Origin: a virus | Virus record (IMG/VR): IMGVR_UViG_3300037961_004224 | Span: 62,254 to 126,253 of that record | Length of the DNA stretch: 64,000 nt | Strand: one strand, 5' to 3' | In this document: piece after piece, positions 1-64,000 of the stretch | Layout: the number at the start of each line of letters is the position of its first letter | Position numbering within the stretch: the stretch's first letter is position 1 | Program-made: the position numbers and the translations under genes | The notes under the pieces: generated by a model | Told to the model about the DNA's origin: nothing | What the model saw: only the letters and a program-made list of their open reading frames with translations | Database searches by the model: none

Positions 1-183
1 TGCAGTGCAAAATTAGTTTTCAGCACAGTTAAAGGTAAAGGTGGAGAAATCTATCCCAAGACCAGATGGAATCATCTTTCAGAAACTCAAGCCAAGCAAA
101 GATCTGATGAAAAAGAGTATGCAGACAGTCACAACGGTTGGCTACCAAATAATGGCTGGTATATTTACAAAAAACAATCTTAA
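1..183 (+). CDS. 3' end of a gene that starts before the window (hypothetical)
   Basis: Frame 1 is open from base 1 to TAA at 181-183 (…GEIYPKTRWNHLSETQAKQ…GWYIYKKQS). An RBS (GGAG) for the next gene follows. Confidence 0.6.
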   Translation, partial: CSAKLVFSTVKGKGGEIYPKTRWNHLSETQAKQRSDEKEYADSHNGWLPNNGWYIYKKQS

Positions 184-195
184 TGGAGAATTAAA

Positions 196-501
196 ATGGC
201 ACAACAATTTTGTGTAGACATAGCAGATAGTGACGTAGATCGTGTGATCACGGCAATGTGTGCTAATTATAATTATCAAACTGAAATACCGAACCCTGAT
301 TTTAACCCGGATTTACCAATTGATCCAAATACTAATCCTGAAAAGATTGCAAATCCTGAAACACCATATCAATTTGTAAATAGAATGGGAAGAGATTTTT
401 TGATTAACAATACAGTTGCTTATGAGTTGAAACTTGAGAAGCAAAATGTTCCTCAACCAACTCCCCCAGACATTACAGATCCACAAATTCCACCCGCTTA
501 G
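196..501 (+). CDS. Hypothetical phage protein, 101 aa, with a Pro-rich segment
   Basis: ORF track; RBS GGAG upstream; followed by a terminator. Confidence 0.7.
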   Translation: MAQQFCVDIADSDVDRVITAMCANYNYQTEIPNPDFNPDLPIDPNTNPEKIANPETPYQFVNRMGRDFLINNTVAYELKLEKQNVPQPTPPDITDPQIPPA

Positions 502-512
502 GATGGAGTTTT

Positions 513-545
513 AAAAACGGGGCGTGGTAAAACACGCCCTTTTTT
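513..545. terminator. Bidirectional rho-independent terminator between convergent genes
   Basis: Stem GGGCGTG(520-526)/CACGCCC(533-539), with an A-tract before it and a T-tract after it. Confidence 0.8.
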
Positions 546-801
546 ATTCACCTTCTTCAGATTTCCTGTATGGAAATATTTGGTTAAAAAACTTCTTGAC
601 TTTTTGGCAACCGCAACCTCCGATACCGGCAAACTTGCTTATGGTTTCTTCTGTTACGCCAAATTTAGCAAAAGCTCTTTCCAAGCTATCACCAACACCT
701 TCTGGATCTTTGTGTTGATAGTTTTCAAGCTTTACATCTTCTTCATTTTCTAAATATTCAACAATTTCATTTAGATGTTGTTTAGAGCCGTCATCTGACA
801 T
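544..801 (-). CDS. Small protein with G(V/L)GD…FG(V/I)TEE…CxC motif; paralog of 62213-62482
   Basis: ORF track; RBS AAGGAG; motif PEGVGDSLERAFAKFGVTEE…CGCQKVKKFFNQIF. Confidence 0.75.
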   Translation of the reverse strand: MSDDGSKQHLNEIVEYLENEEDVKLENYQHKDPEGVGDSLERAFAKFGVTEETISKFAGIGGCGCQKVKKFFNQIFPYRKSEEGE

Positions 802-829
802 TTATTTTCTCCTTGATTTTTTAGTTTAA

Positions 830-3800
830 TTATGGGTCTACATCGGGAGGCGGTGATGGTCCGGGAATACAACCACCCACGGGGAATGGAGATATGGAAG
901 TAATAAGATACTTACCACCGCATGTTTTCATACCAGCTACAGTTGTTGTTAAAGGATAAACAGCAGTAACAACAGTTTGACTGTTAATAGTTGTTGTTTC
1001 AGTTTCGATGCCTGTTACAACACACATTTCCCAATTCTCACTTGCATCGGATATCTCAATTTTTGTTATTGCCGTTGCATCAGCAGTATCAACCGCAGCA
1101 CCTAGACCTTCTATTGCAAAATCCGCCCCCCAGTTGTGTTGATAAACTTGTGCAACAAAGATTTCTGGATCTAGACAACCATTTCCAATCTTTTTACCAT
1201 AATCAATATGATTGTTAAATATTGTTAATCCACCGCACACGTTATCGGTTGATCCGGGTTCCTGTGGAGATGCAAAACCTATACCCGGACCACTTATAAA
1301 TGAATTTATGACATCAGGAACCGATCTGTCGTGATATGGAGTTGTCAGTTCGCAAGCTGCCTGACCCGGATCACAACTAGTACTTGTATATTCCGGTAGT
1401 ATGTTCCCACCACAATTTAATGTTTGACCAACTTTATCACAACCTCCGGCCCCCATAGTCAATGTATCAAGTCTCAAAGTACAGTCATCATTGTCTGGTC
1501 TGCTAGTGATAAATCCACTACCAATTTCCAAATTTACATAAGTTCTATAGCCACCTGTTTGATCACGAATGTCAGTACATGTGTTGGTCATTGCCTTGAT
1601 TCTCATTCCAGCAGTGATCTTGTAATCGCATGATGAAGATTGATCTTTTTCAACTCTTATACCCCTGCCAAATATCAAGCTTTTAAATGGTGTTGCTTCT
1701 GTATAGTCGTTGGTCCAAGGTAAAGTGTCTTGACTACCATCTTGTGTAGCAACACAATCATTATCAGTTTTTAAATTTTGCTCATGCTTGATGAGATATT
1801 GACAATCGCTTTCTAGTTCTACATGCAATCCACTAAAGTTAAGTTTTTCATAATTTGTTTCAGTTACAGCATTTGAACCACAAAAATCTTCAGATAAAAT
1901 CTTCATGGCACTATCAATGCGGAAAGCACAACCAATTGGAGTATCTGTTGAAGGTCCACCTCCACCCCCAGTAGTGCGTTTAGCAGGCGAAGCTACAAGT
2001 CCAGTACCAAGTATTAGATTGTCAAAATGATTTTTGCTTTTATCCTTGAACATATCTGGATCTTCAGCAGGCTCTCTACCACAAACACCAGTGTTGCTAA
2101 TAAATTGATTTGCATCTATGTAGTAGTGACAATCTGTGGTGGTCATAGGCTCAGAAGGTCTTTGGGTTGATCTTATGCCACTTCTGAATATCAAATGAGT
2201 GTAATGATTGTATGTATCATCATCTGTCACTTCAATTTCACAGTTGCCAGTGTGACTAAGCAACATGCTTGAATTTAATCTAGCAAAACACCCATCAAAA
2301 TCAACAGAAAGCCCAGTGCCAACAGCAATACCAGTAACGGCTGTTCTCGCACCATCAGTATTTGTATTTGGACATGTACCTGACTGGAACATGAATATTG
2401 GAGTTGGAAGACCAGTTACTTTTACTGTGCATGAATCTTCATCATAATAACTAGATAAATATCCTCCGAATTTTATATGATCAAATACCTTATTGGTAAA
2501 TGGAGTATCGTTGCCCCCATCAGTAAGACTTCTCAAAGGAAGACAGCTTGATTGATATGTAAATCCATCAGCCTGAATATTCGCATTTAATGTAGCACCA
2601 CAAGTTCCGCTTGATTTTAACTGTAAACCTGTTCCTACAATTATCTTAGCTGCATTAAAGTCAGAAACTGAAACACCATTATTGCAAGTCTCAACAGACT
2701 TCATTACAACTGGACTTGGACTTCCACTTACTATAAGATGATGGCAACCATTAGGATAAGTACCAACTGTATCCCAAGTAGAAGAAAGAAATCCTGTAAA
2801 TGTAATAATTTCAGGAGGATATGGGTGGGTAGTTTCATTAAATGTATCTGTTCCACCATATTGATCACAGAAAGGCTCTGAAAGCTTTCGACCTCTTGTT
2901 CTAAGATAACTGGAAATAACACCCGTACAAGCATCATTGTCTATAAAACTTAATCCACGACCAATCTGCAATGTTTGTATTGGCTTTCTTCCTACAGCAA
3001 GACTATTAACATCACAGTTGTTAGACGACTCCACATTAATTGTATTGCTGCTTATACCACTAACCACAACAGTACAGTCTTCACCAGCTTTTGCGGTTGT
3101 AGAAAGTCCTCCAACAAATTCTATTTTGGAAATTGGTTTAGTGTGAGTAAATGCAGAACCGGGAGTGAGTGTTTGACAAGTATAAGATTTTGATGTACCC
3201 GCTACCGAGAAATCGCTCGTTAATGTGTAAGCACAGTCTCCAACCTTTGTTAATTTTATACCAGTGCCAACACCAAGGCCAGTAAATGTGTCTCTGGCTG
3301 CTCCAGCACCACCATCACAATCGCTCAAACCATAAATCCAATTTGGATTTGAGTTTACGTGTATTTCTCTGCCATTGTTATGACATACTCCGGTTGCCAT
3401 TTTCAAACCGGTTCCGAACACTATGTTTGTAAACTTTTTAAAGCCCTGTAAGTTTAATTGACAAATTTCGTCTGAACCTTTAGCTTGCAAATTAGTTGTT
3501 AGTATTCCAGTGCAAGTCTGTGGACTATCTCCTTCAGTAAATGTTAATCCACTTTTAGATACAACAAAAGTTTCTGCCAAGAAAGCCGTATCACGAGTAC
3601 CCTTATCGTCACAAACTCCAGACGCAAAGAATCTGAGTGGAGTTCTTGAGCCACTAACTGTTACTTTACAGCCTAGAGCATTTGGGCCACCTGCATCTTC
3701 ATATTTAGCACCCAAGTAGCCTTTAAATTCTATATTTTCAAATCTTTTGCGGAAAGATTGTTTTACTGCTCCGTCAGAATTATCATAATCTGATTGCTCT

Positions 3801-6800
3801 CTTGCGTCTGGGTCGCAAAGATTAGGAGGAACTCTAGATCCTGTTGCAAATATATTAGATTGTATCAAAGCTGTGCAATCTTGATCATCTGCTGGGAAAA
3901 AGTTTGATGATTTATTATTTTCTAAATACAGTCCTGTGCCAACCACCAAAGTATTCGCAGCAAATTTATCAACTTTACAGTCAGCAGGAATATAGCAACA
4001 AGCAGGAAGGCCACTAAAGAACATGGGTGAAGGAGAGCCACTAACCACAACACTACATTTAGCGTCATCATAATGAGATGCTAGATTTCCAGTAAAGGTT
4101 ATTGTTTCAAATGCTTTTTTAAATACTGTATTTCTATTATAAGGATCATAATTATCACTACAACCATCTTGACCTGCAAATTTACTTCCACTAGCAAATA
4201 TTTGAACGTGTATATCTTTTCTATGATCTCTACAATCACCATATACACGATCATTATAAACCAGACCAGTACCAAGTCTTAATCCAGTAAAGAAAACACC
4301 GCCTTGTCCCTCAGTGCGACAACTAGCCAAACCAGAAACAAATTGCCTAGACTTTACTGTTATCAAACCACATTCAGGTTCGCTGATTGCAATACCGCTT
4401 GAAAATGCTATTCCAGTTATCAACCCTTCTATTCTTGTTGAAGCTTGATTTAAAGGTGGGCACTCAGTAGGTTGTCCAGAAACACCAAAATTTAATTTTA
4501 GAACACCTGTGCATTCATCTTGTGTCAAACTTAGCCCGCTTGCAACAACAAGTTTTTCAGCAAAAAAGTCTGTTTGAATGTGAGCACCGTCATTATACTC
4601 ACCTTCTCTTTGATCACAAACCCCAGAAATTCCCATTCTCAATACTGGGACACCACTTACAGTTACGCTACAATCATCCGGTGAATAAGTTGATGATAAA
4701 TTTCCTCTGAAATTAAGATTTTCAAATCTACGTTTTCCGGGAATGTTTCGTGTGTAAATATCACAGGTTTGTATACCATATCCACTAGCAGTAATCTTGC
4801 TGTGAATAATCCCAAGACATTCATCTTGTTTTTGATAAAATTCTAATCCGCTACCCGCAAATAAAGTTTCTGCCCTGAAAGGTGTTCCTCTTGCAGATGT
4901 AGGACATGTACCAGAATTAGCAAAATTAATTGTTGGTTTGATACCGCTAACTTGAAATTCACAGTTTGCCGTATCGTATACAGAAGATAAGCCACCAACA
5001 AAAGAAATACTTCTTGTTTTACCTTCGACTATATTTCTTTGTTCTGGGACTGATGTATTATAAGGATCGCAATGATCGGCTATTTTATTTCCAGAAGCAA
5101 TAAGCTGTGAGTGTATGGCATATCTACAATCAGCAGATTTTTCTTCTACAACCAATCCCGAACCAGCGAGCAAATGGTAATAACTGTTGCAAGCACCTGT
5201 AGTTGGTGGAGTTTCCACCCCACAATAATCAGTGACATCACTTATAAATTGCCAAGCTTCAACCACACCTTCTTTTAATTCATCGCTTCCGGGCAATTGC
5301 TTTACTGTTAAACCATGACCAAACTTCAAACATTTGAATTTTGTTGAACACCCTAATGGCATTTCTAAGGTAGATGGAAAATTATTTGCAGGTTCAGATC
5401 CATCTTTAACACATTCCATATATCCGTCAAAACATCCGGTCCAAGGAACATTGCCCGCAAGAACACCAGATCCGACACCAGACAAACCACTTGCTTTAAC
5501 ATAAAGAGTTCTGTCACAACCATCAACATCTACAAAATTTCCGGCAAAACCGGAAGCAAATACAATGTGTTTGATATCATATGTTCTTGGAACATGACCG
5601 CTAATTGTTGCATCTAGTCTGTTTGTAGGAAATGCATAATATTTACAATCACTAGTATCCCAGTATGCTGGAATTTTACCAACACCAGTGGGTGGTTTTA
5701 CGTCCCAAGGCCACTCTACATTTGCTTCTTGAGTTACAGAGCCACCCGTATCATCAAAAGTATTTTGTCCATTATTGACATCGGCGGTTGTGTTAGTGGA
5801 TAATGGACAGCTTTGTTTATATGTGATGTGCAAATTTCTTGGAGCAGGAGGAACTGTCCAAACACCACGTTTTCTATCCAAACGCAAGTCAACTGGTGCG
5901 ACTGGCCATGTTTTAGGAAGCTTTAAAAATTTATCTAAAAACTTATCTTTAAGATTAGATGTAGTGAATGTGCCAGCTTCTGCACTACTTTTACTGTCTG
6001 CATCGTTAGGTACAGGTTTTCCATCTGTATCATAACCCCAAGATTGCAGTACGAGTGGTCCTCTTAATGCAAAAAATCTATAATCATCTGCATATCCACT
6101 ATCACCTTCTTCTTCTCCCTCTTTAATACACCAGCCTGAAGGTGGTGCAGATGCATTTCTACCCAAGACTTCAATATCATGCCCACTGGCTGACGTAGTA
6201 GATCTTTTTGCTACTGATGAATTGGGGTTTGAAAATGGATCTAAGTAAGATTGATTTATTTTTAATCCTGAATAAGACAGCTTTGGTCCATCGGGTGCTA
6301 TTGTAGCTTCGACATTACCAGAACATGTAGAGTCAGTATGATTAACAAATCTAGGCAAACCTCCATCACCAGCTTTTGAAACCGGCCTGAAGATTCCGTC
6401 CATACTCATCAATGCACTTTCAGCATATGTAGCATCAGTTGGGAAAGTGAGAGTTGCTTCTTTGGCATTTATGGTAAATGATTCATTTCTACCTTCAAGC
6501 ATTCTACCCATCAGCAAATGACTTGAAGATTTTGGTGCTCTTGCTGTTTTACCAACTTGAGTTTCTACTCTTTGTTTGATTCTTGCGGTTGCAGCAGCAA
6601 TCTGTCTTGACAATGCTTGTCTGGATCTTAGGTTTCTTCCAGCAAGCAATCTTTGTTGGCCAATTGCCTTTATTCTTTCTGCATTATTCTTATTGAATCT
6701 ACCAAATCTTGGAGTATATGTACTAAATTGAAAATCAGTAGTGAAACCTTGCGGTCCTACTTGTACATTGACATTTGTTATAGCTGGTCCATATGTACCC

Positions 6801-9286
6801 TGCCAAACTTGACCGGGGGCTTTCCAAACTGGTAATTTTACAGCTACTGCTACGGTTGGTGTTCTAGTCTCAACAAAATCATTAGCACCGGCTATATATT
6901 TTAGCTCAGAACCAAGTGGATTTGGTGGATATCCTGCTAGTGAAATAGAGCCTCGTTCACCCTTTCTCATATTTATAGCCTGAAGCTTGCTAACAGCGGC
7001 TGCATACATAGGGCCATCACCGCCATATTCCCAAGGAACAAGCCCATCATCTCTTTCGAGCCTAACTTGACCCGGATCGCCAACAATACCCCAAGGACCA
7101 TAACATTGAATGTTGCTTAAACAAGGAACTGCTGCTGCATTTGGACTTATTGCATAAGAAAGCATTGATAGTGTAAATGTTGATCTGTCAATGTATAGCT
7201 GTGCTGGAGGCAATCCTGCTCCACCACCTTTCTTGGCTAAAAAGTTTGCTCCAGCTTGATTTACATCAATACCATTGTTAGTATCATCATCGCTTTCTTT
7301 GTTTGTTAAAACAGATCCTACTTTCATCAAAGCACATATAACTTCTGTTCCACCACCATAAGGAGTACCACGAACCCATTTGTCGGATACATCTGCTTTT
7401 ACCCATATGTGACTTGATCCATCTGTTATATAATTATCGTCTCCCAATTTAGACGGATCTGGAACAAGACTTCCACCACCACCAGCAAATGTAAATCCAC
7501 CAGTTGCAGGATACCGTATGATTCCTTGCAGTCTTCCATCATCAGATCTAAAAAAATCAGATTGTGCAGTAGGGGGATTAGTGCCAAGATTTAAAACTTC
7601 AGCATCTAAAGGCCAACACCCCTCTGTAGAAGGCAAATAGTTAAATTTAGTATTGCCTCCACCGTCTGTTGCTGCTTTTACAAATGGCATAGAAACTAAA
7701 AATTGCTTGCCATAAAATTCATCTGCATAAGATCTTACAAATTCATATATTTTATTAAAGTCTTTTGCAGAGTCACTTTTTGGATCTATTTCGTCTGAGG
7801 TTGCTTCAATGTTTGGTATCATTGCGGCCATGCCCGGAACTTTACCATCTGCTGCTTGTTGTATTTTTTCAGGTCTAATAAATCTTGGTTGTTTTATAGA
7901 ATCAAAATGAGTGGCAATAGTATTCTGCATAACATGAGTAACATGCTTCCACGTATCCATATCTCCTAAAACTGCTCTCATTTCGGATTCAGATATGACA
8001 GCATAATTGCTTGCTATTGGAGTAACAAGTGTTGTATTCAATCTTCTTACATCAACACTAACAGCATATTCACCATCAACCACAGTGGCTTGATGAAGAT
8101 CTCCATTTATATCATATCCCCAAAATGGCAACATCATAGTGTTGTCTGCTTCAAATGGATCTCTGTTTTGACCACCCATAAGAAACATAGAGGTGGTTTC
8201 ATTTCTTACTTCTTCACCTTTTGTGAAGTTTAATACTCCCCCAGTGTCTCCCTCTGTTGCTTCTGCTTTTTTTTCTTCTATAAAAGATGTTAATTGCTCA
8301 GTGCTAACTTGACTAGTTCTTAAAGAAACGCGAATTTTTATTACTTTTAATACTTTGCCACCATTTTTAATAGGAATAAGCTCTACATAATAATCCATAC
8401 CAGCATCGTCGCAAACCTGAGAAATTATTTCCATCAAGCTGACATTGGGACCAGATATTCTATAATTTGCTGGTGCAAATGGCATATCGCTTAAATCGAC
8501 TAAATATTCACTAGCCGCATTTCCGCCAACAGTTCTATCTTTTGGTAAAACACCATATCCATCGGTAAAATCAGTTCCTACATAAAGCAATCTGCCCCCT
8601 TGAGCGTAGGCATCTGGGCCTTTCCCAATTGCTGCTGTTAGTTCATGTATAGCAGCCCTGACTTCAGTCCAAACCATACCTCTATCGTTTGCCATAAGCT
8701 GGTTAGGAAATTCACTGTTTCCAAATGCTCCAAACCTATAAGGCAAAGCAGGACCAAGTGGACCCTGTGAATTTTCACCACCAAATAGACCTTGAGACTC
8801 AATGTATCCAAAAGCATTTATTAGATTGAAAACACCAGAAGTAGCACCTATAAAATCATTAACAATTACTTGCGTATTTTGCAAGATTATTCTAGGATCA
8901 GTTAATTGAACTGTATATTCGGGATAACCATTAGGAGAATAACTCGACGACCAACTTTGAATTAAACCGCAATATTCAAATCCTTTTCTTTCTGTTGCTG
9001 ATGCATGTCGTGGGTTTTCTTCAATTCTAAAGTAGACAGGAGTTCCCGGATCGACTTGACCGCTTGGAAAGCCATAATCACTAATTATTCCGCTTTGTCT
9101 GTTAAGCTGTTCATCATAATATATTTTTAGACCACTACAAGGATCTTCTACTAGATTTACAGTAAGATTAGAAGCTTGCTCGTTCCAACCTATAGATGCA
9201 CTAAAACTTTTTATGGTGCAACCCATAAATAGAGTTTGAACCATTGGCCCATGTATTCTAGCAGGTTCACATGTATTATATGCCAT
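830..9286 (-). CDS. Giant tail tip / tail-associated protein, 2818 aa; C-terminal ~1500 aa are Cys-rich repeats
   Basis: Second gene downstream of the TMP (tail-tip position). The N-terminal part is non-repetitive; the C-terminal part has about 27 repeats of [F/A]xx[I/L]x[F/V]GxG[L/I]…C. Confidence 0.75.
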   Translation of the reverse strand: MAYNTCEPARIHGPMVQTLFMGCTIKSFSASIGWNEQASNLTVNLVEDPCSGLKIYYDEQLNRQSGIISDYGFPSGQVDPGTPVYFRIEENPRHASATERKGFEYCGLIQSWSSSYSPNGYPEYTVQLTDPRIILQNTQVIVNDFIGATSGVFNLINAFGYIESQGLFGGENSQGPLGPALPYRFGAFGNSEFPNQLMANDRGMVWTEVRAAIHELTAAIGKGPDAYAQGGRLLYVGTDFTDGYGVLPKDRTVGGNAASEYLVDLSDMPFAPANYRISGPNVSLMEIISQVCDDAGMDYYVELIPIKNGGKVLKVIKIRVSLRTSQVSTEQLTSFIEEKKAEATEGDTGGVLNFTKGEEVRNETTSMFLMGGQNRDPFEADNTMMLPFWGYDINGDLHQATVVDGEYAVSVDVRRLNTTLVTPIASNYAVISESEMRAVLGDMDTWKHVTHVMQNTIATHFDSIKQPRFIRPEKIQQAADGKVPGMAAMIPNIEATSDEIDPKSDSAKDFNKIYEFVRSYADEFYGKQFLVSMPFVKAATDGGGNTKFNYLPSTEGCWPLDAEVLNLGTNPPTAQSDFFRSDDGRLQGIIRYPATGGFTFAGGGGSLVPDPSKLGDDNYITDGSSHIWVKADVSDKWVRGTPYGGGTEVICALMKVGSVLTNKESDDDTNNGIDVNQAGANFLAKKGGGAGLPPAQLYIDRSTFTLSMLSYAISPNAAAVPCLSNIQCYGPWGIVGDPGQVRLERDDGLVPWEYGGDGPMYAAAVSKLQAINMRKGERGSISLAGYPPNPLGSELKYIAGANDFVETRTPTVAVAVKLPVWKAPGQVWQGTYGPAITNVNVQVGPQGFTTDFQFSTYTPRFGRFNKNNAERIKAIGQQRLLAGRNLRSRQALSRQIAAATARIKQRVETQVGKTARAPKSSSHLLMGRMLEGRNESFTINAKEATLTFPTDATYAESALMSMDGIFRPVSKAGDGGLPRFVNHTDSTCSGNVEATIAPDGPKLSYSGLKINQSYLDPFSNPNSSVAKRSTTSASGHDIEVLGRNASAPPSGWCIKEGEEEGDSGYADDYRFFALRGPLVLQSWGYDTDGKPVPNDADSKSSAEAGTFTTSNLKDKFLDKFLKLPKTWPVAPVDLRLDRKRGVWTVPPAPRNLHITYKQSCPLSTNTTADVNNGQNTFDDTGGSVTQEANVEWPWDVKPPTGVGKIPAYWDTSDCKYYAFPTNRLDATISGHVPRTYDIKHIVFASGFAGNFVDVDGCDRTLYVKASGLSGVGSGVLAGNVPWTGCFDGYMECVKDGSEPANNFPSTLEMPLGCSTKFKCLKFGHGLTVKQLPGSDELKEGVVEAWQFISDVTDYCGVETPPTTGACNSYYHLLAGSGLVVEEKSADCRYAIHSQLIASGNKIADHCDPYNTSVPEQRNIVEGKTRSISFVGGLSSVYDTANCEFQVSGIKPTINFANSGTCPTSARGTPFRAETLFAGSGLEFYQKQDECLGIIHSKITASGYGIQTCDIYTRNIPGKRRFENLNFRGNLSSTYSPDDCSVTVSGVPVLRMGISGVCDQREGEYNDGAHIQTDFFAEKLVVASGLSLTQDECTGVLKLNFGVSGQPTECPPLNQASTRIEGLITGIAFSSGIAISEPECGLITVKSRQFVSGLASCRTEGQGGVFFTGLRLGTGLVYNDRVYGDCRDHRKDIHVQIFASGSKFAGQDGCSDNYDPYNRNTVFKKAFETITFTGNLASHYDDAKCSVVVSGSPSPMFFSGLPACCYIPADCKVDKFAANTLVVGTGLYLENNKSSNFFPADDQDCTALIQSNIFATGSRVPPNLCDPDAREQSDYDNSDGAVKQSFRKRFENIEFKGYLGAKYEDAGGPNALGCKVTVSGSRTPLRFFASGVCDDKGTRDTAFLAETFVVSKSGLTFTEGDSPQTCTGILTTNLQAKGSDEICQLNLQGFKKFTNIVFGTGLKMATGVCHNNGREIHVNSNPNWIYGLSDCDGGAGAARDTFTGLGVGTGIKLTKVGDCAYTLTSDFSVAGTSKSYTCQTLTPGSAFTHTKPISKIEFVGGLSTTAKAGEDCTVVVSGISSNTINVESSNNCDVNSLAVGRKPIQTLQIGRGLSFIDNDACTGVISSYLRTRGRKLSEPFCDQYGGTDTFNETTHPYPPEIITFTGFLSSTWDTVGTYPNGCHHLIVSGSPSPVVMKSVETCNNGVSVSDFNAAKIIVGTGLQLKSSGTCGATLNANIQADGFTYQSSCLPLRSLTDGGNDTPFTNKVFDHIKFGGYLSSYYDEDSCTVKVTGLPTPIFMFQSGTCPNTNTDGARTAVTGIAVGTGLSVDFDGCFARLNSSMLLSHTGNCEIEVTDDDTYNHYTHLIFRSGIRSTQRPSEPMTTTDCHYYIDANQFISNTGVCGREPAEDPDMFKDKSKNHFDNLILGTGLVASPAKRTTGGGGGPSTDTPIGCAFRIDSAMKILSEDFCGSNAVTETNYEKLNFSGLHVELESDCQYLIKHEQNLKTDNDCVATQDGSQDTLPWTNDYTEATPFKSLIFGRGIRVEKDQSSSCDYKITAGMRIKAMTNTCTDIRDQTGGYRTYVNLEIGSGFITSRPDNDDCTLRLDTLTMGAGGCDKVGQTLNCGGNILPEYTSTSCDPGQAACELTTPYHDRSVPDVINSFISGPGIGFASPQEPGSTDNVCGGLTIFNNHIDYGKKIGNGCLDPEIFVAQVYQHNWGADFAIEGLGAAVDTADATAITKIEISDASENWEMCVVTGIETETTTINSQTVVTAVYPLTTTVAGMKTCGGKYLITSISPFPVGGCIPGPSPPPDVDP

Positions 9287-9315
9287 TTTTTTCCTCTTGT
9301 TTTTTCTCTATAAAA

Positions 9316-10860
9316 CTATGGAAGATTACATTTATTATATGTCCAAGCAACACTTCTAGTGTATCTACCTTGAGTAAAATTCCAATTTTCTGTGTTTGTT
9401 CCTGTAAATACTATATCAAATCGCGATGTTAGATCCTGAGCAACCGACCTAATAAGCGTGTCTATCTGACCTGTTGGAACCGGCTTCCAAATACCATACG
9501 CTGATTGTTTATCGAATCCATCACAACCTGTTGGTGGTGCTAGTACAAGCTCTATACTTAAAGTTCTTACTTTTGCGGTTGTTGTGCCTATATCTTGTAA
9601 GACTGGACCTAGTTTTCTTCCAAGTGCAACATGGCTTGCAAAAACATCTGTAGCAAGTTGATCATCAATAGAAATATTTTGAGATATAAGACATTCTCCA
9701 GTTATGCAATATTTTGATGTATTGTCAAATTGATAATCATAAGATATTGTTCCGGCCCTTGGATTACAACCAATAGTTCTTGATATTGGTGCTGGGTTCA
9801 ATTGAGCAGTTGTTCCGCAACCAGATACACCACTCATGCCATAAACTCCACTTGCACGACGAATGAATGTAGGCTCTATAGCGTTAAAATAGGCTTCTGC
9901 GGCCTCCCAAGCAGTAACATCTGGGTTTCCTAGAGGGTCTGAACCCGTGTAATCAATACTAGCCAATCCTTGTATTTCACCTTGGACATTTACAGTTGAA
10001 ATATTTTCAGCAACGTTCACATTAAGATCAAAAGTTTCAACAGCACCTCTGGGCATAGGCTGGCCAAGAATACTGCCAGTGCCCATGAAAACAAAATTTT
10101 CTACTACATTTATAGTTCCTTCGGTTTTATTACAAGAAATTTGTCTTATTTGATTATAAGGCTGGCCGGATGGGGCACTCAGTAATCCGGTCATTCGGAT
10201 TTCACCCTCAGTCAAGCCATTATAAATTCCAGAATTAAATATTCCTGATGCATATTTTTTAGCATCTTCAAATAAATTGTTTGTTTTTTCCACTCCAGTG
10301 TATACAAGTCTTGCAGTAACATCTAAAGAGTGTGTAACATTTAATGCAACTGGAAATTTTACACCTTCATACACAGTGCCAAACTGCTCATCTCTTACTT
10401 CTACATCCCAGCTTTCTGATACAGTTTCAATAAATGGAGGAAATGTGCAATTGTTGAAAGCGTCTCCGCTTACGCCAGTAAACCCCGGTAGTTTAAAATC
10501 AAGTGTAAAATCTGCACGTCTTGTAAAGTTATCACTTTTATTTTCTATATTAAAAGATTCAATTGTTGGATAACCACTTATAATAGTATTTCCATTCGTT
10601 GCAGGCTGACCGCAGTGTATGTGCAAAAGCTTTCCGTCTGCATCTAGTGCTTGTTTTAAATCTGCTATATATTCATTAAATAATCCTGTAATTCCTAATG
10701 ACAAATCCTGACCAGTTAATATCAAATGCCCCTGACACGACAGGGTATTTAGCTGACCAAACCCACGACCATCGGGTGTTTTAAGGTACTCTGTTTGTAC
10801 TGAAAATACTGGTGCTGGCTTAAACCGATAATCCCCGTATTTAAAAACAATATCTGACAT
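9316..10860 (-). CDS. Putative distal tail / baseplate hub protein, 514 aa
   Basis: Immediately downstream of the TMP; beta-rich composition; assignment by synteny. Confidence 0.55.
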   Translation of the reverse strand: MSDIVFKYGDYRFKPAPVFSVQTEYLKTPDGRGFGQLNTLSCQGHLILTGQDLSLGITGLFNEYIADLKQALDADGKLLHIHCGQPATNGNTIISGYPTIESFNIENKSDNFTRRADFTLDFKLPGFTGVSGDAFNNCTFPPFIETVSESWDVEVRDEQFGTVYEGVKFPVALNVTHSLDVTARLVYTGVEKTNNLFEDAKKYASGIFNSGIYNGLTEGEIRMTGLLSAPSGQPYNQIRQISCNKTEGTINVVENFVFMGTGSILGQPMPRGAVETFDLNVNVAENISTVNVQGEIQGLASIDYTGSDPLGNPDVTAWEAAEAYFNAIEPTFIRRASGVYGMSGVSGCGTTAQLNPAPISRTIGCNPRAGTISYDYQFDNTSKYCITGECLISQNISIDDQLATDVFASHVALGRKLGPVLQDIGTTTAKVRTLSIELVLAPPTGCDGFDKQSAYGIWKPVPTGQIDTLIRSVAQDLTSRFDIVFTGTNTENWNFTQGRYTRSVAWTYNKCNLP

Positions 10861-10875
10861 TTTTATTCTCCTATG

Positions 10876-13800
10876 TTATACAACCGGTTGTCCACCATCA
10901 ATGTTTGAATTATTGGCTGCTATTTGGTTAGCAACTTCATCAAATATCTGATCTTGGAATTCTTTTCTGAATTCTGCTAATAGTTGACCACCGTTTAGAA
11001 TAACATTTACATCAATAGGTTCTGAATTAAGTGTTATATTTATATCTGGTAATGATTCAAGTTTAGTAGCAGCGGCCAACAACTCGGTTGCGAATGTTGA
11101 AGTATTTAACATCTCGACTGCTTGTACAAACTTTGCAGTTGGGTCTTGAGTTCCTGCGGCAGTAGGTGCTTGTTGAATTTCTTGTTGTTGTTGCTGTTGT
11201 TTTTGCTGTTGTAATTGTTGATTTTTCTTTAAGTCGGTTTGTTCTTGCGTTATTTGTTTTGCTTGTGCTTCATTTTTTTGTTTGTTTAATTGTGCTGCTT
11301 CTTGTTGTTGTTGTGCGGCAACTTGCTCAGTACCGCCTAACCTTTGTATTCTTCCAGAGCCTGTGTCAATTCTTTGCGAAAGCCCTTGTCTTGCTTTCAG
11401 ATTTATAAGCTCTTTGTTTTGTTCCTCACTAAGCGGCCCTACAGTTTGTTTTAGCTCTGATAGTCTACTTGCATCTTTTTCACCAAAACCACCCTTTTCT
11501 TCAAGTAATTTTTTACGGTTTGCTTGTGCTCTTTGTTCTTTTTCAAGATCCGCTAATCTTCTGGTTCTCTTTCTTGGGTCTCTTGCTTCTGCTGCTATTT
11601 GTTTTTCTCTGGCTCTGGCTTGTCTGTTTTGACTAGACCTGAGCTTGAAAGATTTATTTGCTATATCAACATCTTCCTGTTCCAAAAGACCAGCTTTAAC
11701 TAATTCTGCCTGTGTACGTGGCTTTTCGCCTGCTTTGGCAGCACGCTTCGCTTCTTGTTCTCTTGCCGCTACAACAGCCCTTCTTGAATCACCAACAAGT
11801 CCTCCAGTTTCTGCACCAGCTATTCTTCCAGTAAAATCTGGTCCAAGAAGTTCTTTCGTAACTTGAAGATCTGCGTCTTGTTGGCTTATTCTTCGTATAG
11901 ATCTAAGATTTCCAACAGCGACTTTTGCTGCGGGTTGTTGTCTTGCTGCTGCATTAGCTCGATCCTTTTCTCTTGCAGCATCAATTTCTGCTTGTTTATC
12001 AGCCTCAATTTTGGCTTTAACTGCTGCACCGAAATCATCATCCGTTTCTATGCCATCAATAGGTTTTAAGTTTAAATCTGCCACTACCTTGTCTGCCGCT
12101 GCCTGATCTTCTGCTTGTCTTTTCCTAACTTTAGCTTCTTCTGGACCGGGAGTTGCCCCAACACCAACCACTCTACGCTGACCGGTTGCTGGCTGTTGCT
12201 TCCTTGCTACATCAAGCCTCATGATTTGACCACCAGCAGCATCTCCGATTCCGTCTGGCCTTTGTGGTTCAATAACCGGAGTTCTTTGCTCAACTGGCAT
12301 AAACCTTGGAGCACTTTTTTCGGCCTCTGCTTGTAGTCGTTCTGCTTCTACAGTCGCAGCAGACTTGTCACCTCTAAGTTTGCTTTGAAGTGCAGTCAAT
12401 TTATCTTTGTCTTCAGTCAGTAAAGGTGCTCTTCCTGCTTTAAATTCTTGTGTGAGTATTTCTGCTGTTCCAAGTTTTTGTGCTTGGTCTGCTAGTCTGG
12501 TTTGATCTGGGGTCAATCCTAGCTTGCTAACATCTTCTCCTGCTCTTATTTTATCAATAGTATCTTTGAACTGCTTAGGATCTGTAAATGTTGATTTTAA
12601 TTCTTTTTCTGTTTCAAGCCGTTTGTCTCGTGCTGACTTTTCACCCTTTGCTTCTGCTTTAAGCTCGCCTTCAATAGCTTTTCTATTTCTATTTGATTCT
12701 TGCTCTTGTGCTTGCTGTGCTTTAACTTGATTAAGATTCTTATCAGCTTCTTCAAACTTCTTGGTTGCTTTATCTATAGCGGGGTCCATTGTTTCTAATT
12801 TGGCTGTAACAGAATCTAATGCTGCCTGAGCTTTTTCGGTTTCAAGATTACCTTTTCTAGTTGCCAAAGCACTATCTATAATTTTATCAGCCTGAGATAT
12901 AAAATCTTGTGTTGTTCCTCCAGCAGCCTGAGTATCTTTTAAAGCACTTGCTAATTTTGACTGAAGATCTAATTGAAACTTTGTTCCTGCACTGTCTGTA
13001 TCTGTAACATCAATTTCACCAAACCCAGCCTGAGCAGCATTCAATGCCAATTGGTCTGTAAGTTGAAAAGCATCTGAAGAAGTAATATCGCCAGCTTTTG
13101 TAGTTTGTGCAGCACGACCAGCAGCCGAACCTTGGAAAGCACCAGTAACAAGTTCTTTATCAAAACCAGTTCCAGCTTGACCAAGACCAACAAGAAAATC
13201 AAAAGCACTGCCTTTTGAACTATCAACTCCAGTTGCTTGGTCTACAGCTTTGTTTCTTTCCTGATCTAACTTTTTAGCCTCCTTAACATTAGCTTCCTCC
13301 TCTTTTTTCTGCTTTTTAAGATCAGATTTCTGTTGCGTCAAATCTATCTGCTCTAACTGTGCAAGACGTTTTTCACTAAGTGCAAGCAAAGCTTCTTCTC
13401 TGTCTCTTAAAGATGCAAAAGCTTCACCAGCCGTAGCAAGTGCTTCTGTGGTTTTTATTATTTCCTGTCGATAAAGAATTTGCTGATCTTGCAGAAGCTT
13501 GGTATTTTGATCAGTGCTTCCTTTTATAAGTTCCGCTTGTTTGTCAACTATTGATTGGAATTCAGATATCAAATCTTTTTCTTGTTTCGTTTCACCTTTG
13601 ACTGTTGCACCCGGACCATCTGCACGCCCAAGCACAGCGTCAACAGCACCAGCACCCAATCCTAAGTTGCTAAACAAATCACGACCACCTTGCTGGAAAT
13701 TAGCAAGACTGGTTTCAAGGAAATCACCAACTTCTTTATCTGATGCATCTCGACCTGTTCGATCTTTAAATTGCTGTCTAAATGCAGTTGCAGCGATTCC

Positions 13801-16800
13801 TTGATCATCAAATAAATCTTGTTGAAGTGCTGCACCTTCTTGTACGCTAATAGCTTGGCCACTAGCAACCTTACTAGCAGCAATAAATGGTCTTTGAATA
13901 TCATTTAAAATTCTATTAACGTCTTTTTGACTTCTAGCACCACTAAGCTGACTTAATCCAGCCTGTAATCTTTGTCGTTGGCTCAATCTACTTTCTTGTA
14001 TTGAACTTAATTTAGACTCAATAGCACTCAATCTGGCGGTTTCATTGGTTTGTTCTTCTATCGCACGTTTTGTGCCTTCAAGTGCAGCAATAGTATTTCC
14101 AAGCTCATCTACAAGAGCACCTTCACCAGCTTCTCTAGCTGCGGCTATTGCATCGTCTGCATTTTCTGTATCAACACCAACTGTTTCACCTATACGATCC
14201 AGCAAGCCTTTTCTAATTTCTTCAAGACCCGCTCTTCTTTCAAGCAAATCAATGTTTCCAGTTGGACCAGCACCAACGGTTCCAAGATTAACTCCTCCAA
14301 CGTTTGCGGTTCCAGAACCACCAGCATTAAGTAGTATAGATGTTCTGTCTGCCAACCTTTGATTAGCTAACTGTAATGGATCTGCACCACCAGTTCTAAA
14401 TTGAGATAGTCTATCTTGTGCATCAGCACGTCTTCCTTGTATTTCAAGTTCAGCATTTGCTCTTTCTCTTGATGCTGTTACAATTAGATTGGCACTGTTT
14501 ATTATTGCTTGATTTAATTGATTTAAAGAATTAGTTATACTTTCTAAGTTTTGTGCTGCCTGTTGGCTCAACTGAGAGAAAGCACCTTGTATATCTCCAA
14601 GTTCTCCAAGTTTTGCTTTTACTCCTTCAACGCCAAGAGGGTCTCCACCTTGTCTTAGTCCTACAAAAATACCTTCCAAAGAAGCCATAAATTGTTTCTT
14701 GACAGGTTCTGAAAGCCCACTAAATATGTCACCTTCTGCATTGATATTATTAACCAATGTATCTTTAACATCTTCAAAAGTAAATTCTCCACCAGCACGC
14801 TCAATTTGATCTACAGTATCTTTTAGGGCTTGAGGTAATCTATTTCCAAGAGCTATGGTGTCTGGTAAATCGGCAAAGTCTTCAGCGTCTCCACCAACGG
14901 CACGTCTTACTCTTTCAACACCGGCTGATAATTCTTCTCTTGATCTTCCTCTTCCTCCACCAGCGAATACATTAGCTCTACCTACTGCTTGTGCTTGTTG
15001 AGTAGTGCTGAGTATTCTACTTACTTCATTTTGAACGTTTTGTGCTGTGGTAGTAAAGTCTGATACTATGTTTGCAACCCTTTGATCCAAGTCTTGTAGT
15101 GCAGCAGCAAATGCATCTAGACCTTGAACTTGAGCCAACAGCAGATCATTAACTATTCTTTGCTTTTGTTCAGCAGCAATTTGTGCGGCTATAGAATCTC
15201 TAACAGAAGATATATAATTTTGAGTAGAATTGACAAGTGTTGATAGCTCTGTGGAAGAAACACCAGCAGCTTTAGCTACCTTATTTAATACTTCTGGATT
15301 TTTCTCAATAGCTTTCTGGAAACTTTCGATATCTGTTATGCCCAGATTAAGACCTGAAATCGCATTTCCAGTTTGTGCATTAAGATTGCTTATTAGTCTT
15401 TTGCTTGCTAACTTTCCAGACTCTTCAAATCCTTTACCAGCATTTATTCCTGCTATAAAGTCTGCGGCAGATGTTTTACCTGCTGCGAAAAATGCATCTA
15501 ATTTTCCTTTACGACCGCTTGCTTCACCAGCAGCCGATATTTGATCAAACTGTTCGTTTAATGTTTTTGCGGCAGATACAGCTTGTGTTCCAGCCAATGC
15601 TTTAAATGCTTCTAGCTGTGCAGAGAATTGTTTTGTGCCATCGCTTGCACCTTCTAATGCCTTAAACAGATCATCAAGACTTGCGTCTGCACCCAATGCT
15701 GCTATATCTGTAACCTGATCAATATTCAAGGAATTAGCAAGTGCTGGACCAAGTGCTTCAAAAGTTACTGTCGCTTTTTGTAAAGCCGCATCTGGTATTG
15801 CCGCAAGAGTTTGTTGAAAATCTTCAGCACCTTGTAATTGAACAGAAGCATTTAATTTTTTTGCAGCATTTCTTGCCCTAGCATCAACATCAATTCCAAC
15901 TAACTCCGCTGCTCCTTTTTTAACATCAAGGATAAATGTACTGACAGCACCAGTAACGCCACCCATCTCTTGTGCAGCCTTACGCATCTGTTGATCAGCT
16001 AAAAGAGTAATATCAAGGAGTCCACCTATACTATTAGCAAATCCTTCTATGCCAGTTCCTTCTGCTTGTGCTAAAGTTTTTCCAACCAAATCAAAGCCCT
16101 GAGCAAACTGATCTGAAAACTTAGCAAAACCATCTACCACTCCACCAACACCAAGATCAGATCCAATACCCCCAACGGCTGCATTGCCCATCTGTCTACC
16201 GCTAACTCTTAGATTTCCCAATCTTTGTGTTGTGGTTGTTACTGCGGAGGTCAAGCCTCTGGCACTTTTAGTTACAGCGTCTAAAGCATCAGCATCTTTA
16301 AATCCTTTTTCAGCAAGTTTGTCTAAAGCTTTTTCAAGTTCCAAACCAGCAGTCTGTGCGTCTTGTAATGTCTCAAATTTTAATTGTTGTTTTAATCCAC
16401 CAAGAGCACCGTCAATAGCACCTGTTATACCTCCAATAGCAGCAAGCAAAGGAGTGAGAACCACCGCTGCTGGCCCCGTAAGACTTCCAATTGCTGCACC
16501 TGTCGCAGCACCTGATATAGCACCTTTAGCAGCACCAGTAATTCCTGCGGTTTTTAAACCTCCTTGTTCAGCACTAAATCCAGCAACTCCTGCAATTTGT
16601 TTTCTTTTACCTACAGTAGCTTCAGTAACACCATCAACAATGGCATCTCCAAATATACTTGCAACAATGGCGGCTATACCCGCTGGTCCTCCAGCAAGTT
16701 TAGGAGCAGAAGCAGCAAGTCTTGTTGATCCTGCGGCTGCTCTTCCTAGACCGGCTGTTGGAACTTTACCGGCTACTCGTGCTCCACCTCTGGCTGCCGA

Positions 16801-19800
16801 TGCCGCTGCATTTGCTTGCCTTGCTCTTTGTGCAGCATCAATAGCTGCTCGTTGGCTTCCACCACCTCTACCGAACAAACGCCTACGGGCTGCTTTACCT
16901 TTTGCTCTAGCTGTTGCTTGCTGACTAGCTTTAACACCAGCTTCTCTTCCAAGAAGTTCTTTGCCGACGACAATTGACCTTTGACCCGATTTACTGGTCG
17001 CGGAGATAGTTCTACCTTTCGGTGTTTTCCCAGTCCGACCAGCAATTCTAGCTTTTTCCAAAGTTTCCGGGCCTTTTCGTCCTACAAACTTTTGTAATCC
17101 CGCTTCTCTTCTAGCGAGTGTTGATCGAGACTTGGCCAATCTATCATTTGCTAATTTAGATTTATCTAAACCAGCAGCTAATGATTTTGCACTTCCTGTG
17201 CCTTTAGAAATTTCTGCTGCATTTGCTTTTATTGCCGCACCAAATTGTTTTAACTGAGGCCCAAGAAGTAAAGCAGTCAATCCAGCGTTCATAAGGTTTG
17301 ATTTAAATTCTTCTGCTGAATTAGAAGAAGCAAGCATTGCAGCTTCAAAACCTACAAAAGCTGCTGTTCCGGGGTCTTGCTTTATAGCACGACCAACACC
17401 TTTTACAACACCGCCAACTGCAAGCCCTTGTCTTCTAGAATCAATAGCTTTCATAGTAGAAGCAGGAAGAACAAACGTACCAGCATCAAGTGATGTTTTT
17501 ATACTATCAGAAGTACCAGTTCCGGGACCAGAAACTCTGTCGATAGGAAGATTGGCAACAGAATCAATTGCAGAACCAAATCCTTTTCTTGCTTTTTCTA
17601 GATCTCTTAAATTGCCAGCCGCAACTTTAGGATCTACAAGACCTTCTCCATCAGATATAGCTACTGGAACTTTTCCTCTTCCGGGTATTTCCATTCCTTC
17701 GGCAGCAGAAAATGAACCAAGGCCAGTAATCTTTTTATTAGCTACATAATTACCTGTCTTTTTAAATATACTTGTGACATTACCTTTACTAGCACTTCTT
17801 TTTGCGTCTGCCGCCACAAGATTTTGTATTCTTGTTGCGTCAACACCAAAAAAATCACCCAAGGCTTCTGTTTTTATACCTCTACCGCCCCTAAAGTCAA
17901 AGTCAAATACAGCACCAGAGCTTTGTGGAGTAATCTTTCCAATCGCGGATACTATGCTTTCTAAAAGAAATCCTTGTATGCTTGCACCAGCAGAATTTAC
18001 TCTGCTACCCTTTTTTGTTTTTTCTTTTTGAAATAAAGGCTTAACCGCTCTATTAATTTGTGATTGACTAAGATTTAAATCTGTTGCTGGATCTCCTATT
18101 TTTAAAGAAGGAGATTTCAGAGCAGCATCTAGTGCAGCTTCCATACCCTTTTGAGAAGCTTCTCTTGTTTCTTTGTCAATACCGCTTCTGATATCATTTT
18201 CTGAAGCAATAAATCTTGCCATGCTACCAGCAATTGCAACTTTATTTAAATCTTTGGTATCAAAACCCTGTTTGCTTAAAGATGCTTTAGCCTTTGATAC
18301 TAAAGCTTTTTGGACTGCTTGATTTGTTGGAGTAATTCCTCCACTGCCAACATTATCTGTACCGTCAGTGCCATTTGGTGGAACGAGATATAGTCCACCA
18401 AATTTGTTTGCAGCAACGTTAAATCTTGCTGTTTTTATTGATTTTTTAGTCTCTTTAGCAGCAGCAGCAGCTTTTTGATTGGCTTTAGGACTTAAAGATT
18501 GTCTATATTCTGATTTTAAAGCTAAAAATTGTTTCGATGAAAGATTTTCAAGTGCATCAACTCCAGCACCTCCTTTGGGAAAACCTTTGCCTTGAATGAA
18601 CTTACTAAAACCAGTGGTAAGCTGAACTGGTTTTTTTGCATTAGGAGCATTATTAAGTTTGAATAGATCATCAAAAACTGTTTTTCCTTCAGAAAGACTT
18701 TTGGCAGCCCTTGAAGCCAATCCACCTATTCTCATATTCTTTCTTTTATAAGCTCTGCCTCCACCGGGGAATTGTTGTCTAACATCTTTTTTGGGTATAA
18801 CAGCTTCTCCACCTTCAAGGAGTGCAAGAACACCACCTTGTGCATGTGAAGGTCCGTCAACAAAACCACCTTTTCCAAACTTTGGAATTTTACCACCAGC
18901 GGCACGCCTTCTTCTTCCTCTTCCACCAAAAGTGATAGCACCACCACCAGCGGTGGCTGCTCTTAATTGAGGAGGTAAAGCTTTGATAGCCCCCGTCAAA
19001 GCTACGGCTTGCTTGCTTAGATTAACAGCATTTGTATTAAGACTTGTAGCTGTTGACTTCAAAGACTTTATGGAACTGTTCAGTGACTTTAATGCAGTAG
19101 TATTAGAGTTTAAAGCTGTGATGTTTTTTTGTATTGCGGCAGTGGCTTGTTTTTTTGCAGATTTTGATGCAGCGTCTTCGCCTCTTCCTGAACCAGTTAA
19201 AGCACCAGATATTCCCCTGCCAACGCCTCCTGAACCTCCACCTTTTCTTATTCCTCCTATAAAGCCTTGAGCAAATTGAAAAACCCCACCAGTTAATTTT
19301 ACTGCTGCCAAAGCTGTAAGTGCTGGAAGTATAGGTCTTAGTGCATCGGCAAGTGTTACAAAAGCATTAGCCGCACCTATTGCAAACTTAGCTAGATTTT
19401 GAAAAGTAGCAGATTCTGATATATCACGAATTAGCTTTCCAAACCTTTGTTGTAGCTGCTCTATCTGAACACTAAGTGTTTGTGTAGCTAATGCAACATC
19501 TTTCGTAATACTTTCAGTTCCCTGTAAAGCAACTTGTCTTGCACGTTCTGCTTTTTCAAAGTTTCTAAGTGCTGGCAACAATTTACCAACTTGACGAACA
19601 CCACCAAGTTCTTCAACTAATTTTGCAACCTGAAGAGTATCTAGACCTTTTAATCCAGAAGATATCTTTTTCAAAGCTTCAAAAATACCAACAAATTCAC
19701 CTTCTGCAATACCAAGTCTTTTTGCATCTTCTGCTGTAGCACGCAACCTAATACCAAACTGTTCTAAGAACTTAATAGTTTGAGGTCTTTGTACACGAGT

Positions 19801-20787
19801 AAAAATTGTTCTTAAACCAGTAGCAATCGTGTCAGCAGATTCACGAGTTGTAGATCTAACAGCAGTAAAGATACCTATTAACTCACGAAGTCTTTCTTCT
19901 GGTGCTCCAAGCTGTTGGCTAGATGCAGCAAATACACCACCAGCACGACGAATAACAGATATAAGATCATCAGACTCAACAGCAAAACTTTTAGATACAG
20001 AGTTCAAAGAACCCAATATAGACTCAAGCCTACCTGCCTCTATTCCGAATTGATTCAATGCAGCGATTGCACCCTCAGTAGTTTGCTGTATATCTCCAAA
20101 AGTAGGTGCTAACGATGCTTTAGCAACAGCCTTTAAAGATTTTTCTACCTGATTCAATGATTGACCAGTTTGTGCAAAAGTACGAGCAACACCAAGAAGC
20201 TCATTAGCATTGAGTCCGAGTCCAGTAGCAAGACTGTCAATAGTTTGTCTTAGTCCAGCTAAATCTTTGCCTGCCCTTCCAGTGACCTGTGTTATTTTTA
20301 CAAGCTCTCGTTCAAACTTTATAGCTTCACTTGTTGCTTGAGTTATTGCTCTGGTAAAACCAAAGATAACTCCAGTAGCAATAGAAAATGCCGCGAATCT
20401 ACGAACAGCAAGTGCAGCATCTTTACCAAAAGCCTGAATTTGACTTCCAGCAACTTTTGAAGAGGCAGCGGTTTTATCCAAGCTTTTATTTATTTGATTT
20501 GTTGCAGAAGTAACTTTATTTGCTGAAGTAGCGACTCCAGCACCAGAAGCAGCAAGTCTTGTTAATTGAGATGAGGTTCCTTTAGCGGTAGCATTTAATT
20601 TTGTTAAATTGCTGTTTAAAGTATTCAATTGCTTGTCTATATTTGTAAGACCAGCCAATGAGCCTTTATCAACCTTAACTCTCACAGGAACGCTGATATT
20701 AGAAAGCTGTTTTTGTATACTGCTTCTAACTTTTGCAATGTTCTTTGGACCGCTAAGTACTACAGCCGCATTTATGTTAAATGACAT
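10876..20787 (-). CDS. Tail tape measure protein, 3303 aa
   Basis: N-terminal TP901-like TMP core (FERELVKITQVTG…ESDDLISVIRRAG…TADTIATGLRTIF-like segments); Ala/Gly/Gln-rich helical body; motifs GGFVDGPSHAQGGV and GPGTGTSDSI; located after the tube and chaperone genes. Confidence 0.92.
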   Translation of the reverse strand: MSFNINAAVVLSGPKNIAKVRSSIQKQLSNISVPVRVKVDKGSLAGLTNIDKQLNTLNSNLTKLNATAKGTSSQLTRLAASGAGVATSANKVTSATNQINKSLDKTAASSKVAGSQIQAFGKDAALAVRRFAAFSIATGVIFGFTRAITQATSEAIKFERELVKITQVTGRAGKDLAGLRQTIDSLATGLGLNANELLGVARTFAQTGQSLNQVEKSLKAVAKASLAPTFGDIQQTTEGAIAALNQFGIEAGRLESILGSLNSVSKSFAVESDDLISVIRRAGGVFAASSQQLGAPEERLRELIGIFTAVRSTTRESADTIATGLRTIFTRVQRPQTIKFLEQFGIRLRATAEDAKRLGIAEGEFVGIFEALKKISSGLKGLDTLQVAKLVEELGGVRQVGKLLPALRNFEKAERARQVALQGTESITKDVALATQTLSVQIEQLQQRFGKLIRDISESATFQNLAKFAIGAANAFVTLADALRPILPALTALAAVKLTGGVFQFAQGFIGGIRKGGGSGGVGRGISGALTGSGRGEDAASKSAKKQATAAIQKNITALNSNTTALKSLNSSIKSLKSTATSLNTNAVNLSKQAVALTGAIKALPPQLRAATAGGGAITFGGRGRRRRAAGGKIPKFGKGGFVDGPSHAQGGVLALLEGGEAVIPKKDVRQQFPGGGRAYKRKNMRIGGLASRAAKSLSEGKTVFDDLFKLNNAPNAKKPVQLTTGFSKFIQGKGFPKGGAGVDALENLSSKQFLALKSEYRQSLSPKANQKAAAAAKETKKSIKTARFNVAANKFGGLYLVPPNGTDGTDNVGSGGITPTNQAVQKALVSKAKASLSKQGFDTKDLNKVAIAGSMARFIASENDIRSGIDKETREASQKGMEAALDAALKSPSLKIGDPATDLNLSQSQINRAVKPLFQKEKTKKGSRVNSAGASIQGFLLESIVSAIGKITPQSSGAVFDFDFRGGRGIKTEALGDFFGVDATRIQNLVAADAKRSASKGNVTSIFKKTGNYVANKKITGLGSFSAAEGMEIPGRGKVPVAISDGEGLVDPKVAAGNLRDLEKARKGFGSAIDSVANLPIDRVSGPGTGTSDSIKTSLDAGTFVLPASTMKAIDSRRQGLAVGGVVKGVGRAIKQDPGTAAFVGFEAAMLASSNSAEEFKSNLMNAGLTALLLGPQLKQFGAAIKANAAEISKGTGSAKSLAAGLDKSKLANDRLAKSRSTLARREAGLQKFVGRKGPETLEKARIAGRTGKTPKGRTISATSKSGQRSIVVGKELLGREAGVKASQQATARAKGKAARRRLFGRGGGSQRAAIDAAQRARQANAAASAARGGARVAGKVPTAGLGRAAAGSTRLAASAPKLAGGPAGIAAIVASIFGDAIVDGVTEATVGKRKQIAGVAGFSAEQGGLKTAGITGAAKGAISGAATGAAIGSLTGPAAVVLTPLLAAIGGITGAIDGALGGLKQQLKFETLQDAQTAGLELEKALDKLAEKGFKDADALDAVTKSARGLTSAVTTTTQRLGNLRVSGRQMGNAAVGGIGSDLGVGGVVDGFAKFSDQFAQGFDLVGKTLAQAEGTGIEGFANSIGGLLDITLLADQQMRKAAQEMGGVTGAVSTFILDVKKGAAELVGIDVDARARNAAKKLNASVQLQGAEDFQQTLAAIPDAALQKATVTFEALGPALANSLNIDQVTDIAALGADASLDDLFKALEGASDGTKQFSAQLEAFKALAGTQAVSAAKTLNEQFDQISAAGEASGRKGKLDAFFAAGKTSAADFIAGINAGKGFEESGKLASKRLISNLNAQTGNAISGLNLGITDIESFQKAIEKNPEVLNKVAKAAGVSSTELSTLVNSTQNYISSVRDSIAAQIAAEQKQRIVNDLLLAQVQGLDAFAAALQDLDQRVANIVSDFTTTAQNVQNEVSRILSTTQQAQAVGRANVFAGGGRGRSREELSAGVERVRRAVGGDAEDFADLPDTIALGNRLPQALKDTVDQIERAGGEFTFEDVKDTLVNNINAEGDIFSGLSEPVKKQFMASLEGIFVGLRQGGDPLGVEGVKAKLGELGDIQGAFSQLSQQAAQNLESITNSLNQLNQAIINSANLIVTASRERANAELEIQGRRADAQDRLSQFRTGGADPLQLANQRLADRTSILLNAGGSGTANVGGVNLGTVGAGPTGNIDLLERRAGLEEIRKGLLDRIGETVGVDTENADDAIAAAREAGEGALVDELGNTIAALEGTKRAIEEQTNETARLSAIESKLSSIQESRLSQRQRLQAGLSQLSGARSQKDVNRILNDIQRPFIAASKVASGQAISVQEGAALQQDLFDDQGIAATAFRQQFKDRTGRDASDKEVGDFLETSLANFQQGGRDLFSNLGLGAGAVDAVLGRADGPGATVKGETKQEKDLISEFQSIVDKQAELIKGSTDQNTKLLQDQQILYRQEIIKTTEALATAGEAFASLRDREEALLALSEKRLAQLEQIDLTQQKSDLKKQKKEEEANVKEAKKLDQERNKAVDQATGVDSSKGSAFDFLVGLGQAGTGFDKELVTGAFQGSAAGRAAQTTKAGDITSSDAFQLTDQLALNAAQAGFGEIDVTDTDSAGTKFQLDLQSKLASALKDTQAAGGTTQDFISQADKIIDSALATRKGNLETEKAQAALDSVTAKLETMDPAIDKATKKFEEADKNLNQVKAQQAQEQESNRNRKAIEGELKAEAKGEKSARDKRLETEKELKSTFTDPKQFKDTIDKIRAGEDVSKLGLTPDQTRLADQAQKLGTAEILTQEFKAGRAPLLTEDKDKLTALQSKLRGDKSAATVEAERLQAEAEKSAPRFMPVEQRTPVIEPQRPDGIGDAAGGQIMRLDVARKQQPATGQRRVVGVGATPGPEEAKVRKRQAEDQAAADKVVADLNLKPIDGIETDDDFGAAVKAKIEADKQAEIDAAREKDRANAAARQQPAAKVAVGNLRSIRRISQQDADLQVTKELLGPDFTGRIAGAETGGLVGDSRRAVVAAREQEAKRAAKAGEKPRTQAELVKAGLLEQEDVDIANKSFKLRSSQNRQARAREKQIAAEARDPRKRTRRLADLEKEQRAQANRKKLLEEKGGFGEKDASRLSELKQTVGPLSEEQNKELINLKARQGLSQRIDTGSGRIQRLGGTEQVAAQQQQEAAQLNKQKNEAQAKQITQEQTDLKKNQQLQQQKQQQQQQEIQQAPTAAGTQDPTAKFVQAVEMLNTSTFATELLAAATKLESLPDINITLNSEPIDVNVILNGGQLLAEFRKEFQDQIFDEVANQIAANNSNIDGGQPVV

Positions 20788-20871
20788 TTTGCTACCCCAT
20801 AAGCAAAAAGCGACCCTTCTCGAAACAAGTTATTATTTCAAGTAAAAAGGTCGCTTATCCGAGTGTTACGC

Positions 20872-21783
20872 CTAAGCACTTGCTTCGGCTTTTTTACGTG
20901 TCCGTCTTTTTGGCTTTGGCTTTTCTTCTGCTTTTACTTTTTCTGGTTTTGGTCTGTCAGAATAATCCGATTCATCAATTACTTTACCAGAATCATCCAA
21001 GAAGCCTTCAAATTCAACTTCAAAATCACCATCTTCATTAAGTGGTCTTCCGTTCACGTCAACTTTTACAAACTCAGTATCAGAAGTCCACTTTATATAA
21101 TTTCCAAATTCATCAATATGCTTTCCCTCGGTGTCAACAAGTCTTCCGTTATCATCAACAAGGTTATAATCTTCATTGGCAAACTTGTATTTTTTCAAAA
21201 ACTTATTTTCTGCAAGCTTAGAATCTACATCATCCGAGTCAGAAATAAGGTAGAAAAACTCAGTTGCACCTACCCCTGCTACTGGATCTTCCTGATTCAA
21301 AAGGTAATCGCCAAGGCCATTCTTAAAAAATTGTTCATCTGTATCATTATACACCAAGCAGTTGGCAAAAAGGAAATTAAACCTTACAGAATCGGCCTTT
21401 CCTTCGCAGGTATTTGAATCCAAATCTGTTCTAGAAGATAGCATTTCGACCATTTCTGATCTCTTTCTACGCATGGATATAGCTATTTCTTTTGCATCAG
21501 ATAGTGAAATACCACCTTTGGCAAGTTTATATTCACCATCAATAACTTCTTGTCTTAAAATTTGATATCTTGATTCTCTATCATCAGACCACAACTTACG
21601 CTTTCTAAGCTCTTCATCAAGCTGATCTCTCAGCATTGTTCCAGCAGCAAGCTCCTCATTGAAGGTCTTTCTCCTCATTTCATTTGCTTTTGTAAGTTCT
21701 TGCATAGTTGGTCTTCTGACTGCATATTTAACACCATCAACCTCAAAAACTCTACGATCTTCTAATTTTTCAACTTTAGGCAT
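20872..21783 (-). CDS. Putative tail assembly chaperone, 303 aa
   Basis: Directly upstream of the TMP; charged, with a Lys-rich C-terminus. Confidence 0.5.
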   Translation of the reverse strand: MPKVEKLEDRRVFEVDGVKYAVRRPTMQELTKANEMRRKTFNEELAAGTMLRDQLDEELRKRKLWSDDRESRYQILRQEVIDGEYKLAKGGISLSDAKEIAISMRRKRSEMVEMLSSRTDLDSNTCEGKADSVRFNFLFANCLVYNDTDEQFFKNGLGDYLLNQEDPVAGVGATEFFYLISDSDDVDSKLAENKFLKKYKFANEDYNLVDDNGRLVDTEGKHIDEFGNYIKWTSDTEFVKVDVNGRPLNEDGDFEVEFEGFLDDSGKVIDESDYSDRPKPEKVKAEEKPKPKRRTRKKAEASA

Positions 21784-21795
21784 AACAATAACTCC

Positions 21796-22113
21796 TTATT
21801 TATCCTTTTCAGTTCCAGTAACATCAAAATTCATCACATAACGATTCCAATGAAAACTATATTGTGCTAACTCATTTTGTGCTGCTCTTAAATTAGAGCC
21901 GCCATTATCTAATATTTTTACTCTAGCCTTTTTCCAAAGTCTTCTTATATTCTTTTGTTGGTCTGTAAGGTCATCTACAGGTAAACCATGCCCCCAAAGA
22001 TGCCCTAACTCTTCTTCAAAAACAGCCAATGACCCTATAATGGTTGTGTTGAATTTCTTTTCTAAATTATTAAATAATCTTTTTTTAGAAAATTCATTGT
22101 ATTTTTCACTCAT
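21796..22113 (-). CDS. Hypothetical tail-region protein, 105 aa
   Basis: ORF track; co-oriented within the operon. Confidence 0.65.
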   Translation of the reverse strand: MSEKYNEFSKKRLFNNLEKKFNTTIIGSLAVFEEELGHLWGHGLPVDDLTDQQKNIRRLWKKARVKILDNGGSNLRAAQNELAQYSFHWNRYVMNFDVTGTEKDK

Positions 22114-22123
22114 AATTATTCCT

Positions 22124-23185
22124 TTACTTTTTAAATCTGTCAGCCATTTGTTTCATGGCTTGAGATTGAAGTTCCCTTTGGACATCCGGTAGTTCGTGTT
22201 CATCTAACCTACCTTTTTTCTGAAGAGCATCAGACCTCTGTCTCATTCTTATTCTTTCGTTTAAATCATTTACTCCTCTTATTTTTTCTGCTTCTGACTT
22301 GCTTGATGCAACAACAAACATTTCTCCAGCACCACCATTTTTATTGACACCCTTTGTATCAAGAATATCATCAAGCTCTTTTTTACTTCTTTCTTTTTCA
22401 GACTTCCTTCTTTGTTTTGCAAACCATCCGTCAAGCATGTCGTCATCTTTTATAACATCATCACTTGGTCTTTCTGGATGCTCATATACATTATCATACA
22501 TTTTAGAATACATTAAAAGTGCATTTTGATCACTAGAGTGTCCATCGGTTTCAGAAAAAATTTCAGTTCCATAAATAGACCATCTACTTCTAAATGGTTC
22601 TGATCTTGCTATTTCTCTTTGCTCCTCTGGAGTTATTATATTGCTCGTAAGAAAGTTTAGAAATCTTTGAAGCACATAATTATCAATTTTTGACCAATTT
22701 TCATAAGAATATACAAATTTGCCATTTGTGTCTCTTATCGTAGTAGCTATCAAGAACTCGTCTCTTGCGTTTTCAGCGTGACTTTCTAAAGTAATATGAT
22801 CTAGTGAATATTTTTTTATAATACTTTTATTTATACCAGATCTTACTGAACTTATTCTTCTACGAAGATTCTTCTTTTCTTTATCTTTGTAAAGAGCATC
22901 ATACAATTGAATTTTAAGATCTTCTAAATATTTATTTAGCTTTTCTAACTCTTGATCATTTTGAGGAGTCCAGATCCCCTTTGAAGCAAGAAAATTTTTT
23001 GCTTGATTTCTAGTGATAAGCTCACTATATTTAGAGTTGTCTAGAGTTTCTCTATAGACAAGTTCAGACAATGCCCTTTGCTGTATTGTGGGCATAGATG
23101 TGTGATACAGGGTATTTTTTATATTAAGATATACAATCCCTGTTGTAATCCTATTTATGATGGAATTCTTTTTGTCGTCATCCAT
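22124..23185 (-). CDS. Putative tail assembly chaperone-like protein, 353 aa
   Basis: Lies between the tube gene and the TMP; helical and charged. Confidence 0.45.
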   Translation of the reverse strand: MDDDKKNSIINRITTGIVYLNIKNTLYHTSMPTIQQRALSELVYRETLDNSKYSELITRNQAKNFLASKGIWTPQNDQELEKLNKYLEDLKIQLYDALYKDKEKKNLRRRISSVRSGINKSIIKKYSLDHITLESHAENARDEFLIATTIRDTNGKFVYSYENWSKIDNYVLQRFLNFLTSNIITPEEQREIARSEPFRSRWSIYGTEIFSETDGHSSDQNALLMYSKMYDNVYEHPERPSDDVIKDDDMLDGWFAKQRRKSEKERSKKELDDILDTKGVNKNGGAGEMFVVASSKSEAEKIRGVNDLNERIRMRQRSDALQKKGRLDEHELPDVQRELQSQAMKQMADRFKK

Positions 23186-23206
23186 ATCCTAAGTCCTAAA
23201 ACTAAT

Positions 23207-23234
23207 CGGGGGAAAGATTTCTCCCTCCCCCGAA
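23207..23234 (-). terminator. Hairpin / probable terminator after the major tail gene
   Basis: TCGGGGGA…TCCCCCGA inverted repeat just downstream of the 23253 stop. Confidence 0.5.
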
Positions 23235-23252
23235 GAGTAATAATAATCTAAA

Positions 23253-24431
23253 TTATGCAGTGCCTTGAGCAGTAGCACCAAGATAATTTTTTCTTGCTGC
23301 CCACCAAGTTTGGCCTTGTGCATTAAAGTCATCACCTGAGTGAAGAACAGTAAAGTCGTTAAACGTTGTGTAAGAATATGTCACAGTAACGTTTCCTCCA
23401 CCGGCATCACCTCCTCCATAGGAAACGGAAGCAAGTTTGTTCTTTTCACCAAGATAAATTCTAGTACCTTCACAAGTAGCGATACGAATCTTTCTATCTG
23501 CAAGGTTGTCTGGAGTTGCACAAAGTGCGGCATTACCACAATCGTCAAGTGCATTAACCAAGTCACCAGAGATCGAAGTCACTTCGATGTCACATGTAAC
23601 CTCAATTGGGAATGTGACAGCCTTGTAATAAGGGCTTCTAGCACCAAGCTCAAAAACTTCTTCACGAGCCAAGTCGGTAGATACCGAAATGGATGCAACG
23701 TGAACAAGACCAGATTTTACACCACTATTGCTAACGCCAAAAATATCAGCAGGAAGAATAGTATAATCTGCATCTTTTGCTCTTGCAACAGTATCTGCAA
23801 AGAACATGTTTTCTCTACGGTTTACACCACCAGAACCAATCGGTGCATCATTGTTGTCTTGGAAGTTTCCAGAAACTCCAGATGTTGCCCAAGAAGCATT
23901 ACAAGTTTGACCAAGAGCATCTTTATTGTTATATGTACTCCATAGTTTGTTATTTCCAGCCAAGGTAATATCTTCCGAGAAGTTATCATCAAGAGGGAAG
24001 TTATAACCAAAACTGTTTACAGCCATACCTGACATTTCAACAAACAACGGTGGAACACCGCTAACCCCCTCTTGCGTTTCAGGCCAAATACCTAATTGAA
24101 CACCACATTCTGCTGGTGCTCTTTTTGCAAGAGATGGGCCGGTAAGGTCTGCACCCAACTTGTCCGTAGATGTAGCAAGACACCAAAGCAACGGATAACC
24201 GTCAAGAACTTTAGACATCGTTACTTCAACACTCGGAATACCTTCAATGTTTTCATATATAGCCAATTGACCCAGTTCAAAAGCTTGTTCAAGATTGAAC
24301 GTTGTAGTGATTCCGATAGACTGAACACCATGAGCTTCTCTAGCGGCACTAGCACCAGAACCTGCTCCTGACTTCGGCTTTCGGAATGCTACCTGCTGCA
24401 CTGGGTAGTAAATTCTATTATTAGCAGCCAT
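23253..24431 (-). CDS. Major tail tube protein, 392 aa
   Basis: Position after the neck/terminator genes and before the chaperones and TMP; motifs (GVQSIGITTTFNLEQAFELGQLAIYE, SISVSTDLAREEVFELG) typical of tube proteins. Confidence 0.75.
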   Translation of the reverse strand: MAANNRIYYPVQQVAFRKPKSGAGSGASAAREAHGVQSIGITTTFNLEQAFELGQLAIYENIEGIPSVEVTMSKVLDGYPLLWCLATSTDKLGADLTGPSLAKRAPAECGVQLGIWPETQEGVSGVPPLFVEMSGMAVNSFGYNFPLDDNFSEDITLAGNNKLWSTYNNKDALGQTCNASWATSGVSGNFQDNNDAPIGSGGVNRRENMFFADTVARAKDADYTILPADIFGVSNSGVKSGLVHVASISVSTDLAREEVFELGARSPYYKAVTFPIEVTCDIEVTSISGDLVNALDDCGNAALCATPDNLADRKIRIATCEGTRIYLGEKNKLASVSYGGGDAGGGNVTVTYSYTTFNDFTVLHSGDDFNAQGQTWWAARKNYLGATAQGTA

Positions 24432-24507
24432 TTTAATTTTTCTCCTAAAATTGAAAAAGTATTGTATTACCTTTTTTCTAAAAGAGAATACACCATTTTT
24501 ACTAAGT

Positions 24508-25464
24508 TTAAGACATTACAATCTCAAAAGTGGCCCTTACAGTTCCTCTGTGAAACCTGCTGTTTGGAGAGGACATTTCTGTAACAGCCATATTATAATA
24601 TCTAGCCATTTTAAATTTATAAGAATTGACTAGATCTGGGTACATTAATGCTGAACTATTACGCATTCCTCTATGATCTAAAGGATAACCAGTTACATTA
24701 GCCACTTCATTATTATCATACAACCAAATTGTTCTATCTTTTTCCAGCGATATTACATCAATTAACTGATTTCTCCACCATCTAGATTCTGATAAAATAT
24801 GAAATAAAACGTCCTGATATACGAAATTTCCAACTGTTCCCATCTCGTATGGTTGAAAAGTTCTTCTGGGAACGGCTTCAACAACCACTGCTGGTAATTG
24901 AACCCTATGATTGGATAGAATCTGCCAATTGCCAGATCCAGTATCGTATATTGTGGGATCATCCACCCTTAACGAATCATATTGAAGTTGGTCCCACCAA
25001 GGGGCTTGATCTGCAATATAAGTTTGAACATTTCTGTAAGAATATTTTAACTGAACATTACTCGTTTGAGGTATAGCAGAGTTAAAAACAACACGACCCA
25101 ATGGATAATTATAGTGATGTCCATAACTAGCATCACCAGTTCCATAAAATGTACCGCCTACATTAACGCCTGTTAAGTTGTTGGGTTGAGTATCATAATA
25201 TATTCCTGTCTCCCAAACCCAGTCCTTGCGTGGTCCTTCCCAAACCTGACCTAAAGTATATGATGGATCGTTGACAAGTCGCAGTTTGTCAAATGTTCCA
25301 CCATAAGCTCCAGATGTAGGTATTGAGACATTACTAAAAGCTCCAACACCTAATAACCCCCAATCTAAATAAGTTTTTAAATTACTCTCTAGTTGGGACG
25401 TTAATAACGTCTTACCTATTTGAGTAACATGCTTATTTAAACGTGTGTAATCACTATTGGACAT
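24508..25464 (-). CDS. Putative tail terminator / completion protein, 318 aa
   Basis: Directly upstream of the tube gene; C-terminal LPAVVVE…DVLFHIL segment resembles terminator proteins. Confidence 0.55.
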   Translation of the reverse strand: MSNSDYTRLNKHVTQIGKTLLTSQLESNLKTYLDWGLLGVGAFSNVSIPTSGAYGGTFDKLRLVNDPSYTLGQVWEGPRKDWVWETGIYYDTQPNNLTGVNVGGTFYGTGDASYGHHYNYPLGRVVFNSAIPQTSNVQLKYSYRNVQTYIADQAPWWDQLQYDSLRVDDPTIYDTGSGNWQILSNHRVQLPAVVVEAVPRRTFQPYEMGTVGNFVYQDVLFHILSESRWWRNQLIDVISLEKDRTIWLYDNNEVANVTGYPLDHRGMRNSSALMYPDLVNSYKFKMARYYNMAVTEMSSPNSRFHRGTVRATFEIVMS

Positions 25465-26094
25465 TTAGAATCCCCTTTTTATTTCTGCGTCCATAACTTG
25501 ATCAATTGTCTTTTTAATATCAGACAATGACCTAGTTGCAAAATTATCTGTAGCTGTGCCCGCATGTTGCGTAGGAATCTGCCAGCCACCTCTTGATTTT
25601 ACCATGATTCCTAATCCAGTTCTACCAGCATTAGATGCCTTAAATTCGTAACCAGCAACTATTATCGAATTGCTTTCAAGAAGCAACCAACGTAGCCATT
25701 CAATAATACCGCTTCCTCTACTACTACTATAAGCAAAAGATGCTTCCGGTAAAGACAATACATCAGAATAATCTGATCTTATCATTCCTATTTTTATAAC
25801 CCCTAAAGAGTTATTTGATTCATATGTAACTTGTATACCTTTAGCCCAAGTGTTTAGAATGTTGTCTAATCCACTCGTACTTTGTATTCCAAGCTCGCCT
25901 CTTAAAATTGAGTTTTGTAATTCTATCCAAGTATTTGAAGATGCTATAGATTGAACCAACTCTTGTTCAAGTCTTGATTTAGTTCTCTCAAGTATCTTGG
26001 GAATTTTTGTTTTTATTATTTTTTTTAATTCTTTGTTAATATTAGAATTAAATTGTTTTTGAAAATTTGGTAGTGTGATTTTTGCTTCAATCAT
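25465..26094 (-). CDS. Putative neck / tail completion protein (~209 aa)
   Basis: Synteny; the ATG at 26094 overlaps the upstream stop and is preferred over the track start at 26118. Confidence 0.5.
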   Translation of the reverse strand: MIEAKITLPNFQKQFNSNINKELKKIIKTKIPKILERTKSRLEQELVQSIASSNTWIELQNSILRGELGIQSTSGLDNILNTWAKGIQVTYESNNSLGVIKIGMIRSDYSDVLSLPEASFAYSSSRGSGIIEWLRWLLLESNSIIVAGYEFKASNAGRTGLGIMVKSRGGWQIPTQHAGTATDNFATRSLSDIKKTIDQVMDAEIKRGF

Positions 26095-26612
26095 TATCCA
26101 GACCTTTTCCAAATGCATTCTGCAAATTCGCTGTTAAACCCACACAACTGAGGTTCAGAAATTCTTTCATATCTGTACCTCCCATATGAGCCTAGATCTG
26201 TATTTACTACTATTTCTTTAGCTCTAACTAGTTTTGGAATATTATTTGAAAAAGTCATTGTTTGTATACTGCCTTCTGGATTATTGACAGTTCCAGCATT
26301 CATGAATTGCTTTTCATCCCATATAACCATTAATTTTATATCTTCTGTAGTTTCAATTGGTTTTTTACCATTTCCATTACACATAGGGCATATGCTACCA
26401 AAAGGAAACGGAATTGGCCCTCCATCTTGAAACCGATTTGATGATTTTTGACCAATTGGATCATAAACACAATTAGTGCAATCTTGATATTTTGTTACTC
26501 CATAATAAATTTTACATGGAACAGTAAGTGCATCATCATACAACAATGCAGATATAGCATCTTTAAAAAGTGATTTAAAATCGCTGCTGATTATTCCTGA
26601 AAAATTATTCAT
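26094..26612 (-). CDS. Putative head closure / stopper protein with two CxxC motifs, 172 aa
   Basis: Synteny; motifs CTNC and CPMCNGNG. Confidence 0.55.
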   Translation of the reverse strand: MNNFSGIISSDFKSLFKDAISALLYDDALTVPCKIYYGVTKYQDCTNCVYDPIGQKSSNRFQDGGPIPFPFGSICPMCNGNGKKPIETTEDIKLMVIWDEKQFMNAGTVNNPEGSIQTMTFSNNIPKLVRAKEIVVNTDLGSYGRYRYERISEPQLCGFNSEFAECIWKRSG

Positions 26613-26628
26613 TTAAGTATTCTTTAAA

Positions 26629-26853
26629 TTAAGACTGACAAGGAGCACAACCAGTAAATCTAGTATTGTATTTTGAATTTATAGTTCCAGTAGTTGGAAG
26701 GTTTGAAACGTAAGTATCAATAGTATATTGCGTTCCACCCCAGCCAGATGCAGCAGGGATCGTTCCGCTTAATGAACCTGCGGGTGCTGCGGATACTATA
26801 GTACCTTCTTTGTGAGTAGTACCCGGACCTTTGGGTTGATATATAATAGGCAT
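26629..26853 (-). CDS. Small virion-region protein, 74 aa, ending CAPCQS
   Basis: ORF track; RBS GGAG. Confidence 0.6.
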   Translation of the reverse strand: MPIIYQPKGPGTTHKEGTIVSAAPAGSLSGTIPAASGWGGTQYTIDTYVSNLPTTGTINSKYNTRFTGCAPCQS

Positions 26854-26874
26854 TTTATTATCTCCAGTTTAAAT

Positions 26875-27408
26875 TTAATAATTGTAATTACTTCTTCGGC
26901 CTTGACCTGAATCTTGTCCCATAGGTGGGTGATAATCATTAGAAACAAAAGGAGACATGACAGCAGTTATAATCTTTTTTCCTTCATAACTGAAGTTGTA
27001 TCCATCTTTTAATTCATCATATACCTTACAAGGACCATTTGTTAGTAGCTCTTTTAGATATTGCCCATATGAATTTGTCTCAAGTACAGCAGGACCACAC
27101 CTTGCTTTTACACCTTGCAGCAAAGCGGAGTTTCTAAAATTTCCTTCATCTGCAATGCAAGCTGCTTTTAAAACCATAAAATTAATAAATTCGGGACCGT
27201 CATCTTTAGAGATAGGGTCTGGGCTTATTGTGTTCTTTTCAACATCAACAATATATGTACTGTTAAAGTTTATATCTATTGGTAGAAAGTAAGCCGCAGT
27301 TATCAATAAATTTTCTAACCTATTGTTTGTATATTTAGTCTCTCCACAACCAGCATCATTGAGCATGGTTCTGAGCATAATCAAGCTTGTATTTTGCCAA
27401 GTTGCCAT
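26875..27408 (-). CDS. Putative head-tail adaptor, 177 aa
   Basis: N-terminal helix LRTMLND…YTNNRLENLL resembles connector/adaptor proteins; synteny. Confidence 0.55.
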   Translation of the reverse strand: MATWQNTSLIMLRTMLNDAGCGETKYTNNRLENLLITAAYFLPIDINFNSTYIVDVEKNTISPDPISKDDGPEFINFMVLKAACIADEGNFRNSALLQGVKARCGPAVLETNSYGQYLKELLTNGPCKVYDELKDGYNFSYEGKKIITAVMSPFVSNDYHPPMGQDSGQGRRSNYNY

Positions 27409-27412
27409 TTTT

Positions 27413-27733
27413 CTACCTATCAGTTAATTTGAGTATACCGTCACCCTCTAGAATTTGACCATCCGATGTGGTCACAGTTATTTCTATTCTATATTTATTA
27501 CCAGCAGTACCTGACTCAATCCATAATTGAATCTTACTATTGGTAGAATTTCCGGTTACAATAGCTGTACTACTTATAGTTAAATCAGAAGTACCACCAT
27601 CAATAGTTTCGGAGGCAACTGAATTTATGCTAGAAATAGTTTCGCTACTCGAAAGCAAACTCGAAAATTCCATAGAGAATCTTCTTTTCTCTGATGGTTG
27701 TTTACAAAGTTCTTGTTTAGCAGTTACACCCAT
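27413..27733 (-). CDS. Ig-like virion structural protein, 106 aa
   Basis: Motif KQPSEKRRFSMEF…WIESGTAGNKYRIEITVTTSDGQILE; beta-sandwich pattern. Confidence 0.6.
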   Translation of the reverse strand: MGVTAKQELCKQPSEKRRFSMEFSSLLSSSETISSINSVASETIDGGTSDLTISSTAIVTGNSTNSKIQLWIESGTAGNKYRIEITVTTSDGQILEGDGILKLTDR

Positions 27734-27791
27734 TATACACTCCCAATTTAGAATACACTATTATATTCATTTTTGTTATAAATATTAAACT

Positions 27792-28538
27792 CTATAAAGA
27801 TTGTCCATTTACCGATATTTCGTAAAAGCTACTTTTTATTCTTTCAGTTCCTGCATTCAAAGTAAGTTTTAACCAAATACCTTGATACGAATTTGAAACG
27901 ATTGGCTCACTTAATCCACTAGGTCCAGCACCATAATTAGTAACACCAGTTGGTGCGACTGTCCTGTTTGATGTTGATTCGTTGTATTTTTGAGATTTTT
28001 CTAATCCAAAATTTACTATATTATATAATCCGCTATTAACTTCAGTAACGCTGACACCAGAGAACATATTAACAAGATTATTATTTTTTATAAATATTTT
28101 TTCATATAACTCTTTATTAGCACCGCCAGTACTATTGGCTGTAGCGTTGTAAAATGGTTTTAAAAAGCCACTTTCATGTGGAAATATTTTACCTATACCA
28201 GAATTACTTGAAGATTCTTGAATAGATATCTCACCGCTTGCAAAATAATCAGTGGAACATACAAGTATCGTATCAAATATTTGAGTGCCAACAACAGCGT
28301 TCGTCCCACTTAATTTAATTGTGTCTGTTCTTATAATTCCTACTGTATCTCTTCCTGTTATGTTTAAATTACCAGTATCATTAGAATTGTTACTAAAAGC
28401 AGATATTTTACCATATCCAGCAATGTCTGTAAATACAACCCTCACTCCACTATTTATTTCACCACCAGTTGTGGATGAATCACTTTGTGGCATATTTTGA
28501 CTTGCATACAATACTATATCTGAATCTGTAATTGACAT
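27792..28538 (-). CDS. Virion structural protein (~248 aa)
   Basis: ORF track; ATG at 28538 coupled to the upstream stop; Ser/Gly/Thr/Asn-rich. Confidence 0.6.
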   Translation of the reverse strand: MSITDSDIVLYASQNMPQSDSSTTGGEINSGVRVVFTDIAGYGKISAFSNNSNDTGNLNITGRDTVGIIRTDTIKLSGTNAVVGTQIFDTILVCSTDYFASGEISIQESSSNSGIGKIFPHESGFLKPFYNATANSTGGANKELYEKIFIKNNNLVNMFSGVSVTEVNSGLYNIVNFGLEKSQKYNESTSNRTVAPTGVTNYGAGPSGLSEPIVSNSYQGIWLKLTLNAGTERIKSSFYEISVNGQSL

Positions 28539-28756
28539 TATAAACTCCACTCAGTGCTTCGTATATCTAATACCCAATTTGATTCACGTTCATCCAAAAT
28601 CCAGTCTGCACTCCGTATTGACAATATCCAATCCAAAGTCTTCATATCGGGGTTCACATCTTCCTGAACCTCTATTGGTATTTTAAACAATAGATCTAAA
28701 GTGTCTAGACCAAATGATGAAATTGGATTACTGGAAATAGGTTCAAAACCAAGCAT
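28538..28756 (-). CDS. Small virion-region protein, 72 aa (MLGFEPISSNPISS…)
   Basis: ORF track; two internal W[I/V]Lx[I/E]RS/E repeats. Confidence 0.6.
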   Translation of the reverse strand: MLGFEPISSNPISSFGLDTLDLLFKIPIEVQEDVNPDMKTLDWILSIRSADWILDERESNWVLDIRSTEWSL

Positions 28757-28766
28757 GTTTTTTCCT

Positions 28767-30059
28767 TTAGGATGCAGCGTTGGATCTTACTCCAACTTGT
28801 AAAGAGTTAATATCACTCGTTGTCCAAGCCACGTTTGTCGCAGGATTATAATTTTGAATTTCTTGTCGAATTGTATAAGTACTATCTAAATTAATTCCAG
28901 AACCAGCATGAACAATACCAGTAGCTTCAAGTCCAGAACCATTTGTAACTTGAACAAAATCCATGTTACCGCTTGCAGTTTGCCATCTAGCTTGAGTAAA
29001 ATGTCTTACTCCATTAACACTTGTCATGGTTCCTATACTTGTCATATCAAAAACACCACTGACTGGCCTGATACCACTAACAAAAGTTGTTCCATTATCT
29101 ATTTTTCTTAAAATCCCTGTCACACTAGACCCAGCACCTATTCCAAAATTTTGAAAATTTCCAGTCCCATTAACTGGTAAATATTGGACTCTAGATGTGG
29201 AGCCTATATAATCATTATTAAATCCACCGGATGTAGTCAAAAGATATATATCATCATAAAAAGTGCCAAATGCAGTTTTTTGTGTATCGCCCCCAGTGGA
29301 AGAGAAGATTCCCGGAGACATTATGATTTCTCTGATATTATTACACTGATTGTTAGAATAGCTTGCACCGCCTACACTTATTTCAACCGTATCATCCATT
29401 TTCACTTCAAAAGTATAATTTTTAGATGAATTAACAGTACATTTTATTTCTATTGTTTGCCAATCGTTTGTTTTTACATCTGTACTACCAGTTCCTAAAA
29501 TCGAACCTATGTAAGTCGTTTTTAAATAGTTTTTTTGCTTGCCGCTAGGAGCATCAGTACCATCTTCAAACACATTTGCATAAGTTGCACTTGAATGATT
29601 GGGAACATACAATATTAATTTTTTTGATGAATTTACGCCAAGTATAAATAGCGGGTCTCCAGAACTATCAACAACTGAAATAATTCCATTGCTACTATTA
29701 CCATCAACAGTTTTTTTATAACTAAATCCAAGAATAAATGATTCAATATCGAACTGTCTTGATATTGGCATTCGTGTCCATGTGCCTGTATTACCTGTGT
29801 AGCTGGTTACAACTCCATCCTCGGTCCTAGCTCTTCTAGCAGTATGCTGTTTAAAATAAAGCTTTAAGGCTCCACCAGAATCATATCTCCCTGAAGCTGG
29901 TGCAAATTCTGTTATTGGGTCAGGATCAACAGTATATGTATCCGAATGTGGAGAGTTAGCTAATGCTTTCTTGGCTTGAAAAGCCATATCTAAACCAGCA
30001 TATCCAGCTATAGTTGTTCCTGTAACCGCATCAAAACCCTCTATATGTATTAATGACAT
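28767..30059 (-). CDS. Concanavalin/LamG-like virion protein, 430 aa
   Basis: Starts MSLIHIEGFD; beta-rich; contains WQTIEIK and FYDDIYLL segments and ends WTTSDINSLQVGV. Confidence 0.55.
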   Translation of the reverse strand: MSLIHIEGFDAVTGTTIAGYAGLDMAFQAKKALANSPHSDTYTVDPDPITEFAPASGRYDSGGALKLYFKQHTARRARTEDGVVTSYTGNTGTWTRMPISRQFDIESFILGFSYKKTVDGNSSNGIISVVDSSGDPLFILGVNSSKKLILYVPNHSSATYANVFEDGTDAPSGKQKNYLKTTYIGSILGTGSTDVKTNDWQTIEIKCTVNSSKNYTFEVKMDDTVEISVGGASYSNNQCNNIREIIMSPGIFSSTGGDTQKTAFGTFYDDIYLLTTSGGFNNDYIGSTSRVQYLPVNGTGNFQNFGIGAGSSVTGILRKIDNGTTFVSGIRPVSGVFDMTSIGTMTSVNGVRHFTQARWQTASGNMDFVQVTNGSGLEATGIVHAGSGINLDSTYTIRQEIQNYNPATNVAWTTSDINSLQVGVRSNAAS

Positions 30060-30688
30060 TATTGAGTCTCCATCAAATTTTTAATTTTATGTATGTCTCT
30101 TCCTAAATATGTGCCCAATGACACCCTCTCTGTTTCAGTATAAATAGAGTGCCACAAAGGTGAAAAATTATCTCTTATATAAAAAAATCTAAAGTTCCAC
30201 CCCTGATTCTCTTTGCAGTCTACCAAGTTACCTGAATCGTCTTCATATCTAAAATAAGCTAAAGCGTTCTCTGAACAATATGTACAATAAAGTCTCCAAC
30301 CAAACCTTGCATTATTGTGCCAGCCCATATATCCATTTTTAGGATACAACATTCTTCCACTTTGAGAAGGAACGCTACCTTCCAAATCAGAATTAGAAAC
30401 AACAAACGACGATATCGCATTAAAAAACCGAAGTGAAGTTTCATCGCTTAATTGTTTTGTTGTTTTTTTTGTTGAAGAATTATTAGAGTCCACATAAGTT
30501 GTTTGCTTGAGCCTAAAACTTTCTTTAACCTTCTTCAAAAAATCAAGACTTGTGTAATATTCATTGTCTTCATGTTCTACCTCAGAATTGCATAATACAT
30601 CATCCTCTACAAGTATATTTGATAATATAGTAGATAATTGTTGTTTGTAACAATCTTTTAAATCGTATGCAGTTCTTTCTAAAATCAT
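30059..30688 (-). CDS. DSBH-fold 2OG-Fe(II) oxygenase-like protein (~209 aa)
   Basis: SGRMLYPKNGYMGWHNN…GWRLYCTY…GWNFRFF…LWHSIYTETERVSLG. The ATG at 30688 overlaps the upstream TGA; the track start is 30754. Confidence 0.6.
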   Translation of the reverse strand: MILERTAYDLKDCYKQQLSTILSNILVEDDVLCNSEVEHEDNEYYTSLDFLKKVKESFRLKQTTYVDSNNSSTKKTTKQLSDETSLRFFNAISSFVVSNSDLEGSVPSQSGRMLYPKNGYMGWHNNARFGWRLYCTYCSENALAYFRYEDDSGNLVDCKENQGWNFRFFYIRDNFSPLWHSIYTETERVSLGTYLGRDIHKIKNLMETQ

Positions 30689-31338
30689 GCCCTCAAGCCT
30701 CTCCAGTTCATACAAATATTTTGACAAACATCTATACCAAGCATTATATTCCACTCAAAAGCATATGTTTCACTTTTTCTGCCATGATAAAATGGAGTAT
30801 TAGAGTCATGTGGTATTTTATAAAGTCTATAATTGAATTTTGAATTGTGCTTTGATACTTTAACTTGTTTGTTGTCTGACTCATAAAATATAAAGTCAAA
30901 TTTATCTAAATCTTGAACCCAGCAAATATTTAATATCCAAGAACCTTCAAATTGTGGCGTTCTATGAAAACCATAAATTCCTTGAGGAACATGCATGTTA
31001 CATCCAAAAAATGATTGAGCACAAGATAGTGGTCCTTGACTAGTATTAAAATAATTTAAATATTTTTGATAGCCAAGCTCTGCCAAGTTATTTATTGATT
31101 CAAACTCTTCTGTTGATGGCATTCTGGTCATAGGAACCGCTTGACCACCACTGTCCATTAACGCCTGTAAAGAATCCATAGAAAATTCACTATCAACGTC
31201 ATAGTTTTCAGGTAAGTCTAGACAATTATCGTATTGAGACAAGTCCCCTAAAGATTCTATATTGTTTTGAATTTCTTGTTCTATGTTGGAAAATACTTCA
31301 GTATTTTTTACGTAAAACGCTCCGGGATTTTGACTCAT
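30685..31338 (-). CDS. Second DSBH oxygenase-like paralog, 217 aa
   Basis: GCNMHVPQGIYGFHRT…WILNICW…FYHGRKSETYAF aligns by eye with the neighbouring gene. Confidence 0.45.
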   Translation of the reverse strand: MSQNPGAFYVKNTEVFSNIEQEIQNNIESLGDLSQYDNCLDLPENYDVDSEFSMDSLQALMDSGGQAVPMTRMPSTEEFESINNLAELGYQKYLNYFNTSQGPLSCAQSFFGCNMHVPQGIYGFHRTPQFEGSWILNICWVQDLDKFDFIFYESDNKQVKVSKHNSKFNYRLYKIPHDSNTPFYHGRKSETYAFEWNIMLGIDVCQNICMNWRGLRA

Positions 31339-32222
31339 ATGAATTTCTCCTTATTGTGTGAATAATCTTTTTGATCTATTATTCTTAAATCAGCAAGATC
31401 CCAACAACCTTTTAATTTTATTTCTTTTTTATAGTAATCTTTTTTGTTTATAGTTATCAATCTACAATTTCTTGTTGATCTATTTGACACACCGATTACA
31501 TGAAAATTTTCTGTTGAAGCATAGCCTCTTATAAAATCATTATAATCATTTGTAACCAATACTCTAGAATAATCTTCTCTAACTATTGAATGTGTTTTTC
31601 CAGTATCTAAAGTTGAAACATGTCCTTTATCTATAAATACACAATGTGCTAAAAACGCATTAAATTTTTGTCTTTTTATAATTTTTAAGTTTAAATCGCA
31701 TTTTAAATATTCGCTTGCTTTTTTCATCCAATTATGAAGTAATATATATAAAAAGTTTCCATCGTAATGAAGGCTATTGATGTGGTTCACATCCATTTCT
31801 CTAAAATGAACAGGCTCTTTAGGCTCTACTCTTTTCTGTTTTTCTGGATCAAATAATTTCTCTACCTTTTCAGTTTTTATATCAAAAACGTTTATTGCAT
31901 TGACTGTTGTATCTGCTGAATATATTTTACCGTTAATTTCTAATATTTGATGTGGGTTTCCATAAAAAATGTCATAATGTTTTACTTGATTAAGATTTTT
32001 ATCAAACTTAATTAAATTGGTTCTGTTTGCAACAAATAAATTTTCATTGTTCCAAGTCAATCCGAATGGTCGATGCTTGTGGTACTCCTCCCTGCCACAA
32101 ACCTTATCTTTTCTAATATCAACATAAAATCCATAATCTTTTTTTTCTAAAGTTTCTGTATCAATAATTGAAAATTGATTACATTTACCTTTTGGATCAA
32201 CTGGAGTATATGCTACTTTCAT
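31335..32222 (-). CDS. Beta-propeller protein, 295 aa
   Basis: Repeated blade motifs (PFGLTW, NPHQI, NHINSL, AHCVF, FIRGYA). Confidence 0.55.
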   Translation of the reverse strand: MKVAYTPVDPKGKCNQFSIIDTETLEKKDYGFYVDIRKDKVCGREEYHKHRPFGLTWNNENLFVANRTNLIKFDKNLNQVKHYDIFYGNPHQILEINGKIYSADTTVNAINVFDIKTEKVEKLFDPEKQKRVEPKEPVHFREMDVNHINSLHYDGNFLYILLHNWMKKASEYLKCDLNLKIIKRQKFNAFLAHCVFIDKGHVSTLDTGKTHSIVREDYSRVLVTNDYNDFIRGYASTENFHVIGVSNRSTRNCRLITINKKDYYKKEIKLKGCWDLADLRIIDQKDYSHNKEKFI

Positions 32223-33023
32223 TTATAAATCTATTTCCTTATTGCCAAATCTTAGCTTATTAAGTTGAACACTTCCTTGATATACCTTATTAATGGTAAG
32301 ATTTCCAAATCTTATCTTAGTCCCAGCAACCGCTGGTGCTGTACCCAAAACCTCTATTCCTAGTGCTGAAACGTCTCTTCGCTCTTCTACTTTTGCTCCA
32401 ACAGCTTGAGTTACAATTCCTGCGACATCCGTTTCATTTACAATTACTGAACCCGCAACTTGTGTAATAACTGAAGATACAGATGTCGTTCCAGATGCCG
32501 AACCTGATGAAGAATGAACAGTAATTTGTATACAGTCAACATAAGCAATATCTTGTGTTCCAAACCCAGTACTATGACTACTTACTTTTAGTATTACTCC
32601 AAAATTTGAAGAGTTTATTTTTGCTGGTGTCCAAGTCTCTCCCCACTTGTCTGATGAGCTTCCGTAAGTAACTGAAGCCTCTGAAGTAGGCCAATTAGTT
32701 CCTGTATCAGCTTTATTTGTTGATCCCGTACCTCCAGAACCATCACCATTGAGTATAAATACTTCAGCATCTCTTATTAGGTTTTGTGCCTTTTTTTGAA
32801 TCGTTACAATAATACCATCTATAGTATCACCAGAATCTATAGAAAATCCAAAATTAGTAGCTTTAAGTTGATCTGCTGCACCGGCCATGCCGACCATGAA
32901 AGTTTGCGAAGCAAAACCTCCATTATCACAATTTTCAGCATCCCCAACGTTAGACCATGCGGTATTCATCATACCGCCGCTAACGTTTACTACTGTTCCG
33001 TTTTCTCTTGTTACTGATGCCAT
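32223..33023 (-). CDS. Fibre-associated carbohydrate-binding-like protein, 266 aa
   Basis: ORF track; LKATNFGFSI…GIIVTI…YVDCIQITVH jelly-roll-like pattern; lies in the fibre cluster. Confidence 0.5.
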   Translation of the reverse strand: MASVTRENGTVVNVSGGMMNTAWSNVGDAENCDNGGFASQTFMVGMAGAADQLKATNFGFSIDSGDTIDGIIVTIQKKAQNLIRDAEVFILNGDGSGGTGSTNKADTGTNWPTSEASVTYGSSSDKWGETWTPAKINSSNFGVILKVSSHSTGFGTQDIAYVDCIQITVHSSSGSASGTTSVSSVITQVAGSVIVNETDVAGIVTQAVGAKVEERRDVSALGIEVLGTAPAVAGTKIRFGNLTINKVYQGSVQLNKLRFGNKEIDL

Positions 33024-33036
33024 TTATTTATAAATC

Positions 33037-36000
33037 CTATACTAAGAAGTACAATGTATTAGCGTCTTTGGAACTCAAGGCGGTGTAAACAGCTTCTGTC
33101 ATGACCATCATATTTTTTACGCCAGAAGCAGATGTCTCTGGGTCGGTAAATGGTATTCCAGACCCATTATATTTGACAGGAGCAACGCTTGCTCCATCGT
33201 TGTATAATGTATCGGTAGTTGTAGACGGTGTTTTGTTTTCTAATGTAACTCCATGATGAAACTTACCAGAAGCAAATACTTCAAAATCAAAATCAGCTAC
33301 ACCCGTTCCAACACTTACGTATCTTGCATTTTTTCCTATTGATACGTCACCACTGGCATCTACGTCTATAAGAGATAAGCCAGTAATATCATTTACTGAG
33401 AATATTGTTCCACTAGATAAATTATCTGTTATAGAAAATAATTGCCCCTGTGTTCCTTCAAATGAAAGTGCAGTACCTGAAGTTGAAGCACTTGCAAAAC
33501 TTGACAAAACTTCTAAGTTTATTGGTGTGTCATTAACACCAGATCCAGTAAATACAATTTTAGGAGTTACTTTAGTGGTAGATGTTACATCTATTTGCCT
33601 AAAGTTTCCGGTTCCTCCAAATATATTAAACTCTGTTCCGTCTAAAGTCAATCCACTGCCAGCGGTATATGAGCTACCTCCACCCACAGCAGAGCCATTG
33701 AAATACAAAGATCCACCGACATTATAAAGCTTGTCGGTTGTGCTTACTGGGGTAATTCTGTCGAGAGCAATACCTGAATGAGCAGTAACCAATCCGGTTG
33801 CATCAACGTTTCCATCAGCATCTATTACAAAATATGGGTCGTCATTTTCATCTCTGACATTAAGCAAGTCGGCTGTTTGACTGGTTAGTTTTTCTATTAC
33901 AAGCGTTCTTCTGCCAGTGGCTGCCGTTCTCATGTTTAATTGAGCACCACCGTCAAACCCAAAGAATCTGATACCTGCACCGTCAGTCTGTATGAATGTG
34001 GTTCCACCCGCTCTAAGATACATGTGGGAGCCACTGTCACAATCTATAAATGAGTTACCACCAGTAAACTTTAATTGTCTTGCTCCACCAATATTTAGAT
34101 CACTAGATAGGGTCTCGGTATTAATACCAACTCTACCATTACTATCGTTTATAACAAAAGTATGGTCAGCAGAGGTTGTATTGACATTGACTTTATAGCT
34201 TCCATGATTTCCTGTACCTATGCCCAAGCTACCTGCTATGGTTGCTCCACCGTTGCCAGTTATATCACCAGTAGAACTTATATTTCCACTTGTAGCTATA
34301 CTGCCATCAGCAGCAATACTAGTAAGTACTTTACCATCAGATCTCTTAAACTCAGCCATATTCGCTGACTGGGAAGCTGCCGCTTGTACGGTAATTGGTA
34401 CAGTTGTTGACGATGCTGGAGTGACACTCAAATCGCCATTTTTTATAATTAGGCTATTAGTACCGCTATTAAAAGATAATGATCCACTGTTTGCTGTTAA
34501 TGCCCCATTGCTTCCAAAGAACGCAACTCCAGAAGGACTACCATTATAAACCACACCCGATAGTGCGGTTGTTTTTGTGTTTAACAATCCAGTAGATGTT
34601 TGCAATGCACTTATATCTGTGTCATTGGATGTAATTTGTGACTGTAAATAACCAGAAGCAGCAGCGTTAGCAGTCACTCTAGTGTCTAAATTGCCAGTGG
34701 CCGTCTCCAAGGCAGAAACGTCAGTATTCAGTAATCCAGTCGCTGTCTGCAAAGCAGAGACGTTGGTATTAAGGACTCCGGTCGCTGTCTCCAAGGCAGA
34801 AACGTCAGTATTTAGTAATCCAGTCGCTGTCTTCAGGGCAGAAACGTCAGTATTTAGTAATCCAGTCGCTGTCTTCAAGTCAGAAACGTCAGGGTTAAGT
34901 AGTCCAGTCGCTGCCTGCAATGCACTTATATCTGCATCATTAGATGTAATTTGATTCTGTAAAAGACCGACAATAACAGCGTTGGTCTGCACTCTACTAT
35001 CTAAATTGCCACTTACAGTATTAAGATAAGTCGTGGTTGGATATCCTGAGCCGTTAAAGTATAGACCGCCGCCCACATTGTAAAGCTTGTCTGTAGTGGT
35101 CGCTGGTGTGTTGCGTTGCAGCGTAATGCCAGTTGAAGCAATAATCAAACCGCTTACATTTAAGCTAGAACCATCAAAAGTTAAATTAGATTCTACATTA
35201 GCCGTTGAAGAATCACCAAAAGTGACCAGCCCGTTTGCAGTAGAACCACTAAACGATATTCCTCCACCGCCGCCACCACCAACAGCAGAGCCGTTGAAAT
35301 ATAAAGAACCACCTACGTTATAAAGTTTGTCTGTGGTACTAGATGGAGTATTTCTTTGTAAAGCGATACCAGTAGCTGCGGTTACGAGTCCTGTAGATTC
35401 AATAGTTCCACTAGAAATTAGTGATGCAGAAAACTGACCAGTAGCCCCATAAATAGCAGCTAAAGCACTATTGTCATTACTTTTTACAGCCAGTATATCT
35501 GTGTCTACATAACTTAAAGTAACCTTGTCGGTCCCATCAGACGCTGCAAACCGTAGAAAAGGACCACGTAGTTCAACATTGCTGCTTTGAATTTGCATCT
35601 TAGGGCTATTACTAATTCTAAACTGCACAAGACTTGCATCATTAATATAACCGCCTAATTCAAGATTTCCTGTCAAATTTACGTCACCAGAAACGCTAAC
35701 ATTGCCAGTTGTATCTATATTTCCATTAGCACTGATACTAGTCATAACTGTACCAGCACTATTCTGCCACTGCTGAAGATCCTCAGACTGAGAAGCCGCA
35801 CCTTCAACAATCAATCCAACATCGGTAGAAAGATTGTTTACAACGTGAAGCTGACCTTCTGGGTCTTTATTGTTTATTCCAACATCACCACTAGAAGTAA
35901 CTATAAATACATCGCCTGCATTGCCGCCAAAGGATTTTACTGTAATATAGTTTGCAGATGTATTATTATCATTTAAAATACCAAGTTTGGCTGTATTTGT

Positions 36001-36666
36001 AGCAGTGCCAATTTCCAATACGTTTTGTGAACTATTACCAACACTGAAAGCAGCGGTACTGGACGCTGCAATGCGAGTTTTACCACCAACATCTAAAGTA
36101 TATAATGCACTAGGAGAAGAATTTTTAATACCAACACTAGTTCCATTATCAAAAATAAGACCAGTAGCAATAGATGTTACGCCAGAAAATCTAGGAACAT
36201 AATTTGCAGTTCCAGAGCCAGTTATAGTCGCAGATCCTGCACCAACAGCAGTTCCATTGAAATATAAATTTCCACCAATATTATAAAGCTTGTCTGTAGT
36301 TACAGAAGGTGTGTTTCTTTGGATTTCCATACCTGTAGCTACAACAACAAGTCCAGAAGATAAAACATCTCTTCCATACTCTGCAAGCTTAACATCACCA
36401 GAAGCATTTATTTCAAAAAATGGAAAGCCAGCAGAATCTGAAACATGGAAAATAGTACCACTAGATAAATTATCATTTATTTCTAATAATCTTCCCTGCG
36501 TACCATCAAAAACAACACTTGTCACACCACTTCCGGCAGCAGCGATACTGGGGACCGGACTCGCACCCGATATAACATTCAAGTTTACTGGACTTACTGG
36601 CCCAGAACTATTGAATTTTATTTGTGGTTCACCGCTTTTCGGTGTTATTAAAATATCTTGAGTCAT
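33037..36666 (-). CDS. Long fibre protein, 1209 aa, modular, with coiled-coil repeats
   Basis: Duplicated terminal module (F[D/E]GTQG[R/Q]L…DNLSSGTIF); four TDKLYN[I/V]GGxLYFNG modules; 14-aa heptad repeats. Confidence 0.8.
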   Translation of the reverse strand: MTQDILITPKSGEPQIKFNSSGPVSPVNLNVISGASPVPSIAAAGSGVTSVVFDGTQGRLLEINDNLSSGTIFHVSDSAGFPFFEINASGDVKLAEYGRDVLSSGLVVVATGMEIQRNTPSVTTDKLYNIGGNLYFNGTAVGAGSATITGSGTANYVPRFSGVTSIATGLIFDNGTSVGIKNSSPSALYTLDVGGKTRIAASSTAAFSVGNSSQNVLEIGTATNTAKLGILNDNNTSANYITVKSFGGNAGDVFIVTSSGDVGINNKDPEGQLHVVNNLSTDVGLIVEGAASQSEDLQQWQNSAGTVMTSISANGNIDTTGNVSVSGDVNLTGNLELGGYINDASLVQFRISNSPKMQIQSSNVELRGPFLRFAASDGTDKVTLSYVDTDILAVKSNDNSALAAIYGATGQFSASLISSGTIESTGLVTAATGIALQRNTPSSTTDKLYNVGGSLYFNGSAVGGGGGGGISFSGSTANGLVTFGDSSTANVESNLTFDGSSLNVSGLIIASTGITLQRNTPATTTDKLYNVGGGLYFNGSGYPTTTYLNTVSGNLDSRVQTNAVIVGLLQNQITSNDADISALQAATGLLNPDVSDLKTATGLLNTDVSALKTATGLLNTDVSALETATGVLNTNVSALQTATGLLNTDVSALETATGNLDTRVTANAAASGYLQSQITSNDTDISALQTSTGLLNTKTTALSGVVYNGSPSGVAFFGSNGALTANSGSLSFNSGTNSLIIKNGDLSVTPASSTTVPITVQAAASQSANMAEFKRSDGKVLTSIAADGSIATSGNISSTGDITGNGGATIAGSLGIGTGNHGSYKVNVNTTSADHTFVINDSNGRVGINTETLSSDLNIGGARQLKFTGGNSFIDCDSGSHMYLRAGGTTFIQTDGAGIRFFGFDGGAQLNMRTAATGRRTLVIEKLTSQTADLLNVRDENDDPYFVIDADGNVDATGLVTAHSGIALDRITPVSTTDKLYNVGGSLYFNGSAVGGGSSYTAGSGLTLDGTEFNIFGGTGNFRQIDVTSTTKVTPKIVFTGSGVNDTPINLEVLSSFASASTSGTALSFEGTQGQLFSITDNLSSGTIFSVNDITGLSLIDVDASGDVSIGKNARYVSVGTGVADFDFEVFASGKFHHGVTLENKTPSTTTDTLYNDGASVAPVKYNGSGIPFTDPETSASGVKNMMVMTEAVYTALSSKDANTLYFLV
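34694..34930. repeat. 42-bp tandem repeat (~5.5 copies) encoding TATGLLNTDVSAL[K/E/Q]
   Basis: Units start at 34694, 34736, 34778, 34820, 34862 and 34904. Confidence 0.9.
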
Positions 36667-36677
36667 TTATACTACCC

Positions 36678-37397
36678 TTATAATGAAACTGGTCCAAATG
36701 AAGGTTGATGGTCTTCTGAAAACCTTGATTTTGTAGAGTTGTAAATTTGTTTTATCTCGGTGGAAGTTAAAGCACGATTGTAAATATAAGCACTCGAAAC
36801 ACCACCGTTAAAATATCCTGATGAATCATATGATGATTTTGAAATTGTGATTTCTGATAAGTCAGTTATGTTAGCAGTGCCAACACTAATAGATGTATTA
36901 AATTCACCGTCTATATAAGCACTAGCAGTAGTACCAACAACTGTAATGCATATATTTCTCCATTTGTCATCTGTCATGTTGGTTGATGTAATTCCGGGAA
37001 ATGTATAGTCTGCAACGCCGCCAAACGTCATGCTTAAAAGAGAACTTGAAAATTGGATTCTCATTCCATTGTTTGTGGAAGGTTTAGAATAAGAAAGCAA
37101 AACACTAGCACCAGTCTGAGAAAGTTTATACCAACCCATCATGGTTAATCCATTACTTGGGTCTATCGGTGAAAAGCTAACAGACTGCGTGTGGAAATCG
37201 TTAGATCCATCAAAATTAATATATCCACCATTTTCTGGTTCATATCCGGGGCCATTCGTTAAAGTTCCTTGTGATTTTCCTATTATATCTACCCAAGAAG
37301 CAGAACCGTCTACGCCATTAAAACTACGAAAACACGTAGCATCAATGCAGTAGGCTATGCCTTCACTAACTATTTTAGGGCCATTAAAAGTAGCCAT
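36678..37397 (-). CDS. LamG/ConA-like lectin domain protein, 239 aa
   Basis: Motifs GPKIV..GIAYCIDA, FDGSND, WRNICIT, YIYNRALTSTEIKQIYNSTKSRF. Confidence 0.8.
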   Translation of the reverse strand: MATFNGPKIVSEGIAYCIDATCFRSFNGVDGSASWVDIIGKSQGTLTNGPGYEPENGGYINFDGSNDFHTQSVSFSPIDPSNGLTMMGWYKLSQTGASVLLSYSKPSTNNGMRIQFSSSLLSMTFGGVADYTFPGITSTNMTDDKWRNICITVVGTTASAYIDGEFNTSISVGTANITDLSEITISKSSYDSSGYFNGGVSSAYIYNRALTSTEIKQIYNSTKSRFSEDHQPSFGPVSL

Positions 37398-37414
37398 GTT
37401 TGGCCTCCATTATT

Positions 37415-38980
37415 CTATGATTTATATTCTACTTTAAGTGGGTCAATATCTTTTCTAACCGCATGTACTATATAATATGCGTTTATACCTTTATCAGAAC
37501 GTAAATATACTTTATTATTTTCAACTTTATCCACAAACAGATTTGGTTGAGAATACTTTTGAGGTGTTAAATTTACAGTAATTGATTTCTCATCAACTAA
37601 GCCTATCCAATAATCTGGAAGATCAATAATCTTTGATTCTGCAAAACCTCTAACATAAACGCCGTTTTCCGGTCCCTCTAGACACGAATACTGAAGTTTA
37701 TAATTTTCTTTTGTTGGGTGGTCTATCAAGAAAGATTTACTTGTAGCAGCAAGCGATCCATTTATTGTTAGTGTATTTGATGATTTATTCCAAGTCAAAT
37801 CACTGTCTGCACCAAACACTCCACTATCATTAAACTGGACTTGTTTATCAGACCCTCCGGGATCTGGTATCAATCCAGAAACAGAAGAAATATTAGATGC
37901 ATTTGTAGTAATTCTGGAATCTAAATTACCGCTTACAGATATGAGATCTCCACTTACTGTATTTATTCCAGTCTGTAAGTTACCACTAACATTGTTTATA
38001 TATACTACTGAACCAGAAATACTAACAGTATTATTTGATGTATTATAAAGTACATGGTTTGTACCGAGTCCAGTAAATTTAACTGTATCATTAAATGCTA
38101 TCGTGTCTGAAACACCAGAAACAGAAAGATTCCATTTACCACTAGATCCACTAATATTAAATAAGTTTGGGCTTCCACTAGCAAGACTAACTGAAACACT
38201 GTCTATACCCACAAATTTTACTTGATTTGTTGGCAATATATTAACTGATGCAGAATTATCAGAAGCTGTCCAGTATTGATAATTGTCTTTAGAAGAAGCT
38301 ATTCCAGAAACTGTAGCGATGTTGGTTGTATTGGTTGTTACTCTGGTATCCAGTAAACCAGTAGATGTTTCTAGTGCAGATATTTGAGAATCATTAGAAG
38401 TTATTTGCGATTGCAAATATCCAGAAGAAGCAGTATTTTTTGTTATCTGACCTTGAAGATAACCAGATGACAGTGTATTTTTAGTTATCTGCCCTTGTAA
38501 ATATCCAGACGATGCCGTATTATTTGAAACTTGTGTTTGTAAGTTTCCGCTAACATTATTAACAAAAGCTGTAGTGGCATAGGCAGATATGTCTTGATGA
38601 CCTGTGTAGGCAATTGTTTGAGTATTTCCATCTGGAAATCTAACACCAGATATATCTGTTACTATTCTGTTATCACCAGATGTATATACGCTCGCCCCTG
38701 CGGGGTAAGTTATAAAGACATTAGAAGTAGAAGCTACATTAATTTTAGTTGTGCCACTACTACTAGAAAATATCTCATCTCTAGTTAGAGTAGATCCAGA
38801 GAAAACACCTCTACCAACTTCAAACTGATTAGAATTTTGTATCGTGTAGAGAGTGACATCTCCATCATTCAAAGCACCACTAAATGTTTGAAAAGATGGA
38901 AAACTACTAGATAGAGTTATTGTGCCCGTCCCAGTCGTTGTGGTAAGCTGTTTTACCCTATCCTTAATTTTTAATGGCAT
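37415..38980 (-). CDS. Fibre protein with a C-terminal KSFLIDHP…EGPENGVYVRG domain, 521 aa
   Basis: N-terminal DRVKQLTTTTGTGTITL; three copies of a 14-aa SSGYLQ[G/S]QIT coiled coil; C-terminal domain typical of phage fibre ends. Confidence 0.75.
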   Translation of the reverse strand: MPLKIKDRVKQLTTTTGTGTITLSSSFPSFQTFSGALNDGDVTLYTIQNSNQFEVGRGVFSGSTLTRDEIFSSSSGTTKINVASTSNVFITYPAGASVYTSGDNRIVTDISGVRFPDGNTQTIAYTGHQDISAYATTAFVNNVSGNLQTQVSNNTASSGYLQGQITKNTLSSGYLQGQITKNTASSGYLQSQITSNDSQISALETSTGLLDTRVTTNTTNIATVSGIASSKDNYQYWTASDNSASVNILPTNQVKFVGIDSVSVSLASGSPNLFNISGSSGKWNLSVSGVSDTIAFNDTVKFTGLGTNHVLYNTSNNTVSISGSVVYINNVSGNLQTGINTVSGDLISVSGNLDSRITTNASNISSVSGLIPDPGGSDKQVQFNDSGVFGADSDLTWNKSSNTLTINGSLAATSKSFLIDHPTKENYKLQYSCLEGPENGVYVRGFAESKIIDLPDYWIGLVDEKSITVNLTPQKYSQPNLFVDKVENNKVYLRSDKGINAYYIVHAVRKDIDPLKVEYKS

Positions 38981-39022
38981 CTGTTTCTCCGATACTATTT
39001 TTAAACTGAGATATATTCCTAC

Positions 39023-39056
39023 AAAAAAACCGATGGCAGCTACGTGCCACCATCGG
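39023..39056 (-). terminator. Rho-independent terminator after the major capsid gene
   Basis: CCGATGG…CCATCGG stem with an A7 tract on the + strand (U-tract on the - strand). Confidence 0.75.
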
Positions 39057-39083
39057 CTAAAATGTTTATTTTTTCAGAATGGA

Positions 39084-40082
39084 CTAGAATGCACCCAAGA
39101 GTACTCTTCTGTTGTCCAAAACTGCAAAACCTTGTTCTGCCCAGCCGTAGAAGCCAGCACGTCTTTGACGATGCAGAGTGTCGTCTTCCCAAATTTGAAG
39201 ACCTGCACGAACTGGCATTACAAAGCTGTCGTCGCTTGACATGTCAAGACCAACAACAATTTCGCTGTCACCAGCAGGGAGAGTACCACCGAGATCGTTC
39301 TCATAGAACAACTCATACTCTTGGTCGTCTCCAAGCTCATCCAAATCATGCAAGTTGACTTGGAAAATACGTGTCAACATGCCACCTTCTTGAGTGATAA
39401 GCTCACGACGAGTAATGTCATCAACTTCATCAACACCCCAGTTACGAATATCTTCGATAGCTTCTGGGCTAACAAAAAGATCAGTCAATCTACCACGATT
39501 AATTGAGCTAGAGTTACCACCACCGTTTCTACGCATGGTGATCTTCATCAAAGAAACCAATCTCTTTGAGAACTGGCTTGCAGCCGCATCTGGATCGTAA
39601 ACAAGAATGTTACGGTCAACGCCAGCGGAAATCAAGGTGTGCCAACCGTCATCGTTCATTTTCTTTGTGAACTGAGAACGCATAACGTCCATAGCACGAC
39701 CAACAACATCCCAGCGTGCATCACGAGCATACTTCAACAAGTAGTCGATAGAAGCACCGATGTCATAGGTAGGAACCATGACGTAATCGCCTTCTACATG
39801 ACGCTCTGGAATGCGACCGTGATTAGGGATAGTATATGCAACAAAATCTTTTTCTGTGCCGGGAGCTAGGAAATCCAATGGGAATTCGCTAGTTGCACCG
39901 GGAGCGAGATTAACAACTTCGTAGATACCGTCAAGGATATCTCCACTCATAACGCCTTTACGCAAAGGAGTCTCAAGTGCTTTTGCTAGTTCTGCAACAG
40001 CAGCCAAAGATTCTTCTTTTTTCTGGGAACCACTTTGTCTAAGAATGGCTTCCATCTCTGGACTATATTCAAAATTTTTCAT
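39084..40082 (-). CDS. Major capsid protein, 332 aa
   Basis: Follows the protease/scaffold and decoration genes; strong RBS; downstream terminator; HK97-like C-terminal pattern (GFYGWAEQGFAVLDNRRV). Confidence 0.85.
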   Translation of the reverse strand: MKNFEYSPEMEAILRQSGSQKKEESLAAVAELAKALETPLRKGVMSGDILDGIYEVVNLAPGATSEFPLDFLAPGTEKDFVAYTIPNHGRIPERHVEGDYVMVPTYDIGASIDYLLKYARDARWDVVGRAMDVMRSQFTKKMNDDGWHTLISAGVDRNILVYDPDAAASQFSKRLVSLMKITMRRNGGGNSSSINRGRLTDLFVSPEAIEDIRNWGVDEVDDITRRELITQEGGMLTRIFQVNLHDLDELGDDQEYELFYENDLGGTLPAGDSEIVVGLDMSSDDSFVMPVRAGLQIWEDDTLHRQRRAGFYGWAEQGFAVLDNRRVLLGAF

Positions 40083-40105
40083 TTTTTATTTCCTTTTTGT
40101 AAAAA

Positions 40106-40564
40106 TTAGACGATGTTGATTTCAACTTTGGCATAGCCATCTTTGTCTTTAATACCCAACCAACGTCCAACAGCCATACTTTTACCAGCAGGATCACTAG
40201 CAGTAGTTAGCTTGCCTGTTGCATCGAAGTGTACTTTTTCTCCAATAACCGGCGTGCCAGAAATTTGGTCAGTAACAACGGTTCCACGTCGAAGCAAAGT
40301 GACTTTACCGCCAAGTTGTACTTCGTCTTTGTGGGCATTGTATTGTTGACGAGTCAAATCAAGATTAACAACGTCATTAAGAATCAAACCAGCAGCAAGA
40401 TCTCCTGTGCTTGAAACTGTATCAACTTGTGCAAGCGAATCATCCATTGCCGCACCAGAACCTCCAGTGAGGTGTGCCACAATAAGACCACGCTCAATCA
40501 CGGCATCAGCTTTAAAGAAGCTAATATCCGTGAGATGTTCAACACGATCACCTTTTAGAGCCAT
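40106..40564 (-). CDS. Capsid decoration / cement-like protein (~152 aa)
   Basis: ATG at 40564 with RBS GGAG; lies between the scaffold and capsid genes. Confidence 0.65.
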   Translation of the reverse strand: MALKGDRVEHLTDISFFKADAVIERGLIVAHLTGGSGAAMDDSLAQVDTVSSTGDLAAGLILNDVVNLDLTRQQYNAHKDEVQLGGKVTLLRRGTVVTDQISGTPVIGEKVHFDATGKLTTASDPAGKSMAVGRWLGIKDKDGYAKVEINIV

Positions 40565-40593
40565 TTTATAATCTCCTAAGTTAAATAGAATGT

Positions 40594-42156
40594 TTATTTC
40601 ATGATATTTTTCTCTACCCACTCTTGGAGACTTGCTCTAGCTGTGGATACTTCGTCTTCGGTTTCACTTGAAACAGCAACGTTGCTCTCATCAAGTTCTT
40701 CTTCGATAAGCTCAGAAGCTTCAGTCTCTTCTACGATCTCTTCTTCTTCTGCTTTAGCTTCATCGTCTTTTTTCTTTTTTTCATCTTCTTCATGCATTCC
40801 AGCTTCTGCATCTTTCTTCTTTTTCTTCATGTCATAGTGCATGTCTGCGACAGTCTGAACGAAGGCATCAAATGCTTCATCTGAAACTTCTGCAAAGATA
40901 TCAAGTTTGGCTTCTGCTTCTTCACCTGAAAGGCCAGCTTCAACCATCTTGTTTTTACGATCTTCTTTTTTCTTGTCTTCATGCATTTTGTGCATAAGTG
41001 CTTGCGACTCCTCAAGTGCTGCGGTTTTTTCATCCAACTCTTTTTGAAGAGCTTCTGATTTTGCCACGACTTCTTCCAACTGCGAAGAAACGTCACCAGC
41101 GTTAGATTCAAACTCTGCGACAGTTGATTCTAGCTGTGTAATCTTTTTCTCATATGCAGAAACGTTAGCTTGTGAAAGCTTTTCGTTAAGATTTTTATTT
41201 TCTTCTTGGACAGAAGCAAGAGTTTCCTTTAACTCTTTCACCTGATCATTTAAAATTTGATTATCAGACATTTTATTGTTCTCCATATCTGAGGCATTAA
41301 CTTCAAAAGAAAGTTGCTTCTCTATATTAGATGTTACACCATTGTTCTGTAAAAATAGATTTTTAGTTCTTTCTACCGACGCGAAAGAAAAAATATGTTC
41401 CTTATCGAATATGATACTATCAGGGTTTGCTGGCTTATTTACAAAGCCTTTTCCGCTAAAAGTAATATTCTTTAGTACTCTTCCAACCTTGTGGTCTTGG
41501 TAAGAACCGTGACCACCATATGCCCTTAAATGCTGAGTAAGAAATGCTGTATTTTCATCTCTTGCAACAACGTGATTTTTCCCATCTGGAGCTACAATGC
41601 CATAATCAAACCCTTTAAATATACATTCCATACTCACAAATTTATCACCATTTTCGATTTCAGCGATAAGAGTTTCTGCCCTTTCCTTTAAATCAGGATC
41701 TTGCCACTGCCTGAAGATAACAGAAGAAACCAGCAAGTGATACACATCTGGTAACTCTGATGCAACTACATCATCAGGAATAAGCTCAAAATCATCATTT
41801 ACAGGCCAGCAGTTGACCATTCCCCCAACCATTTGTTTTTCATCGTGTTCTATGTTTGTGGGTTTAAACACAGGGGTATTGCGTGCCGCCCATACTTCTT
41901 CTTTACCAAATATATCGTCATTTCTATTCCATGAAGTAGATACAAGAATTGAAAATACATTGTAAAGATCTGGGTCATTTACCGCAGCAGATGTTATATC
42001 AAGCAAATCTGAACTTGCTTTTGAAAGCTGTTTGCCGTCCAAACACTTAGAGTCATAATTTACAACAGGTGCTGTAAAAGCAACAGAAGCTTGGGAACGT
42101 ATCTTTTCTTCCAACCCACATGCCTTCTCTACATCATAAACTTTTATTTCATTCAT
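40594..42156 (-). CDS. Prohead protease-scaffold fusion, 520 aa
   Basis: N-terminal domain (WNRNDDIF, PTNIEHD, VSMEC, FSGKGFVNKPANP) followed by an acidic coiled coil. Confidence 0.75.
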   Translation of the reverse strand: MNEIKVYDVEKACGLEEKIRSQASVAFTAPVVNYDSKCLDGKQLSKASSDLLDITSAAVNDPDLYNVFSILVSTSWNRNDDIFGKEEVWAARNTPVFKPTNIEHDEKQMVGGMVNCWPVNDDFELIPDDVVASELPDVYHLLVSSVIFRQWQDPDLKERAETLIAEIENGDKFVSMECIFKGFDYGIVAPDGKNHVVARDENTAFLTQHLRAYGGHGSYQDHKVGRVLKNITFSGKGFVNKPANPDSIIFDKEHIFSFASVERTKNLFLQNNGVTSNIEKQLSFEVNASDMENNKMSDNQILNDQVKELKETLASVQEENKNLNEKLSQANVSAYEKKITQLESTVAEFESNAGDVSSQLEEVVAKSEALQKELDEKTAALEESQALMHKMHEDKKKEDRKNKMVEAGLSGEEAEAKLDIFAEVSDEAFDAFVQTVADMHYDMKKKKKDAEAGMHEEDEKKKKDDEAKAEEEEIVEETEASELIEEELDESNVAVSSETEDEVSTARASLQEWVEKNIMK

Positions 42157-42158
42157 TT

Positions 42159-44315
42159 TTAGTTCCCATATTTATAATAAATACAATAAGATGCCCTCAT
42201 ATCACGCACTTGCTCTATGGTAAGTTTGCCTAACTGCTTTTCTGCACTAGCAAGCCAAGTATCAAATTCTGCATGTATTGACTTTTCTGGTTTTTCAGCA
42301 GCTTGAGCAACAGTGGTGTTATTTATAGGTTCTCCTATATTTAAATTACACAATATTTCAAATTTTATTCTTTCTAGCTCTTGAAATTCTTCAGAATTAA
42401 GGTTTCTTAGTGAAGATTTACTATATGAAGCTAAAACAATTGGATTAATTAATTCAGATATTTTTTCTTGAGCCTTTTTGACCCATAGTTCAGAAGAAGC
42501 TTTCAGCTTTGGCTGGAACCCTTTAGGCTTTCTGGTGGTTGTATCCCCAGAATTTTTAGGTCTACCTTGCTCTCCGGGTGCAGAAGGCTCTTCAATTCTA
42601 GGCGAATTTTGTTTTCTTCTACTGTCCCTAATATCTACCAAAGATTTTTCACCATTCTTTCTTTCATTCAATTCTAGCCCCACCTCTGAAGGAGAGCTTA
42701 CTCCGGTTTGCAAAGCGATTTTCTTTAGCGAGTGATTTTTATCAACTGAATGATAAGGACTTACTTTTTCATCTTTGCTTTTGTTTTCTGAGATTACTCT
42801 TCTATTCTCAATGTCTGGCGTAGCTTTAATGTGTCTTTGTACAAACTCGTCGCTAACTATGTTTCTATCAGCCATATTAAGTAGTAGAGTTGTCATTGCT
42901 GCTGGATCTTCTAAATACATTATATCAAACTCAACGATAGCTGGTTGACGAAAACCCATAGCTTTTTGAACAATTTTTATTTGTTCTTTCCAGAAATCAA
43001 TGATAATGTTTCTTACGTAATTTAGTCTTTCTACTAATGTTTTTAATGCTATAAAATTATTTGTAGTTCCACTAGCTCCAAAAGTTCCAGTTAATGTTGG
43101 AGGTATGCCCAGTGCCGAATAAATAGCCATTAGAGTAGGTTTGTATTTTTCTTCTCCAAGATATGATTGAATATCACTGCTTGTTTCTAGCAATTCAATA
43201 TCTGGACCCCAGACAATATCAACAGTACCTCCACCTACATTTGCACCAAGCATATCGGCAAGAGTTGAAGATGCTGTTGGTGTGGGTGCTAATTTGTGTT
43301 CTAAGCTACCTATTTTCCAAACTCTAATCTTGTTCATAGCACCGTCTAATGCGGCTTTATCAGTAAGCTGGAGTCTTTGGTAAAGGTTAAGAGGCTCGAA
43401 TGCTGAATATGTCATTGGATCGGCCCAAGTTTGCCAATCGTCTTTTTTATAGTAGTAAATGCTAGTTTTATCTGGAGGCAATATTACTTTATTATTACCG
43501 CTTACTGCACGTAATATATCTGGAGATATTTTTTCTAGCACTTGTTGTGCAACGTCTCCATCTGGCCCATTAGATGCCATTTCAAGTTTTTTTATTTCAT
43601 TTTGCAATGCCAATGGAATCTTCAATGCCAAAACTTTATCCTTAGACAAATTAGCAACAGAACCACCAAGAGGTTCAACCAAGATAGGGTCTATAAAATT
43701 GTACCGCCAAGGTATCTCATTCTTAGTAAATTCTATTGCGTCGATATCAATACTAATGTCACTTGCAGCTACAGATCTTTGCATCTCTAGTCTTTTTCTT
43801 TTATTTACTTTTGCAGTGTACCACCTTATGGGGACATTAGCTTCTCTAAAGAGAAGATGACCGAGACGCTCTGAGACTCTTTTACCCTGAACTTGCTCAA
43901 ACCAATCATTGTAAAATCTTTCAATTCTTTTATTAGGGTGAACAAGTCTTATACCTTGTGCAGAAAAATCACCCATCAAGTCAATGGCATTATGAATCAG
44001 CCCAATTCTTCTATAAGCATATCTAGCAAAAGCAATGATATCTTTTGGTTTGGTTGGTGCTGCTTGTCCGGGCCTAAACCAATCAAAATCCGATGCTCTG
44101 AGTCCCGGTCTGCCGTCTGCGTAGGTAGTCAGCCCTCTAAAATCTCTTGATGTTGAAGATGCGACAGAATGTGAAGATTCTTCTAAAGCTTTGCTATAAG
44201 TCGTAAAAGCAAGAGCTTTTTCTTGTTCACTATCTGTGTCCCAACTCATATAAGCAGGCTTATCGGATAGATAGTTTGAAGCTTGAGCTTCTGATTTTGG
44301 ATATTTTTTAGACAT
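42159..44315 (-). CDS. Portal protein, 718 aa
   Basis: Lies between the terminase and protease genes; motifs (IGLIHNAIDLM, DDWQTWADP, LGIPPTL) and size fit a portal. Confidence 0.8.
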   Translation of the reverse strand: MSKKYPKSEAQASNYLSDKPAYMSWDTDSEQEKALAFTTYSKALEESSHSVASSTSRDFRGLTTYADGRPGLRASDFDWFRPGQAAPTKPKDIIAFARYAYRRIGLIHNAIDLMGDFSAQGIRLVHPNKRIERFYNDWFEQVQGKRVSERLGHLLFREANVPIRWYTAKVNKRKRLEMQRSVAASDISIDIDAIEFTKNEIPWRYNFIDPILVEPLGGSVANLSKDKVLALKIPLALQNEIKKLEMASNGPDGDVAQQVLEKISPDILRAVSGNNKVILPPDKTSIYYYKKDDWQTWADPMTYSAFEPLNLYQRLQLTDKAALDGAMNKIRVWKIGSLEHKLAPTPTASSTLADMLGANVGGGTVDIVWGPDIELLETSSDIQSYLGEEKYKPTLMAIYSALGIPPTLTGTFGASGTTNNFIALKTLVERLNYVRNIIIDFWKEQIKIVQKAMGFRQPAIVEFDIMYLEDPAAMTTLLLNMADRNIVSDEFVQRHIKATPDIENRRVISENKSKDEKVSPYHSVDKNHSLKKIALQTGVSSPSEVGLELNERKNGEKSLVDIRDSRRKQNSPRIEEPSAPGEQGRPKNSGDTTTRKPKGFQPKLKASSELWVKKAQEKISELINPIVLASYSKSSLRNLNSEEFQELERIKFEILCNLNIGEPINNTTVAQAAEKPEKSIHAEFDTWLASAEKQLGKLTIEQVRDMRASYCIYYKYGN

Positions 44316-44395
44316 AAATTATTTTCCCTTTATTTCCTTGCACATAACAATACCTATTGATAGTTACACCAATAGGCATTGAAAAGCAAAAATAT

Positions 44396-45217
44396 TTATT
44401 CGGGATTAACGCTTGATTGTGGAGGATAAAAAAACTGTGCCCCTTCTACACGATCTGTAAGTCTTCCAGTATTTCCATCATATCCACCATGAAGACCATC
44501 TGGGCAATATCCATCGTTTTTAGGGGATTCTTTGATACATATGGTTTCAGGACACTGACTGACTGTTGGATCAGCAAAGTTAGGACCGCCCGACCCAAAC
44601 GTTGCACATTCATCGCAAGCAATAGAACCTCCCATTTTTTGTGCAGGCTCTAAACCACTGTCTAACTCACAACAAAGTGTATGTTTTGTTCTATAACATA
44701 TCTTTGTATCATCGCAGGCAATTCCCGTATTAGTGAAAGCAATCGTTGCTTTTGCAAATTCATATGCCAAGTTTCCAAACTCGTCATAAGCAAATTCATA
44801 ATCAATAGGTATTCCTGTTATTTGGATATTTGCACCATTAGTCGATTCAACATCTAGCGTTATAGTGCAATCTATATCAACTGGGAGAGGAACTTCTTTT
44901 ACTGAATCTGGATAGCGGCCTCCGGGAACTGTCTCTCCTTTCTTACCAATACATTTTGAAAGACGAAAATTTAAATCATAAATAACAGCATCGTAACAAC
45001 CACAAACACCATCAGTCGGACTACCCAACTCTCCATATCCTCTATATTTTGCAACTGATCCACAATTTATATTAGAAACACAAAACCCTTCTTTATGATA
45101 ATCTGTTGAGGGGTCTCTATTTGATCTTTTAAGCCAGCTTGTAGAGCAAGGACATGCACATGGTTTATCAATATTCATATTATTTACTCCAACTTTTAAA
45201 TTAAAGGTGGACCCCAA
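44396..45217 (-). CDS. Cys-rich protein 1, 273 aa
   Basis: PCACPCS, CGCYD and further Cys; start resembles the two neighbours. Confidence 0.65.
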   Translation of the reverse strand: MGSTFNLKVGVNNMNIDKPCACPCSTSWLKRSNRDPSTDYHKEGFCVSNINCGSVAKYRGYGELGSPTDGVCGCYDAVIYDLNFRLSKCIGKKGETVPGGRYPDSVKEVPLPVDIDCTITLDVESTNGANIQITGIPIDYEFAYDEFGNLAYEFAKATIAFTNTGIACDDTKICYRTKHTLCCELDSGLEPAQKMGGSIACDECATFGSGGPNFADPTVSQCPETICIKESPKNDGYCPDGLHGGYDGNTGRLTDRVEGAQFFYPPQSSVNPE

Positions 45218-46065
45218 GGAGTTTCACCAGACGGATACGCATCGGTTGACGTAAAAATACCCGTAACAGCTATACCACTGTCATTAGCATCAGTTCCAAC
45301 AAAAACCTTCCCTGTATAGTCTTCTTGTCTTTCTAATACATCATGTAAAACTCTAATCCCGTTGGTATCTGTTCCTCCTGCATCGACATACTTATCATAA
45401 TAATCAATTGTAGTTGCTTTGGGCCAACCTTTAACTGTGACCAATCTAGTTCTTATTTTGGTGCAAGGTGATGGATTGCACTCTAATCGGGCTGTCGGTG
45501 GATTGATTTTCGACTTTAATATTTCGTCGATACACGGTTTCCATTGGTCTGTGTAGTTTCCACTTTCACAATTTACCAGATAAGCTACTCGATAAGTAAC
45601 AGTTGGAAAGTATCTTTTATCATCAATAACGCAGGATGGAACAGGATCAAAAACAAATTCAATACTTCCTTTGTAATCAGTATCGTCGTTTGTAATTCCA
45701 TCCCAAGGCTCTAGCGTGTCTTGAGTATAACCGGTACGGTTTAAAAAGTTTTGCACCTCTGGAAGTGCCCAACAACCTGTAGCGGCGGCATCGTCCCCAA
45801 AGTTAACAACATGTGGGGTGATGCCTGCATTAACAACGCAATTATATTGGTCTTCAGCGGGTGTTTCATCAACTGGACACTTTTTGATAATTGCAAAAAT
45901 ACTTGCAGGTATGACATCATAAACTCCAGCAAAACCTGATCCTCTAAAAGTAGGATGAGGAATAACCATATCGCTCCTGCTACCGCCTACTGCCTCATAA
46001 CTTGGTAAGATGCACCAAGGATGTCCTTGCTGTTTACAAGGACAGTTACAATTTGAATCTGACAT
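45196..46065 (-). CDS. Cys-rich protein 2, 289 aa
   Basis: CNCPCKQQGHPWC…KCPVDET..EDQY.CVVN.GITP…VNCESGN…DTNGIRVLHD…PSGETPWGPPL. Confidence 0.8.
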   Translation of the reverse strand: MSDSNCNCPCKQQGHPWCILPSYEAVGGSRSDMVIPHPTFRGSGFAGVYDVIPASIFAIIKKCPVDETPAEDQYNCVVNAGITPHVVNFGDDAAATGCWALPEVQNFLNRTGYTQDTLEPWDGITNDDTDYKGSIEFVFDPVPSCVIDDKRYFPTVTYRVAYLVNCESGNYTDQWKPCIDEILKSKINPPTARLECNPSPCTKIRTRLVTVKGWPKATTIDYYDKYVDAGGTDTNGIRVLHDVLERQEDYTGKVFVGTDANDSGIAVTGIFTSTDAYPSGETPWGPPLI

Positions 46066-46095
46066 AATATGGACCCGTTTATTTAAATTTTAAAA

Positions 46096-46926
46096 TTATC
46101 CACCACCCAAAGGAGGACTCCAAGGTGTATCCCCAGAAGGTAGAGCCTCAGAACCGCTAAGTATATAATCGCTAAGTATATCTAATGGAGATTCGGCTGG
46201 AAGAAAAACTCTGCCCCTGTAGGACTCATCTTGTTCTTCAAGTAAATCGTGTAAAGTTCTAACTCCATTTGTATCTGTAGCATCATCAGGTAAAGGCATT
46301 GTGCTTGGTTTAGAATCTCCACGAATCGGAATAAGTTTAGTGGTGGTTTGAACACACGGATGATCAGGACCACTTAAAATACCCCTTAAATCCTTATCTA
46401 TTATAGGTCTCCATCCTGATGAAATATTACCGCTTGTGCAATTAACTTGTAATGCTACCTTATAAGTAACTTCAAAGGGAACACCGCTACAAGTCGGAAC
46501 ATCACGTACAATAAACTCAGCAGAACCGTACCAGCGACAATCAACATCTCCACCATCAGGACCATGCGGCGTTAGTGTAACCCCAGCAATGTACCCAGTG
46601 TAATTCATAAAAGAATCTAAATTTACACCACAATTTTCAAATGGATTAAATGGATCTAAAACAGAGTATGGAGTTATACCCCCATTGACAACACATGCGT
46701 ATTGGTCTTCCATATTTGTTTCATCTACTGGACATTTATGCAGACATATTGGACCAATATTTACTTTTATTCTGTCATAAACTCCTATTGTCCCAGAACC
46801 CCTGTATTGTTCAGCATCAACTATACTTGTGCTTGTATGAATACTTGGAGAATCAAGACACCAAGGATGTCCCGCACGTTTGCATGGACAATTGCAATCC
46901 GAATCTTGTGTATGATATTCTGGCAT
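46096..46926 (-). CDS. Cys-rich protein 3, 276 aa; paralog of protein 2
   Basis: The same motifs occur in the same order (CNCPCKRAGHPWC…PSGDTPWSPPL). Confidence 0.8.
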   Translation of the reverse strand: MPEYHTQDSDCNCPCKRAGHPWCLDSPSIHTSTSIVDAEQYRGSGTIGVYDRIKVNIGPICLHKCPVDETNMEDQYACVVNGGITPYSVLDPFNPFENCGVNLDSFMNYTGYIAGVTLTPHGPDGGDVDCRWYGSAEFIVRDVPTCSGVPFEVTYKVALQVNCTSGNISSGWRPIIDKDLRGILSGPDHPCVQTTTKLIPIRGDSKPSTMPLPDDATDTNGVRTLHDLLEEQDESYRGRVFLPAESPLDILSDYILSGSEALPSGDTPWSPPLGGG

Positions 46927-46983
46927 AATATTAATCTTTCGTATTAGCGTGGTGGTTATAGTACTCTGATTAATACACCATGA

Positions 46984-49047
46984 TTAATTTCTTCTTATTA
47001 TTTTAACAGAAGCTGGATTATAGCCTGCTGCCCATTCTTGGCCATAATACATTTTATTTTCATCTTTCTTGCTTTCCATAGCATTAGCTACTCTACCAAT
47101 AACAGCATAAGAAGGATTGGGTATTTCCCTATGCATCGTTCTAGCAATCATGTTTGCAATAACAAGAGCAGAATAACGGTCTTTTCTCATTCTGCCCTTT
47201 TTACCAGTTCCTAGTTTTATCTCCGGTGTATCAAATTTTTCACGCCCAGATGCTGTACGAGTTACCATGATTGTGGATAATTCGGTCTTTAAATCTTCTA
47301 TATCCATTATAACATCTTCAAGCGTGTCATACAATTTTAATGCTGCACTATCTCCAATCTGATCTTTAAGTTTTTTGAATCTTGTTTCATCTTGTTTCGT
47401 GACCATTCCCAGAGTAAGTTGGTCAAATCTTGGAAATAGTAAAAATCTATCCTCCATGTCTTTTCTGAGTCCATGATTGGCTTGGGATGTCCATTCTGCA
47501 CTTGCAAAGTTTATATATTCTAAAATATGCAAACCGGGAAGACGGTCTGTATCTTTCGCCTTGTCCTCTATAATGGGCAATATGGCGACTTCATTTAATG
47601 CGGGGTCCATTTTATCGGGATCTCTTAAACCCTCTGCAATCGCGTATCCGCCGCCCTGAGAGTCAATGCCAATTTTAACGCATGGAAAAACTTGCATCAA
47701 GTCTCTGATTTTTCTAACACAAAATCCATAATAATCATTTACTTCAGTAAGGCCCAGCTTTTTTCTGTTTTGAAAATCTTTTTTATTTGTTGTCCAAGAG
47801 TAAACTATTCTTTGATGCTGCTCATGAATCTCCATAACTATCAAAGCGAAGTTATCAACCTCACTAGCGGGGTCAATTCCAAATATATACTGCTTGTCTT
47901 GACTTCCGCGAGTCATAGCATCAAACGGCCCCTCACACCAAGTCGGCCAATTTTCTTTCGCAACATTTTTGTCGCTCGCCACACATGCCTCTATAACAGT
48001 TCTTTTGAAGAATCCTTGTGAGTCCTTTGCAAAACATGCACCATACTCCATTAAATAAATTCCACTATGCATCGTAGCACGAGAGCGTGATACCTGCTGG
48101 TCATCCATAAAACCTTCAGGAATAAGCTCGTATGGCATTCTTATTATAGAGAACTCTTTATAATTAAGACGTTTCATATATTCTGGTATATCTTCAGCAT
48201 TTCCATCCTCAATTAGTTTTTCTATATTGCCGCCGCTTTTAATTGTTTTTTGATATTTACGATGGTAATCTGCATAAGGCTCAAAATCATAGCCCGCCGT
48301 TCCCGAAAGAATAGATTGGTTGCGATGCCTTTCATTAAATTTTTCTTCTTGCTTTTCAGACCAAACACCATCTTCTTGCATAGCTTTTCTTGTCGCAGCT
48401 TCTTTTACATTTCCAGCAGGGTCTTTAGAAACAGCCGCAAAACCAGCAACAACAGTTTCATATATTTCAACAGGTATCGAATTAAATTCGTCTGCTATGA
48501 TTGTATGAGCACGAAGACCACGAATCTTGCTTCCATCGCCCAATGGTACTGCTATGGTCCAACTATCATTGACCTTCAAAGTACATCTGTCAACATCTCT
48601 GCGAGGACCACTAGCATCATTACAAAGGCTTCTATAGATTGGTGCATTACGCCAAATAACATCCATGTACTCAAATATGACTTTTGATTGCCTGAATGCA
48701 GCACCAACAATTACAATTTTAGATCCGGGTATAAGAAGGCATCTTAGTGCCGCATAAACAGCAAGAAGGTATGATTTTCCAAAACCTCGACTGGCAATAT
48801 ACATAGGGAAAGACTTGTTCCAAAGTTCTTGTAGTATTACTACTTGTTCTGGAAGCAAGTCAACATTGAGTAGCGTTTTTACAGTCCAATGCATATATTT
48901 TGGATTACGCATTATTTTTAATATATGAAGATGGAAATTATTTTGTTCCCACTCAGTAAGATTTGTAAGCGGGTTTTTGATATCTTTTACATCTTCTTTT
49001 TTCAGTCTTAGCCAAGCATACTGATAATCTTCAACATCGTAACTCAT
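46984..49047 (-). CDS. terL: Terminase large subunit, 687 aa
   Basis: Walker A ASRGFGKS, Walker B IIADE, RNase H-like nuclease FGIDPAS…IGIDS…KDRYSA. Confidence 0.92.
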   Translation of the reverse strand: MSYDVEDYQYAWLRLKKEDVKDIKNPLTNLTEWEQNNFHLHILKIMRNPKYMHWTVKTLLNVDLLPEQVVILQELWNKSFPMYIASRGFGKSYLLAVYAALRCLLIPGSKIVIVGAAFRQSKVIFEYMDVIWRNAPIYRSLCNDASGPRRDVDRCTLKVNDSWTIAVPLGDGSKIRGLRAHTIIADEFNSIPVEIYETVVAGFAAVSKDPAGNVKEAATRKAMQEDGVWSEKQEEKFNERHRNQSILSGTAGYDFEPYADYHRKYQKTIKSGGNIEKLIEDGNAEDIPEYMKRLNYKEFSIIRMPYELIPEGFMDDQQVSRSRATMHSGIYLMEYGACFAKDSQGFFKRTVIEACVASDKNVAKENWPTWCEGPFDAMTRGSQDKQYIFGIDPASEVDNFALIVMEIHEQHQRIVYSWTTNKKDFQNRKKLGLTEVNDYYGFCVRKIRDLMQVFPCVKIGIDSQGGGYAIAEGLRDPDKMDPALNEVAILPIIEDKAKDTDRLPGLHILEYINFASAEWTSQANHGLRKDMEDRFLLFPRFDQLTLGMVTKQDETRFKKLKDQIGDSAALKLYDTLEDVIMDIEDLKTELSTIMVTRTASGREKFDTPEIKLGTGKKGRMRKDRYSALVIANMIARTMHREIPNPSYAVIGRVANAMESKKDENKMYYGQEWAAGYNPASVKIIRRN

Positions 49048-49498
49048 GTGCTTTTCTTAAAATCCTATATGCTACTTGTTCTGCTTTGTACCTATCTCCA
49101 CAAGCCAAGACATGTATACCATAATCCTCTCTGGCTGTGTATATTACTTTTCTTATGTAGGCTGCCGGTATTCTCAATCTTTTTCTTACTCTCTCTGGGA
49201 CTTTAGCAGATTTAGGATAGTTATTAATATCATCCCAACTAAATTCAAAAAGAATATATGCGTGTTTGCATTCTGACATTCTTTTCATGCAAGCTTGCCA
49301 TCTTTTTTCTATACAATTATGTGCAAACTCATCAATAGATTGTTTTCTTTCAATGCATACATAATCTTCTAAACCGTCTATCGTATAGTCACCAGCATTT
49401 ACTTTATTTACAACAGTTCCTTCACAATATGCATCAGGAGCAAAAGACCATCCGTGGTCAGGTTTTTCCCTCGTGTCTCTTATTACTGTAAACTTCAT
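49031..49498 (-). CDS. ERCC4/XPF-domain nuclease, 155 aa
   Basis: Motifs IRDTRE, AGDYTI, CIERKQSIDE (GDX…ERK signature). Confidence 0.8.
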   Translation of the reverse strand: MKFTVIRDTREKPDHGWSFAPDAYCEGTVVNKVNAGDYTIDGLEDYVCIERKQSIDEFAHNCIEKRWQACMKRMSECKHAYILFEFSWDDINNYPKSAKVPERVRKRLRIPAAYIRKVIYTAREDYGIHVLACGDRYKAEQVAYRILRKAHELRC

Positions 49499-49878
49499 GC
49501 TTCATCTTCTTTATTTTTATTAAACTGTTTTATTTTGTCAAGCATTTGCCATTCTAATATTTTTAAGAAAAAACCTTCATAGTCATGTTCTTTACCTTTA
49601 ATATCATCGTGACATTTCTTGCAAAGCGTTATGCCATTTGCAGTAACAAATCTCATTCCCGGATAATTTGCCCAAGTTTTTATATGATGAACTTGTAACC
49701 TATGACGAGAGCAACATCCCGGCCACTGACACTGGTGGTTGTCTCGTTTCTTTATGTCTTCTCGCCATTTTGTATATTCAGGACTTTTATAGTCTCTAGA
49801 GTCCTTTCTGTATTTAGCCTTTTTAAATTTGTTGTACTTTTTCTGAGTGTATGGTTTGCGTTTCTTCTTCGCCATCAA
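49495..49878 (-). CDS. HNH endonuclease, 127 aa
   Basis: RDNHQCQWPGC…VHHI…NGITLCKKCH. Confidence 0.88.
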   Translation of the reverse strand: MMAKKKRKPYTQKKYNKFKKAKYRKDSRDYKSPEYTKWREDIKKRDNHQCQWPGCCSRHRLQVHHIKTWANYPGMRFVTANGITLCKKCHDDIKGKEHDYEGFFLKILEWQMLDKIKQFNKNKEDEA

Positions 49879-50983
49879 TGTCCCTCCGAACCATTCTTTT
49901 TACTAACTCTTTGAAAGATACCTTTGGTTCCCACTTTAAAACTTCTTTTGCTTTAGTAGGTCTACCGCAAAGATATTCAACTTCGGCGGGTCTGTAAAAT
50001 TTAGGATCAATGACGACATAAGGTTCAAAGTCTTGTATGTTAATTTCATTAAAAGCCTCTCGTAAAAAATCACGAACAGAGTAAGTTTCTCCAGTAGCAA
50101 TAACAAAATCCTGCGGATCATCTTGTTGAACCATGAGCCACATGGCCTCAACGTAATCTTTTGCATGTCCCCAGTCTCGATAAGCATCTAAGTTACCAAG
50201 ACGCAATTTAGGAAATGTTGAGTTGTTTGGGCCTAAAACCAAATCGTTTCCATTCTGAGGTGGATCATTAACAAAGCCTACACTCATTGCCCATCGTTTG
50301 AACTCTCCAATCCATTTAGTTATTTTGCGTGTAACAAATTGTTCACCTCTTCTTTCACTTTCGTGGTTAAATAAGATACCACAGCAAGCGTGTATTCCAT
50401 AGCCCTCTCGGTATATTCTAACCATGTGATGTGCTGACAGTTTTGCAGCGGCATAAGGACTTTGTGGCATAAAAGCAGTATTCTCATCTTGATATTTCTT
50501 GTAATCATACAAGCCTTTACCATTAACGCCATCAACAACAATATTATTGTCTTTTACAATAAGTGTTGCATGATCATCTACTGTATAGTTTTTACCAAAA
50601 AGTTCACTTGTTGATGCTTGATAAAATTTAGTTTCAGGAGAAAACTTCTGTATACCTTCAAGAAAATAAATTGGACCAAGTGCATCTACCGCAAAAGTAT
50701 AATGTGGTTGGTCGAACGATGTCTTAACATGAGATTGTGCAGCAAGATTATATATTTCATCAAACTGCCCTTTCTGCACTATTGAATACACCGAAAAAGC
50801 ATCACTCAAATCTCCTTCTACCAAAGAAAAATTTTCATTTGTAAGAATACTACTAATTCTATCTAAATTAGGCATACTGCTTCTTCTTACCAAACCTACA
50901 ACAGAGTATCCTTTTGACAACAATAATTCTGCTAAATAAGATCCATCTTGTCCTGTAATTCCTGTAATTAGAGCTTTTTTCAT
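49823..50983 (-). CDS. gmd: GDP-mannose 4,6-dehydratase
   Basis: ALITGITGQDGSYLAE, YNLAAQSHV, YQASTSELFG, PQSPYAAAK, GILFNHES, RDWGHAKDYV, FYRPAEV. Confidence 0.95.
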   Translation of the reverse strand: MKKALITGITGQDGSYLAELLLSKGYSVVGLVRRSSMPNLDRISSILTNENFSLVEGDLSDAFSVYSIVQKGQFDEIYNLAAQSHVKTSFDQPHYTFAVDALGPIYFLEGIQKFSPETKFYQASTSELFGKNYTVDDHATLIVKDNNIVVDGVNGKGLYDYKKYQDENTAFMPQSPYAAAKLSAHHMVRIYREGYGIHACCGILFNHESERRGEQFVTRKITKWIGEFKRWAMSVGFVNDPPQNGNDLVLGPNNSTFPKLRLGNLDAYRDWGHAKDYVEAMWLMVQQDDPQDFVIATGETYSVRDFLREAFNEINIQDFEPYVVIDPKFYRPAEVEYLCGRPTKAKEVLKWEPKVSFKELVKRMVRRDIDGEEETQTIHSEKVQQI

Positions 50984-50984
50984 T

Positions 50985-52100
50985 TTACTCTTCTCCTCTC
51001 TGTGGTTCTTGAAATGATTGTTTTTGATTTAGTATTAGTAAAGTATATAGAAGTAATTTCCTAGCAAAGTCGCTGGATAAATATTTATCGGAAAAATCAG
51101 AGGCATTGTTAGATAATTTCATCTGCTCTTCTGGTTCATGTATTAGATATTGGAATACCTCCATCAAATTATGAGTATCTACCTCTAATAGATGTTTTGA
51201 GGATTGAAGAAGAGGATAAAACCATTCTACAAAATCATCTTGAGGATTTCTTATTTTGATAACAACAGAGTTAGATTTAAGTTGCCAAGGCAATCTACCC
51301 CACGCTGAAGTATGACCATCTACAGATAGTTGGAATTTATACTTTAGTTGCTCTTGAATAGTTACCTTTTCTTCTTCTTGACAAAAGTGGCCTGACTCAG
51401 AAAGTCCCGGAAAATATTTTTCTACTTCTTCTACAACGCCTGCCCATTCTTCGTCATCAAATTTTGGAGGCTTCATAATTTTACAAGACCACAAATCGGG
51501 TGCTTGTTTAGCCATCCAAGCCATTTGAAGTCTTTGGTTGTATTGTATGCCGTGACCATTCCATCCGATATTGGTCAAAGATCCGGCAAATGACATTTTG
51601 TTTTGTTTGTGAAGAATAGGCTTGTCAAGATAATCAACCATTTCATATTCTACATGACCATAAATAGAATTCAAGCTTGGCATAAGTATAGAATTTGAAA
51701 AAGAATTCTTACTGAATGTTAATGCCGGTACATGCTGCATTTTATCAACAGGCATGTCGCTTAAACAAATGGGAATAACCAAATTCAACTCATCCATCAA
51801 ATTGCCAATTTCTGGATTTGATCTTGATAAATCTTGAAGTGTTTTTGCCATTATAGAAGTTCTGTTTTTTATAGAAAACTTTTCTTCGTATAAATGTTCA
51901 TTCTTCAACAATCCAAAGTCGCCTTTATAAAAATGTGCTACAACATCAGATGGTCCTAGTTTATAATGATCAATAACGTATTGAGGTGGTAAGTTTTCAA
52001 AAGATGATGTTTGATGGTCAACTATATCTGCGACATCATCGGGTATTTCTAGTATCTTTTTAATTTGTTCTTTTGAAGTTACTTTCTTTCCTGATATCAT
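50985..52100 (-). CDS. Glycosyltransferase family 90 (CAP10/POGLUT-like) protein, 371 aa
   Basis: KYKFQLSVDGHTSAWGRLPWQLKSNSVVIK…EWFYPLL…H matches the GT90 C-terminal signature. Confidence 0.7.
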   Translation of the reverse strand: MISGKKVTSKEQIKKILEIPDDVADIVDHQTSSFENLPPQYVIDHYKLGPSDVVAHFYKGDFGLLKNEHLYEEKFSIKNRTSIMAKTLQDLSRSNPEIGNLMDELNLVIPICLSDMPVDKMQHVPALTFSKNSFSNSILMPSLNSIYGHVEYEMVDYLDKPILHKQNKMSFAGSLTNIGWNGHGIQYNQRLQMAWMAKQAPDLWSCKIMKPPKFDDEEWAGVVEEVEKYFPGLSESGHFCQEEEKVTIQEQLKYKFQLSVDGHTSAWGRLPWQLKSNSVVIKIRNPQDDFVEWFYPLLQSSKHLLEVDTHNLMEVFQYLIHEPEEQMKLSNNASDFSDKYLSSDFARKLLLYTLLILNQKQSFQEPQRGEE

Positions 52101-52909
52101 TTGCTTTCCTCGTTTATAACTGAATCTGAATTTAATAGTGGTTGATCTACTTCGCCATCTTCATACTCGTGAAAATCAGACAACCTTTTTCTAGCTTTTT
52201 CTCCAGCAATGGCTTGTACCGCCATATCGAATCCTTCTTTTTCTCTGTTCTCTATAGAATCAAGTTCACGCATCCACATGCTGAAGTTTGTTTTAGCATC
52301 ATCGGCTACACGCTTTCTTTGTTCACGAGTACCTTTAAGATCCTTTAGATATCTTTCTTTTTTTGTCAAAAGTTTTTCATGTTCATTGATATAACTAGAC
52401 TTGCTACCAATCATAGCACCTAGCTGTGTTTGAAACATAGCAAGAGCTTGTGTGTCTTGCATATCTTTTGGTTTATCCATCTCTTCATCAATAAGCTTGT
52501 TGAGAGTATCAATGTTGACCATAATTTCTTGTCTGTCTTCCATTGATCTGTTGATAAGCACTTCTGTGCGTATAACTTCTAGAATTTGCATTTCTTCTGT
52601 GTGAGTAACATCTTCATTGAACTGTTTAAAAAAGTCAATCCAATTGTGCTCAAAGAATATTATCTCAGCGTCATTCATTTGCTTTGAAAGTTCTTTGTAA
52701 TAGTAACGATCTCGTAAAGTAGATAGAAGGTGTTCTTCGTCAGTTAGATCTCTTGCTTTGAGATTCTTTTTGTCGATGTACTTGCGAATAGGATCAATTT
52801 TTCTATTTAGATTGTTGGCAATGTCCTCAAGAGACAAATCAAAACAGTTCTGTTCTATATATGCCATTTCTTGATTTGACAGTTTACCACGTTTCCGGCT
52901 CAATTCCAT
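52097..52909 (-). CDS. Putative terminase small subunit or HTH/coiled-coil protein, 270 aa
   Basis: N-terminal HTH-like segment (LSNQEMAYIEQN…LEDIANNLNR) and a coiled coil; upstream of terL in the same operon. Confidence 0.4.
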   Translation of the reverse strand: MELSRKRGKLSNQEMAYIEQNCFDLSLEDIANNLNRKIDPIRKYIDKKNLKARDLTDEEHLLSTLRDRYYYKELSKQMNDAEIIFFEHNWIDFFKQFNEDVTHTEEMQILEVIRTEVLINRSMEDRQEIMVNIDTLNKLIDEEMDKPKDMQDTQALAMFQTQLGAMIGSKSSYINEHEKLLTKKERYLKDLKGTREQRKRVADDAKTNFSMWMRELDSIENREKEGFDMAVQAIAGEKARKRLSDFHEYEDGEVDQPLLNSDSVINEESK

Positions 52910-53525
52910 TCTCCTTTAAAATTTGAAATATAAACTCAATCATTTGTTCTCTTTTTTGTTTGGATATTTTTAACTTGTTGCTAAATCTTATCCAATCTTC
53001 TCTCATAGAGACAGGTATATTTGAATTTATTAATTTATATATTTCTTTGCTAAATATTTTATCATCTACTTTTGCGTCATACTGTACTTCTGAATTTACA
53101 CTACTGATTGATGATGTTTGATTGCTTGCCAAACTTTTCTTAACTTCGTTTCTGTTGAACCATTTAAAATAATGATTACAGTCCATCATGCTGCTAAACT
53201 TTGTACATTCATGATTTATGTATGCCTTAAATGGACAATTGTCACATGGCTTGTCGGGTCTTGCAAAATTGTCTCTTTTAAAGTTATGCAATCTATTTCT
53301 AGCATGAATCCATAAAAAACTGTCGAGCGAATTGCCTTTTTCTGGATCAAACTTTTCTAAGATAGTTGTTCCGTTTCGATCTGGTTTTAATATCTCTAAA
53401 AAAACCTGTTGTTTCATGTCCTCGATTTCATGATAGCCAAACTTAAACTTACTGGCTAGTCTGCTCGATATTCTGGACACTATCTCTATCACTTCCTCCT
53501 CTGTATATCCCTTGGGAATCTTCAT
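52884..53525 (-). CDS. Phage sigma70-family RNA polymerase sigma factor (~213 aa)
   Basis: Region 2 pattern EDMKQQVFLEI…KFDPEKG.SL.SFLWIHARNRLHNFKRD, followed by a Cys-rich insert. Confidence 0.75.
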   Translation of the reverse strand: MKIPKGYTEEEVIEIVSRISSRLASKFKFGYHEIEDMKQQVFLEILKPDRNGTTILEKFDPEKGNSLDSFLWIHARNRLHNFKRDNFARPDKPCDNCPFKAYINHECTKFSSMMDCNHYFKWFNRNEVKKSLASNQTSSISSVNSEVQYDAKVDDKIFSKEIYKLINSNIPVSMREDWIRFSNKLKISKQKREQMIEFIFQILKENGIEPETW

Positions 53526-53703
53526 CACTTTCCTCAATATTACTTATTTCTGCTTCAAAATCGTTAAAAACTAATGTTAGTAATCCACCATCAACGTCTA
53601 TATCGACATGTGCAGAAACTATTCCGTCAATCGGCTCTCCTGTTTGAGCGTCCATAACTCTGGTGTGTGCTGGGTTTCCATCATAAAATAGTTTAAATGC
53701 CAT
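53449..53703 (-). CDS. Hypothetical protein, 84 aa
   Basis: ATG at 53703 inside the track ORF; overlaps the start of the sigma gene. Confidence 0.55.
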   Translation of the reverse strand: MAFKLFYDGNPAHTRVMDAQTGEPIDGIVSAHVDIDVDGGLLTLVFNDFEAEISNIEESDEDSQGIYRGGSDRDSVQNIEQTSQ

Positions 53704-53875
53704 CTTCTTCGTCCTCTTCCTCTTCATTTGAAGTAGCTAGAAGTTTTGATATGCTTGGAGTTGGTTTTTTGCTTGCTTTTGCTGTTTCCAATTCTTTTTC
53801 AACTTCTTCTTGAAGCTCTTCACTTGCTACTGTTCTTAGTGTTGAGCTAGTTATTTGATGCTGGGGAACTTTCAT
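53693..53875 (-). CDS. Hypothetical charged protein (~60 aa)
   Basis: ATG at 53875 with RBS AAGGAG; first gene of the late operon. Confidence 0.55.
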   Translation of the reverse strand: MKVPQHQITSSTLRTVASEELQEEVEKELETAKASKKPTPSISKLLATSNEEEEDEEDGI

Positions 53876-53967
53876 AAATTTTCTCCTTTTAAAAATCAAA
53901 AGTTGTCATTCGATACTACAATAGTATATACACGGTATGGCTACTTTTTTTGAGGAGAAACAGGATT

Positions 53968-54186
53968 ATGAATATAAAATGGTCAGAAAATGAAAAGAAC
54001 TTTGTGCGAGACAATGCACATCGTATGAAAGATAAAGAAATTGCTGAAATTTTAACAGAACAAACCGGCAGAGACGTTAGCCTTCAAGCTGTCAGAAAAA
54101 TGAGGCAGAAACTAGGCGTTAAAAAGAAATGCGGTCGAGGAATCTGTGAGCTTAATACAAACATCCATCGTCCACAAGAGGTTTAG
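53968..54186 (+). CDS. HTH/Myb-like DNA-binding protein (~72 aa)
   Basis: WSENEKNFV…DKEIAEIL…SLQAVRKMRQKLG; RBS AGGA. Confidence 0.7.
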   Translation: MNIKWSENEKNFVRDNAHRMKDKEIAEILTEQTGRDVSLQAVRKMRQKLGVKKKCGRGICELNTNIHRPQEV

Positions 54187-54409
54187 GGAAAGTGGTCGTT
54201 TGAAAATGGGGTCGGACGATTTTTAAAATAAAAGTGGTCATTTAGTCAGGGCTAGGCTTGTTTTGTGAGAACCACCTTAGAGATCCGGTACTGGTTACGT
54301 GAGATTAAGAAAAATTGAAAAAACCCCACCTCTTTATTATAAAAACTAATATTCTACAATCGTAGAAATCTATGCAAAAGTTTTAGGAAAAATTCTAGCC
54401 ATCTCTATA

Positions 54410-54424
54410 TGGCACACGGTATGC
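54410..54424 (+). promoter_or_regulatory. Sigma54-like -24/-12 site
   Basis: TGGCAC-ACGGT-ATGC (GG-N10-GC). Confidence 0.45.
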
Positions 54425-54513
54425 CCGCCCCTTGACGTAAACCCTTATGTGGTAACGACTTACGACAAATAAAAAAACTTTCTATAAAATTATAAAATAA
54501 AGTGATCTAGGGG

Positions 54514-54541
54514 TTGACAAAATGACGATACTATGTATAAT
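54514..54541 (+). promoter_or_regulatory. Sigma70-type early promoter
   Basis: TTGACA-16(ACGATA)-TATAAT. Confidence 0.85.
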
Positions 54542-54571
54542 GGAGGCATGATGATTAAGCAAAGTAAAAAC

Positions 54572-54682
54572 ATGATTAAAATGATGAACCTGATCGCCTA
54601 TGGTGGGAATCGTCCCGCTAATGTTTCCCCGGCACGATGGGAAGCAATGAAAAAGTTTTTTCAAAGAAACTTCAAAAAGTGA
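54572..54682 (+). CDS. Small basic protein, 36 aa (MIKMMNLIAYGGNRPANVSPARWEAMKKFFQRNFKK)
   Basis: Read manually; downstream of a promoter; its TGA is the start of the 14-bp motif. Confidence 0.5.
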   Translation: MIKMMNLIAYGGNRPANVSPARWEAMKKFFQRNFKK

Positions 54683-54750
54683 CCTAACGTGTCACTACCA
54701 TGTGCGATAATAATAATATGACAAGTAAACAACAACAAAAGGAAAACACG

Positions 54751-54900
54751 ATGGATCTCATGGACTTGCACAAAGTATTGATGGCCCTTGCTACTGGTAA
54801 AGTTTCTGCACAAATAGCAAACAAGCCGGAATGGGAAAAAGAGATTGATGACGTTATTAAATTTGTTCAAGAAAAACAAAAGAAAGTTATTAACTCTTGA
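54751..54900 (+). CDS. Small hypothetical protein (~49 aa)
   Basis: RBS AAGGA before ATG 54751; its stop lies in the 14-bp motif. Confidence 0.6.
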   Translation: MDLMDLHKVLMALATGKVSAQIANKPEWEKEIDDVIKFVQEKQKKVINS

Positions 54901-54968
54901 CCTAACGTGTCACACCTATAGACGATAATACTAATATGACAAACAACACTAAAGAAAGGAAAAATGTC

Positions 54969-55193
54969 ATGAAATGTTTTGATGTAACTTATATCTGCCC
55001 TTGGAATGGTCGCGAAATGACCAGCATTGAGGCTTCCGCCGATCAGTTGTACCAGAATGATTCTGGTGAGATGGTGTTCCGATACAACGATCATTACAAC
55101 GCTTGCGAAGTAGTGACCGCTGTTGAGGTTCCACAATCCCGCCTTGATGCCAAGGCTGCATACTTCAAGCGGTTCGGTACTGCTTGCGAGTAA
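54969..55193 (+). CDS. Small hypothetical protein (~74 aa)
   Basis: RBS AAGGA; part of track ORF 54936-55193. Confidence 0.65.
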   Translation: MKCFDVTYICPWNGREMTSIEASADQLYQNDSGEMVFRYNDHYNACEVVTAVEVPQSRLDAKAAYFKRFGTACE

Positions 55194-55325
55194 GCTAGAC
55201 AATCGGATATCCTACCGATACAAAATAAATTAGGTTTTGGAAGTTAAACGGTAAGTTGTACCAAGTAATCAAAACTACCGCCCCAACACACTAAAAAAGA
55301 TCAAAAAATATTTTTAGGAAAAATT

Positions 55326-55427
55326 ATGAGATTTGTACTTGACTTGCTCTATATTACCGTGGTCCCGTTCTTTTTTATGTTCGGCGTAACCTTTGCAGCT
55401 TATCTATTGTTACAATGGCCATTCTAG
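55326..55427 (+). CDS. Hydrophobic micropeptide, 33 aa
   Basis: MRFVLDLLYITVVPFFFMFGVTFAAYLLLQWPF, read manually; AGGA upstream. Confidence 0.45.
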   Translation: MRFVLDLLYITVVPFFFMFGVTFAAYLLLQWPF

Positions 55428-55557
55428 TTTGCGAATTGCCGTAAGTCCTTTGCTGGTAAGGGTTTAGGGCGAAGGCGGGCGTTTTCGACGTAAATCGTTT
55501 AGTACCAAGGAGTTACAACTATTCCTGTTATTTTTCAAAAAAAGGTAGTGATAGGGC

Positions 55558-55586
55558 TTTACAAGTGCCGATCTATTTAATATACT
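55558..55586 (+). promoter_or_regulatory. Sigma70-type early promoter
   Basis: TTTACA-17(CCGATC)-TATACT. Confidence 0.7.
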
Positions 55587-55626
55587 CTTAGTAACAAAAT
55601 TGAGTTTTACCTTTTGGAGTTTGATT

Positions 55627-55917
55627 ATGAGTTCTTTTGATTACCAGATCCAGTGTGAAGAGTTGACCCGCACCGAGCCTACCGCCGAAGATTGGGCCGA
55701 GTATGGTGCTTGGTTGGATTCGCAAGAATCCTATGAGTGGTCTGACGAGGCCATCGAATTCGAGGAGTCCTTGCGATGGGATTCTCTCTATGAGGAGGAT
55801 TCGCCTCTCAACGATCCTGCACCTTGGGATGGGTGGCAGGATTATGTTCCAGAGGAGGAAGAGGAGTTGGATTATTCCGATTATCTTTATGAACTCCAAG
55901 AAAATTTGGAGTTTTGA
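55627..55917 (+). CDS. Extremely acidic, Trp/Tyr-rich protein, 96 aa
   Basis: RBS GGAG; 32 Asp/Glu against 2 Arg and 0 Lys (manual count); its stop lies in the 14-bp motif. Confidence 0.75.
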   Translation: MSSFDYQIQCEELTRTEPTAEDWAEYGAWLDSQESYEWSDEAIEFEESLRWDSLYEEDSPLNDPAPWDGWQDYVPEEEEELDYSDYLYELQENLEF

Positions 55918-56085
55918 CCTAACGTGTCCGGGTTGGGACGGGGCCGTTTGACGTAAACCCTTTAGTAGTAAGGAGTTACAACTATTTGCTACAATATTTA
56001 TTTTTTATCAAAAGATTGACCTAACGTGTCATAGTAGTGTGCGATAATATATATAGTTAAGAAGTTAATCAGTTAAAGGAAATTT

Positions 56086-56190
56086 ATGTTTGAGAACCCT
56101 GAATTTATGTCGTTTGTTTTTGTTCCTTGTCTCATGGGAATTATTTTGTTTATTTTTTGGATTTTAGGTATAGACCCCCTTGACAAATAG
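56086..56190 (+). CDS. Hydrophobic micropeptide, 34 aa
   Basis: MFENPEFMSFVFVPCLMGIILFIFWILGIDPLDK; RBS AAGGA. Confidence 0.55.
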   Translation: MFENPEFMSFVFVPCLMGIILFIFWILGIDPLDK

Positions 56191-56207
56191 CCGATATTAT
56201 GTATAAT
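56180..56207 (+). promoter_or_regulatory. Sigma70-type early promoter
   Basis: TTGACA-16(CCGATA)-TATAAT. Confidence 0.85.
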
Positions 56208-56235
56208 AGATGAAACAACAACGAAAGGTTTAATT

Positions 56236-56643
56236 ATGAAATTTGAAAACACACCATCCGGCAAACTGCTTGCTGAGTTCCGTACCGCTATCATGGAATC
56301 AATCACGGTTCCTAATCACTTGCTTCCTGCTGAGTTGCACGATGATGTTCGTGGTTGTCGTACCCTTGCACGTTTGGATCAGCTTTGTGACAAGCGTGAT
56401 GGTTTGACTGAACACGTTAAGCGTCAACAGATCAAACAACGAAACATTGAGCGACTGAGGAATCAAGTAGTTGAAAAGTCTAGATTTAATGAGCGTGGTG
56501 ACTTCATTGATTTAGATGGTGGCTTGGATTGGTCAGATAATGAGATGGATGAGATTCAACTGCATAGGAATCAAATGGCTCTTGTGGGTGGAATGGTAAA
56601 TGGTGGGTTGATTGACTCGGATGATTTAGAGGAAGAAGTATGA
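56236..56643 (+). CDS. Hypothetical protein, 135 aa
   Basis: ORF track; RBS AAGG; downstream of a promoter. Confidence 0.75.
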   Translation: MKFENTPSGKLLAEFRTAIMESITVPNHLLPAELHDDVRGCRTLARLDQLCDKRDGLTEHVKRQQIKQRNIERLRNQVVEKSRFNERGDFIDLDGGLDWSDNEMDEIQLHRNQMALVGGMVNGGLIDSDDLEEEV

Positions 56644-56909
56644 ATGAAGAAAGTTATTATTGGCACGTTGAGCTAGAGAGATGGTTGCCGGATAGTGAGG
56701 GCAATAAAATCATTTCAAAGATTAAATATAATTTGCCGTCTGATTACAGTAGTATGCTCGACAGTTTGGAAATGATCGACGAGGCTTATCACGATTCAGT
56801 TTATAGCGGCGTTACTCGTCATATAGTTGAACGATTTGCTGGCTCTGGTTTTTTGCCGAAGAAATTAGTACCGCCTCAAGGCTTGGAGAATTATGAAGAA
56901 AATGAGTGA
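56640..56909 (+). CDS. Hypothetical protein, 89 aa
   Basis: ORF track; ATGA coupling to the previous gene. Confidence 0.65.
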   Translation: MNEESYYWHVELERWLPDSEGNKIISKIKYNLPSDYSSMLDSLEMIDEAYHDSVYSGVTRHIVERFAGSGFLPKKLVPPQGLENYEENE

Positions 56910-57149
56910 TCAAAAAAAAGCATTAATTTTTTGTTTTGTGTCTTTTATTGTTGGCGTATTTTTTTGGGATTTTTATGAAATTTTTTTTATGTAATTTATT
57001 AGGTGCTATTATTCTTACTGCCCTAACTCATTTACTGGTAAGGCTTTAGGGAAAATGGCCGCCCCGCCGCCCTAAGTCCTTTGATACCAACGACTTACGT
57101 CAATTACAAAAAACTTTTGATTTATTTCTATTTTAATTGCATAGACCCC

Positions 57150-57177
57150 TTGACAAATGCCGATAATTATGTATAAT
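57150..57177 (+). promoter_or_regulatory. Sigma70-type promoter P1 of the ncRNA unit
   Basis: TTGACA-16(CCGATA)-TATAAT. Confidence 0.85.
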
Positions 57178-57209
57178 GGGGGAGTGTTAAGGGAAACCAC
57201 GACACAAAC

Positions 57210-57228
57210 TGATCTTTGAAAATTTGGT
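57210..57228 (+). promoter_or_regulatory. rrn boxA-like element 1
   Basis: TGATCTTTGAAAATTTGGT, preceded by a GAAA-capped hairpin. Confidence 0.55.
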
Positions 57229-57258
57229 TGTTTTTTCTGATTTTGTTCAAGATACCCC

Positions 57259-57287
57259 TTGACAAATGACGATAATTATGATATAAT
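57259..57287 (+). promoter_or_regulatory. Sigma70-type promoter P2 of the ncRNA unit
   Basis: TTGACA-17(ACGATA)-TATAAT, with an extended -10 TG. Confidence 0.85.
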
Positions 57288-57313
57288 GATAACATGTTAA
57301 GTGAGTCTGTGAG

Positions 57314-57532
57314 GCGACTTGATGACGGCCAATCTCAGCCGGTCAGCTTGACTTTTTGATCTTTCACAATTTGGTAGTTCAAGGGCATGACCCGCAAACC
57401 TCGCCCAAGTCGCGAGTATAGCTGGCGAGCTATTCCAAGATACGCACCACACAACGGGTGAAATCTGAGGTAAAGGGTAGGTGATGCCGCTACTGAAAAG
57501 TACGGTAACGATTACGAACCCTCTCAGCACCC
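57314..57532 (+). ncRNA. Candidate structured ncRNA of unknown family
   Basis: Helices 57314-21/57406-13, 57418-23/57428-33, 57456-60/57528-32, 57465-69/57523-27 and 57474-78/57518-22; GAAA tetraloop hairpin at 57486-57506. Confidence 0.6.
57357..57375 (+). promoter_or_regulatory. rrn boxA-like element 2
   Basis: TGATCTTTCACAATTTGGT, 17/19 identical to element 1. Confidence 0.55.
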
Positions 57533-57545
57533 AAACAATACATAT

Positions 57546-57678
57546 GGGGCTTTTCGCAAAGGAGCAAGCCGGACGCTACTGCGTCACACAGTGTTTAAAC
57601 GCTATCCCTTTAGCGGGGGATGACCTTTAGGCGTGAGACGTTGCCGGTGTAAGGCGGGTTCGATTCCCGCAAGCCTCT
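57546..57678 (+). ncRNA. Minimal tmRNA-like RNA (tRNA-like domain plus short mRNA-like insert)
   Basis: Acceptor stem GGGGCTT/AAGCCTC; T-arm GCGGG-TTCGATT-CCCGC; GGA in a stemless D-loop; helix GCCGG/CCGGT enclosing a putative pseudoknot, TTAAAC|GCT and a 9-codon frame ending in TAG. Confidence 0.55.
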
Positions 57679-57727
57679 GCCCACAAGTGCCACGGGGGTA
57701 CGTTAAAAATGCCCGCTTACAAATATC

Positions 57728-57943
57728 ATGTTTGCCATGACCTCAGTCGTGGCGGTTCCTTGCAAGAAGTGTGAGGTGGTGAATGAACTCGAAGTAGATT
57801 TCGAGAATTTCATCGCTTGGCAGTCTCGCAAGATGTTGATCCAAGAAGCGTTTCCAACGCTTGATGCGGATCAGCGTGAGCTTCTGATCTCTGGCATTTG
57901 TCCAAAATGCTGGGATGAGATGTTCCCTCCAGAAGAGGATTGA
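57728..57943 (+). CDS. Small Zn-binding-like protein, 71 aa
   Basis: CKKC…LIQEAFPTL…RELLISGICPKCW. Confidence 0.75.
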   Translation: MFAMTSVVAVPCKKCEVVNELEVDFENFIAWQSRKMLIQEAFPTLDADQRELLISGICPKCWDEMFPPEED

Positions 57944-58045
57944 ACCGCTTTGACCGTCCCGCTTCGGCGGTGTGGAGTTTGATAAGCTCTGTCGTAATCA
58001 CTCAATTATCATAAACTCTTTTTTTCTCTGTTTAGGATTTTTAAA

Positions 58046-58201
58046 ATGGAAAATTTCCACGATTCTTTTGTTTGCGAAGATTGTGATTGTCTCGTTTTGT
58101 TTGACGATGGCGGTTGTGATTGTGACCAGTGGGAAGACTACGAAGATGATGGTCAGCCGGATGAAATGCAGGAATGGCACGATTTTGACCCGGATTGTTG
58201 A
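58046..58201 (+). CDS. Acidic Cys-rich micropeptide, 51 aa, ending DGQPDEMQEWHDFDPDC
   Basis: Read manually; AGGA upstream; its stop lies in the 14-bp motif. Confidence 0.65.
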   Translation: MENFHDSFVCEDCDCLVLFDDGGCDCDQWEDYEDDGQPDEMQEWHDFDPDC

Positions 58202-58292
58202 CCTAACGTGTCACCCTGCGGGGCGGGGGTTTTGACGTAAACCCTTAGTGCATAAGGACTTAGAGAAAATCAAAAAACTTTCAAGATTAGGC

Positions 58293-58320
58293 TTGAAAAT
58301 GACGATATATATTGTATAAT
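58293..58320 (+). promoter_or_regulatory. Sigma70-type early promoter
   Basis: TTGAAA-16(ACGATA)-TATAAT. Confidence 0.75.
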
Positions 58321-58362
58321 TGAAGTGTAACGTAAACAACTCATATGCAAAGGAAAACGAAA

Positions 58363-58575
58363 ATGGCAAATTATATTGCGAATCCGGCGAATGTTCTTGT
58401 CGATGACCGCATCGAATTCGATTATAACGGCACAACCCGAAAGGGAAAAGTTGAAAGAGTCGGAAAGACTTTTGTGACAGTCAAACACGACAATCCAGCC
58501 GATTACAAGAATAAAACTTATTCAACGTATCAATTTAAAAGAATTACTTCCCGCATACGTCATCTCGCTTTTTAG
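58363..58575 (+). CDS. Small SH3-like beta protein (~70 aa)
   Basis: RBS AAGGA; IEFDYNGTTRKGKVERV…VTVKH. Confidence 0.7.
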   Translation: MANYIANPANVLVDDRIEFDYNGTTRKGKVERVGKTFVTVKHDNPADYKNKTYSTYQFKRITSRIRHLAF

Positions 58576-58607
58576 TGAGTGGCTTTTCGTGACCTCCTTT
58601 CGTGTTG

Positions 58608-58641
58608 CCCCTCGATTACTTTGGTAGTCGGGGGGTTTTTT
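58608..58641 (+). terminator. Rho-independent terminator
   Basis: CCCCTCGATTAC-TTTG-GTAGTCGGGGGG followed by T6. Confidence 0.8.
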
Positions 58642-58719
58642 GTTGCATCCAAGGTAGCTTGTTGAGTTTGTGATAAAAATTAGCACGCGAGTTTTTATAA
58701 AATAATTAAAGTTGACCCC

Positions 58720-58747
58720 TTGTAATTGACGATATATACTGTATAAT
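58720..58747 (+). promoter_or_regulatory. Sigma70-type early promoter
   Basis: TTGTAA-16(ACGATA)-TATAAT. Confidence 0.7.
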
Positions 58748-58771
58748 GAGGTCATAACATGAAAGGAAATT

Positions 58772-59224
58772 ATGCTAAACATTAAACCACACGTTAGCAA
58801 GAGCAGCGAAGTCGTAGACTTTATTAATGTAGAAAAGAAGGTTCGTGTATATCGTAACCTGCACAAAAACTGTTTCAGTATCAAGCAGGACGGTTTGGTT
58901 CGTTGCCATGCCGACCACGTAACTTTGCGTGATTGTAAATTCATTGTGTCCAAGGCTGGACAAAAAAGGGTCAGGGATGAAGGTCGTAAAAACGTACATG
59001 CGTTTGTTGAGGGTTATGTTTGTGCTACTCGTAAGGCCGACAAGATTGTTGACGGTGCGAAGTCTGATGCCGAGATGGATGCAGGCAAGAGTGACTGGAA
59101 AAAAGCCTACTATAACCCATATACCTGCGACACGTTCATCAATCAGTATGACGGATCACCACTAGAAACATCAACGTTTGCTGATCTTTACGTTGATCCA
59201 ACTGCAATCTACATCTTTAACTAG
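58772..59224 (+). CDS. Conserved phage hypothetical protein, 150 aa
   Basis: RVYRNLHK.CFSI…GQKRVRDEGRKNVHAFV…YNPY motif; RBS AAGGA. Confidence 0.8.
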   Translation: MLNIKPHVSKSSEVVDFINVEKKVRVYRNLHKNCFSIKQDGLVRCHADHVTLRDCKFIVSKAGQKRVRDEGRKNVHAFVEGYVCATRKADKIVDGAKSDAEMDAGKSDWKKAYYNPYTCDTFINQYDGSPLETSTFADLYVDPTAIYIFN

Positions 59225-59234
59225 GAGAATTATA

Positions 59235-59573
59235 ATGGGACTTGACCAATACGCATCTATTCGTAAGGATGGGGAAGAGGATAAGGAAATTGCCTATTGG
59301 CGTAAGCATCCTAACCTGCAAGGGTGGATGGAACAGCTTTGGCGTGAGAAGGGTGGAGAGGGTGAATTCAACTGTGTTGATGTTGAGTTGACGTTTGAGG
59401 ATCTTGAGCAGCTTGAAGCATCTATTGAGGGTGCAGAGTTGCCGGAAACAGTAGGTTTCTTCTTTGGTAATAGCTCCGATGATTATTACAAAGAACAAGA
59501 TTTAGAATTTATTGCCGATGCTTCGGAAGCAATCGAGCATGGTTACAAAGTTGTTTACACTTCGTGGTGGTAG
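59235..59573 (+). CDS. Conserved phage hypothetical protein (MGLDQY…YWRKHPNLQGWM), 112 aa
   Basis: RBS AGGAG; part of track ORF 59178-59573. Confidence 0.8.
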   Translation: MGLDQYASIRKDGEEDKEIAYWRKHPNLQGWMEQLWREKGGEGEFNCVDVELTFEDLEQLEASIEGAELPETVGFFFGNSSDDYYKEQDLEFIADASEAIEHGYKVVYTSWW

Positions 59574-59669
59574 CCCTAAGTCCTTTGCCCGTAACGACTT
59601 ACGACGGGCGAAGCTCCCCCCGCCGATCCTAAGTCCTTTGATACCAACGACTTACGACGATTCCGCAGA

Positions 59670-59684
59670 GCAAATGGTGTGCCA
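59670..59684 (-). promoter_or_regulatory. Sigma54-like -24/-12 site
   Basis: The minus strand reads TGGCAC-ACCAT-TTGC, a full consensus match. Confidence 0.55.
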
Positions 59685-59764
59685 AAGTTTTTTTTGGTTT
59701 TTTTTAAGATTTCCTATTGACAAAGTATTTCAGGAATATTCCCAGAATAATTATAGACAACCAC

Positions 59765-59792
59765 TTGACTTTGCCGATGTATATTGTATAAT
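59765..59792 (+). promoter_or_regulatory. Sigma70-type early promoter
   Basis: TTGACT-16(CCGATG)-TATAAT. Confidence 0.8.
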
Positions 59793-59836
59793 GATAGTGT
59801 AACAAGTTAAGTTTTTTTCTCTCGAAAGGTTTTGCT

Positions 59837-60751
59837 ATGAGCAATGTTCAATCCACCGATGTTTCTTCTGTCGTTCGTTCCGCTTTTGATTTCAGCGTGG
59901 ACAAGTTCCCTCTGTACGGCCCTGAGTCGCTGCCGACCGATCAATACGGTTTGTTCCGTTCTGATACTGGTTTCATCAAGGGTGTAAAATCCGTGTCCAA
60001 GCGATATGTGCCGCATGAAACTGAGGACGTTTGTGCCTTGGTCGATGCTGCTGGTGATGCGTTTGATGGTGATATTGAGGTCAAAACGCACTGGCGTGAG
60101 GGTCACTACGTTTCTGTCGCTCCAACGCGAGCGGAACGCAAGTCCATCTACGGGACTGCTGACAATATTTTCCCGCGAATTATTATTCGTGCGGGTTATG
60201 ACGGTCAAGCCTTCACCGGCACGATGGGTTACTACCGCGATGCGTGTAACAATCTCGCCATGATGCGTCGAGTCTCTGGCACTTGTGTCAAGATCCGCCA
60301 CTCGTCTGGCTTGCGTGCAGCAATGGACGATCTGATTCAGACGTTCAGCCAGCTTTCCGCAGGTTGGGAGCATCTCGTCGAGGTTGCTCAGGAATTGGAA
60401 TCCCGCGAGGTTCGTATGGTCGAGTTTCTCGATCAGATTTATGGTCGTCCTTCGGATGAACAGCTTGCACTTGCCAATAGTGGTCAACGTGTTCGGGCTG
60501 TTACAAGCCACCAGAATCGCACAGAAGCGATCTGGAAGCGTCTCAACCGCGAGCGTGTTCGCACTGGTCGTCCTACCATGACCAACGACATCGTGAGTGC
60601 GTGGGAAGCGTTCAACGCTGTTCAGGGTTATGTGCAGCATGATGCACAAGCCAAGAGCGGTTTCAAAGGTGAGTTTGACCGTATTCTCCGAGCCGCCAAC
60701 GATCAAGCAGTAAACAAGGCCGAGCGTCTTGTGCTTGAACTGGCAGCGTAG
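59837..60751 (+). CDS. DUF932 / TIGR03299-like protein, 304 aa
   Basis: Pattern (GLFRSD…VSKRYVPH…YRDACNNL…KIRHS…AWEAFNAVQGYVQH) recognised by eye. Confidence 0.65.
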   Translation: MSNVQSTDVSSVVRSAFDFSVDKFPLYGPESLPTDQYGLFRSDTGFIKGVKSVSKRYVPHETEDVCALVDAAGDAFDGDIEVKTHWREGHYVSVAPTRAERKSIYGTADNIFPRIIIRAGYDGQAFTGTMGYYRDACNNLAMMRRVSGTCVKIRHSSGLRAAMDDLIQTFSQLSAGWEHLVEVAQELESREVRMVEFLDQIYGRPSDEQLALANSGQRVRAVTSHQNRTEAIWKRLNRERVRTGRPTMTNDIVSAWEAFNAVQGYVQHDAQAKSGFKGEFDRILRAANDQAVNKAERLVLELAA

Positions 60752-60768
60752 CCGTACCTTTCGAGAGT

Positions 60769-60803
60769 GCCTCGCCCCTTGTAGGGGCGGGGCTTTTCCT
60801 TTT
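60769..60803 (+). terminator. Rho-independent terminator
   Basis: GCCTCGCCCCT-TGT-AGGGGCGGGGC followed by a T-rich tract. Confidence 0.8.
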
Positions 60804-61195
60804 CTCTTGTTAGGTTTGGCATGACACAGTTTTTAGTTATTTGCGTGATTTTTATTATCGTTCACAGTTTTGCAGAAAGTTGGAAATAATTTGATTTTGG
60901 GGCTTGACAGAATTCTTGTCAAGTCCTTTTTTTTATTTTTCTCGAATTAACGTAAGTCCTTACCAGCAAACGACTTACGGCGGGCGGGGTGGCTCCGGCA
61001 TCTCGTAAGTCCTTATATATCAACAACTTAGAACAATACAAGATTTTTTGATGTTGATGTAAGTGTATGGTATGTATAGACTTATGACATATGGAATCCG
61101 CCGCACATGGTACAGTGGAGTGTCGCACTCCATCTACACATATCGCACAGATACTCATAGCCAGCGAAAATTATGATTTTTATTTAAGTAACCTA

Positions 61196-61224
61196 TTGAC
61201 AAATACCGATATGTATGATATAAT
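61196..61224 (+). promoter_or_regulatory. Sigma70-type early promoter
   Basis: TTGACA-17(CCGATA)-TATAAT. Confidence 0.85.
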
Positions 61225-61344
61225 ATAAGATAGGCACTCGATTCAGCAGAAGTAGATCCACCAATCTTTCATGTTCCATTCGTGTGTCTTTCTCTATCTA
61301 ACCAAGTCGTCAAGATGTCTATAGTCAGCCAAAAAGGATAAATT

Positions 61345-61776
61345 ATGACTGTAAAAATTAAGCGTGGTCAAAAGTTATGTACTCATTGTAATACAGTTAA
61401 TGGTGTTAGATCATTTGAATGTAAGAATTGTGGTCAAGCATTTAAGATGAAGAAGGGGCCAAAAGGAATCCGCAAGAAAAAGATAGAAGATTTTAAGAGT
61501 CTACAAAGAGGCGATTGGATCAAAGTTGTGGGCGGATCTGGTCCATACCATATTGACACGCTTGGTGAGAAAACATATTTAGTTGAAAGAGGAAAATACA
61601 AAGTTGAATATACTGATAGTGAAGGTATACATGCTTATGGAGACTCTGGATATAATTATCTTTACATGGGTAAAAGTTGCCCCTCTCCTCTTTTAGACAG
61701 TATTATTAGATCACCATGTAAAATTCTCTTATTAAAAAATATGGAGGGTAAACGAGCCAAATCTCGTCGTAGCTAA
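61345..61776 (+). CDS. Zn-ribbon protein, 143 aa
   Basis: CTHC…CKNC near the N-terminus; RBS AAGGA. Confidence 0.75.
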   Translation: MTVKIKRGQKLCTHCNTVNGVRSFECKNCGQAFKMKKGPKGIRKKKIEDFKSLQRGDWIKVVGGSGPYHIDTLGEKTYLVERGKYKVEYTDSEGIHAYGDSGYNYLYMGKSCPSPLLDSIIRSPCKILLLKNMEGKRAKSRRS

Positions 61777-62212
61777 TCCACTCAGATTGTCTCACTCGAT
61801 ACCATCCGAGTCGATCATAATGATATAGTCAGCCAAATATGTGTTATACATACATATAATAGTACATATACACACTATACAAATACATGCTTTTTGACCC
61901 CTAATGACACTAATTAACTCGTTTTTACTTGATTTTATGCACAATTATAATTTACTTATTGCGAAATGAGGTGGTGAAACACAGATTATGAGAAAAAGAA
62001 TAGATAGAAAAAACCGCATTACCATGTATAGTATTGTTATTAGTATATGTATGGCTTATTACCTGTATTTTGTTGGTATTTTGCTTATGACACAATATTA
62101 ACGTGTTGCACACAAACTCCCCGTCTTTGTGTATAATATGGTGTATTCAAGCGTCAAGAGCAATTAACATTTATGTTTTGAGCAGAATAAAAAAGAGAAA
62201 AAAACATAATTC

Positions 62213-62482
62213 TTGGAGAAAAAAATGATTACGCCACAAGAAAACAGAGACATAAAAGAAGAAATGCAACCAGTTATCAATGAGCTAAAGAAAAAAGGTA
62301 TTAGATTTAATAGTAAGGAAAACGAGATAACGGGTTTGGGCGACATCGTTGAAACAACACTTCAATCATTTGGAATCACAGAAGAGAGATTCAAAAAATG
62401 GTTTAACTTAAAAGAATGTAATTGTAAAGAGCGTAAACGCTGGCTTAATAACTTATTTTCATGGAGAAAAAATAATGAGTGA
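62213..62482 (+). CDS. Paralog of 544-801, 89 aa
   Basis: GLGDIVETTLQSFGITEE…CNCKERKRWLNNLF. Confidence 0.75.
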   Translation: MEKKMITPQENRDIKEEMQPVINELKKKGIRFNSKENEITGLGDIVETTLQSFGITEERFKKWFNLKECNCKERKRWLNNLFSWRKNNE

Positions 62483-62801
62483 TAACAAAGATGAGAGTCT
62501 GGGTGACGAAACCGTACACGGTGTTAGAAACCTATGGAAAAGATTTAGTAATTGGGAAGATGACGAACCCGTAGTGGAACCTGAACCACAACAAGTAGTC
62601 GAACCCGAACCAGTGGTAGAACCAGAACCCGCACCTGAGCCGGAACCTGTCGCACCAAAGGTGGAGATGGACAATTCCCTTATCAGTGAAATGGGCAAGT
62701 TTCTTCGCAAGCGGGATGGTATCGCTTGGTCGGCAGCGGTAAAGAAGATTAAAGCTGATCCCAATTTGTACGAAGAGTTGAAAAATCTGAAAAGATGGTA
62801 A
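62475..62801 (+). CDS. Hypothetical protein with Glu-Pro repeats, 108 aa
   Basis: EPVVEPEPQQVVEPEPVVEPEPAPEPEP. Confidence 0.7.
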   Translation: MSDNKDESLGDETVHGVRNLWKRFSNWEDDEPVVEPEPQQVVEPEPVVEPEPAPEPEPVAPKVEMDNSLISEMGKFLRKRDGIAWSAAVKKIKADPNLYEELKNLKRW

Positions 62802-62820
62802 TTTTTTTAAAGATTACCCC

Positions 62821-62848
62821 TTGACTTCGACGATAAGTATGGTATAAT
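62821..62848 (+). promoter_or_regulatory. Sigma70-type promoter
   Basis: TTGACT-16(ACGATA)-TATAAT. Confidence 0.8.
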
Positions 62849-62853
62849 AACTA

Positions 62854-62882
62854 GCGTGGCAGGCAGTTGTCACGCTTTTTTT
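62854..62882 (+). terminator. Terminator-like hairpin directly after the promoter
   Basis: GCGTGGCA-GGCAGT-TGTCACGC followed by T7. Confidence 0.6.
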
Positions 62883-62908
62883 ATGAACCAGCATCGGAGG
62901 TTTGAGTA

Positions 62909-63103
62909 ATGCAAAAAGATATGTTTGACAGAAAGATTTTTTACTATGATCTTATTGGTGATATTGCTAATCTTGGCACTGAGCGTGACAGACTAAAGGT
63001 GGGAGAAACATTTGAACATAACGGTGTTACCTACGAGATTCTTGAACGTGAAGAATTTAATCAGTGCTTTGTAATTCAGGAGGTGTCTGACGATGACAAT
63101 TAA
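62909..63103 (+). CDS. Hypothetical protein, 64 aa
   Basis: ORF track; RBS GGAGG. Confidence 0.65.
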   Translation: MQKDMFDRKIFYYDLIGDIANLGTERDRLKVGETFEHNGVTYEILEREEFNQCFVIQEVSDDDN

Positions 63104-63260
63104 AAAATTGATACAAGAATATGTTGACGATCATCTTTCAAACTTCGACTGCTACCCGATAGATGTGGAAGTAGAAAATAAGATTTATTCTTGGGACGAA
63201 TACTGGGATATACTGTACGAAGAAGAAAATAATGAGGAAAAAGATCAAGAAACCTCTTGA
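63093..63260 (+). CDS. Acidic hypothetical protein, 55 aa
   Basis: Read manually (MTIKKLIQEYVDDHL…); RBS GGAGG. Confidence 0.55.
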   Translation: MTIKKLIQEYVDDHLSNFDCYPIDVEVENKIYSWDEYWDILYEEENNEEKDQETS

Positions 63261-63284
63261 CAATGACGATACCTATGGTATAAT
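63257..63284 (+). promoter_or_regulatory. Sigma70-type promoter
   Basis: TTGACA-16(ACGATA)-TATAAT. Confidence 0.85.
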
Positions 63285-63310
63285 TAACTTGTACCGCAGG
63301 AGACACTTAA

Positions 63311-63559
63311 ATGTTTGGAAAAAAGATGAGTATTAAAGACCGTCAAGAAACTGTTATCAGTCAGATATTTCAAGCCTGCTACGATGAATGGCAAGATGGT
63401 CTATCTGACGATCTCAACGACATCATCCAAGATATTGTACTGTGTAAAAATCAGAACGCTATGCGGGGTCTTTTTGGAGAGCGATTTGTAAAGTTGGCAC
63501 ACCTTTATGTTGATGCAAAGAAACTACTTACTGAAATTGAGGAATTAGACAATGAATGA
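63311..63559 (+). CDS. Hypothetical protein, 82 aa
   Basis: ORF track; RBS AGGAG. Confidence 0.7.
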   Translation: MFGKKMSIKDRQETVISQIFQACYDEWQDGLSDDLNDIIQDIVLCKNQNAMRGLFGERFVKLAHLYVDAKKLLTEIEELDNE

Positions 63560-63728
63560 TTTTCTAACCAAAGAAATTGAACTATGCGGTATTGACATGC
63601 CACAGAATGATTTTGAGGCTGTCAGCGAGATTATTTATGATGCTTTGATGCAGAAAGGTATATACTGTGACAGTTTTTCGTGGTCTATCAATATAGAATA
63701 CACGCCACAAGACGAATTAGATGACTGA
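63552..63728 (+). CDS. Acidic hypothetical protein, 58 aa
   Basis: Read manually (MNDFLTKEIELCG…); overlaps the previous stop. Confidence 0.55.
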   Translation: MNDFLTKEIELCGIDMPQNDFEAVSEIIYDALMQKGIYCDSFSWSINIEYTPQDELDD

Positions 63729-63796
63729 AGTAATAATGTTTGTGGTGATTATTGTTTTACTTATTGATGTCTGTACGCTAATAACTGAGGATTGAG

Positions 63797-63931
63797 ATGG
63801 AGTGTCAAATGTGCCACGGTGAAGATGCTACCGTGTTAGAATTTTGTGACGACTGCTACACAGAGATGAAAGCAGAGTCAGATTTAGCGGGTCAGGACTT
63901 TTACGAATACTGGGAGATTGACGATGAGTGA
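63797..63931 (+). CDS. Small acidic CxxC…CxxC protein, 44 aa
   Basis: MECQMCHG…FCDDCY…; RBS GAGG. Confidence 0.6.
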   Translation: MECQMCHGEDATVLEFCDDCYTEMKAESDLAGQDFYEYWEIDDE

Positions 63932-64000
63932 TAACAAATATCTTTTACAAATAATTCAAGACTTATACTTTAATGTTCTTGAAGATGTACCCGATAACTA

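Follow-up and report, generated by a model that had tools for sequence, protein, structure and literature searches.

A conserved palindrome at the borders of early-gene modules in a family of uncultured marine phages and in some Planctomycetota chromosomes

Uncultured marine phages of a large family have in common with some Planctomycetota chromosomes a palindromic element placed between genes. The conserved palindrome has a length of 29–37 bp, is often doubled, and its sequence is kept in very distant relatives as well as in bacterial genomes. It was analyzed in a stretch of 64,000 nucleotides (the window; positions 62,254 to 126,253 of the IMG/VR record IMGVR_UViG_3300037961_004224), whose early region contains eleven sites. 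In the explanation that we favor, and to which we give about half of our confidence, each site is the double-stranded target of a symmetric (dimeric) protein, probably supplied by the host, and the units formed by these sites punctuate early transcription and serve as exchange points.

The whole 126,253-bp record was scanned with a degenerate pattern consisting of the half-site CSTAARYCSTT, a 7-bp core, and the reverse-complement half-site, using a threshold of at least 18 of 22 positions. Eleven sites with scores of 19–22 were obtained between window positions 54436 and 61032. Elsewhere in the record, just two weak off-geometry matches reached the threshold, and shuffled controls (n = 20) yielded 0–4 matches. 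Neither the late arm nor the 62 kb of the record beyond the window contains a copy of the array sites. The scan thereby bore out the preliminary description, which had reported eleven 11-7-11 palindromes with conserved arms and variable cores and no complete copy in the late region. Ten different cores occur among the eleven sites, the only shared core being that of the sites starting at 57071 and 59628. Rfam and ARAGORN searches gave no matches in the window.

Eight of the sites form four pairs around GC-rich spacers of the lengths described before, namely sites 2 and 3 (55440–55468 and 55489–55517) and sites 5 and 6 (57022–57050 and 57071–57099) with 20 bp each, and sites 8 and 9 (59575–59603 and 59628–59656) and sites 10 and 11 (60951–60979 and 61004–61032) with 24 bp each. 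The remaining three sites are single, each with a GC-rich stretch to the left. These are site 1 (54436–54464) as well as sites 4 (55952–55980) and 7 (58236–58264), which are preceded by a second motif at 55915 and 58199, respectively, and by a G-rich stretch.

Every array site is located between the end of a reading frame and a plus-strand promoter, which agrees with the earlier placement of the sites after stop codons and before promoters, and such a promoter follows all seven units of the window. A sigma-70-type promoter matching 12 of 12 positions lies 49 bp to the right of site 1 (54514–54541, plus strand). Further plus-strand promoters were found downstream of sites 2 and 3 (10/12; 55558–55586), sites 5 and 6 (two tandem promoters, both 12/12; 57150–57287), site 7 (11/12; 58293–58320, 28 bp to the right), sites 8 and 9 (11/12; 59765–59792), and sites 10 and 11 (12/12; 61196–61224). 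Within the window, the −35 box follows its site at variable distances (28 to 163 bp), unlike what would be expected of a classical phased activator. In the viral contigs, a sigma-70 promoter close to the consensus (10 or more of 12 positions) and pointing away from the unit was detected within 150 bp for 217 out of 434 units. These outward promoters peak 20–50 bp from the unit, while a promoter pointing toward the unit was present in only 34 of the 434 cases.

According to the favored explanation, one site, or a pair around its GC-rich spacer, would mark the border of two immediate-early transcription units, past the last gene of the first and 20–60 bp ahead of the −35 box of the host-type promoter that follows. 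A symmetric DNA-binding protein, probably from the host, would bind each double-stranded site and may thereby serve as an insulator or upstream element of the promoter, or form a roadblock beside a terminator hairpin. The spacer would form a small hairpin, and in one lineage presumably a true terminator.

Sites of this kind could also act on the RNA level, as terminators, RNase III processing sites, or 3′-end stabilizers of early mRNAs. Such RNA sites are located between the early genes of T7. The location after stop codons would suit this function, as would the sites found 1 and 35 nt past tRNA 3′ ends in two metagenome-assembled genomes (MAGs) and, in the lineage with a spacing of 58 bp, the central spacer, a GC hairpin that precedes a T run in the direction of transcription. 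However, the variation within the arms is not that of RNA stems. At variable arm positions, the Watson-Crick fraction is the one predicted for independent arms, the mismatch fractions at four stem positions (30–47%) correspond to random expectation, and among the four half-sites of a pair no pairing covaries in the inverted sense. An arm-swap folding test gave −7.86 kcal/mol for native and −7.87 kcal/mol for swapped arms (p = 0.37). Since the two arms vary independently and lack compensatory changes, the sites look like double-stranded targets of a symmetric protein and not like hairpins. Also, significant folding of the GC spacer was restricted to part of the lineages, no terminator was called at any of the 11 sites or four spacers of the window, no T run follows the window sites, and site 1 has no same-strand gene within 250 bp upstream. 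A function as RNA hairpins appears quite improbable to us.

Outside the window, at least 120 IMG/VR contigs carry 728 sites, with about one expected by chance. The viral sites cluster in one segment at the beginning of the early arm, where the arrays fill just the first 7–14 kb of this promoter-rich arm adjoining a gene for a sigma-like factor, and most of them form pairs 41–58 bp apart with a GC-rich spacer in between. Likewise, almost all sites of five other records (112–233 kb) are found in one segment, with two clusters in one record (G005), and the reversed pattern used as control gave no site in these five phage records. The array phages are all members of a single lineage and have 16 gene families in common. 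The conserved core includes a RecA-like gene, a 136-aa protein of unknown function, and the gene of the sigma-like factor, which is encoded divergently from the array in the window (52884–53537, minus strand; Sigma70_r2 at 22.3 bits, short of the cut-off of 24), is retained in each of the five genomes according to clustering, and is the commonest neighbor of the array in other contigs. No tblastn match to the sigma-like protein was found in cultured phages, the terminase has matches only at ~26% identity, and neither the early region nor one unit gave a real DNA match among GenBank phages. The element is widespread as a cis-element in a large lineage of marine phages (112–233 kb) for which the searched GenBank phage collection gave no match. 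Among the public runs, none was listed as an RNA holder.

The restriction of the arrays to the start of the early arm, by the point of divergent transcription, raises the alternative that these sites lie in the leading end of the genome and signal packaging or a stepwise entry of the DNA. This we rate as very unlikely, because one unit is present per operon border rather than a single cluster, and because the same element is dispersed beside promoters in bacterial chromosomes.

Sites limited to the beginning of the early arm, with arms behaving as independent half-sites, would also be compatible with operators of a lineage-conserved phage regulator that shuts off or times the immediate-early promoters after infection. 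Systems to compare are TF1 of phage SPO1 on early promoters and the stoperators of mycobacteriophages. The operator alternative, already mentioned in the preliminary description, comes closer to the evidence than recombinase sites do, and candidates for such a regulator might be sought in the gene core shared by the array phages, with the sigma-like factor and the 136-aa protein, and among small HTH-like genes adjoining the array. However, palindrome binding is not expected of a sigma factor, neighboring candidates of 78 and 270 aa were undetected in two array-bearing genomes, and no HU/IHF-type gene was found. Moreover, a purely phage-encoded binder leaves unexplained why the same motif and architecture occur at bacterial rRNA and CRISPR promoters. 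A phage regulator is accordingly not our first choice, but deserves consideration as a less probable possibility. The stoperators of cluster A mycobacteriophages are 13 bp long, distributed genome-wide, and bound by a known repressor encoded by the element, and KorB operators on RK2 are dispersed operators of a global regulator. The array may resemble both in having many copies of one putative protein-binding site in short intergenic gaps of one replicon, but differs in that its sites do not extend beyond the initial part of the early arm and are found in bacterial chromosomes as well. A possible lead to the binder assumed in the favored explanation is the motif CAA-N4-TTA, which is nearly invariant in each half-site; the IHF-type consensus WATCAANNNNTTR is complete in the 13-3-13 lineages, a likeness at the level of sequence matching.

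The second part of the favored explanation concerns the exchange of modules. The preliminary description had proposed a site-specific shuffling of early-gene cassettes, of which the partition into modules of promoter plus genes and their exchange at the sites hold, and the mechanism is not supported. The order of modules, which had been put forward as a point to compare, is not invariant, as the first three modules of the closest relative (L037) are arranged differently, with homology blocks beginning exactly at a site. In variant contigs co-occurring in marine metagenomes (three studies), end points of joints were found at site edges. These joints rest on short sides (28–31 nt) of assembled contigs, and 13–14 of their 36 end points are located within 5 bp of units, which make up 6.8% of the stretch. 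A joint from 57171 to 57293 occurs in variants at the tandem promoters past sites 5 and 6.

These differences between relatives, together with the 11-7-11 geometry, could suggest crossover sites of a cassette system using a tyrosine recombinase or being integron-like, since all 11 sites share with dif, loxP, and attC the inverted arms of ~11 bp around a 7-bp center. Strand exchange by tyrosine recombinases requires matching cores in the partner sites. Here, the centers vary from site to site, and the break points, as seen in diverged relatives and short contig sides, lie at site edges or in the GC spacer and not inside the cores where they had been anticipated. The earlier statement that the window has no recombinase gene could be extended to the whole record (81% complete), in which no match to Phage_integrase (PF00589), Resolvase (PF00239), or Y1_Tnp was found; five relatives, three of them complete, were also without a match to Phage_integrase. 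The reading as tyrosine-recombinase or other crossover sites is largely refuted and retains hardly any probability. A literature search with the half-site words matched only unrelated primers.

General recombination is the likely mechanism of exchange. As a sequence of ~30–90 bp is repeated every 1–1.5 kb, recombination could exchange, delete, or permute early-gene modules at these positions, and the phage's own RecA-like protein may be cited in this context. Alternatively, the units could delimit self-contained cassettes (a promoter and one to four small genes, ended by the 29-bp palindromes) that move from phage to phage within the family, and perhaps to or from the host chromosome, by a site-directed mechanism outside the known recombinase families that includes the putative palindrome binder; we consider this improbable.

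In the promoter-early stem-loop (PeSL) cassettes of T4-type phages, a repeated intergenic stem-loop precedes an early promoter close to the sigma-70 consensus. The cassettes are concentrated among small variable early genes, with insertions, deletions, replacements, and displaced ORFs mapping to them (PMC2839356, PMC4122927). The element described here is likewise a composite intergenic element upstream of an early promoter, a feature found in all seven window units, it is similarly concentrated where the early genes are small and variable, and the permutation relative to L037 and the metagenome joints correspond to the rearrangements at PeSLs. In contrast, PeSL stems vary, with no palindrome resembling a protein site described, whereas the sequence of the palindrome is conserved here. 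The phage lineage is also a different one, encoding a tape measure protein of 3303 aa and not belonging to the T4-like myoviruses. The array would represent a second, independent case after the T4 PeSLs of regulatory cassettes as joints for early-gene shuffling, in this case with population-level evidence from metagenomes.

In bacterial chromosomes, 76, 22, 16, 10, and 8 sites were found in five Planctomycetota genomes (control: 0), and 6 of 150 further Planctomycetota genomes have 1–2 sites at up to one mismatch. In four examples checked, the site is located upstream of a consensus promoter near rRNA genes or a CRISPR array. The genome with the repeated composite element (G007) shows the order site, spacer, site, ~28 nt, and TTGACA-17-TATAAT; one copy lies 1.1 kb upstream of a 23S rRNA gene and another one drives the CRISPR array. 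In a second genome (G006), a site is positioned 41 nt upstream of the promoter preceding the 16S gene. The phage element would copy this architecture of some Planctomycetota chromosomes, which points to a putative sequence-specific DNA-binding protein at strong promoters (rRNA, CRISPR) that is exploited by phages.

Repeated palindromes in phage intergenic regions and chromosomes could also be selfish elements of the REP/BIME type, spread by host HUH transposases (Y1, RAYT-type) and having a function only secondarily. As in REP dimers, the palindromes are extragenic, 20–40 bp long, located at ends of transcription units, often paired around a structured spacer, and present in high copy number yet patchy among genomes (PMC3733652). 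The spacers of ~12–61 bp (20–24 bp in the window, 61 bp in G007), some with a small stem-loop, fit those of REP dimers (PMC3733652). REP/BIME elements also bind architectural proteins, as the sites described here may do; the RIP and RIB elements of E. coli are IHF-binding elements of the REP type. In addition, Y1_Tnp genes are numerous in site-rich hosts (41 in G007), and of about 20 site loci, 5 are located within 3.4 kb of such a gene. However, complementarity of the arms is not kept, a consistent GTAG or CGTC tag is missing, no RAYT gene flanked by sites was found at ten Y1_Tnp loci, nine of which lack a site closer than 1.5 kb to the gene, and Y1_Tnp had no match in the five phage records. 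The phage units are regularly placed upstream of promoters in one segment only, and the host copies differ from each other between the conserved parts, unlike recent transposition copies. The REP survey, in which the word "phage" does not occur, describes no ordered array within the early region of a phage (PMC3733652). An origin from selfish palindromes thus seems unlikely to us.

The element links the marine phage lineage to chromosomes of the Planctomycetota type. Planctomycetota are nevertheless a weak assignment as hosts of the array phages. The motif is patchy in this phylum, so that a phylum-wide host factor does not follow from it, and the GC content is 35–39% in the phages vs ~60% in G007. 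Twenty-one CRISPR spacers of G007 gave no match to the phages. The genes flanking single bacterial matches share no family, so a regulon could not be inferred, and the genes downstream of one host composite promoter belong to no known family, so the host element is not tied to a mobile gene. As, to our knowledge, few phages of Planctomycetota are known, the motif could serve as a marker for host prediction. Many matches in Firmicutes resemble ordinary terminator hairpins, whose palindromic form happens to satisfy the pattern.

The palindromes of the window are part of a conserved element that marks the boundaries of immediate-early transcription units. The window forms the terminal 64 kb of one IMG/VR virus record, which is 126,253 bp long and has a completeness of 81% (CheckV estimate). 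Its minus-strand genes (window 830-53537) are structural, among them those for the large terminase, the major head protein and a tape measure protein of 3303 aa (10876-20787, minus strand), a size at which the tail would be unusually long. The plus-strand genes start at ~54.4 kb, extend as far as the record's end and resume at its start through the replication genes; the palindrome array therefore opens the rightward, promoter-rich arm and adjoins the point of divergent transcription. At this point lies a non-coding gap (54186-54436) in which the short direct repeat AAAGTGGTC is present twice; the gap is a candidate for a genome end, packaging site or origin.

The whole record was scanned for the half-site CSTAARYCSTT and its reverse complement around a 7-bp core. 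Eleven sites with scores of 19-22 of 22 were detected, all inside window 54436-61032, while the rest of the record held only two weak matches with a wrong core length; shuffled-sequence controls gave 0-4 matches at the scan threshold. Eight of the sites are paired, and the four spacers, all GC-rich, measure 20, 20, 24 and 24 bp; each of the three single sites has a GC-rich stretch on its left. Every unit in the window, i.e. single site or pair, is followed by a plus-strand promoter, in five cases with 11-12 of the 12 sigma-70 consensus positions. Since the single sites hold the promoter-side position in all cases, the promoter-proximal site is the part of the unit that stays constant. All eleven palindromes are confirmed, and the preliminary description of them was right in every checkable point.

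The palindrome element is common to other phages and not private to the present one. An exact scan of IMG/VR with the degenerate pattern matched at least 120 contigs versus ~1 expected by chance, and a relaxed scan of these loci yielded 728 sites (694 unique), whose consensus widens the palindrome to about 37 bp. The sites are mostly paired, with preferred start-to-start distances of 53 bp (139 cases), then 58, 52, 50 and 41-42 bp. Five further records (112-233 kb, three complete) carry 13-24 sites per genome, nearly all in one segment (in two clusters in one record, G005), and the reversed pattern gave zero matches there. Four of these five genomes, compared in full length, and the present record, with GC contents of 35-39%, have 16 protein families in common, including a RecA-like protein, DnaB, primase, split DnaE, head and terminase proteins and a sigma-like factor; the five phages thus form one family-level lineage. 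In the genomes examined, the sites are confined to the first 7-14 kb of the longer promoter-rich arm, next to the sigma-like gene. No cultured phage similar to the array phages was found in the GenBank phage collection; the stretch itself is present in public metagenome runs (marine, seawater and sponge) of eight studies. The core genes of the lineage for a RecA-like protein, DnaB, primase, a dNMP kinase and DnaE lie outside the window (genome 41059-55017, locus L003), DnaE being split there into two genes that are separated by others.

For the link with promoters, 434 units in 121 loci were surveyed, counting promoters with at least 10 of 12 positions within 150 bp of a unit. A promoter reading away from the unit was present in 217 cases, with a distance peak at 20-50 bp, and one reading toward it in only 34; the background promoter density was 0.46 per kb per strand.

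A hairpin role of the palindromes, in RNA or single-stranded DNA, predicts that a change in either arm is balanced by a compensatory one in the opposite arm. No such compensation was found among the sites: the Watson-Crick fractions at the variable positions 2, 6, 7 and 9 (0.54, 0.45, 0.54 and 0.48) equal those expected under independent arms (0.49, 0.52, 0.60 and 0.45). Swapping arms between contigs left the folding energy at -7.87 versus -7.86 kcal/mol for native sites (p = 0.37). Among the four half-sites of a pair, inverted covariation was found in none of the six possible pairings, and a weak direct resemblance at a single position. The invariant positions TAA and TT and their mirror images are conserved as sequence, not as pairs. 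Independent arms together with conservation at the sequence level suggest that the two half-sites are read on duplex DNA by a putative symmetric protein. The GC spacer is unlike the arms: its sequence differs from lineage to lineage, and in some lineages it forms a clear small tetraloop hairpin, which in the lineage with 58-bp spacing, read in the direction of transcription, precedes a T run. The spacers of the window fold only weakly.

The boundary element is also common to some Planctomycetota chromosomes. A prokaryote scan with one genome per species gave at least 120 stretches, and among the matches listed 36 of 120 were labeled Planctomycetota; their arms are non-complementary, as in the phage sites. 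Many Firmicutes matches were rejected as ordinary terminator hairpins fitting the palindromic pattern by chance, and a few short multi-site contigs as phage fragments binned into MAGs. Five Planctomycetota genomes contain 76, 22, 16, 10 and 8 sites (up to two mismatches; control zero). The richest, the Planctomycetia MAG G007, has a repeated intergenic element composed of two sites separated by ~61 nt that include a small GC hairpin, then ~28 nt and the consensus promoter TTGACA-17-TATAAT, the sequence between the conserved parts varying among copies. This is the same architecture as in the phage. One copy lies 1.1 kb upstream of a 23S rRNA gene and another runs directly into a CRISPR array as its leader. 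In genome G006, a site is located 41 nt upstream of a promoter that stands 347 nt before the 16S gene, and in two other MAGs sites follow a tRNA gene after 1 and 35 nt. Several G007 copies (loci L245-L264) have a further conserved transcribed stretch of ~100-200 nt after the composite promoter element, and a second site type occurs immediately 3′ of a TTGAC box. Because the motif is patchy, with 1-2 sites in only six of 150 additional genomes sampled evenly across the phylum (up to one mismatch), a host-type element with probably Planctomycetota hosts is inferred only weakly.

The site-rich host genomes also have many Y1_Tnp genes (41 in G007), and at 5 of ~20 site loci such a gene is no more than 3.4 kb away, with fewer than one case expected, which recalls REP elements and their transposases (PMC3733652). 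That the sites are REP-like elements linked to host Y1 transposases is nevertheless unlikely, as nine of the ten Y1_Tnp loci examined lacked sites up to 1.5 kb from the gene, the gene was not found in the phages searched, and the arms do not act as stems.

The boundary element is a joint for reshuffling early-gene modules, and it is very unlikely to be a tyrosine-recombinase system. The preliminary description had proposed both, cassette shuffling by such a recombinase; the exchange is borne out, the mechanism is not. Phage_integrase, Resolvase and Y1_Tnp domains were not found in the present record (81% complete), nor Phage_integrase in five relatives or Y1_Tnp in four, and the core sequence is different at nearly all sites. 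Module order is not invariant: compared with L037, the closest relative, the first three modules are permuted, and one homology block begins exactly at site 4 (55952-55980), whose L037 counterpart is the second member of a pair. Mapping contigs from four runs (four studies) on the stretch gave joints in assembled contigs whose shorter side measures only 28-31 nt. A joint 55468 -> 57071, with 25 different GC-rich letters between, occurred in three runs of three studies; further joints were 55466 -> 60983, 55471 -> 61006, 58022 -> 60950 and, running backward, 59572 -> 55429. The units make up 6.8% of the stretch but have 13-14 of the 36 listed end points no more than 5 bp away; the remainder are mostly at promoters or at the motif TGACCTAACGTGTC. 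The joints show that the same site has different neighbours in the population and do not imply a mechanism. Module exchange at the units resembles T4-type PeSL cassettes, for which homologous recombination between repeated promoter/stem-loop elements has been proposed (PMC2839356, PMC4122927); the present element would be a PeSL-like cassette plus a putative protein-binding palindrome.

The 14-bp motif TGACCTAACGTGTC is repeated exactly on the plus strand at window 54680, 54898, 55915, 56017 and 58199 (five copies versus 0.01 expected) and is also present in relatives. In four copies the upstream frame takes its stop codon from the motif's TGA, an extended -10-like box and a gene come after three copies, and two copies stand in place of a unit's left-hand palindrome. 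It may represent a second promoter or operator class.

Two near-identical promoters matching 12 of 12 positions stand 109 bp apart at 57150-57287, and a joint 57171 -> 57293 in metagenome variants deletes one of them. Behind these tandem promoters, ~430 bp without a reading frame (57290-57725) hold a tRNA-like T-arm and are a candidate non-coding RNA; ARAGORN and Rfam searches gave nothing for this region. It is conserved in the relatives L033, L092, L117 and L080, and its summed depth in metagenome contigs is 3-6x higher.

What the first reader, a model, noticed from the sequence alone, without database searches (positions are those of the whole stretch)
57314..57532. Unassigned ~220-nt structured RNA upstream of the tmRNA-like element
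Seen: GC-rich, with no credible ORF. It has an 8-bp long-range helix, a 6-bp hairpin, and a continuous 15-nt 3' strand (ACCCTCTCAGCACCC) pairing with three 5-bp segments separated by 4-nt bulges, capped by a GAAA-tetraloop arm. I found no hallmark of RNase P, SRP, group I/II introns or known self-cleaving ribozymes. Inference: a novel phage ncRNA, or a domain of one ~430-nt RNA.
Basis: partly seen in the sequence, partly recalled or inferred. Interest (0 to 1): 0.7.

Follow-up and report, generated by a model that had tools for sequence, protein, structure and literature searches.

The report
Modular phage RNA leader, new motif
The flagged stretch is not one 220-base RNA but the untranslated front of a phage non-coding-RNA operon: a copy of the host's ribosomal-RNA read-through signal, then an uncatalogued 65-base knotted RNA motif shared by related uncultured phages, then an optional very stable hairpin.

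Summary
The 219 nt are real non-coding sequence on the + strand, but they are not one folded RNA. They form the untranslated front of a phage ncRNA operon driven by two perfect sigma70 promoters. Comparison with relatives splits them into three separable modules.

1. 57294-57382 is a leader. Its stretch 57357-57375 is a one-mismatch copy of the 19-nt boxA that Planctomycetota carry before their 16S and 23S rRNA.
2. 57383-57447 belongs to an uncatalogued ~65-nt RNA motif of three hairpins plus an H-type pseudoknot. I found 22 distinct copies in 15 uncultured-phage loci. Five of 9 stem pairs show compensatory changes, and the loop covaries with the tail. Elsewhere the motif sits between genes, often starting at the upstream gene's UAG.
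3. It is very stable (z -4.5) but occurs only in the closest relatives; other modules replace it elsewhere.

There is no Rfam, tRNA/tmRNA or protein match.

The motif's function is unproven. I favour a cis-acting transcript-boundary (processing/stability) element. Put-like antitermination and a new self-cleaving ribozyme stay open. The scan has seen boxA-led phage RNAs before on other DNA, but not this motif.

The parts
57150..57177 (+). Promoter P1 (TTGACA-16-TATAAT), outside the finding; its short leader carries a first boxA copy
   Evidence: 12 of 12 consensus match. The same tandem P1/P2 layout is seen in L004, L068, L075, L080, L097, L122, L264 and L290.
57210..57228 (+). boxA copy 1 (TGATCTTTGAAAATTTGGT) in the P1 leader
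   Evidence: One mismatch to the 19-mer found before 16S/23S rRNA in Planctomycetota genomes.
57259..57287 (+). Promoter P2 (TTGACA-17-TATAAT, with TG extension); predicted start near 57294
   Evidence: 12 of 12 consensus match. The start point is inferred from the -10 position, not measured.
57323..57345 (+). Leader hairpin (UGAC-GGC / GCC-G-GUCA) with loop CAAUCUCA, in the boxB position ahead of boxA
   Evidence: Read directly from the sequence. L097 has a different stem around a similar loop, GAUCUCAG. Support is weak.
57357..57375 (+). boxA copy 2 (TGATCTTTCACAATTTGGT), inside the finding
   Evidence: One mismatch to the Planctomycetota rrn boxA 19-mer. 15 of 20 positions match the E. coli rrnH boxA region. 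The segment is deleted in L004 and L080.
57383..57447 (+). Conserved core motif. Hairpin Ha: GGG 57383-85 with CCC 57391-93. Linker GCAAAC. Hairpin H2: 57400-04 with 57412-16, loop CCAAGUC. Hairpin H3: 57418-23 with 57428-33. Pseudoknot S2: loop GCG 57425-27 with CGC 57443-45.
   Evidence: Covariance model R1 finds 22 distinct copies at 49-95 bits. H2 is 99% paired and H3 100% paired, with 5 covarying pairs and 0 of 500 shuffles reaching the score. Each H3 loop pairs with its own tail better than with other copies' tails in 5000 of 5000 permutations. G-U pairs fit only the + strand.
57456..57532 (+).
   Evidence: MFE -32.9 kcal/mol, z -4.48. Present only in W, L068, L004 and L097. In L004 and L097 the tip is replaced by a shorter UCCG-looped hairpin, and L068 has G-U changed to G-C. 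The lower 15 bp never vary, so there is no covariation for them.
57533..57546 (+). CA-rich linker (AAACAAUACAUAU) before the tRNA-like RNA
   Evidence: ACAAUAC/ACACAAC-type linkers separate every module in W, L075, L080, L122 and L264.
57547..57678 (+). Downstream tRNA-shaped RNA (a separate finding, e1-5969232); a neighbour, not part of the same fold
   Evidence: T-arm and acceptor are visible. It is swapped for other T-arm-bearing modules in L080, L122 and L264 while the core stays.

Best explanation
The flagged stretch is the 5' untranslated part of a phage non-coding-RNA operon read by host RNA polymerase from two consensus sigma70 promoters. It consists of three independent modules.

(1) A leader carries a host-type rrn boxA. 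As it emerges from the polymerase it would bind NusB/NusE (S10) and make the polymerase resistant to Rho on this untranslated transcript. This step is inferred from sequence and position.

(2) A 65-nt member of a new RNA motif follows: three hairpins, the last locked into an H-type pseudoknot. I read it as a cis-acting transcript-boundary element, meaning a compact structured block that marks or protects RNA ends when the long transcript is cut into pieces. The structure is shown; the function is inferred from where the copies sit: right after stop codons, 24-29 nt before the next start codon, at an operon end, or at the head of the ncRNA array.

(3) A lineage-specific, very stable bulged hairpin comes next. 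It is one of many interchangeable cassettes in these operons and is possibly a double-strand-nuclease (RNase III-type) site or a stabiliser (inferred).

RNase P cleavage at the 5' end of the following tRNA-shaped RNA (about 57547) would release the whole leader (inferred).
For: Anatomy. Two 12/12 promoters. GC is 51% against 36% for the genome, and no ORF is supported. Indels of 29, 1 and 11 nt occur between close relatives.

Modularity. Each part is separately present or absent across 14 loci.

boxA. The 19-mer TGATCTTTGACAATTTGGT lies 170-330 nt upstream of the 16S 5' end, after tRNA-Ile/Ala in the 16S-23S spacer, and inside tRNA arrays. Of the 120+ genome contigs that matched, the 80 I could inspect are almost all Planctomycetota. 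The window carries it twice with one mismatch each. 15 of 20 positions match the E. coli rrnH boxA region.

Core. There are 22 distinct copies, 1-4 per phage record. H2 and H3 are 99-100% paired with 5 covarying pairs; one pair shows UA, CG, AU and GC. The pseudoknot covaries.

Context. In 6 copies the upstream ORF's UAG ends on the motif's first G, and in one more the stop ends 1 nt earlier. In 5 copies the next start codon follows at 24-29 nt. In L261 the motif is followed by U8 and the next promoter. In L260 a Pistol ribozyme occupies the same kind of slot (promoter, small ORF, RNA element) 1.3 kb away.

Arm. z is -4.48, and the tip is swapped while the hairpin is kept.
Against: There are no transcript data, so promoter use, processing sites and RNA ends are all predicted. 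In the window's own lineage the pseudoknot is only 3 bp (GCG:CGC); it is upheld mainly by analogy with L314 (GAG:CUC at the same place). Each boxA copy has a mismatch, and L004 and L080 lack the P2 copy. The 'boundary element' reading comes from context only. The many invariant bases (GGG/CCC of Ha, the H2 loop, UUCAA) fit a specific protein site or a catalytic core equally well. The lower arm shows no covariation.
Confidence: 0.6

Rival explanations
1. One reading: one ~220-nt structured ncRNA closed by the 8-bp helix, or a domain of a single ~430-nt RNA that includes the tRNA-like end.
For: The MFE of the 219 nt uses the 8-bp helix, with z -2.48. All parts lie on one predicted transcript.
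Against: The full 407-nt fold is no better than shuffles (z -0.77) and drops the 8-bp helix in favour of H2. An 8-bp helix arises in 23% of shuffles. It overlaps the covarying H2. The modules are lost, swapped or stand alone in relatives.
Confidence: 0.07
2. The core motif is a put/nut-like processive antitermination RNA. It would fold on the nascent transcript, bind the elongating polymerase (alone or with a phage N-like protein on the invariant H2 loop), and carry it through terminators and Rho sites.
For: It is about the same size as HK022 put (~70 nt, stem-loops) and has the same two placements: just after an early promoter, or 180-370 nt downstream behind the first small ORF (PMC9378689). 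In the window it directly follows boxA, as boxB follows boxA in lambda nut (my own knowledge).
Against: In L261 it sits at the end of an operon, immediately before U8 and the next promoter. Several copies lack any boxA. L301 has four copies within 3.6 kb, more than an antitermination site would need. No sequence relation to put was found, and the structure has an added pseudoknot.
Confidence: 0.18
3. The core motif is a new class of small self-cleaving ribozyme that cuts the polycistronic early transcripts and the ncRNA array into pieces.
For: It is a compact ~65-nt fold with a pseudoknot and about 30 invariant bases at junctions and loops. It occurs in several copies per genome in phage intergenic slots. 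A Pistol ribozyme sits in the equivalent slot of a related phage. Earlier ribozyme classes were found through just such neighbourhoods (my own knowledge of Weinberg et al. 2015).
Against: No match to any Rfam ribozyme model, even at E<=10. No circularly permuted forms were seen. The invariant bases fit a protein site equally well. The prior for a new class is low.
Confidence: 0.1
4. The core motif is a translational operator: a pseudoknot that nucleates binding of a phage RNA- or ssDNA-binding protein, which then spreads over the unstructured A/U-rich stretch to the next ribosome-binding site, as in T4 gene 32.
For: In 5 copies an A/U-rich, unstructured 24-29 nt separates the pseudoknot from the next start codon. 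The motif recurs before different genes, like a regulon.
Against: In the window and its kin no translated gene follows; ncRNA modules do. In L261 a terminator-like run follows.
Confidence: 0.1
5. The region is a DNA-level site or a small protein gene rather than RNA. Candidates are the 77-aa ORF on the minus strand (57297-57530) or the 21-codon leaderless ORF at P2.
For: A 77-aa minus-strand ORF spans the finding almost exactly. The AAGTCG in the H2 loop resembles half of the phage's palindromic repeat.
Against: No family matches. Frame-breaking indels occur in L004. The stems covary rather than keep their sequence, and their G-U pairs work only on the + strand.
Confidence: 0.03

Closest known systems
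rrn-operon leader/spacer boxA (NusB/NusE-dependent antitermination; E. coli rrnH leader read; PMC3177189, PMC4807359)
   Same: It is promoter-proximal on an untranslated, highly structured transcript behind tandem strong promoters. The sequence is within one base of the 19-mer that Planctomycetota place before 16S and 23S rRNA. A hairpin precedes it, as boxB does.
   Different: It is encoded by a phage and heads an array of small ncRNAs, not rRNA. One copy is dispensable in close relatives. Binding to Nus factors is untested.
HK022 put RNAs (PMC9378689)
   Same: About 70 nt of stem-loops made from the nascent early transcript, placed either just after the promoter or a few hundred nt downstream behind a small first gene.
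   Different: The motif has three hairpins plus an H-type pseudoknot, no detectable sequence relation, up to four copies per genome, and one copy at an operon end.
Phage T7 early region: host promoters, boxA, intercistronic RNase III hairpins
   Same: Strong host-type promoters, then boxA, then structured intercistronic elements that would define and stabilise RNA ends. The window's bulged 77-nt arm resembles an irregular RNase III hairpin.
   Different: The recurring element here is a small pseudoknotted motif, not a long duplex. No cleavage has been shown.
Pistol self-cleaving ribozyme (Rfam RF02679)
   Same: A small hairpin whose loop pairs with a downstream strand across an A-rich linker. 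It is found in the same kind of intercistronic slot in a related phage (L260).
   Different: The motif does not score against the Pistol model. It has two extra conserved hairpins upstream and nothing conserved after the pseudoknot.
Stable-RNA cassettes of T4/T5 tRNA regions
   Same: Small structured RNAs of unknown role, co-transcribed with tRNA-shaped RNAs and presumably released by RNase P.
   Different: Here the array is headed by boxA and a conserved pseudoknot motif, and the cassettes are shuffled between close relatives.

Membership tests
rrn-type boxA antitermination signal | Sequence match to the boxA of the (likely) host's rRNA operons | tested here: met
   57357-57375 and 57210-57228 each differ by one base from the 19-mer found 170-330 nt before 16S and before 23S in Planctomycetota. 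15 of 20 positions match E. coli rrnH.
rrn-type boxA antitermination signal | Position early in a long untranslated transcript, downstream of a strong promoter | tested here: met
   It lies 63 nt after the predicted P2 start and ahead of about 320 nt of ncRNA.
rrn-type boxA antitermination signal | Binding of NusB/NusE and Rho-resistant elongation | not testable with these tools
   Needs biochemistry.
Any Rfam family (RNase P, SRP, 6S, tmRNA, riboswitches, known ribozymes, GOLLD/ROOL etc.) | Score at or above the family's gathering threshold | tested here: not met
   0 hits in the whole window. Only noise at E 1.8-9 in 57100-57800.
tRNA / tmRNA | ARAGORN-detectable cloverleaf or tmRNA | tested here: not met
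   0 genes in the window and in the whole 126-kb record.
HK022 put RNA | ~70-nt two-stem RNA just after an early promoter or behind the first gene | tested here: inconclusive
   Size and placement fit (PMC9378689). The architecture differs (three hairpins plus a pseudoknot), and no put sequence was available for a direct comparison.
HK022 put RNA | Factor-independent terminator read-through via the RNAP beta-prime zinc-binding domain | not testable with these tools
   Needs transcription assays.
Pistol ribozyme | Match to RF02679 | tested here: not met
   There is no hit in the window or in the whole record G000. The only hit is in L260 at 2046-2107, 1.3 kb from its copy of the motif.
   Window 57379-57450 scores 90 bits, E 1e-21. 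The window sequence helped build the model, so the independent support is the 11 later copies found at 49-63 bits.
RNase III processing hairpin (T7 type) | Long irregular duplex cleaved by RNase III | not testable with these tools
   The arm is a hairpin of about 28 bp with bulges. Cleavage is untested.

The most novel reading that the evidence does not exclude
The 65-nt motif is a new class of self-cleaving ribozyme that cuts at its 5' edge. In six copies that edge is the G of the upstream gene's UAG stop codon. Cleavage would then both free the downstream RNAs and leave a stop-less upstream message. In a phage noted by earlier readers to carry its own tmRNA-like and tRNA-shaped RNAs, this would couple RNA processing to ribosome rescue.
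Probability: 0.07. Interest if true: 0.85.

Novelty: new variant of a known kind. Interest (0 to 1): 0.55.

Why it matters
This work defines a new, well-supported RNA motif: 22 copies, compensatory changes in two stems, and a covarying pseudoknot, with no counterpart in Rfam. The motif recurs at gene and RNA boundaries in a group of large uncultured phages. The work also shows that these phages copy their probable host's rRNA boxA, a Planctomycetota-type sequence, to drive cassette-like arrays of small structured RNAs. That gives a host clue for phages with no cultured relatives. It provides a ready covariance model for wider searches. It also yields a short RNA that can be tested directly for self-cleavage, antitermination or protein binding. 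For the scan, it corrects a 220-nt "one RNA" call into three separable parts.

Tried and rejected
- Rfam at gathering level and at E<=10 found nothing.
- ARAGORN on the window, on the whole genome and on all homologous loci found nothing.
- blastn against GenBank phages and against E. coli genomes gave no match.
- Several exact-pattern scans returned mostly chance hits, which I discarded after reading the flanks: L010 and L011 (a coding ATG context), all 51 new loci L014-L065, 27 of 32 metagenome loci, all 22 genome loci, and 35 of 36 genome loci, of which about a dozen are a Rhizobiales repeat.
- My first tRNA-like pattern was mis-specified and wasted a scan.
- nhmmer found no second copy of the core in the window's genome, and the covariance model agreed.
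- I tested whether the invariant 5' segment is an antisense "seed". The phage genome has no complement longer than 11 nt.
- By inspection I tried to fit the motif to an HDV-like nested double pseudoknot and to a helix pairing positions 1-7 with 13-19. Neither fits, because the pairings clash with the covarying H2.
- The loop CUUG/CAAG pairing is broken in the window itself.
- The proteins flanking the motif in L067 have no homologue in the window's genome.
- The bulged arm has no clear counterpart outside the closest relatives.

Full report
**What is at the coordinates.** The window is the right-hand 64 kb of a 126-kb IMG/VR phage record with 36% GC. The finding lies in the rightward early region, which is full of small ORFs, each behind a strong promoter. 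Two perfect sigma70 promoters precede it: P1 at 57150-57177 and P2 at 57259-57287, each matching 12 of 12 consensus positions. From about 57294 to 57727 there is no supported ORF. The 77-aa minus-strand ORF that spans the finding, the 49-aa plus-strand ORF and the 21-codon leaderless ORF at P2 all lack Pfam and PHROGs matches. Close relatives differ by 29-, 1- and 11-nt indels. GC is 51% in the finding. Rfam gives nothing at gathering level and only noise at E<=10. ARAGORN finds no tRNA or tmRNA in the window or in the whole record.

**Check of the observation.** They are of unequal value.
- The bulged arm 57456-57532 folds at -32.9 kcal/mol, z -4.48, with 0 of 200 shuffles as good.
- The 6-bp hairpin (H3 below) is backed by compensatory changes.
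- The 8-bp helix 57314-21 with 57406-13 is no better than chance. 68 of 300 dinucleotide shuffles contain a perfect helix of 8 bp or more. It is dropped when the whole 407-nt transcript is folded (z -0.77). It uses the loop and two stem bases of a hairpin that covaries. Its 5' partner is kept only where the whole leader is near-identical, and a terminal G-to-A change in L080, L122, L264 and L290 is not compensated.

**Relatives.** blastn against GenBank phages found nothing. I used neighbour-protein and exact-pattern scans, read every hit in context and discarded the many chance matches. That left homologous loci in uncultured viral and metagenome contigs. They are L004/L012, L005/L013, L067, L068, L075, L080, L097, L122, L260/L263, L261, L262, L264 and L290, and later L301, L303, L309 and L314. 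All share the same promoter style, so they belong to one phage group. Two complete records are 163 and 174 kb.

**The stretch is modular.** Aligning the loci splits the region into separable parts.
- (a) The leader, 57294-57382, has a hairpin and the element TGATCTTTCACAATTTGGT at 57357-57375. This 29-nt segment is deleted in L004 and L080.
- (b) The core, 57383-57447, is nearly invariant in every locus.
- (c) The bulged arm is present only in the window, L068, L004 and L097. In L075 and L080 the core is followed after a 22-nt CA-rich linker directly by a tRNA-shaped RNA. In L122, L264 and L290 other hairpin modules and other T-arm-bearing RNAs follow. In L004 and L097 the GAAA-capped tip of the arm is replaced by a shorter UCCG-looped hairpin. 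L068 turns a G-U pair into G-C.
- (d) The tRNA-shaped RNA at 57547-57678 (a separate finding) is exchanged for different modules while the core stays.

Modules are joined by ACAAUAC/ACACAAC linkers. This is an operon of interchangeable ncRNA cassettes, not one 220-nt or 430-nt fold.

**The leader carries the host's boxA.** I scanned one genome per prokaryotic species for TGATCTTTGACAATTTGGT. In those genomes the 19-mer lies 170-330 nt upstream of the 16S 5' end, or downstream of tRNA-Ile/tRNA-Ala in the spacer before 23S, or inside large tRNA arrays. These are the classical boxA positions. The window has the 19-mer twice with one mismatch each (57210-57228 and 57357-57375). The E. coli rrnH leader, fetched for comparison, matches 15 of 20 positions. 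The sequence and placement are shown. That it recruits NusB/NusE to protect this untranslated transcript from Rho follows from established rrn biology (PMC3177189, PMC4807359) and is inferred. The scan has met boxA-led phage RNA genes on other DNA before, but none with this core.

**The core is a new RNA motif.** An 11-sequence alignment (A2) gave 99% canonical pairs in two hairpins, with 3 pairs changed on both sides and 0 of 500 shuffles as good. A covariance model built from it (R1) then found copies that had not been used to build it. These are a diverged tandem second copy in L013 (48.7 bits), and four, two, two and two copies in L301, L303, L309 and L314 at 50-63 bits. In total there are 22 distinct sequences, 1-4 per phage record.

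On the 22-row alignment (A4):
- H2 (window 57400-04 with 57412-16) is 99% paired. Three pairs covary, and one of them shows UA, CG, AU and GC.
- H3 (57418-21 with 57430-33) is 100% paired, with two covarying pairs.
- Sliding the partner by 1-3 columns drops pairing to 29-46%.
- This alignment was fitted to the model, which favours the structure. The result already held on the MAFFT alignment.

The H3 loop pairs with a tail 5-9 nt after H3 across an A-rich linker (UCAAAA or UCAAGAUA). There are at least ten different helix sequences, for example GGCGGU:ACCGCC, CCGCU:AGCGG, GCCCC:GGGGC, GCUG:CAGC and GCCG:CGGC. Matching each loop to its own tail beat all 5000 permutations across copies. The geometry is that of a classical H-type pseudoknot: a 4-6 bp stem, 1-2 nt, a 3-6 bp stem, then 5-9 nt.

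In the window's lineage H3 is 6 bp with a 4-nt loop, and the second stem is only GCG:CGC (57425-27 with 57443-45). L314 has GAG:CUC at the same place, which supports it, but it is the weakest point. A 5' hairpin, Ha (GGG, a 5-6-nt variable loop, CCC), and the linker GCAAR are sequence-invariant, so they are untested by covariation. G-U pairs in H2, S2 and the arm fit only the + strand.

**Where the motif sits.**
- In the window's kind it lies 53-94 nt after P2, right behind boxA, at the head of the ncRNA array.
- In six other copies the upstream ORF's UAG ends on the motif's first G, and in L067 a UAA ends one base earlier.
- In five copies the next start codon follows 24-29 nt after the motif, across an A/U-rich stretch.
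- About nine copies have a U-run after the pseudoknot.
- In L261 the motif is followed by U8, a second hairpin and the next promoter, which is an operon end.
- In L260 a bona fide Pistol ribozyme (47.7 bits) occupies the same kind of slot (promoter, small ORF, RNA element) 1.3 kb away. It is absent from the window's genome.

**Mechanism.**
- Shown: the modular anatomy, the host-type boxA sequence, the motif's secondary structure and pseudoknot, and the stability and lineage restriction of the arm.
- Inferred: host polymerase starts at P1/P2. boxA loads Nus factors. The motif acts in cis on the RNA. The arm is an optional cassette, possibly an RNase III-type or stabilising hairpin. RNase P releases the leader at about 57547.

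For the motif I favour a transcript-boundary (processing/stability) element. It is the only reading that fits the head of an untranslated array, the intercistronic slots and an operon end all at once. I hold it at roughly one in three. The alternatives are:
- Put/nut-like antitermination. Size and placement resemble HK022 put (PMC9378689). The operon-end copy and four copies within 3.6 kb argue against it.
- A new self-cleaving ribozyme. The compact knotted fold, the many invariant bases and the Pistol in the same kind of slot favour it. Nothing has tested it.
- A gene-32-like translational operator. This fits the intercistronic copies but not the window.

**Novelty and verdict.** The boxA leader is a new instance of a known device. 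The 65-nt motif is an undescribed family with strong comparative support and unknown function. The flagged "220-nt RNA" as such does not exist as a unit. Interest is moderate: a solid new motif and a host clue, with an outside chance of a new ribozyme or antiterminator class.

Noticed in passing
L124, L127, L130, L134, L138 (IMG/VR contigs); L155, L160, L174 etc. (Planctomycetota genomes): The exact 19-nt boxA sits between tRNA genes inside long tRNA arrays, typically between tRNA-Thr and tRNA-Gly. This holds both in Pirellulales genomes and in contigs filed as viral, some of 340-530 kb. Those may be jumbo phages of Planctomycetota or misfiled host DNA.
   Followed up: partly
L260:2046-2107 (+): There is a Pistol self-cleaving ribozyme (RF02679, 47.7 bits) in an intercistronic slot of a related phage, 1.3 kb from its copy of the new motif. 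It is absent from the window's genome and from three other related records.
   Followed up: yes
L013:3548-3618 (-) next to L013:3451-3524 (-): Two diverged copies of the motif lie in tandem, about 25 nt apart. The upstream copy has lost the GGGC start but keeps H2, H3 and the pseudoknot with different base pairs.
   Followed up: partly
L303:10-225 (-), L301:5035-5165, L309:8490-8615, L261:2080-2210: A repeated element, UAGGAUUAAGAGUCACUG, occurs in up to three tandem units of about 48 nt, 15-25 nt upstream of four copies of the motif. In these the non-coding stretch before the motif is about 100-300 nt. Unexplained.
   Followed up: no
L264 (reverse strand), about 470-900 nt into the stretch printed: A long array of ncRNA cassettes follows the motif. 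It includes an RNA with two identical T-arms (GCGAGGGUUCGACUCCCUC twice) and a second tRNA-shaped RNA. The cassettes are shuffled relative to L122 and L290.
   Followed up: no
P1 leaders of L004, L080, L097, L122, L129, L136, L264 (e.g. L122:10150-10210): A conserved long hairpin (GCGAG...CCC-loop-GGG...CUCGC) lies just before the first boxA, in the boxB position. In the window's P1 leader (57184-57209) it is replaced by a short unrelated sequence.
   Followed up: no
window 57229-57258: A T-rich stretch lies between the first boxA and the -35 of P2. It looks like an UP element for P2, as at rrn P1 promoters.
   Followed up: no
window 57683-57715: A 33-nt insert after the tRNA-shaped RNA (AGTGCCACGGGGGTAC...) is shared with L005 but absent from L004 and L068, where the 71-aa ORF starts at once.
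   Followed up: no
whole record G000: ARAGORN finds no tmRNA anywhere in the 126-kb record. I did not test this with the permuted-tmRNA Rfam models.
   Followed up: partly
L265, L266, L273, L275, L280, L283, L284, L286, L287, L300 (Rhizobium, Hoeflea, Agrobacterium): A repeated palindromic intergenic element (GGGCTTGACCCGGNATCC...GCCCAAGTCCTTGGGCTG) occurs in Rhizobiales. It matched my relaxed pattern by chance and is unrelated to the phage motif.
   Followed up: no
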